Virus record (IMG/VR): IMGVR_UViG_3300043399_000013
Span: 1-26,338 of that record
Length of the DNA stretch: 26,338 nt
Reading direction: 5' to 3' (one strand)
Origin: a virus
Lineage: Duplodnaviria > Caudoviricetes
Shown here: piece after piece, positions 1-26,338 of the stretch
How the letters are laid out: the number at the start of each line of letters is the position of its first letter
How positions within the stretch are numbered: position 1 is the stretch's first letter
The notes under the pieces: generated by a model
The model's database searches: none
Told to the model about the DNA's origin: nothing
What the model saw: the letters and a program-made list of their open reading frames with translations, nothing else
Program-made: the position numbers and the translations under genes

Positions 1-3000
1 CTTGATCCAACATATCTAATGTTGCCAGTGTCTTAGGATCAACCTTTCCTAATTCTATATCCACAAGCAGACTTGCTTTAATTTGATCTTCGTTCATTTC
101 TGGAAACATTGCCTTAAAATTTGGATCAAACTTTACTTCATTCTGATAGGCTGCTTGCTGTTGTACTACATATTGAGGCTTTCCTCCTGGAGTAATTGAC
201 CTATATGCCAATACACCATTTGCCATTAATCTGTTTCTTGTTTCCTGTGACAATTCCTCCGGTTTCACTGCGGCAGCCTGTACTTCTCTGGCAAGTTTAG
301 TGTCAGAAATTGCTCTATTTACTGCTCCTTCTAAATCCATTATTCCAGTTGCCTCTTCAACTGCACCAAATCCAGCGGTGAATTTTTGATCAACATTTCC
401 TCCACCTGTATACATATTAATTGCACGTTGCCTTCGATCTGCCTCTTCCCTAGCCCTTCTTTCTTCTAATGCTTTTTTGTTTGCTTGTGCTTCTTTGATA
501 TCTGACGTATACCCAGCCTTTTTCTTTTTGTCATCTTCTAAGCCTCTTTTTTCCTTAAGTCGTGCAATAAGAATATCTTGTCTAGATATTTCGTCATCGA
601 TTGCAGTTAATATTTGCTTTGTATTTTCTAAATAAGCATTTGCTCTGGCTATATCTGCCTCAATCATTGCATCCATTTCGCCAGAATATAGAATCCCAAG
701 TCCAAGAAAGTTGTCTGTCCAAGAATTTGTCGCTTGCTTAGCGGCTCTTTCTGAACTGACTGTTAGTTCATTGTTCGTTTGATCAATGGAATTTATTAAA
801 TTGTCTATTACCTTTAATGGATCTTTTGATAAATTTTGACCATTTGGACCAACAATTTGTTCTACCTTTGTAATAATTGGAATTGCCATTTCTGGTTTTC
901 CAAGTGCTTCGGTAAGTCCAACAACGATTGCTTTTGCTTGTTTTGGATTTACCGCTCCGCTAACTATCAGTCTACCAATTTGTGATGCAAGATTGTTTCC
1001 AAATGTTGTTCCTCCTTTTTCTAAAGAAACTTTCATTTCTTCAAGCATCGCTTTTCCTGGTTCAGTTTTTACAAATTCTGCGCCCATCTGTTGTTCTTTG
1101 GTTGTAAGACCAATATTCTTTTGTATGTCTTTTGCTCTTCTACGGCTTGCAAGAGTAGTTCTTCCAAAAAGTGCTGCAATATCATTTTGTTCTTTTGTTG
1201 ATATAGTAAGTGCATCTGCATATTTTTTTCCAGCATCTATAGTGTTGTCCATACCCTTTTTCAGTGTCCACGCCGTTATAGCGAGCGCAGCAAATGCCGC
1301 CGCCACCCCTCCAGTTACTGCTATTGCGCCGCCAGCACCAATTGATCCTAATGCACCAAGGCCAGGTAGTTTGCTAAGTCCTGCGGTAAATGCCTTTGAC
1401 ATTGCTCCCGTTCTTGTCACTGCCTTTTCACCATTTGGCAAAGCCCTATACCCAAACCCTGGTCCACCGTATTTTGCTGATTTACCCACCGCGCCACGAA
1501 TTCCACCAACAAGCGGCTGTGCAATCATTTGTGCTCCAATCATTGCCATGAATGGGTCCATTCCAAGGAATTTTCCTTGTTCATCTTTTGGACCAACCAT
1601 TGGAGCCAACGCCAATAGTCCAGCACCACCCATCATTGCTTTTGTTTTACGAGCATATGCTTCTCTTTTTGCTGCCGCTTCTCTTTCTGCTAGTATTTTT
1701 GCATTACTTTGCCTTTCAACAATTCCCATTTGTCTTCCAGCAATTATTTGAGCCTGCTCACTAGTCAAACTTGGTCTACGAGCCATAATTCTATTAGCCC
1801 TCTGTTCCAACTGTCTAGAAAGTCTTTCTTGTTTTCTTGTTTCAAGATTTGCTCTACGTTCTGCTGTAGTTCCCCTCATTGGGACTGCGATTCTTTTTGA
1901 TAATTCGGCACCAACGGTTTTTGCATTTGGCTTTTCTCCAGTCAATACACCATTTCGCCAATCTGTCATTGCTCTTTTATATGCAGAATTTGACATTCTT
2001 TTTGCAGCAGTTATTGCTTGTCTTTCGGTCATTCCTGGATATTTTTCCATTAATTGTCTAGCAAGAAGATCTGATGATCTAACAGACTGTCGAACACTTG
2101 TTGTTGCGGTTGTCCTTGTTGCTTGAGCCTCAAAGGCTGAAAAAGATGTTGTTCTCAATGATGGATTTTTACCAACATTTTCTCTATAATATTTTTGTGC
2201 TTCTGCTCCAGCAATAAACTGTCCACCAGTTTTAATAAACTTTCTTTGCTGTGTTTTACTAAGTTGACCTAATTCTTTTTGATATGCTGCTGTATTTGTT
2301 GATAATTCATTAAATGCTTTTGCCAATAATTGATTTTGCTTATAAGTAAGTTTACTTCCTTTTGAAAGACTTTCCATAAGTTTTGGAACAGATGCTTGTG
2401 CTTTTGCGTCTTTTTTAGTTATATTAAAAAGTGCTTTTTGAATTGCATCTCTTTTTATTTGTGCAGCCTTAATTTGATTTTCATGACCAACTCCAGTTAC
2501 CCTTGGATCTGAAAGACTTTGTGCAATATTATTAAATGCTTGTGCCTGTGGTGGAACACTTTTAACATCTTGAAATGATGTCTTCATTCCAGGTCTTTGT
2601 TCTAAATGACCTCCAGCGACTGGTATGTCTCTTGCAGAATATCCTGCACGAACCATTGCTTGCTGGACATACATTTCTTCTGCTAGTTGAGCACGAAGCA
2701 TTGCAGCCCTTCTTGGATCTTTCTTTTCAAGTGATGCTAGGGTTTGAAGCCACGGTACCTTTCTTCCACTAGCGCCAACTCTTCCGCTTGGTTCTGGAAC
2801 CCCTCCCTCTCCAGTTCCAAAAGCAAATCCTGGAAGAGTCCCGTTATTCATTGCACTAATGATTGAGCCATATTTTTGCGTTGCTTTTTTAGTGATGACA
2901 GATTCCCCAGGTGTCAGGAGTGCTGGCACTGTATCTGAATTTCCCACACCTGGAACAGTTCCTCCAGTTGCAAAGGGTTGTAATGTTTTTGTTTGAAGAA

Positions 3001-6000
3001 TTGGCAAGCCAGTTTTTGGATCTATAGAAACTCCAGTTACCATCATTTTTGAGCCACTGGCGATAAATTCTTGTTCATGAGAAACATCTCTTCCCATATA
3101 TGTTCCACCAGGATTAGCCTTGTTTACATTAATCATTGGATGGCCAGCACCAAATGACTGTTCAATTAGAAGATTTCTATATCCCTTTGGAGCAAGACTC
3201 TTTATCTCTTTTCCAAGCATTCCTCTACCATTTTTGGCTGTTTCAATATATTGCTTGGTTTCTGCTATCCTTCTTTTTATTGCATCTATTGTTATCTGAC
3301 TTGCCCCAGATGTCTCGTATCTTGCCAACTCTTCTTCATATCTCTTAAGTCTAGATATATTGTTTCTATATGATTTTCTATCTATCCTAGTTTGTTGCTT
3401 AAGAAATTCAATTCTGTTTACGTCTGAATTTGATGAAAGTGCCCCATACGTTCCAGAAATTCCTGCTGAAGTATAAGATATTGGTCCCTTTGCCGTAAGT
3501 GTCTTTCCTATAAGACCTTCAAGGTTTCCATTTTTTAATGCCTCAAAGATCATTGCTTCGTCTTGTGGAATAAATTCGCTTCCCCTTGATAGTCCAAGTG
3601 TTGTAGATCTGTGAAGTTTCATATTCTTTCGTGTTGGCTTCATTCCAGACATAATTGCAAAAAGCATTTCTGGCGTTTCTCTAACCTGTCGTGAACTTGT
3701 TTGCCATGTACGAAGAGATTGCTGCAAACCAACAACACCGCCAGCAAATTCTCTTGGCCCATATTGTTCTAATAATCTTGAAGAAGACTTAAGTGCTTGA
3801 ACGCTAGAACCAGTAGCAATTTCTCCAAATAAGATTTCGTCAATTGACCCGTATGTTTGACGAATTCTTGTATTCAGTATTTGTGCTGCTTTGCTTGCTA
3901 CTTGCATTGCTATATTTTCTGGAACACCTCTTGACATAAGCATTTGCAAAACTGAAATCATGTCTCTTCCAGATACTGGCTTCCAGTCATTTGCCGTTGC
4001 CTTTTTTAGCGAATTTGGCGCAATAAGTTTATTCCAATTTTCATCAATGAGGATGTATTGTGATGGAAGAACGTCATGGTATCTTTGTGGATTTAGTTTT
4101 CTACCAGACTGTCCTGGAATATCTCTTCCCAGTAGTCTTGGGGAAGATCCAGTTGTTCCTACTCCACCAAATCTTTGATAAAACTCTTTAGAATAAATAT
4201 GACCAACAACTTTACCTGCCTTTACTCTAGTTCTTCCTGCTAACTTAGATACTTCTGGAAGATACCCATATCCCTCCTGCCATGCTGCACCCCTTGATCC
4301 GCTTTGTCTTTCAAGTATATTGTATCCAAGTGCTCCTGGTTCTTTTACTACTCTAGAAGATGGTCTAATGTTTGGCATTATTGCTCTTGCCCCACCGACC
4401 TTTGTAGTTATTGATTTAAATAGGTTTACCCACCCACTATTAAATCCTGGCAAAGTTCCGTTATTCATTTGATGAAGAATTGGAGCGTATTTCTTAGTAG
4501 CCTCTTTAGTAATAACACTTTCTCCAGGGGTAAGAAGGGCTGGAATCGTATCTTTATTTCCAGTGCCGGGAACAGTTCCACCCTCTGCAAAACGCATTCT
4601 TGCATTTGGAAGATTTCTTTTTCCTGTCCTGCCACCAGTCGCTACACCACCCATTGCCGTTCCAGCAACTCCTGCTGCTGTTACAAATCTTTCATATTCT
4701 GTAGTAAGCGCACTAACAGCACCCTTTTGTAGCAATAATGATCTTGTAAGTTTTCCAGAACTTCCTTCTAACGCCATTGTTGCAGAATTGGCTAGTAGTT
4801 CTGTTTCTGTAAGAAACTCAAATTGTGAACTTGTTCCCTTAAGTCTTGCGCCTAACTTTCTCCACCACTCAACACCCTTAATAACGTTAGCAATAAGGTT
4901 TCCCATCAAACCGATTCCCATAAGCAATACTGGGCCAATTCCTGCAATTGCAGCAGTTGCAACTGCCATAGCATTCTTTACGCCATCTGGAAGATTATTG
5001 AATGCATCTGCTACCTTTGATACAAGGTTGATTATTGGTGTAATAGCCTTAAGGAATGCCTCTCCAAGAGGGGCGATGGAAATCTTTAACTTTTCTAATG
5101 CTGCCTGGAATTTAACAGTTGTTGACTCTGATACCTTGCTAAGTTCTTTGTTGGCAATATTTGCAAGATCTTGAGCAGACATAGTGGCAAGATCCATTGC
5201 TCTTGCCGCCTGACTAGACTGCTTAGTAATGTTTGTAAAAAGTGCAGACATTCTTGCATACTGATACTTTCCAAATACTTTTTCTAATGCCTGCTGTCTT
5301 TCAAAAGATCCTAATTTGTTTAGTTCTGCTCCAAAGGCACGAATGGTTCCAAGAAGGTCTCCCTTATTAGCCTGGACAATTCCATTCATATCTATGCCAA
5401 GTTTTGCCAATGCTTGCTGAGCAGCCCTAGTTGGATTAATCATTGATGCTAGACCTGACTTAAGAGCGTTAGCAGCATTTTCTGCACTTACCCCGCCTTC
5501 GCGCATTGCCGTCATCATTACGGCAAGATCTTCAACATCTCCACCAAGTCCTTTGATTACAGTCGCTACGCGAGGAATTGCAAGAGACATATCCTCCATA
5601 GTAAGAATTGTTTGGTTTTCAACAGCGTTTAGATAATCAATCTTTTCACCTAACTTGTCATTACTTATGCCAAATGCTGTTTGTAAAGAAATTGTTGTAT
5701 CAAGTGCATTATTGTAATCCATTTGGCCAAGAGTGGCAAACCTTAGTGTTTGTTCTGTTGCAGCAAGGAGGCTTTCATTTTTTGCACCAGTTGCAGCGGC
5801 ACGAGCAGATATATCTATAGTATCTTTGACAGATATTCCATATTTAGTGTATTCTGCACCAAGTCTTTTAACTGCATCAACGTTTCTGTCTAATTCTTGT
5901 GTTGTGGTGCTAAGATCACCATAGACTCTTGACAATGCAACTGTAGCCTTATCAAGTTCCATAAATGCCTTAGCCGCTGCGGCACCAAATGCTGCCATTG

Positions 6001-6574
6001 GCAGAGTAAGACCAACCATAAGTTGTCTTCCTGCCCACTGTGTATTCTTACCCCAGTTAAGCAATTTGGTTGATCCATCAGAAAGCAACTTATTGAATAG
6101 AACTTGCTTTTGTGTTGCTACTGCAATGTCTGTCGCATATCCCTGTGCTAATCCTCTTGGCATTATTTGGAGTGCCTGCTGAGTATTCTTTGCAGATTTT
6201 CCAAGGGCAACGTATTGAGACTGTATTTTCTTAACTCTGCTGACGGCAACTTTCTCCATCATGTCAAACTCTGATCTGAATACTTTACCCAGACCAGGAA
6301 GTTGAGATGCTGTTAAACGAGCGTATTGTCCAAGCGAGAGTTTATTGTTCTCAATTGCTCTAGAAAATCTTTCAACACTTGTTGTTGCTGGAACTATTTG
6401 TGCATCAAACATTCTTGTGGCATTAATGCCACGAGACAGCATTTGCCCATATCCAGCATCAGATATGGCTAATGATTTATTGAATGCAGATATTTGATTT
6501 TGTAATTTAAGTAATTGAGCCTGTGCCTGACTAGTATTAATACCTATATTAATATTCGCATTAACATCAGCCAT
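1..6574 (-). CDS. Tape measure protein (>2190 aa, 3' end outside window) with internal cargo domains
   Basis: ATG at 6574 preceded by AGGTGA; begins MADVNANINIGINTSQAQAQLLKLQNQ. No stop in the stretches translated by hand (N-terminus, parts of 6070-4860, all of 4620-1260, left edge: ...DPKTLATLDMLDQ), all in one frame. TP901-type TMP core around 6070-5100 (WAGRQLMVGLTLP...AMREGGVSAENAANALKSGLASMINPT). Hydrophobic segments at ~4890-4970 and ~1260-1640. Lies directly after the frameshifted chaperone. Confidence 0.95.
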   Translation of the reverse strand, partial: MADVNANINIGINTSQAQAQLLKLQNQISAFNKSLAISDAGYGQMLSRGINATRMFDAQIVPATTSVERFSRAIENNKLSLGQYARLTASQLPGLGKVFRSEFDMMEKVAVSRVKKIQSQYVALGKSAKNTQQALQIMPRGLAQGYATDIAVATQKQVLFNKLLSDGSTKLLNWGKNTQWAGRQLMVGLTLPMAAFGAAAAKAFMELDKATVALSRVYGDLSTTTQELDRNVDAVKRLGAEYTKYGISVKDTIDISARAAATGAKNESLLAATEQTLRFATLGQMDYNNALDTTISLQTAFGISNDKLGEKIDYLNAVENQTILTMEDMSLAIPRVATVIKGLGGDVEDLAVMMTAMREGGVSAENAANALKSGLASMINPTRAAQQALAKLGIDMNGIVQANKGDLLGTIRAFGAELNKLGSFERQQALEKVFGKYQYARMSALFTNITKQSSQAARAMDLATMSAQDLANIANKELSKVSESTTVKFQAALEKLKISIAPLGEAFLKAITPIINLVSKVADAFNNLPDGVKNAMAVATAAIAGIGPVLLMGIGLMGNLIANVIKGVEWWRKLGARLKGTSSQFEFLTETELLANSATMALEGSSGKLTRSLLLQKGAVSALTTEYERFVTAAGVAGTAMGGVATGGRTGKRNLPNARMRFAEGGTVPGTGNKDTIPALLTPGESVITKEATKKYAPILHQMNNGTLPGFNSGWVNLFKSITTKVGGARAIMPNIRPSSRVVKEPGALGYNILERQSGSRGAAWQEGYGYLPEVSKLAGRTRVKAGKVVGHIYSKEFYQRFGGVGTTGSSPRLLGRDIPGQSGRKLNPQRYHDVLPSQYILIDENWNKLIAPNSLKKATANDWKPVSGRDMISVLQMLMSRGVPENIAMQVASKAAQILNTRIRQTYGSIDEILFGEIATGSSVQALKSSSRLLEQYGPREFAGGVVGLQQSLRTWQTSSRQVRETPEMLFAIMSGMKPTRKNMKLHRSTTLGLSRGSEFIPQDEAMIFEALKNGNLEGLIGKTLTAKGPISYTSAGISGTYGALSSNSDVNRIEFLKQQTRIDRKSYRNNISRLKRYEEELARYETSGASQITIDAIKRRIAETKQYIETAKNGRGMLGKEIKSLAPKGYRNLLIEQSFGAGHPMINVNKANPGGTYMGRDVSHEQEFIASGSKMMVTGVSIDPKTGLPILQTKTLQPFATGGTVPGVGNSDTVPALLTPGESVITKKATQKYGSIISAMNNGTLPGFAFGTGEGGVPEPSGRVGASGRKVPWLQTLASLEKKDPRRAAMLRAQLAEEMYVQQAMVRAGYSARDIPVAGGHLEQRPGMKTSFQDVKSVPPQAQAFNNIAQSLSDPRVTGVGHENQIKAAQIKRDAIQKALFNITKKDAKAQASVPKLMESLSKGSKLTYKQNQLLAKAFNELSTNTAAYQKELGQLSKTQQRKFIKTGGQFIAGAEAQKYYRENVGKNPSLRTTSFSAFEAQATRTTATTSVRQSVRSSDLLARQLMEKYPGMTERQAITAAKRMSNSAYKRAMTDWRNGVLTGEKPNAKTVGAELSKRIAVPMRGTTAERRANLETRKQERLSRQLEQRANRIMARRPSLTSEQAQIIAGRQMGIVERQSNAKILAEREAAAKREAYARKTKAMMGGAGLLALAPMVGPKDEQGKFLGMDPFMAMIGAQMIAQPLVGGIRGAVGKSAKYGGPGFGYRALPNGEKAVTRTGAMSKAFTAGLSKLPGLGALGSIGAGGAIAVTGGVAAAFAALAITAWTLKKGMDNTIDAGKKYADALTISTKEQNDIAALFGRTTLASRRRAKDIQKNIGLTTKEQQMGAEFVKTEPGKAMLEEMKVSLEKGGTTFGNNLASQIGRLIVSGAVNPKQAKAIVVGLTEALGKPEMAIPIITKVEQIVGPNGQNLSKDPLKVIDNLINSIDQTNNELTVSSERAAKQATNSWTDNFLGLGILYSGEMDAMIEADIARANAYLENTKQILTAIDDEISRQDILIARLKEKRGLEDDKKKKAGYTSDIKEAQANKKALEERRAREEADRRQRAINMYTGGGNVDQKFTAGFGAVEEATGIMDLEGAVNRAISDTKLAREVQAAAVKPEELSQETRNRLMANGVLAYRSITPGGKPQYVVQQQAAYQNEVKFDPNFKAMFPEMNEDQIKASLLVDIELGKVDPKTLATLDMLDQ
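2825..2974 (-). repeat. 50-aa internal TMP module, copy 2 (aa 1201-1250)
   Basis: FATGGTVPGVGNSDTVPALLTPGESVITKKATQKYGSIISAMNNGTLPGF; 39/50 identical to copy 1 by manual alignment. Confidence 0.95.
2978..3736 (-). other. Putative ADP-ribosyltransferase domain (R-S-ExE, VIP2/C2/Alt-like) embedded in the TMP
   Basis: Motifs in canonical order: MKLHRST (Arg at 3610-3608), IGKTLTAKGPISYTS (3478-3467), strand NLLIEQSFGAGHPMINV, SHEQEFIASGSKMMVTGV (EQE at 3076-3068). Confidence 0.75.
4442..4591 (-). repeat. 50-aa internal TMP module, copy 1 (aa 662-711)
   Basis: FAEGGTVPGTGNKDTIPALLTPGESVITKEATKKYAPILHQMNNGTLPGF. Confidence 0.95.
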
Positions 6575-6592
6575 TAATTATTCACCTAATTA

Positions 6593-6601
6593 ATTATATC
6601 A
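6593..6601 (-). promoter_or_regulatory. Extended -10 promoter (TGATATAAT) for the tape measure gene
   Basis: Exact TGnTATAAT immediately after the TAA of the upstream gene, followed by AGGTGA and the ATG at 6574. Confidence 0.7.
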
Positions 6602-7293
6602 TTACCATGAGGGATTCTCAAGACTTTTTGCGTCTGTATATTCAAGACCCAGGCCAATACCAAATCCCGCTTGTTGAGCGTTTACTCCTTGCAAAGATAC
6701 GATGTCCGATGCATCCTTTGCCTGACCACCACTAAATACCCTTGCCTTTATATCGTCAAAGGTAGTTCCTGGCTTTTCTCCCGGCTCTTCAAGATTTATC
6801 CCCTGCATAGCAGCAAGAAACTTATTATGATTAAATTCCTTTTCTCTTGAAGCGCCAAGTATTGCTGTAATTTCTGGCATAGAAAGGTTAGCCTCTAATT
6901 CTTCAAAATCTTTCCAGATTCCAAGAAGGAATATCTCAGATTCTAATTTGGCGAGATCTAGTTCTGACCAGGAAGATCCGCCATCTGATCGTTTCCCTCG
7001 GCGTCCAACTTGATGCCAGATGCTGCCTCTATAACCTTATAAACCATTTTAATGTCAGCAACATCTTCAAATTTATCACGATCTGATGCAAGGTCTGGGG
7101 CATATTGCTGCATAGCAATCATTGCACACTCTACTAGAACATCCATTGATTCAACATTGTTTGTAGCAACATCAACCACTGTATCAAACTTCTTCATAAA
7201 ATCACGAAGAAGAGAAATTTTAAGTGGACGCATCTTCAATTTCGTTCCGTCCATAAGTTCTATATCTATTGTTTCATAAACTGTTGTAGCCAT
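6602..7293 (-). CDS. Tail assembly chaperone, long -1 frameshifted form (gpGT-like, ~230 aa)
   Basis: After G GGA AAC the -1 frame is open: RSDGGSSWSELDLAKLESEIFLLGIWKDFEELEANLSMPEITAIL..., joining ORF 6602..6880 in frame. Located between tail tube and TMP. Confidence 0.85.
6958..7293 (-). CDS. Tail assembly chaperone, short form (gpG-like, 111 aa)
   Basis: Start reassigned to ATG 7293 (MATTVYET...) with AAAGGGA upstream; the longer track start at 7362 runs through a terminator. Canonical position after the tail tube gene. Confidence 0.85.
   Translation of the reverse strand: MATTVYETIDIELMDGTKLKMRPLKISLLRDFMKKFDTVVDVATNNVESMDVLVECAMIAMQQYAPDLASDRDKFEDVADIKMVYKVIEAASGIKLDAEGNDQMADLPGQN
6991..6997 (-). 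promoter_or_regulatory. -1 programmed ribosomal frameshift heptamer GGGAAAC
   Basis: X XXY YYZ pattern in the correct phase (GAG GGA AAC), 10 codons before the TAG of the short chaperone. Confidence 0.88.
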
Positions 7294-7325
7294 TTCATTC
7301 CCTTTCTTGATAGCCATATGCGTAT

Positions 7326-7334
7326 AGTATATCA
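7326..7334 (-). promoter_or_regulatory. Extended -10 promoter (TGATATACT) for the chaperone
   Basis: One mismatch to TGnTATAAT, intergenic, directly downstream of the terminator. Confidence 0.6.
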
Positions 7335-7338
7335 TGAC

Positions 7339-7360
7339 AAAAGCCCCGCCGAAGCGGGGC
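7339..7360 (-). terminator. Intrinsic terminator after the major tail gene
   Basis: GCCCCGC-TTCG-GCGGGGC-TTTT: perfect 7-bp GC stem, UUCG tetraloop, short U tract. Confidence 0.88.
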
Positions 7361-7388
7361 AATTGCCTATTAAGTTGTTATTTGATTA

Positions 7389-8066
7389 TCATGAAGCGGG
7401 TACTAGACGATCAACAATGCGTCCGTATGATCCATTTGAATCATGTGGAAGCAAGCGGAAGGAAACTTCAAACATTGAAGCCTCGTCACGCTTTGCTGAT
7501 ACTGTAACGTTTTCAATTGAGAGAGCACGGTAAGCAACGTAGATACGTTCAATTGCTGATCCAGTTGCACAGTCACCGTTTCCTGGTCCAACTGTAACAA
7601 TGCCTCTTTCTACTGGGCATTCGCCAAGTTCGCCAGACTGAAGTTCTAGAAGGTCAGTGTAGTTTACTGTTCCTGTTTCTAGTGGATTCTTCATCTGAAC
7701 ATTGTCATAGTAGTCCTCGCTACGAGCAGCAATAGCAACAACAAGGTTTTCTAGTGTTGCTTCTGCAAATGTAGTATTAAGGTTAACCTGCATACCCTGC
7801 TTGTACAACTTTGCAACGTCAAGCAACTGATCAACAGCAACTTCGCCGAAGTCTGGCTGGAACTGAAGTTCTAGACCATTCATTGTGTAACCAACATTGC
7901 GAACAACTGTTGTTGCAGCAGTTAGTGTCTCGCGGTATGATGTTCCTGCTACGAAATCAGGTAGTTTTGGGCTAACGTTTGTTGGGTCAAATTCTGCTGA
8001 CTTGCTAACAAAGAACGCTGCTGCACCTACGATGATATTCTTAGAATTACCACGGGTATAAGCCAT
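7389..8066 (-). CDS. Major tail (tube) protein
   Basis: 225 aa, GAGGTG SD. Tube-like pattern (NIIVGAA...VGYTMNGLELQFQPDFGEVAVDQLLD...TTFAEATLENL...SMFEVSFRLLP). Sits before the chaperones and is followed by a terminator. Confidence 0.88.
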   Translation of the reverse strand: MAYTRGNSKNIIVGAAAFFVSKSAEFDPTNVSPKLPDFVAGTSYRETLTAATTVVRNVGYTMNGLELQFQPDFGEVAVDQLLDVAKLYKQGMQVNLNTTFAEATLENLVVAIAARSEDYYDNVQMKNPLETGTVNYTDLLELQSGELGECPVERGIVTVGPGNGDCATGSAIERIYVAYRALSIENVTVSAKRDEASMFEVSFRLLPHDSNGSYGRIVDRLVPAS

Positions 8067-8120
8067 ATTTTTTCACCTCTGTTTTCCTTAAATTAATAGT
8101 GGCGTGTTTCCTCAAGACTA

Positions 8121-8129
8121 ATTATACAG
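8121..8129 (-). promoter_or_regulatory. -10 box (CTGTATAAT) upstream of the major tail gene
   Basis: Consensus TATAAT in the 68-bp intergenic gap; lacks an exact TGn extension. Confidence 0.55.
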
Positions 8130-8134
8130 GCTTT

Positions 8135-8650
8135 TTATGACAAATGATCTTCTATAGAGTCTGTTAAGTGGTATGTTGCATCAACAATAAATTCAGTTAT
8201 ATAATATGGCCGATTGCTAAAATCTCTAGATCTTGAAAATGAAGAATCTCCTGCTTGAAAAACTCTTAAATGATGAAAATAGACATTTGTTGGATTATTT
8301 TGTGATCTGTTCCAATCATTAATATCTTGGGCAGAATCATCCTGTCTGTCAAGAATATACTGAAGGGCCATCCCCCACTCAAACGTTTGCTCTTCTTTTC
8401 CCTTGACTGCATAAAGAATATGGTCCTTTTTTATATATGGAAATGGGGATGGCGTCATCTTTAGCATTCTGTCATATATAACATATGTTTTATTTTCCCA
8501 TGATTTTGTTCCGCTTGCTGAGTCACTCATTGGAAAAAACGGAATAGTGTTTCCGTATTTTTTTTGAAATGTTGGCTCAATCTGCTTCATCGTATCCCAC
8601 AAATATCCGTTAATGGTTAGTACTGGAAGAGTAAAATTTGAAAATGTCAT
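8135..8650 (-). CDS. Probable tail terminator / tail completion protein
   Basis: 171 aa immediately upstream of the tail tube; ATGA overlap with the previous gene. Function from synteny only. Confidence 0.6.
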   Translation of the reverse strand: MTFSNFTLPVLTINGYLWDTMKQIEPTFQKKYGNTIPFFPMSDSASGTKSWENKTYVIYDRMLKMTPSPFPYIKKDHILYAVKGKEEQTFEWGMALQYILDRQDDSAQDINDWNRSQNNPTNVYFHHLRVFQAGDSSFSRSRDFSNRPYYITEFIVDATYHLTDSIEDHLS

Positions 8651-9321
8651 TCTATAACAACTCCATCTGCTTTTAGATAATTCCTACCTGCCTTTATCCC
8701 TGTACTTCTTCCACCATGCCTTACTCCATTTGGAAAATTTTGAACGAATTCTTTTGGAGTATTTAATTTATTCATTAGTTGGGAAAGTACTGCTCCAGTT
8801 AGATATTGTGAGAAGAATTCTTCAATCAATCTACCAAAACTTCCAGCAACTTCATCTCCTCCAGGGTGTTCAATAAATATAGAATTCATAGTAAAGACTG
8901 TTTCCCCATTGTCTTTAAATACTAATGGACCATTTTTTGGTTCTATTGAAATAGATATTCCATCTTCCATTATTTTTGCTTTATCTACAAATGGCTCAGA
9001 AGATGTTTCAGCAGTTGATTTTGATTGTAAAAATTTTCCCTGAAAATGGATAACTCTTTTGCTTGCCCTTGACTTAATTTCAAAAAGCCTTCCACTTGGA
9101 TTGCCAATCATATTCCACTCATATATATGATGCAGAGATTGTGGATTTGCCTTTGCTTTTGAATCAATATATTTATTCAATATATCGACAATTGTTTCTC
9201 CGAGCACTTCATTAAAATATATTTGTTCTATATTTAGTCCATCTAAAAATCCATAGGAATATTTAACGGTATTTCCTAAAATTTGATTTACTTCTTTTGA
9301 GTCCATTCTAACACGAAACAT
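8647..9321 (-). CDS. Probable neck / tail completion protein
   Basis: 224 aa in the head-tail joining block; contains HHIYEW and IEHPGG motifs. Function from synteny. Confidence 0.55.
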   Translation of the reverse strand: MFRVRMDSKEVNQILGNTVKYSYGFLDGLNIEQIYFNEVLGETIVDILNKYIDSKAKANPQSLHHIYEWNMIGNPSGRLFEIKSRASKRVIHFQGKFLQSKSTAETSSEPFVDKAKIMEDGISISIEPKNGPLVFKDNGETVFTMNSIFIEHPGGDEVAGSFGRLIEEFFSQYLTGAVLSQLMNKLNTPKEFVQNFPNGVRHGGRSTGIKAGRNYLKADGVVIE

Positions 9322-9793
9322 TATTGCTTATCTCCTGTCGATCAGATCTCTCTAGTTGAATCTTATAATACTCAACACTATTAAATGGGCCAACGAATGG
9401 CTGACAGGTTTTTATTTCATATACTGTTGGCTTTCCCGCATACTCTCCATCTGTTTCAATGAAGAATGTTTCTGTGTTACACGTTGCCCCGCGAATATTT
9501 GTGACAAGTATATGAGATAGTGGATGATATAAACCAGTTGAATCTTGTCTTGGATCTGTGGCAAATCTGCCATAAAGCATTGTTTCTAGTTTAAAGAATC
9601 TTCCATCTTCAAATGAAAAGTTGTTGTCATTACTTTTATCACTTAATGTATAAAACGAACACTTTTCGATCATGTCAAATTCCCAACGCTTATCTATTTT
9701 TCCATATTGATCTTGTGATTCAGTTGCGTAATACAAATCACACTGCATTTGAAAAAATAGACTGGAGCAGACATTTGTTCCAAATAAAGCCAT
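9308..9793 (-). CDS. Probable head-closure (stopper) protein
   Basis: 161 aa after the adaptor. Beta-rich with QDQYGKIDKRW and terminal YYKIQLERS, as typical of stoppers. Confidence 0.6.
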   Translation of the reverse strand: MALFGTNVCSSLFFQMQCDLYYATESQDQYGKIDKRWEFDMIEKCSFYTLSDKSNDNNFSFEDGRFFKLETMLYGRFATDPRQDSTGLYHPLSHILVTNIRGATCNTETFFIETDGEYAGKPTVYEIKTCQPFVGPFNSVEYYKIQLERSDRQEISNNVSC

Positions 9794-10809
9794 TACAGCA
9801 CTCCCAGGCGGTAGATTGGACGAACATAAGCAGAAAGAATCTTATCTGCAATACGATTTCCAGTATCTTTAAATACCCTGTCATCAAACTTAAGCGTAAA
9901 CTGATCGCTCTTGTAATCCTTAATATATGAATTAATGTAAGGAATATTATTACACCTTAAATCATTCACAATGAGTTCTGTTGCCTGCTTAATGTCCTGA
10001 GGAATAACTGGCCAGCCAGCCTCTACAATGACAACATAATCCCAGCCAGATGGGAACATTGGAGATCCTCCAGCACCGTCAGCGAATATCTTTGTGTCAT
10101 ATGCCACATATTCGGAGAAGTTTGGTGAATCATTTGTATTATATAGTGTAAATGAATCTGATGCACCCTTGATCTTATATGGTGGCTTTGATTGTCTACG
10201 ATTGTACCCCGTTGTTCCTGGTACCTTTACGCTAATAGAACCTTTGTCTGGAGTGATGTAGTATTCTCTTGTGTTTGTCCAATTTGGATCTGTTGATTCT
10301 GTATCATATACAAGAATATCATTTTCCCATACCTGGACAACTTTACAAAGCCTAAATGGCAAAGCAAGATAGTCGTTGCCAAGCCCTACAGTTTCTACTG
10401 TTTGACGTTCGTATTTGAATCCGCCAGTAATAGAATTAATAATGGCACGAGCAATTGCCTCATACATTTCTGCATCCATTTGATCATCGGGAGTATCGGC
10501 AAGAAGGTCTGGATCTACATATGGACGCATAATGGTGATTGTGTCAATCCATACAAGGTCGCCTCTAAGTGCTGTTTCCTCTGGCGTAAGAGATAGATTA
10601 AAATAAACTTCTCCACGGTATTCTTCGTCATAACGAGAATAGTAGTCTGGCAAAGTTGTAGTGATGACACCCTCAGAATCACTAGTAACAAGAAATTCAT
10701 TTAACTCTTCATTATGGCTGTCCATAATAACAAGAACATAGGCAGTCTCAGGATTAAATCCTGGATGACTGAATGTTAGTGGAAATGGTTGTAATCTAGT
10801 GATTTCCAT
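9793..10809 (-). CDS. Probable head-to-tail adaptor with N-terminal extension
   Basis: 338 aa. C-terminal GWPVIPQDIKQATELIV...ADKILSAY resembles gp6/gp15-type adaptors; two genes downstream of the capsid. Confidence 0.68.
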   Translation of the reverse strand: MEITRLQPFPLTFSHPGFNPETAYVLVIMDSHNEELNEFLVTSDSEGVITTTLPDYYSRYDEEYRGEVYFNLSLTPEETALRGDLVWIDTITIMRPYVDPDLLADTPDDQMDAEMYEAIARAIINSITGGFKYERQTVETVGLGNDYLALPFRLCKVVQVWENDILVYDTESTDPNWTNTREYYITPDKGSISVKVPGTTGYNRRQSKPPYKIKGASDSFTLYNTNDSPNFSEYVAYDTKIFADGAGGSPMFPSGWDYVVIVEAGWPVIPQDIKQATELIVNDLRCNNIPYINSYIKDYKSDQFTLKFDDRVFKDTGNRIADKILSAYVRPIYRLGVL

Positions 10810-10812
10810 TTA

Positions 10813-11304
10813 TTATTTGCTGTAATAGGTGGCAACTTCTTCTGGGGTAGCCTCACGAATACCCTGTCTTGTCAACCACTTTTCAGCAGCCTCCTTTGTC
10901 ACAATATTATAACCCTTAGAAAGTTCGCCAACGCCAGTCCAACGAATGTTCTTGGATGACCATACAGCGACCTTCTCTGAGTCTACTTCCTTCTTTACTG
11001 TCTTAGCAGAGGCAGTTGGAGCATTCTTTAGCGCACTATCTGCGGCATGTGATCCAACAATTCCACTTTCATTCTTTGTATGCATGTTTGACATTCTTGG
11101 TGCCCTAGACTTCTTGGGAGCAGCAATAACCTTCTGTCCCTCGTCATTTTCAACAATTTGCTCGCCAATAGATACATTTTCTACTGGAAGTTCTTCTGCA
11201 ACCTTTTCAGTCCTTGGCTTGCGCGACTTCTTTACTGTTTCAACAACAACATCAGCAACTGCCTCTGGTGCATCCACAGTTTCTTCTACGACTGAATTTT
11301 CCAT
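10813..11304 (-). CDS. Hypothetical protein with low-complexity N-terminus and compact C-terminal domain
   Basis: 163 aa, AAGGGT SD, own extended -10. E/V/K-rich N-terminal region, then KVAVWSSKNIRWTGVGELSKGYNIVTKEAAEKWLT. Confidence 0.75.
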   Translation of the reverse strand: MENSVVEETVDAPEAVADVVVETVKKSRKPRTEKVAEELPVENVSIGEQIVENDEGQKVIAAPKKSRAPRMSNMHTKNESGIVGSHAADSALKNAPTASAKTVKKEVDSEKVAVWSSKNIRWTGVGELSKGYNIVTKEAAEKWLTRQGIREATPEEVATYYSK

Positions 11305-11328
11305 AATAAATACCCTTCTCTTATTGCA

Positions 11329-11337
11329 ATTATATCA
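11329..11337 (-). promoter_or_regulatory. Extended -10 promoter (TGATATAAT)
   Basis: Exact consensus, intergenic, right after the capsid terminator. Confidence 0.7.
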
Positions 11338-11340
11338 TCA

Positions 11341-11370
11341 AATAAGAAAGGGGGCCACTTTCGTGGCCCC
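11341..11370 (-). terminator. Intrinsic terminator after the major capsid gene
   Basis: GGGGCCAC-GAAA-GTGGCCCC then CTTTCTTATT: 8-bp stem, GNRA loop, U-rich tail. Confidence 0.88.
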
Positions 11371-11393
11371 ACAATCTTATTGTTTAGAACTTA

Positions 11394-12518
11394 TCATGAT
11401 ACTGGGATTGAAGCATCAACGAATGCAACAGCATCTAGTTCTTCCCATGTTAGGCCGAAACGGACAAAGATGGTGTACTCAATTGTATCCTTCTTTGGCT
11501 TGTACTCACGGTTCACAGTGATATCGCGCTGGAAGCCCCAAACGCGGTTCTGTGGGAATGTGAGATCGACATAATCAGCAGGGTAGTAAGGAACTTCCTG
11601 AACATCAATGCCAAGCACGCGAGTGGTACGAGCGCCACCAAATGTCTGGCCAGCGCCACCTAGGTACGCATTGCGGTAATCCTGTGTACGGAATGCCTCT
11701 GCAATAGCGTCACCAAGTGTGCCGTTCTGTGAAACGATGTTTGCGAAAACATCTGTTCCAGCATAGAACTTAAGGCCGCTCTTGATTGCGCGGTACTTGC
11801 GTGGGAGAGCATAGATAACTTCCTGCATGACGGCTGGTGTGTAACCGTTTGTAAGGTCAACAACTGCTTCATGAGCATCGCCAGAAGTCTTTACCTGATA
11901 AGCAAAGCCCTCCATAATGCCGAGGAATGGATCTACACCTCCATCGCCATTGATAGCAAGATCTTCGATGTCGTTACCAAATGCATTGGTCATCAAACGA
12001 ACAAGATGATCTTCTAGTGCTGCACCCTCAACGTTGTCTTCAAGGGCTTCAGTTGAAACTTCCCAATCCAAACGGATCTTCTTTGTGGTAAGTTCAACCT
12101 TTGTGAATGTTGCACCAGCATTTGTATACTCACCTAGAGCCTGTGAAGCAGCGCGAATAACACGCTCTCCAACGTTAACCTTCTCAAGTTCAATCGTGTT
12201 TGCACGCATTGTAACTCTACGGCCATCTTGGGCGAGAACTGTTGCGTCCCAAACATAGTCGATAAAACGACGAGCCTGTTCGGGATTTAGGATACCACCA
12301 GGGACACCGACTGGGTTAACAGCGTTTGGTCCATCAAATGATCCCATATTTGCAGTTGGAATAACACCTGGGGTTCCCCAGGGATCTCCACCTTCAACTC
12401 CTGGAACATCACCAATGCCGAGGTTAGCAACAGCGCCCTGACCCTGGTATAGACCTGGGTTTGGATCACCGTAAGCACCTTCTGAACTTGGTTGGTTCTT
12501 TAGAATTTCTTCTGCCAT
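11394..12518 (-). CDS. Major capsid protein (HK97 fold), 374 aa
   Basis: Start reassigned to ATG 12518 (MAEEILKNQ) behind the strong SD AGGAGGTG. Motifs GGILNPEQARRFIDY, LEDNVEG, FGNDIEDLAINGD. Follows the protease/scaffold and precedes a terminator. Confidence 0.93.
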   Translation of the reverse strand: MAEEILKNQPSSEGAYGDPNPGLYQGQGAVANLGIGDVPGVEGGDPWGTPGVIPTANMGSFDGPNAVNPVGVPGGILNPEQARRFIDYVWDATVLAQDGRRVTMRANTIELEKVNVGERVIRAASQALGEYTNAGATFTKVELTTKKIRLDWEVSTEALEDNVEGAALEDHLVRLMTNAFGNDIEDLAINGDGGVDPFLGIMEGFAYQVKTSGDAHEAVVDLTNGYTPAVMQEVIYALPRKYRAIKSGLKFYAGTDVFANIVSQNGTLGDAIAEAFRTQDYRNAYLGGAGQTFGGARTTRVLGIDVQEVPYYPADYVDLTFPQNRVWGFQRDITVNREYKPKKDTIEYTIFVRFGLTWEELDAVAFVDASIPVS

Positions 12519-12545
12519 TTTGACTTTCACCTCCTGTGTTTTTGT

Positions 12546-13163
12546 TTATCTAAATAGGTCGGCTGAATTGAGGAAACGACCGCCCCATGAAGAAGCCATT
12601 GACTTCTCCATTATTACTGGTTCTTCCTGCAAGATCTCGCCAAGATCAGCAGACTTACGGAAAGCGGTGTCCTTTTCCACAGCATCCACACGCTTTCCAA
12701 AACTATCCTTTACACCTTCTACTTCGCTAGAAATCCCAGCAACCGCCTTGTTAATGCCTTCAATCTTGGCATCAAGAGCCTTTACTGTTTCTGCAAGAGT
12801 GGAAAGTGTTGATGATAGAGAATCATTAATCTCCTTAATCATCTTCACAGTTGCGTTAACGTCCTCTTCGCTAACTACCGCTGGTGAATCGACGGCCTTG
12901 CGAGAATTGACTGATGAAGCCGCGCCGCCTGCTTCTGCATCGGATGCATCTTCAGCGAACTTGTCAACTTCCTCCTTCATATCCTCTTCCATCTCATCTT
13001 CTTCCTTGTCTTCTGATTCGATTTCAATCTCTACTGCCTTGTCCATAGCGACATTGGCTGCTTCGTTTGCGGTATCGGAAGGATTCTTCTGATCTTCTGA
13101 ATCAGTGCCAGGGAAGTCCATGCTCTTCTCAATTTCATCTACAACAATGATATCTGAGTCCAT
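12546..13163 (-). CDS. Probable nested in-frame scaffold protein (205 aa)
   Basis: AAGGAGGT-7 nt-ATG (MDSDIIVVDEIEKS) inside the protease ORF, in frame, exactly where the acidic scaffold-like sequence begins. Confidence 0.7.
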   Translation of the reverse strand: MDSDIIVVDEIEKSMDFPGTDSEDQKNPSDTANEAANVAMDKAVEIEIESEDKEEDEMEEDMKEEVDKFAEDASDAEAGGAASSVNSRKAVDSPAVVSEEDVNATVKMIKEINDSLSSTLSTLAETVKALDAKIEGINKAVAGISSEVEGVKDSFGKRVDAVEKDTAFRKSADLGEILQEEPVIMEKSMASSWGGRFLNSADLFR

Positions 13164-14162
13164 CTTGCTTACCTCCTTTACCTCTGATTTACTAATCGCA
13201 TTAACCTTTTCTAATGAAGAAATATTTTTAATAACGCGACAATTTGTTGGTACTATTATACCTGAATTTTGTGAGTATTTCTTAATAATCACAACTGGAT
13301 CATCTGACTTCGCCATCACCGCTACTTCTTCAGATGAAAGTCTTGCGCCACCCTTATACACAATCTGCTGAACACGACCATAATATCCATCAACAAGAAC
13401 ATAGTCACCCTCATCGATATCCTTCATGATTTCAATTCTCTTGATGCTCTTGATAATGCCCTTGACTGTTGATGCCTTGTCAACATCGTTGCTCTCAACA
13501 AATCCGATATTTGACATTGCCTTATCGCATTGTGGACATGCGCGATTTTCAGAATATGACATTTGAATAATGTCATCCTTGCGGCACCAGAAAATATTTT
13601 CAATAGTTGCCTTGGAAAGATAGCCGTTCATCTTATCTGAACCATCTACCTTTTCAATAGAAATAACATTAGCAAATTGATTTGCTGGATTATCGACAAG
13701 GGAAAGTTCGCTTAGTCTATATTCCTTGATAACACGATAAGCCTTATTCATATCCTCGTCAAATACGTCTTCTGCATCATCAATTTCCCCACCAATTGAA
13801 AAACCAGTAAGCGTCTTATCAAGAACCTTTTCCCAAGTATCCTGAGCACCCTTACTTACATATGCAGAAACATAAACACCATTATAGAACTTGCCGCTCT
13901 CTTCATCGTAATACTTTTCTGGCTTAAATGAAACTACTTTGCCAACAGCAATTGGCTGGTGCATTTCTCTGAGATTATTTCTAAAATTAGAAAACGCACG
14001 AATTGATGCTTCCGCATCTACTTTATCATTTTGACGATCAAGATTATCCAAAGTAGCGAAACCATGAACCATTCTTTTTTCTACATCGATTTTTGTAATA
14101 GGAGTAGAAAAATGAATAGCGTTTCCACTAATAGCCGCTTTTGTTTCTGCGTACTTATGCAT
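12546..14162 (-). CDS. Prohead (maturation) protease fused to scaffold
   Basis: HK97-type protease motifs GFATLDNLDRQND, LREMHQ (His), GFSIGG (Ser), LSELSLVDNPAN; acidic, coiled-coil C-terminus. Start at 14162 preferred (AAGGA upstream); 14174 possible. Confidence 0.9.
   Translation of the reverse strand: MHKYAETKAAISGNAIHFSTPITKIDVEKRMVHGFATLDNLDRQNDKVDAEASIRAFSNFRNNLREMHQPIAVGKVVSFKPEKYYDEESGKFYNGVYVSAYVSKGAQDTWEKVLDKTLTGFSIGGEIDDAEDVFDEDMNKAYRVIKEYRLSELSLVDNPANQFANVISIEKVDGSDKMNGYLSKATIENIFWCRKDDIIQMSYSENRACPQCDKAMSNIGFVESNDVDKASTVKGIIKSIKRIEIMKDIDEGDYVLVDGYYGRVQQIVYKGGARLSSEEVAVMAKSDDPVVIIKKYSQNSGIIVPTNCRVIKNISSLEKVNAISKSEVKEVSKMDSDIIVVDEIEKSMDFPGTDSEDQKNPSDTANEAANVAMDKAVEIEIESEDKEEDEMEEDMKEEVDKFAEDASDAEAGGAASSVNSRKAVDSPAVVSEEDVNATVKMIKEINDSLSSTLSTLAETVKALDAKIEGINKAVAGISSEVEGVKDSFGKRVDAVEKDTAFRKSADLGEILQEEPVIMEKSMASSWGGRFLNSADLFR
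13255..13263 (-). promoter_or_regulatory. Possible intragenic -10 box (AGGTATAAT) serving scaffold and capsid
   Basis: TATAAT ~90 nt upstream of the internal start; could be chance in AT-rich DNA. Confidence 0.4.
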
Positions 14163-14197
14163 AATGTAAAACATCCTTTATACTCATACCATTCCCC

Positions 14198-14206
14198 ATT
14201 ATACTA
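14198..14206 (-). promoter_or_regulatory. -10 box (TAGTATAAT) upstream of the protease
   Basis: Consensus TATAAT in the portal-protease gap. Confidence 0.55.
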
Positions 14207-14227
14207 TAATTTTTTGTAACAATTTCG

Positions 14228-15901
14228 TTACGATGTTTTACTGCCTTCGCCCTTTGGATTTCTACCAGAAACTGCTCCTGGGCCATCGGACTGATTGTTT
14301 GATCTTTCTGTATCTCTTGCTCTATTTTGTGCTGTATTGGCACGAGCATCCGCTGCTTGTCTTGCAGTCATCTCCATAGGGTCATCGCCACCATCTCTTT
14401 GTGGATACCCGATCTTTTCACGAGCCTCATTTGGAACAAGAATCTTATTCTTAACATAACGTTCAAGAATCTGAGATTCAGCAATCTCATCAGTAAGAGA
14501 AACCTGATTGAAGATAAGTTCTACAACATCAGTCTTTTCCCTTATAATCTTATTAATTGCCTTAGCGACATATTCTTGTAATGGTTTAGCAACTTGATCA
14601 CGGAAAGTTCTGTCTTGTGTCATAGCAGCAGAAAGACTTGCATCTATGCCGCCAAGTTTTGATAGTGGAACCTGATGTGCCATAAGAATATCATCACGAT
14701 TACGCTCACGATACTTATCGAAGGAAGCCTCTTGCACGCCATTTTCAATTGGATGCATTTCAAACTCAATCTTACTACCTTCAGCATCGCCAGGAAGTGG
14801 GATGTAGAGTGTTCTGTGTGACTGCCCCTTGAGTCCTGTTTGGAAGAATCTGAACAACTTGTCTTCAGCCTCTGGCGTCAACTTAGCGCCTTTGACTGTA
14901 ATAATGTATCTTGGAACAGCCTTATTCTCAAAGTAGTCGATATTGTATTGCTGTGCCATCTGATCGCCACGCAGTGCTGGCATAGCAGCAACAATGTCTG
15001 GTACGCCATAGAAGGTATTAAGTGGTGAATATTCCTTAAGGTGAATTACCTCGTTTGGACGGGGATCAACAGTTACTGGATTTGGATTCTTTGCTCCAAA
15101 ATTACGGAAATAAGTAATTGTTCCAGCAATGATTTGAATGTATCCGTCATGTAGACGACGAACACGCATTGTTGTTGCTGGAATATGTCCAATGTAACCA
15201 ATATCTCCAGCAACTGTGCGACCAATTTCAATGTAACCATTTCCAGTTGCCTGCATATCTGTGACAACCTTCTCTAATGTCTTAGTAAGGCTTTCATCAT
15301 CATTACAGCCATCAATCCATGCCGCCAGTTCCATCTTGAGTCTTTCGATACGCCTCTTGGCAGCATTTCTACGCTTATCATCCTCAATGGATGCTAGTTT
15401 CATCACTGTGGTCTGATTCATTTCAAAACGATAGCCAAGGCCAACAGTATTGGAAACCTTTGTATCAACTGCCGCGTGATTTGCAAATGATGTGTCATAA
15501 AATGCAGATAGTTCATAAAGATTATATGGGGGAGTAATGAGGTCAAAGATACCGTATCCGTTACGATACACCTGACCTGGATTGATTCGCTTTGATCCAA
15601 CATTATGTTCTGCGTTCTGGCCAATAGCGCGAGCATCTGAAAGGTATTGACGAGAAATCTGACCATCTGGATCGCGTGGTACTTGGTTGACTACCAAACT
15701 CTGTGCTCCAGTTGATGCACCTGACATTCCTGGGGGAACAGCCTTAGAAACATTTCTAGTTACTCTACGCTTAAAATTTTTGTCTAGGCCACGCAAACCC
15801 ACAAGATCATCCCAACTCTTATTGAATGGGTCTAGGTTAGCAAATTCATTTTCAATGATTTGCTCTGCCATTTTTGCATCAATAAGAATTTCCTGATCCA
15901 T
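14228..15901 (-). CDS. Portal protein
   Basis: 557 aa with portal motifs ATGNGYIEI, EVIHLKEYSPLNTFYGVP, YFENKAVP, ILMAHQVP, PNEAREKIG; directly upstream of the protease. Confidence 0.93.
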   Translation of the reverse strand: MDQEILIDAKMAEQIIENEFANLDPFNKSWDDLVGLRGLDKNFKRRVTRNVSKAVPPGMSGASTGAQSLVVNQVPRDPDGQISRQYLSDARAIGQNAEHNVGSKRINPGQVYRNGYGIFDLITPPYNLYELSAFYDTSFANHAAVDTKVSNTVGLGYRFEMNQTTVMKLASIEDDKRRNAAKRRIERLKMELAAWIDGCNDDESLTKTLEKVVTDMQATGNGYIEIGRTVAGDIGYIGHIPATTMRVRRLHDGYIQIIAGTITYFRNFGAKNPNPVTVDPRPNEVIHLKEYSPLNTFYGVPDIVAAMPALRGDQMAQQYNIDYFENKAVPRYIITVKGAKLTPEAEDKLFRFFQTGLKGQSHRTLYIPLPGDAEGSKIEFEMHPIENGVQEASFDKYRERNRDDILMAHQVPLSKLGGIDASLSAAMTQDRTFRDQVAKPLQEYVAKAINKIIREKTDVVELIFNQVSLTDEIAESQILERYVKNKILVPNEAREKIGYPQRDGGDDPMEMTARQAADARANTAQNRARDTERSNNQSDGPGAVSGRNPKGEGSKTS

Positions 15902-16293
15902 TATTCAGCATCTCCATAAAGTTCTAGCGACTTCTTAGCCGCAGCGACAGCGCCAATATCATTGAGTGAAGGAATAAGCCCTTGGTCAAGGCGGTCAAGT
16001 TGTTCCTGATATTCGTCATCTGTTGCACGATTAACACCAGCATAGAACCACGGCTTGCCCTCTGGTTGACCATAGTGTGCCGCAGCCTGACGAAGTTTCA
16101 TTATTTGGCCAAGATCGTCCTTGATTGATGGGATATTCAATAGTCTTCCCTCTTCATCCTTAAAAAGGTGTCCATCTGGTAACTGCCAGAAGTATAATCC
16201 CCATTCATACCCAAAATGCTTACGCTGTGCATCACCAGTATTCATTACTGTGAGTTTGCTTTTACCAAGAGTTGGACGTTTGCGATTGCTCAT
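15901..16293 (-). CDS. Hypothetical protein translationally coupled to portal
   Basis: 130 aa, basic N-terminus; TAATG overlap with portal; likely leaderless start. Confidence 0.8.
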   Translation of the reverse strand: MSNRKRPTLGKSKLTVMNTGDAQRKHFGYEWGLYFWQLPDGHLFKDEEGRLLNIPSIKDDLGQIMKLRQAAAHYGQPEGKPWFYAGVNRATDDEYQEQLDRLDQGLIPSLNDIGAVAAAKKSLELYGDAE

Positions 16294-16300
16294 GTACCTA

Positions 16301-16309
16301 ATTGTACCA
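16301..16309 (-). promoter_or_regulatory. Extended -10 (TGGTACAAT), leaderless configuration
   Basis: 7 nt between the -10 and the ATG at 16293. Confidence 0.65.
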
Positions 16310-16311
16310 GA

Positions 16312-19300
16312 TTATGCAGGTTTGCCACTATAAACTGACCACGATACACTATTTATTGCCACTGTTTCTATTTGTGTTAACGAAATTCCAGAATCGTCGT
16401 CAATAACGTTCCTGTTTGTACCAGCATATACATTAAAAATATCTTCAGGTGTACTGATGTAAGACGATGTTCTTCCAATTGCGTATACATCTGACCATTT
16501 CTTTTGTGACCAATCACTCCAAATATAGGTAAGGACACCGCTTCCAACATACGCACCAGTTGCTGAACTTGAAACCTTAAAATTATATTCATCTATTACA
16601 GAATATACGGTTCCCGTAAAGTTATACTGTGAAGGATTGCTTCCAGTTATTTTTACACTCTGCCCTGCGGCGAGTGGGTGTGGAATGGTTGTGGTATACG
16701 TCACATATGTTCCATCTCCTACAGCAGCAGCAATATCATCCTGATACACATTTTCCCAGACGCGAAGACTAATGTCTGTTTGTATTCCAAGCCCTTCAGT
16801 CAAATAATATGAAACATTGTTAAACACAAAGCCTCCTAGAAGACTTATTGCTCCCTCTGTATATTGACTAAAATCAAGACTGCTTGGAAAAACAATGCCA
16901 ATATGATTCCATTCATAATTATTGATGATAGGATTCTTTACATATTTTCCATTCTGATAGAAACTAAATCCAGACAGTTCTTCATATTCTGCTTCAACAA
17001 TTGATGATGACGCCATTGTTATGTTTATTTCACTATCAAAATTATCTGTTGAATCTCCAGCATCTACTGTCTCAGTGAATATTTGAGTTGATGCACTTCC
17101 ACCATCTAAGAATAGTGCATCACCCTTGTTATATAAAGAAAATGTCATTCCAGCATCAGTATTATTAAGAATTAATGACAATGTTCCATCGCTATGCTTT
17201 ATTTCCATTATTGAAACATCTGTATCAGAATCTGATATTTTTCCCAGCATAAAGAATTTTATTGCACCAATAGAGAAGTTATCTGACCCAACCTTGTTTA
17301 TTGGTATAGATATCCTATATTGATTGGATGTTGACGGATTTGTCAATAAATATTTGTTTACCACCTCTATACCAGATTTTTTCGTTGTATATGTATATGG
17401 AGTATTTGTCTTATATATCAAATATGGATTTTTATCTTTATAGTCTAATCCAGATGTTTTTACAATTTCTGGATAAACTTTAGTTCCAAATTTTGTTCCA
17501 ACATATGATCCAGTATTTTGATCATCAACATAATTAAAGTTTTTAGAGGTAATCTCCAGATTTCTAATTTTCAAAGGATTTTTAATAATAGATCTCTGCT
17601 TGATATAAAAATGAACAACCATTGCATAATCTTCAAAGTTTTGATCTTTTGGTGCATATACAATAGTATTGTCTACAAATTCAAACTTTGTGTCATATGG
17701 ATATGTTTCAAGGTCTGCATCTATTACATAATTATCTGGAATTGATTTTGTATAGGTAAAATCAGAAAGTGGCTTGTTTGCTCCATCAGCAATTGACTGA
17801 AATGTAATATAAGATCGAAGAGATGACTTTGGAATGCCCACAGTTTCTGTTGTTCCATTATTCATCTTTAAATCAAAATATGTATTGTATGATGCGTTTA
17901 AATCTGCATATGTTTGATATATAAAAGCATTTCCTAATTCTTCATATGTCCATTGTGCAATTGGGGCATAGGTATAGCCAACATTTACCTGCATTAAGTC
18001 AAGGTCGTAGTAAAGATCTCCATTTTCATCTCTTACATACCCAGCAAATTGTGTAAGTGGAAAATATTCTTCCCATCTTGATGAGACTGATATATCCATG
18101 TAAAACTTGTTATATTCATATTCTGGAATAAGTGTGTAACTTGCAATATGATTAAACAAAAGTTGGAAATTTGTATAATCTGTAAGTCCGTTTGTCATGA
18201 ATACTTCATTGTTTGGATATTCTGCCTCAATCTCCTGGTAATTTATTTGATTGCAGAATCCAACGTCGTAGATCTTTCCTTCAAATGTATTTTGCCCGTT
18301 ACCTCCGATATAAAGTTGAATTGATGATGGTGATGCAAAAAACTGTGAAACTGCATATCCAAAATGTGATCCAGCCTGACTGAAATTTAATCCAACCAGG
18401 GCTTCTTCGCCAATATTGATAATGTCAGAATGTATCTCTTCTCCATTAATGATATACCTAACCTCATCCTCAAAGATGACAATATTAAAACTCGTTCCAG
18501 TAATATTGTTGACAAAACTCATCAATGTTCGTTCTGAAGAAATGTTGCTTTCTATTTCAAATATTCCATAAACTGCAACAACTGGATCTGTTAGGATATT
18601 TAGTGATGGAAAATTAAAATAACAAGATTCTGTATAATTTGTTCCAGTTGTGCTCCACGAAACTGGGTCACTATTAATATCATAAGTAATATTTGGTCTG
18701 AATGTTACAAAGTTTGGATGAGGAACGTCTGGATAATCTAAAGTATTGACAATATAGTTGTCTGAATACCATTCGTATATATCTCTTGATCCAAGATATA
18801 TTGTTGGCAAACTGTAGTTTGGAACTGCAATGTAGTTTCTTGTTGCACTAAGATTGTTAAAATATCCAGCATCCCATCTTGCAATATCTGGATAAATAGT
18901 ATTTGCGCTATATTCTGATGTAGAGAAATCTATTGTTATTGGTGTACCGCCAAAACTGCTATCAAGCGTTTGAACTGATGGGGCACCTTGACCATAAACG
19001 AACCTTTTCTTTGCAACTATCTCAGCAATTTGGTATGGAAAAATAGAAATGGTGTCAATATGAAACATATTGAAAGAAGTGTAAGAATAAACACCCCACC
19101 AATCCTGGGTACTTGGCAAATCAATATTTTCTCTATCATAGGTCATATTTATGACTTCTTCGCCATTTATAAGTAGAGCAACGTTGTTTGAATTAATAAT
19201 AAAATGAACAAGCATTGGACGATACCATTCACCAACGCAGTGTGAGCCAATTTCATTTCCAACAACCAGAGTAATAAAGCCATCCTTTACCCATATTCCA

Positions 19301-20247
19301 TCATTGCTATTAATTGGACCGATAATCTTTTTGGCTACACTTGTTAATGGATCAAGTTTTACCCACATCTCTAATGTATATTGTTTGTTTCTTCCATTTT
19401 CGTACAGCATTCCCTTTCCAGGAAAAATAAAAGATGGCTCATCGGTTCCAGATGGGTATATGTTGGTAGAGTTATTTGTTCCATAAATAATTGGCATAAC
19501 GTCATTTTTTGCCAATAACTTATTTCCCTTAATCAAATAATATCCGTTATTAAAATTAACGCCATATTCATCTGCTGATATTCCCTCCATATCAACAAAA
19601 TCTATTTCGTCTGGCAAAACCTCTCTTGTACTTCCCAAACTTACAAAACAAGTATTCTGTGAATTTTGACCAACAGAGAGTCCATTCATAATAACTGTTC
19701 TTTCTGATGCTGTTGATGTTGCATCAAAATCAACCATTATTATTAGTTTTATGTATCCAGTCCAGTTGTCTGGTATCTCATACACTTGATTAAAGTTTAA
19801 CCATGATGATATTGTTGCTGGACTGATTGGATCAGACAATATTGTTTGAGTTCCAAGGGTGGCATGAGTGTATTGATAGCCAAACTTAAACCAATTAACA
19901 TAAGTTGGCTGATGATACAGCCAGAAATTTACACAAAATGTTGTAATTTCGGTATCTATATCTGATAACTGAAATGTGTTTGAACTTATTGCAGTAATGG
20001 TTCCTGCTGTACCGCTACTTTTTTCTAACGAAGAATAGATACTGTCTGGAAAGTCTGCTGGTTCATCTGGAATCGTTGGACTATTGCTTGCTGTACATGC
20101 TGTAAGAGTCCAGTTGGTGAATTTTCTATCATTGTCGTCAATGAGACTGAGATAAAACGCATCCTCGTCTAATGACCATAGAGCAATCGGATGCTCTTCA
20201 TAAACCTTTGTGGCATATTGATTTCCAGCATCCGTATTGATACCCAT
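16312..20247 (-). CDS. Large minor virion / tail protein with LamG (ConA-like) domain
   Basis: 1311 aa, beta-rich. N-terminal YATKVYEEHPIALWSLDE and LamG-like YTLEMWVKL...WYRPMLVHF...LLINGEEV. Exact role inferred. Confidence 0.65.
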   Translation of the reverse strand: MGINTDAGNQYATKVYEEHPIALWSLDEDAFYLSLIDDNDRKFTNWTLTACTASNSPTIPDEPADFPDSIYSSLEKSSGTAGTITAISSNTFQLSDIDTEITTFCVNFWLYHQPTYVNWFKFGYQYTHATLGTQTILSDPISPATISSWLNFNQVYEIPDNWTGYIKLIIMVDFDATSTASERTVIMNGLSVGQNSQNTCFVSLGSTREVLPDEIDFVDMEGISADEYGVNFNNGYYLIKGNKLLAKNDVMPIIYGTNNSTNIYPSGTDEPSFIFPGKGMLYENGRNKQYTLEMWVKLDPLTSVAKKIIGPINSNDGIWVKDGFITLVVGNEIGSHCVGEWYRPMLVHFIINSNNVALLINGEEVINMTYDRENIDLPSTQDWWGVYSYTSFNMFHIDTISIFPYQIAEIVAKKRFVYGQGAPSVQTLDSSFGGTPITIDFSTSEYSANTIYPDIARWDAGYFNNLSATRNYIAVPNYSLPTIYLGSRDIYEWYSDNYIVNTLDYPDVPHPNFVTFRPNITYDINSDPVSWSTTGTNYTESCYFNFPSLNILTDPVVAVYGIFEIESNISSERTLMSFVNNITGTSFNIVIFEDEVRYIINGEEIHSDIINIGEEALVGLNFSQAGSHFGYAVSQFFASPSSIQLYIGGNGQNTFEGKIYDVGFCNQINYQEIEAEYPNNEVFMTNGLTDYTNFQLLFNHIASYTLIPEYEYNKFYMDISVSSRWEEYFPLTQFAGYVRDENGDLYYDLDLMQVNVGYTYAPIAQWTYEELGNAFIYQTYADLNASYNTYFDLKMNNGTTETVGIPKSSLRSYITFQSIADGANKPLSDFTYTKSIPDNYVIDADLETYPYDTKFEFVDNTIVYAPKDQNFEDYAMVVHFYIKQRSIIKNPLKIRNLEITSKNFNYVDDQNTGSYVGTKFGTKVYPEIVKTSGLDYKDKNPYLIYKTNTPYTYTTKKSGIEVVNKYLLTNPSTSNQYRISIPINKVGSDNFSIGAIKFFMLGKISDSDTDVSIMEIKHSDGTLSLILNNTDAGMTFSLYNKGDALFLDGGSASTQIFTETVDAGDSTDNFDSEINITMASSSIVEAEYEELSGFSFYQNGKYVKNPIINNYEWNHIGIVFPSSLDFSQYTEGAISLLGGFVFNNVSYYLTEGLGIQTDISLRVWENVYQDDIAAAVGDGTYVTYTTTIPHPLAAGQSVKITGSNPSQYNFTGTVYSVIDEYNFKVSSSATGAYVGSGVLTYIWSDWSQKKWSDVYAIGRTSSYISTPEDIFNVYAGTNRNVIDDDSGISLTQIETVAINSVSWSVYSGKPA

Positions 20248-20254
20248 ATATCAT

Positions 20255-20263
20255 ATTATAGCA
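20255..20263 (-). promoter_or_regulatory. Extended -10 (TGCTATAAT), leaderless configuration
   Basis: Exact consensus, 7 nt before the ATG at 20247; no room for an SD. Confidence 0.72.
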
Positions 20264-20293
20264 AGGAGGGGAAGCCATTAAGCCTCCCCTCCT
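20264..20293 (-). terminator. Hairpin / probable terminator after nrdJ
   Basis: AGGAGGGGAGGC-TTAATG-GCTTCCCCTCCT: 12-bp stem with one G-U pair on the minus transcript; weak U tract. Confidence 0.65.
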
Positions 20294-20325
20294 AATTTTG
20301 CTATTTAATTTTGTAAATTATTGTA

Positions 20326-22293
20326 TTATGACACTCTTGATAACTGATCAACAGTAACATCTACATCGCATCCAAATCCATCACCAGATGCAACACATGC
20401 TAACTCCTGTGAGCCAGTAGTCCCATCCTCCAACTCATACAGGGGCAGAGATTGCCATGGAATATCCTTAGGCATAGCGGCCTTCGCTGCCTCATACTCC
20501 TCTTTGCTAATTGGCTGATATGGTGCTTGCTTATAAACGTGATCAGAGGCTGGAAGGAATGAAATTCCTCCGACATGATCAAAGTTGTCAAATACCCATG
20601 CAGCAACGTCCATCCATTCATCTTCCTTAATATTAATAGTAACTGATGGATTATGCTCTGTCCAGTTCTGACGATATACCTTCCAAATTTCAAGGTGTTC
20701 TATAGCAGACAAATCGCTTGTTACAACTGCGCCCTCTGGGGCGGCAATTGGAAATGAAAATACTGTAGAACTATTATTCATTACGTCTGGCTCATTTGGA
20801 ACGCCAAAGTCCTTGAGAAATTGTGTTAGAGGATCTTTATTGTCTGCACGAACAGTGCGAATGTAATACTGTGAGTACCAAGGGTGAATACCGCTTGATA
20901 CGCCAGTCAACTGAGAAACAGTTCCAGATGGCTTAACTGTAGTAACAGCAACAGAGTGCTCAATACCAAGAATGTCTGCCTCAATGGCATTCTCTCCAAC
21001 AGCGAGTTCTCTGAGTGAGTCAAGCATATTTGGAAGATTCTTATGAAGTGTTCCAGTTAGCGGATTGCCAAAAATACCAGTAAGAGATACACCAAGTAGT
21101 CGTTCCTCTTCCGTATTATCCTTCCAGGTCTTACGAATATACTTAAAATTGCTGAGTGTTGATTGCCATGTTCCAAGAATTGCGGCAACCTGAACCTTAT
21201 CGGCAAGAGTTTCGTATGTATCGTCACCAGAGATCACAACCTCTGTTAGATTACAGAACTGGTTTGGACGAAGTAGGATTTCTCCGCATGGATTTGTTCC
21301 CATTACCTTGCTTGAGTCACGACGACCAAACTTGTCAATGTGCTTACGAACAGAATCCATATTGTAGATACCACGCTCGCCAGACTTTGACTCATAAAGA
21401 TTGCGCCATTCACGAAGGAACTGGGCAGTATTTGGCTTCATGTTGTATACCGCTGAATTATTGGCAAGGGCACGATGTGGTTGATCCATCCACCATTGTC
21501 CACTCTTTGCCTTAGCCATCTCAAAGTCATCTAGATTAGAAAGACTAATGAGGGCTGAGCGACGAACACCGCCAACAACAATGACTTCTGCTACCTTGCA
21601 CATAAGGTCATGAGCCTCAACTGGCTTTAGTCTGCGGCCCTTAGCATTCTTAAATGTTTCTACTGCAAACTTGAACAGTTGATTGAGTGGCTCTGGACCT
21701 GAAGCACGACCACCAAATGTCTTGAGGCGGGCACCAGCAGGACGAACCTTGCTCATATCCCAGTTTGGAACCTGTCCCATTGCAAGAAGAGCAAGAAGTT
21801 CCTTGAATGCCTTTGCCCAACCCAACTTGCTATCCTCAACAATAATGACGGTATTGCTTGGATACAGTTCTTCAGCAATGATAGGAAGTTGATCGATATA
21901 CTTTTGCTCAACTGAGAAACCAACCCCTGTACCGTTCATCAAAATATACATAGCCTCATCAAAGGCACGAAGACTATCTACAGCAATAAAAGAGCAGTTG
22001 TAAGCAGCAATATTGTCTCTTTCCAATGCTGGCCCAGCGGTCATCATAGCACGCATTGAAGGCATAACATTGTGATTGAGAATTGCTTCACGGACACGGG
22101 CAAACTTAATGTCATTCTCATCATAGTTATAGTTCTTCACAAGATGATTCTTCATGAATGTCATGTAACGATCTACAGTCTCTACCCAAGTCTCCCTTCT
22201 ACCTTTTTCTTCCATCCATCTACTGTACTTGGAGATATGGATAAAATTTCTGTACGGATCTGTAATTGATCCGTTGTCGTCAATAAATGACAT
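20326..22293 (-). CDS. nrdJ: Class II adenosylcobalamin-dependent ribonucleotide reductase (monomeric RTPR-like), 655 aa
   Basis: Motifs RRETW, PSMRAM, YNCSF, GTGVGFS, GGVRRSA, TNPCGEI, CNLTE, VKPSGT and a C-terminal Cys pair; no beta-subunit gene adjacent. Start reassigned to ATG 22293 (MSFIDDNG), downstream of the promoter. Confidence 0.93.
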   Translation of the reverse strand: MSFIDDNGSITDPYRNFIHISKYSRWMEEKGRRETWVETVDRYMTFMKNHLVKNYNYDENDIKFARVREAILNHNVMPSMRAMMTAGPALERDNIAAYNCSFIAVDSLRAFDEAMYILMNGTGVGFSVEQKYIDQLPIIAEELYPSNTVIIVEDSKLGWAKAFKELLALLAMGQVPNWDMSKVRPAGARLKTFGGRASGPEPLNQLFKFAVETFKNAKGRRLKPVEAHDLMCKVAEVIVVGGVRRSALISLSNLDDFEMAKAKSGQWWMDQPHRALANNSAVYNMKPNTAQFLREWRNLYESKSGERGIYNMDSVRKHIDKFGRRDSSKVMGTNPCGEILLRPNQFCNLTEVVISGDDTYETLADKVQVAAILGTWQSTLSNFKYIRKTWKDNTEEERLLGVSLTGIFGNPLTGTLHKNLPNMLDSLRELAVGENAIEADILGIEHSVAVTTVKPSGTVSQLTGVSSGIHPWYSQYYIRTVRADNKDPLTQFLKDFGVPNEPDVMNNSSTVFSFPIAAPEGAVVTSDLSAIEHLEIWKVYRQNWTEHNPSVTINIKEDEWMDVAAWVFDNFDHVGGISFLPASDHVYKQAPYQPISKEEYEAAKAAMPKDIPWQSLPLYELEDGTTGSQELACVASGDGFGCDVDVTVDQLSRVS

Positions 22294-22327
22294 ATGAACA
22301 CCATCCCTAGAAAAAATTATAGACTTC

Positions 22328-22336
22328 ATTGTATCA
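22328..22336 (-). promoter_or_regulatory. Extended -10 (TGATACAAT) for nrdJ
   Basis: One mismatch to consensus, 34 nt upstream of the ATG at 22293. Confidence 0.62.
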
Positions 22337-22375
22337 ACTTTTATGCCTATCCGCAATACGGATAGAGGAAAAGTT
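22336..22375 (-). terminator. Interrupted inverted repeat; possible terminator or operator
   Basis: AACTTTT..CTATCCG-5 nt-CGGATAG..AAAAGTT between the fibre gene and the nrdJ promoter; no U tract after the stem on the minus strand. Confidence 0.45.
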
Positions 22376-22408
22376 AAACATTTTCAAGTGATTTTTATAA
22401 CAATTAGA

Positions 22409-23572
22409 TTACATTGCGCCAAGCAAAAATGATGGAACAAAGTCTGTTGTGGCAGTAGCAGACGAAGCAATAGTAATACTTCCAGAAGTCTTTGTCAAGG
22501 TTATATTTGTTCCAGCCTTGATATCTACTGTCTTTGAAGCAGATCCATTAAAGGTATAAAGATCTGTTCCCTCTGTTGTTCCACTATCAAACTTAAGGGA
22601 AAGAGGATTGGTTGTTGTTCCACCGCCTGCTGCAAGTGGGCCAACAGTTGAACCATTTACCTGAACATACATTCCTGCGGTAGTTGTCCAAACATCTCCA
22701 TTGTTGGGTGCAGTTGGCGCAGTGCCGTGGGCAACATTTAAACTTGCAGCACTAGTAGTAGAAGCAGTAAGAGAAAGAAATGCAGTTGGAGATGTTACGC
22801 CAATGCCAACATATCCAGTATTATCTATTCTTACTCTTTCTAATCTGGTTGCCGTTCCAGTTGTAGTTGTAAAAAATGATAGATATGTTCCATTGGCAGT
22901 ATCTGTCCATGTTTCTGATGCCCGTGCGGCAATCAATGCACGACCAGAATCTATCCATTGAGTAGCACCATAACCCCTAAAGTTTACTCCACCCAAATAA
23001 TCATTTGCCTGTGTTGCTGTTGGAGAACTTGCTGTTCCTCTGCTTTTATAAAGTACCAAGTCTGATCCAGTAGTTGCAGCATTAGATCTTCTTGTAATAA
23101 ATCCATCATTTGCGCTAAAGGCAATTTCTAATGGTGCAGTTGGTGATGTTGTTCCAATTCCCACATTACCGCTTGCAGAGACAACAAATGGCGTACTATC
23201 GGGATTTGTGTCATCTTCTACTACTAGGGCATTTCCTGCACCGACTTGAGTAATTCTTAATGCATTAGTAGCAGAATTTGCTAAAATGATTCCAGTTCCG
23301 TTTACTGTGATACCCGCAAAACTTGGCGAGGCAGTAGATTGAAGATCCTGACTAAGAGACATGCTCATTTTGCCAGTAGTGTCATTATAAGTTGGAGTTC
23401 CTAGGCCATTATTAAATGTACCCCCCGTCCACATTGCAGCAGACTTGTCTTCAATGATTTCCTGAAGATCTGTATCGATTTTTGTGGCTAAGTTTTGAAT
23501 ATCTACAGCAACATTTACTGGATCAGTATTTTGCGGGTAAGGCAAAGCGTAATTTGATGTTGTGCTGGCCAT
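22409..23572 (-). CDS. Tail fibre-like virion protein
   Basis: 387 aa, T/S/G/A-rich. Two shaft repeats, GNVGIGTTSPTAPL and GYVGIGVTSPTAFL; N-terminal TTSNYALPYP...D...VAVDIQNLA attachment-type segment. Confidence 0.72.
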   Translation of the reverse strand: MASTTSNYALPYPQNTDPVNVAVDIQNLATKIDTDLQEIIEDKSAAMWTGGTFNNGLGTPTYNDTTGKMSMSLSQDLQSTASPSFAGITVNGTGIILANSATNALRITQVGAGNALVVEDDTNPDSTPFVVSASGNVGIGTTSPTAPLEIAFSANDGFITRRSNAATTGSDLVLYKSRGTASSPTATQANDYLGGVNFRGYGATQWIDSGRALIAARASETWTDTANGTYLSFFTTTTGTATRLERVRIDNTGYVGIGVTSPTAFLSLTASTTSAASLNVAHGTAPTAPNNGDVWTTTAGMYVQVNGSTVGPLAAGGGTTTNPLSLKFDSGTTEGTDLYTFNGSASKTVDIKAGTNITLTKTSGSITIASSATATTDFVPSFLLGAM

Positions 23573-23578
23573 AATTTA

Positions 23579-23587
23579 ATTATATCA
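23579..23587 (-). promoter_or_regulatory. Extended -10 (TGATATAAT), leaderless configuration
   Basis: Its TGA is the stop codon of the upstream gene; 6 nt separate it from the ATG at 23572. Confidence 0.7.
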
Positions 23588-23842
23588 CTCGGATGATTGA
23601 GATGGATCGACAAACATATTTCCGTCCCAAGTCCATCCTATTCCTGGGTATGGTCCACGATATTGTCCAGCGATTGGATTACCGCTATATGAGCACTGAA
23701 CCCAGATTCCGCCTATGAGTTCTGAAAGAAACTGTTGCCCTAAGGATTCTTGTTCGATACCATTATCGTCGGTAATAACATCGTTATTTACAACAACAAC
23801 TTGCTTAACAAATCCATTTTCTACTTCTGCGAAATGTGCCAT
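23585..23842 (-). CDS. Small phage protein (MAHFA-type) following the Gly-rich gene
   Basis: 85 aa, GGAG SD. MAHFAE...VKQVVVV...WVQCSY...YPGIGWTWD pattern; function unknown. Confidence 0.78.
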   Translation of the reverse strand: MAHFAEVENGFVKQVVVVNNDVITDDNGIEQESLGQQFLSELIGGIWVQCSYSGNPIAGQYRGPYPGIGWTWDGNMFVDPSQSSE

Positions 23843-23850
23843 ATTATCTC

Positions 23851-24738
23851 CTAACTAATCACCACAACAACATATCCAGAGCCACCAGCACCACCGTTAC
23901 TTTGTGATGCATCGCCATGACCCCCGCCCCCGCCACCACCGCCTGTATTTATCGTTCCCGCTGTTCCGACTGCATTTGCACCGCCTGCACCGCCGCCGCC
24001 CGTGCCGCCTGTTCCTGCTGTAGCAAAATAAGATCCACCTCCGCCTCCTCCAGCAAATGTTAAAGAACTTCCCGTAATTGTATTTGTTGAACCATTTCCA
24101 CCATTTCCACCAGTTGTGCTCGTTACACTTTGTCCTACTCCACCAGCCCCTCCTCCACCAGCACCAGGTCCATCTCCTCCGACACGAGTGCTTGTTCCTC
24201 CATTATTTCCTAGTCCAACAGAACCCAAACCAGCATTTGTACCATTTCCTCCACCAGCACATCCTCCTCCAGATCCTCCTCCAGATGGTGGCACAGAATA
24301 ATAATATACATTTGCGCCACCTCCACCTCCTGGAATAATAATATCGCCAAGTCTAGAAACAGTTCCATGCCTTGAATTTGCTGCTCCCCCACCACCCACA
24401 GTTACAGTTAGTACTCCACTTTGCAAATAAGTATTAGATGAATACCAATAGCCGCCACCGCCACCACCGCCGCCCGATGCAGCCGTTGCTAGTCCAGAAC
24501 CACCTCCTCCGCCTCCAGCAACAATAAGAACTTCTGCATATCCAGGATTATCAATAGTAATTGAACCAGATCCAGTAAATTTATAAATAGTAAATCCTGG
24601 ACGAGAAGATGTATCGATAGTTGGAGATCCGGTGGTCGTAGAAGCCTTTGCTTTACCAGCGCCATTATTAATATTTGATAACGACTTTGTTTTAGAAATT
24701 CCGCCAAGGCCAGAAGTCTTAGCAGTTGTTAGAGACAT
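23851..24738 (-). CDS. Glycine-rich domain virion protein (fibre/receptor-binding accessory)
   Basis: 295 aa. YKFTGSGS...EVLIVAGGGGGG...AGGGGGG...NTGGGGGG...GGAGGSGYVVV pattern. Confidence 0.8.
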   Translation of the reverse strand: MSLTTAKTSGLGGISKTKSLSNINNGAGKAKASTTTGSPTIDTSSRPGFTIYKFTGSGSITIDNPGYAEVLIVAGGGGGGSGLATAASGGGGGGGGYWYSSNTYLQSGVLTVTVGGGGAANSRHGTVSRLGDIIIPGGGGGANVYYYSVPPSGGGSGGGCAGGGNGTNAGLGSVGLGNNGGTSTRVGGDGPGAGGGGAGGVGQSVTSTTGGNGGNGSTNTITGSSLTFAGGGGGGSYFATAGTGGTGGGGAGGANAVGTAGTINTGGGGGGGGHGDASQSNGGAGGSGYVVVVIS

Positions 24739-25082
24739 TATGTATTCTCCACGCCATAGGCACTAAAGTTTACTTCGTTACTTGATGAAGATACATTAAG
24801 GTACCTATTTGTTGGATCAAGAACGAGTCCAAGTGTTAGGGTGACTGTATCATTTGGAGCAATGGTTGCCTGAAATACGATATATCGACCAGCAGCATAG
24901 GTTGCGGAGGCAGTGTTGATAGCAATTGTATATGTTCTTGCTGTTGTTCCAGCATTACATACAACAATGCTTGAGATAATTGTGCTTGTACCCGCTGTAC
25001 CGCTGGCGGCATAAAGTTGTGCAGCAGTTCCAATTGTTCCGCTGCCTGCTGCTGCTCCTAGTTGCTTATATGTTGCTGGCAT
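24738..25082 (-). CDS. Small beta-rich putative virion structural protein
   Basis: 114 aa, GGAGG SD. YKQLG...IISSIVVCN...VNFSAYGVE; coupled to the Gly-rich gene. Confidence 0.75.
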   Translation of the reverse strand: MPATYKQLGAAAGSGTIGTAAQLYAASGTAGTSTIISSIVVCNAGTTARTYTIAINTASATYAAGRYIVFQATIAPNDTVTLTLGLVLDPTNRYLNVSSSSNEVNFSAYGVENT

Positions 25083-25099
25083 TTTATTCCTCCAAGATA

Positions 25100-25108
25100 A
25101 TTATATCA
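25100..25108 (-). promoter_or_regulatory. Extended -10 (TGATATAAT)
   Basis: Exact consensus immediately after the upstream TGA stop, followed by GGAGG and the ATG at 25082. Confidence 0.7.
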
Positions 25109-25348
25109 TCACCATTTATCTAATGGACACTTAGCATCTCGTATCCATGTTTTTGCCGACATCCAGCATCCACATTCAGAGCAGCAGTTAACTTGTTCAA
25201 GTTTTTCACATGAAAGACAGACTTCCATTCTTATTTTTCTTATATCTGAATCAATTTTTTCGATATCTTCACTTATTAGGTTAAATGGAAGAACCTGTTT
25301 TTTGTCAATAAAGTATGCTGGAGCATCTAAAACTTCATCATATATCAT
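25109..25348 (-). CDS. Small Cys-rich putative metal-binding protein (DUF6171-like)
   Basis: 79 aa from the ATGA-overlap start; RMEVCLSCE...CCSECGCWMSAKTWIRDAKCPLDKW. Confidence 0.72.
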   Translation of the reverse strand: MIYDEVLDAPAYFIDKKQVLPFNLISEDIEKIDSDIRKIRMEVCLSCEKLEQVNCCSECGCWMSAKTWIRDAKCPLDKW

Positions 25349-25842
25349 GCAACTTTCCACCACTCATTATATGAATCAGTATATCCTGATGGTGTTGAGT
25401 TCTTTCTATTGATTATATCGGTATGCTGACAGTTATATCCAGTATCTAAACATGCATATCCAGATGCACCATTTGGTCCAGTTCCATAGTTTAGGTACCC
25501 CTCACATGCCCCTGGCGTAGCATTAATCCAATCATGCTGATAACTGTTTACACTTTCAACATAAAACGTATATGCTTTTCTTTCTGCGGTGGCAGATGGA
25601 GAATTGTTTACACCCTTGGTTAATTTTGCAGTAACGATACAGATTGAATTTGCATTTGATAGGGTAATAATGTCAGCGGATCTTGTTGCTGTACCCGACG
25701 TTACAGAAAGATTATAAATTAATGTTGAATCATAGTTTGTAATTCTAAATTGACCAGTAGTTGTATGATGAGTAAGTGTTGGTTTTGCTGGTACCGCTCC
25801 AAGTCCAGCCCCTGCTGTAGCAAAAAAGGCTAACCTACTCAT
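25345..25842 (-). CDS. Hypothetical protein, probably fibre-associated
   Basis: 165 aa with ATGA overlaps at both ends; T-rich beta N-terminal half, Cys/Tyr-rich C-terminal half. Confidence 0.68.
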   Translation of the reverse strand: MSRLAFFATAGAGLGAVPAKPTLTHHTTTGQFRITNYDSTLIYNLSVTSGTATRSADIITLSNANSICIVTAKLTKGVNNSPSATAERKAYTFYVESVNSYQHDWINATPGACEGYLNYGTGPNGASGYACLDTGYNCQHTDIINRKNSTPSGYTDSYNEWWKVA

Positions 25843-26338
25843 GCTGTCAAATCACCCATAGCAAACCATGTATCTGTTGCTCTTTTAATTAGTGTTGCTG
25901 AAGACCATTGTGTTCTAAGTTTAAGTCCTGGAGTTCCATTAATTGTTACCCCACCAGATGGTGTAATTGTTGTTTGTCCTGCCCCCGTTTGAATGACAAT
26001 AATGCTAGTTCCAACTGGGAATGGTACTGAAGTATTTGTCGGAACCGTAAGCGTATTTCCTGATGCCACCCCCATTTCAACAATCTTGCTTTGGTCTGAT
26101 AAAACTAATACATAACTGGCTGTTCTTGCATTTGTATCAATTGTAGAAATTGGAAATGTAAGAGTCTTGTTCGTTAAAGTTTGAGTATCTGATATTGTGA
26201 CAACCTGTGCTGCCGCAGCATCTGTAGTTGAATACGAAAACAGTTTACCAGTCGAATCAACTCTTGCAACTGTCGCTGCACTTGTTTTCCATTCCTGAAG
26301 ATTTGCAGATTGACTTACTACACCCTGAATAACCAGAG
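25839..26338 (-). CDS. Tail fibre-like protein, C-terminal part (5' end outside window)
   Basis: Frame of track ORF 25839..26075 is open to the window edge: LVIQGVVSQSANLQEWKTS...TQTLTNKTL...ASYVLVLSDQSKIVEM...LIKRATDTWFAMGDLTA. Confidence 0.8.
   Translation of the reverse strand, partial: LVIQGVVSQSANLQEWKTSAATVARVDSTGKLFSYSTTDAAAAQVVTISDTQTLTNKTLTFPISTIDTNARTASYVLVLSDQSKIVEMGVASGNTLTVPTNTSVPFPVGTSIIVIQTGAGQTTITPSGGVTINGTPGLKLRTQWSSATLIKRATDTWFAMGDLTA

What the first reader, a model, noticed from the sequence alone, without database searches (positions are those of the whole stretch)
2978..3736. R-S-ExE ADP-ribosyltransferase-like domain inside the tape measure protein
Seen: KNMKLHRST (R989), GLIGKTLTAKGPISYTS (S1033), NLLIEQSFGAGHPMINV and DVSHEQEFIASGSKMMVTGVS (E1167-Q-E1169), in the order of the cholera-toxin-like/VIP2 clade. 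Established: R, S-x-S and ExE form the NAD-binding and catalytic signature, with ExE generally indicating arginine modification, as in T4 Alt/ModA/ModB. Deviations: HRS instead of YRG, and SYTS instead of STS. Inference: an active, injected ART modifying a host protein. No adjacent immunity or hydrolase gene is visible.
Basis: partly seen in the sequence, partly recalled or inferred. Interest (0 to 1): 0.82.

Follow-up and report, generated by a model that had tools for sequence, protein, structure and literature searches.

The report
ADP-ribosyltransferase cargo in phage tail ruler
The tail-length "ruler" protein of this uncultured freshwater phage holds a domain predicted to fold as an NAD-using, toxin-like ADP-ribosyltransferase, one of a row of cassettes that differ between related phages, and it is likely injected with the DNA to modify a host protein as infection starts.

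Summary
Confirmed. R989, S1033 and E1167-x-E1169 lie as stated in a 3157-aa tape measure protein (TMP). Pfam, NCBIfam and PDB sequence searches miss the domain, but its AlphaFold model (pLDDT 78) matches C3/VIP2/CDTa ADP-ribosyltransferases (ARTs), with an ~80-residue helical hairpin inserted. R989, E1167 and E1169 are invariant in 16 of 16 homologues, all in TMPs; S1033 is kept in 13. New here: the ART is one cassette of a variable zone fenced by copies of a ~53-aa TMP repeat whose start resembles phage T5's mapped TMP cut site. In relatives this zone carries other ART-like, kinase-like, HAD and nucleotidyltransferase-like cassettes in changing order. Close relatives carry WhiB, pointing to an actinobacterial host. 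Best reading (about 55%): the enzyme rides unfolded in the tail, reaches the cytoplasm and ADP-ribosylates a host arginine, like T4 Alt. Activity, cleavage, delivery and target are untested. Precedents exist for each half (Alt and MuF-VIP2; enzyme-bearing TMPs of TM4, T5, P23-45); I found no ART-in-TMP report in nine answered searches. This scan noted similar TMP cargo trains earlier on other DNA.

The parts
2..6574 (-). Tape measure protein, aa 1-2191 of 3157 (cut by the window end)
2978..3736 (-). R-S-ExE ADP-ribosyltransferase-fold cassette (aa 947-1199)
   Evidence: AlphaFold model; Foldseek; VIA; conservation
3608..3610 (-). R989, strand-1 arginine, invariant in 16 of 16
3470..3478 (-). 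S1033-Y1034-T1035, counterpart of the STS motif (S 13 of 16, Y 16 of 16, T/S 16 of 16)
3068..3076 (-). E1167-Q-E1169, both Glu invariant in 16 of 16
3194..3427 (-). Helical hairpin inserted in the ART (aa ~1050-1127); the aligned stretch has more K+R than D+E in 14 of 16 homologues; possible target-binding arm (inferred)
4433..4591 (-). TMP repeat copy 1 (aa 662-714), opens with F-A-E-G-G, like T5's cut site R1127|A-E-G-G
2816..2974 (-). TMP repeat copy 2 (aa 1201-1253), opens with F-A-T-G-G directly after the ART; 70% nucleotide identity to copy 1
3737..3748 (-). Degenerate linker F943-A-G-G at the ART's N-end (one residue short of the AxGG motif)
3749..4432 (-). Cassette 1 (aa 715-942), shared only with P0005 among 86 TMPs; GH...N motif by eye; function unresolved
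2264..2695 (-). Cassette 3 (aa ~1294-1437), weak member (leave-one-out E 4.8e-4) of an H..W..D..N module found in 46 of 86 TMPs; His-Me-nuclease-like by motif only, fold inconclusive
4895..4975 (-). Hydrophobic segment before the cargo zone (from aa 534)
1289..1345 (-). Hydrophobic segment after the cargo zone (from aa 1744), likely membrane-inserting

Best explanation
This is a predicted ADP-ribosyltransferase of the R-S-E (VIP2/C3/T4 Alt-like) class built into the tape measure protein, and it likely travels unfolded in the tail, is likely ejected ahead of the DNA into the cytoplasm of a probably actinobacterial host, and would there use NAD+ to ADP-ribosylate an arginine of a host protein so as to favour the phage. 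Shown: the motifs, their conservation, the position in a TMP, the fencing repeats and the turnover of cassettes among relatives. Predicted: the ART fold (about 0.93). Inferred: catalytic competence (0.75); carriage in the tail lumen (0.8); passage to the cytoplasm behind the membrane-inserting segment at aa ~1744, since the TMP C-terminus sits at the tip and leaves first (0.65); release as a free ~255-aa protein by cuts at the F|AxGG sites (0.45; otherwise it stays tethered); an arginine of a protein as target (0.6), most plausibly of the transcription/translation machinery or a defence protein, with the basic hairpin as the aiming arm.
For: Fold: model pLDDT 78.3 with R in strand 39-47, S in 86-89, E1169 in 221-225; Foldseek PDB 53 matches at E<=0.001, all 33 rows listed are C3/VIP2/CDTa/Plx2A/Certhrax/C3larvin ARTs, best E 2.6e-5; viral library top named hits are VIP2-like proteins of Mycobacterium and Gordonia phages; VIA-align to CDTa 6x6w Z 10.5, rmsd 3.4, 139 residues over model 7-253; Atlas nearest clusters carry PF03496 (20% and 92% of members; lead only). 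Conservation: R989, Y1034, E1167, E1169 invariant in 16 of 16. Context: of 13 further hits among 1.84 billion proteins, 10 have the TMP N-terminus and 3 are fragments with the TMP repeat. Modularity: among 72 locus TMPs, 2 carry this ART, 10 some R-S-E-like ART, 21 a kinase-like, 3 a HAD, 3 a HIGH nucleotidyltransferase-like cassette; this ART needs 8 gains/losses (at least 5 forced by starred branches) on a 60-row backbone tree. NAD- and ATP-using enzymes have substrate only in the cytoplasm (established knowledge). Linker motif within 65 aa of cassette ends: 23 of 40 N-side, 26 of 40 C-side, against 7 of 89 interior and 147 of 1349 backbone windows. T5 pb2 is cut after R1127 (PMC10038345), before A-E-G-G. 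In TM4, deleting a 114-aa enzyme motif shortened the tail by ~20 nm (PMC1796659), so such cargo lies stretched in the lumen; P23-45 carries an RNA polymerase in its TMP (PMC10770324). WhiB in 4 of 4 near-complete relatives.
Against: No profile hit: Pfam, NCBIfam, PDB sequences. Foldseek TM-scores are only 0.32-0.40 of the query and the VIA lists are filled by the hairpin (ART rows 0 of 50, 1 of 50). The model rests on 6 sequences and is weakest (pLDDT 57-67) at residues 201-230, around ExE; active-site distances could not be measured. S1033 is Ala in 3 of 16. The repeat profile does not detect T5 pb2 at its cut site and finds lambda gpH only weakly (E 8e-4); the likeness to T5 is four residues plus position, and the motif was chosen by eye. 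The window's own N-side linker is one residue short. 6 of 16 ART cassettes lack the motif on the N side and 5 of 16 on the C side. The other ART-like, kinase-like and NTase-like cassettes are called from motifs; only HAD passes a Pfam cut-off. Most relatives (62 of 72) have no R-S-E-like ART, so it is dispensable in the family. No WhiB in the phage's own partial contig.
Confidence: 0.55

Rival explanations
1. An active, delivered ART-fold enzyme whose target is a nucleic acid, or which mainly hydrolyses NAD+, rather than a protein arginine.
For: The inserted hairpin is net basic in 14 of 16 homologues; neighbouring cassettes include a HAD of PNKP-like flavour (weak) and His..Asn nuclease-like modules. 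Some R-S-E ARTs act on RNA, DNA or NAD alone (recalled, no call).
Against: ExE is invariant in 16 of 16, the pattern of arginine-specific ARTs (established knowledge); structural neighbours are protein-modifying toxins.
Confidence: 0.15
2. The cassette is cut out during tail assembly and acts in the producing cell late in infection, or is packed elsewhere in the particle, not ejected through the tail.
For: TMP processing can remove an internal segment (statement in PMC1796659); motifs on both sides could excise it.
Against: T5 keeps its cut fragment in the tail (PMC10038345); TM4's motif counts towards tail length; a late-acting enzyme gains little from fusion to a TMP (inference).
Confidence: 0.12
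3. The domain is catalytically dead or nearly so: an NAD-binding decoy, or a relic serving as length filler.
For: Divergent R and STS contexts, Ala for Ser in 3 of 16, large insertion, no profile hits; patchy presence.
Against: R and both Glu are among only 9 invariant positions, and the frame is intact across TMPs whose backbones are 37-77% identical.
Confidence: 0.12
4. A 'Trojan horse' actin-type toxin against protist grazers, as proposed for VIP2-like genes of freshwater phages (PMC6802176).
For: Freshwater sample, likely actinobacterial host, VIP2/CDTa-like fold.
Against: The domain is inside a tail lumen protein among kinase-, HAD- and NTase-like cassettes; no binding or translocation partner among 19 downstream ORFs scanned; that paper's set was defined by PF03496, which this domain does not hit.
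Confidence: 0.05

Closest known systems
T4 Alt / ModA / ModB and MuF-VIP2 fusions (Microbacterium phages Percival, Goodman; Stenotrophomonas phage AXL1 gp16)
   Same: R-S-E ART in a virion protein; Alt is injected with the DNA and modifies host RNA polymerase (PMC5512222, PMC9206674, PMC7302621, passages).
   Different: Here the carrier is the tail's tape measure, not a head protein; an ~80-aa hairpin is inserted; no sequence match to these families; it sits in a swappable array.
Enzyme-bearing TMPs: TM4 gp17 motif 3, T5 pb2 C-fragment, P23-45 gp96 virion RNA polymerase
   Same: An enzyme domain built into the TMP; T5's is cut off before A-E-G-G; P23-45 shows a cytoplasm-acting enzyme on a TMP.
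   Different: Those are single fixed domains, mostly cell-wall hydrolases; here several NAD/ATP-using host-modifying cassettes turn over between relatives.
Polyvalent proteins (Iyer et al. 2017, PMC5512222)
   Same: Unrelated conflict enzymes (ART, kinase, NTase, GNAT) chained in one polypeptide thought to be delivered at entry.
   Different: [quoted passage not shown] Its supplements were not readable.
Sle1/Tme TMP-derived effectors of Streptomyces contractile systems (PMC13277306)
   Same: TMP-like scaffold with exchangeable functional domains ejected from a tube lumen.
   Different: Bacterial contractile nanomachine, C-terminal domain, no ART mentioned (0 occurrences); here a lytic-type siphophage with an internal array.
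Stanwilliamsviridae (Streptomyces phages Gilson, TunaTartare and kin)
   Same: Nearest cultured relatives: capsid 44%, TMP N-part 32% identity, same tail gene order.
   Different: Gilson's 2100-aa TMP has no internal cargo zone, no ART-A, kinase or HxN cassette, and an M23-like peptidase near its C-end by eye.

Membership tests
R-S-E (VIP2/C3/cholera-toxin-like) ART superfamily | ART core fold | tested here: met
   Predicted model; Foldseek 33 of 33 listed rows ARTs; CDTa Z 10.5, rmsd 3.4, 139 aligned
R-S-E ART superfamily | Arg in strand 1 | tested here: met
   R989 in strand 39-47 of model, 16 of 16
R-S-E ART superfamily | S-x-S/T motif in strand 2 | tested here: met
   S1033-Y-T1035 in strand 86-89; S 13 of 16, T/S 16 of 16; register against STS is inferred
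R-S-E ART superfamily | Catalytic Glu in strand 5, ExE for arginine targets | tested here: met
   E1167 and E1169 16 of 16; strand 221-225
R-S-E ART superfamily | R, S and E converge on one NAD cleft | not testable with these tools
   Model coordinates are not returned; only implied by the superposition
R-S-E ART superfamily | NAD-dependent ADP-ribosyl transfer | not testable with these tools
   Needs an assay
Pfam ADPrib_exo_Tox (PF03496) / Mod_ADP_RT | Profile score over cut-off | tested here: not met
   No Pfam family at E<=0.1; Atlas proximity only
T4 Alt/ModA/ModB | Head-packaged or free protein of T4-like phages, sequence kin of Alt/Mod | tested here: not met
   Domain lies in a siphophage TMP; all profile hits are TMPs or TMP fragments; works-like claim stands
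Siphophage tape measure protein | TMP profile and position after tail tube and chaperone genes, before distal tail genes | tested here: met
   same order as Gilson
Siphophage tape measure protein | Maturation cut at a T5-like xAxGG site | tested here: inconclusive
   Motif before 87 of 131 repeats and enriched at cassette ends; profile does not reach T5; cleavage untested
Polyvalent proteins (Iyer 2017) | Several unrelated enzymes in one delivered polypeptide | tested here: met
   At family level; most cassette identities rest on motifs
Polyvalent proteins (Iyer 2017) | H-Y-D ART and hub domains (MPTase, ArdC-N, LPDs, MuF) | tested here: not met
   This ART is R-S-E; Pfam finds only PF10145 in P0003
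Polymorphic toxin systems (Zhang 2012) | C-terminal toxin with adjacent immunity gene | tested here: not met
   Domain is internal; next gene is a 212-aa tail-position ORF; no ARH or Macro in 5 partial contigs each
His-Me finger nucleases (cassette 3) | Beta-beta-alpha fold with His and Asn | tested here: inconclusive
   H and N invariant in 26 of 26 rows, but the His region has pLDDT<50 and best Z is 5.3

The most novel reading that the evidence does not exclude
The tape measure protein of these freshwater actinophages is a polyprotein magazine: a row of host-attacking enzymes (several unrelated ART types, HipA-like kinases, phosphatases, NAD-pathway nucleotidyltransferases, nucleases) is loaded into the tail as part of the ruler, cut apart at duplicated T5-type maturation sites, and fired into the cytoplasm ahead of the DNA, with cassettes swapped by recombination between the repeats in an arms race with host defences.
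Probability: 0.35. Interest if true: 0.88.

Novelty: new variant of a known kind. Interest (0 to 1): 0.72.

Why it matters
It would add a delivery route for pre-formed host-takeover enzymes (the tail lumen, with the ruler as carrier), show a pool of ART and kinase domains that profile searches miss, and offer another reading of toxin-like ART genes in freshwater phages than defence against grazers. It also makes testable how TMP cargo crosses the membrane, and suggests a natural slot for protein delivery, e.g. in the cultured Streptomyces relatives.

Tried and rejected
Sequence profiles for the ART: Pfam 0 hits, PHROGs one weak unknown family on the hairpin, NCBIfam 0, PDB sequences only coiled-coil noise. 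VIA wide search filled by the hairpin, no ART in the top 50. Metagenome scan with alignment A1: 215 pattern matches, 0 confirmed; viral scan gave 3 loci. tblastn of aa 662-1425 against cultured phages hit only the repeats. I first took the repeat for T5's 'hook' before the cut; T5's sequence shows the cut precedes A-E-G-G, so the repeat would begin the downstream fragment; JBD30's proposed cut at 1066 is only a prediction in that paper. An early note that S1033 is invariant was wrong (13 of 16). Common origin of ART types A, B, C not shown: hhalign probabilities 10.7 or lower. Kinase-like cassette: no Pfam or meaningful PDB hit; Atlas nearest named cluster HipA_2 on 21% of members. Cassette 3 fold search: nothing above Z 5.3. 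Cassette 1 unresolved. GC and GC3 of the ART (0.376, 0.229) do not stand out from the backbone: no sign of recent import. No RNA holder listed; no contig joint skipping the cassette in two runs of one sample. Ghai et al. 2017 (recalled) was not held. No complex prediction was run: no credible partner.
Full report
Observation. The window is the structural module of a tailed phage: portal, protease, capsid, tail genes and a long ORF at 6574-2 on the minus strand. That ORF is a tape measure protein (PF10145, E 8e-30), cut by the window end; the identical full protein has 3157 aa (P0003) on a 47.4-kb viral contig (L001). The flagged stretch is aa 947-1199 and holds R989, S1033 and E1167-Q-E1169 as stated. 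A contig from a freshwater run covers it with no differences (likely the source sample).

Is it an ART? Sequence profiles say nothing (Pfam, NCBIfam, PDB). An AlphaFold2 model from six homologues (46-50% identical) has mean pLDDT 78.3 and puts R, S and the second Glu in three strands in ART order, with two long helices (model 104-181) inserted after the S motif. Foldseek gives 53 PDB matches at E<=0.001; all 33 listed are C3, VIP2, CDTa, Plx2A, Certhrax or C3larvin, with TM-scores of only 0.32-0.40 of the query. In the viral library three of the seven hits at E<=0.001 are named VIP2-like, one is a 'putative structural protein', three are unnamed. VIA-align lists are filled by the hairpin, with one ART row: CDTa, Z 10.5, rmsd 3.4, 139 residues, model 7-253. 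A profile search of 1.84 billion proteins gave 14 hits; of the 13 new ones, 10 have the TMP N-terminus and 3 are fragments with the TMP repeat. In 16 aligned cassettes (one partial second copy left out) nine positions are invariant, among them R989, Y1034, E1167, E1169; S1033 is Ser in 13 and Ala in 3. A loose version of the motif pattern hits 0 of 351 backbone windows. I take the fold as very likely and activity as likely.

Surroundings. A ~53-aa repeat lies at aa 662 and 1201, and a third copy ~116 aa from the C-terminus. Its profile hits the TMP of mycobacteriophage Douge twice and of JBD30 once, and lambda gpH weakly ~120 aa from its end (E 8e-4), but not T5 pb2. T5 pb2 is cut after R1127 (PMC10038345, passages), and the record shows A-E-G-G next; the window's repeats open with F-A-E-G-G and F-A-T-G-G, and the ART is preceded by a shortened F-A-G-G. 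An earlier scan note (e1-10208714) gave me this lead. In 60 dereplicated TMPs the motif precedes 87 of 131 repeats and lies within 65 aa of 23 of 40 cassette starts and 26 of 40 cassette ends, against 7 of 89 interior and 147 of 1349 backbone windows. The motif was picked by eye, so this is suggestive only.

Relatives. A scan with the TMP N-part confirmed 594 relatives in about half of the viral collection and returned the best 80; 72 of these had a definable zone between the first repeat and a downstream hydrophobic segment, and I added 14 proteins found through the ART (86 in all, not dereplicated, some truncated). The zone spans 151-1523 aa in 62 complete TMPs and over 3100 aa in truncated L004. 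Among the 72: this ART 2, any R-S-E-like ART 10, any ART-like 11, kinase-like 21, HAD 3, HIGH nucleotidyltransferase-like 3, an H..W..D..N module 37. Order changes (kinase before or after the HxN module; ART before or after kinase). Only HAD passes a Pfam cut-off; the kinase call rests on K, E, DxD..N and DxG motifs and an Atlas lead to HipA_2; the NTase on a HIGH-like motif and sub-threshold NCBIfam hits; other ART types on motifs seen by eye. On a quick IQ-TREE backbone tree of 60 rows the ART needs 8 changes, at least 5 forced by starred branches, though it is also clustered (shuffled mean 14.2). L004 lacks it but groups tightly with L006 and P0005, which have it; L065 and L066 have near-identical backbones and very different cargo. 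The window's own cassette 3 joins the HxN family weakly (leave-one-out E 4.8e-4); its fold is unresolved. Cassette 1 is shared with P0005 alone.

Host. Nearest cultured relatives are Streptomyces siphophages; four of four near-complete relatives of 101-106 kb encode WhiB, while the phage's own 44%-complete contig shows none. An actinobacterial host is likely. Gilson's TMP lacks the zone. No ADP-ribosylhydrolase or Macro domain in five partial contigs each, and none among 19 downstream ORFs.

Mechanism. TMP C-termini sit at the tail tip and leave first; hydrophobic segments are thought to form the DNA channel (PMC10038345, PMC11445458, PMC13033339, passages). The zone lies between hydrophobic segments at aa 534 and 1744, so it would follow the channel-forming part out of the tube. 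TM4's enzyme motif counts towards tail length (PMC1796659, passages), so cargo is stretched in the lumen and must refold; at that paper's rate of ~0.15 nm per residue this TMP implies a tail near 470 nm (my arithmetic). Enzymes that need NAD+ or ATP make sense only in the cytoplasm, and P23-45 has a TMP-borne RNA polymerase (PMC10770324, passages). Hence: ejected before the DNA, probably freed by cuts at the repeats, modifying a host arginine as Alt does. A few copies per virion fit takeover rather than killing, and would explain the lack of an immunity gene (inference). All of this paragraph beyond positions is inferred.

Comparison and novelty. Injected ARTs (Alt; MuF-VIP2: PMC9206674, PMC7302621, passages) and enzyme-bearing TMPs are known separately. 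Iyer 2017 (passages) and Zhang 2012 (passages of the first 300,000 of 357,715 characters) do not mention tape measures; Iyer states R-S-E ARTs are absent from genuine polyvalent proteins; its supplements were not readable and could bear on novelty. Kavagutti 2019 (passages and supplement search) lists PF03496 genes in 24 freshwater phages as grazer toxins, without 'tape'. PMC13277306 (abstract and passages) describes TMP-derived effectors with exchangeable domains in Streptomyces nanomachines. PMC7824862 (passages) adds nothing on TMP fusions. Nine answered literature searches plus one with zero results showed no report of an ART inside a TMP; I saw most listed papers only as listings, and the library lacks most subscription journals. 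Earlier notes of this scan describe repeat-fenced TMP cargo trains in other phages; none matched this sequence.

Verdict. Real feature; ART fold predicted with good support; a new variant of known kinds, made more interesting by the swappable array. Interest 0.72.

Noticed in passing
L004:11672-20986: TMP with six internal repeats and a zone over 3100 aa: kinase-like, HIGH NTase-like, a further R-S-E-like ART, two H-type ART-like and a GNAT-like cassette by eye.
   Followed up: partly
L036:11664-12500 and 20 other loci: Kinase-like cassette, the commonest enzyme cargo (21 of 72), no Pfam hit; Atlas lead to HipA_2.
   Followed up: partly
L003:11518-12120: HIGH-motif nucleotidyltransferase-like cassette (weak NadM-type NCBIfam hits) next to ART-like cassettes: possible NAD supply or manipulation.
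   Followed up: partly
window 2264-2695 (-): H..W..D..N module present in 46 of 86 TMP zones, His and Asn invariant, no family match.
   Followed up: partly
P0018 aa 1760-2153: Tandem pair of a cassette of unknown kind, GNAT-like by eye.
   Followed up: no
window 16312-20247 (-): 1311-aa protein without Pfam hit just upstream of the portal region.
   Followed up: no
window 20326-22356 (-): Class II (B12-type) ribonucleotide reductase among structural genes.
   Followed up: no
window 6602-7362 (-): Two tail-assembly-chaperone-position ORFs before the TMP, as in Gilson; frameshift not checked.
   Followed up: no
window 22409-26075 (-): Cluster of glycine-rich and fibre-like ORFs (Gly_rich_2 at 23851-24738).
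   Followed up: no
L088:5983-9252: Phage's own DnaE-type polymerase III alpha, with DnaB, primase and a 2OG-Fe(II) oxygenase nearby.
   Followed up: no
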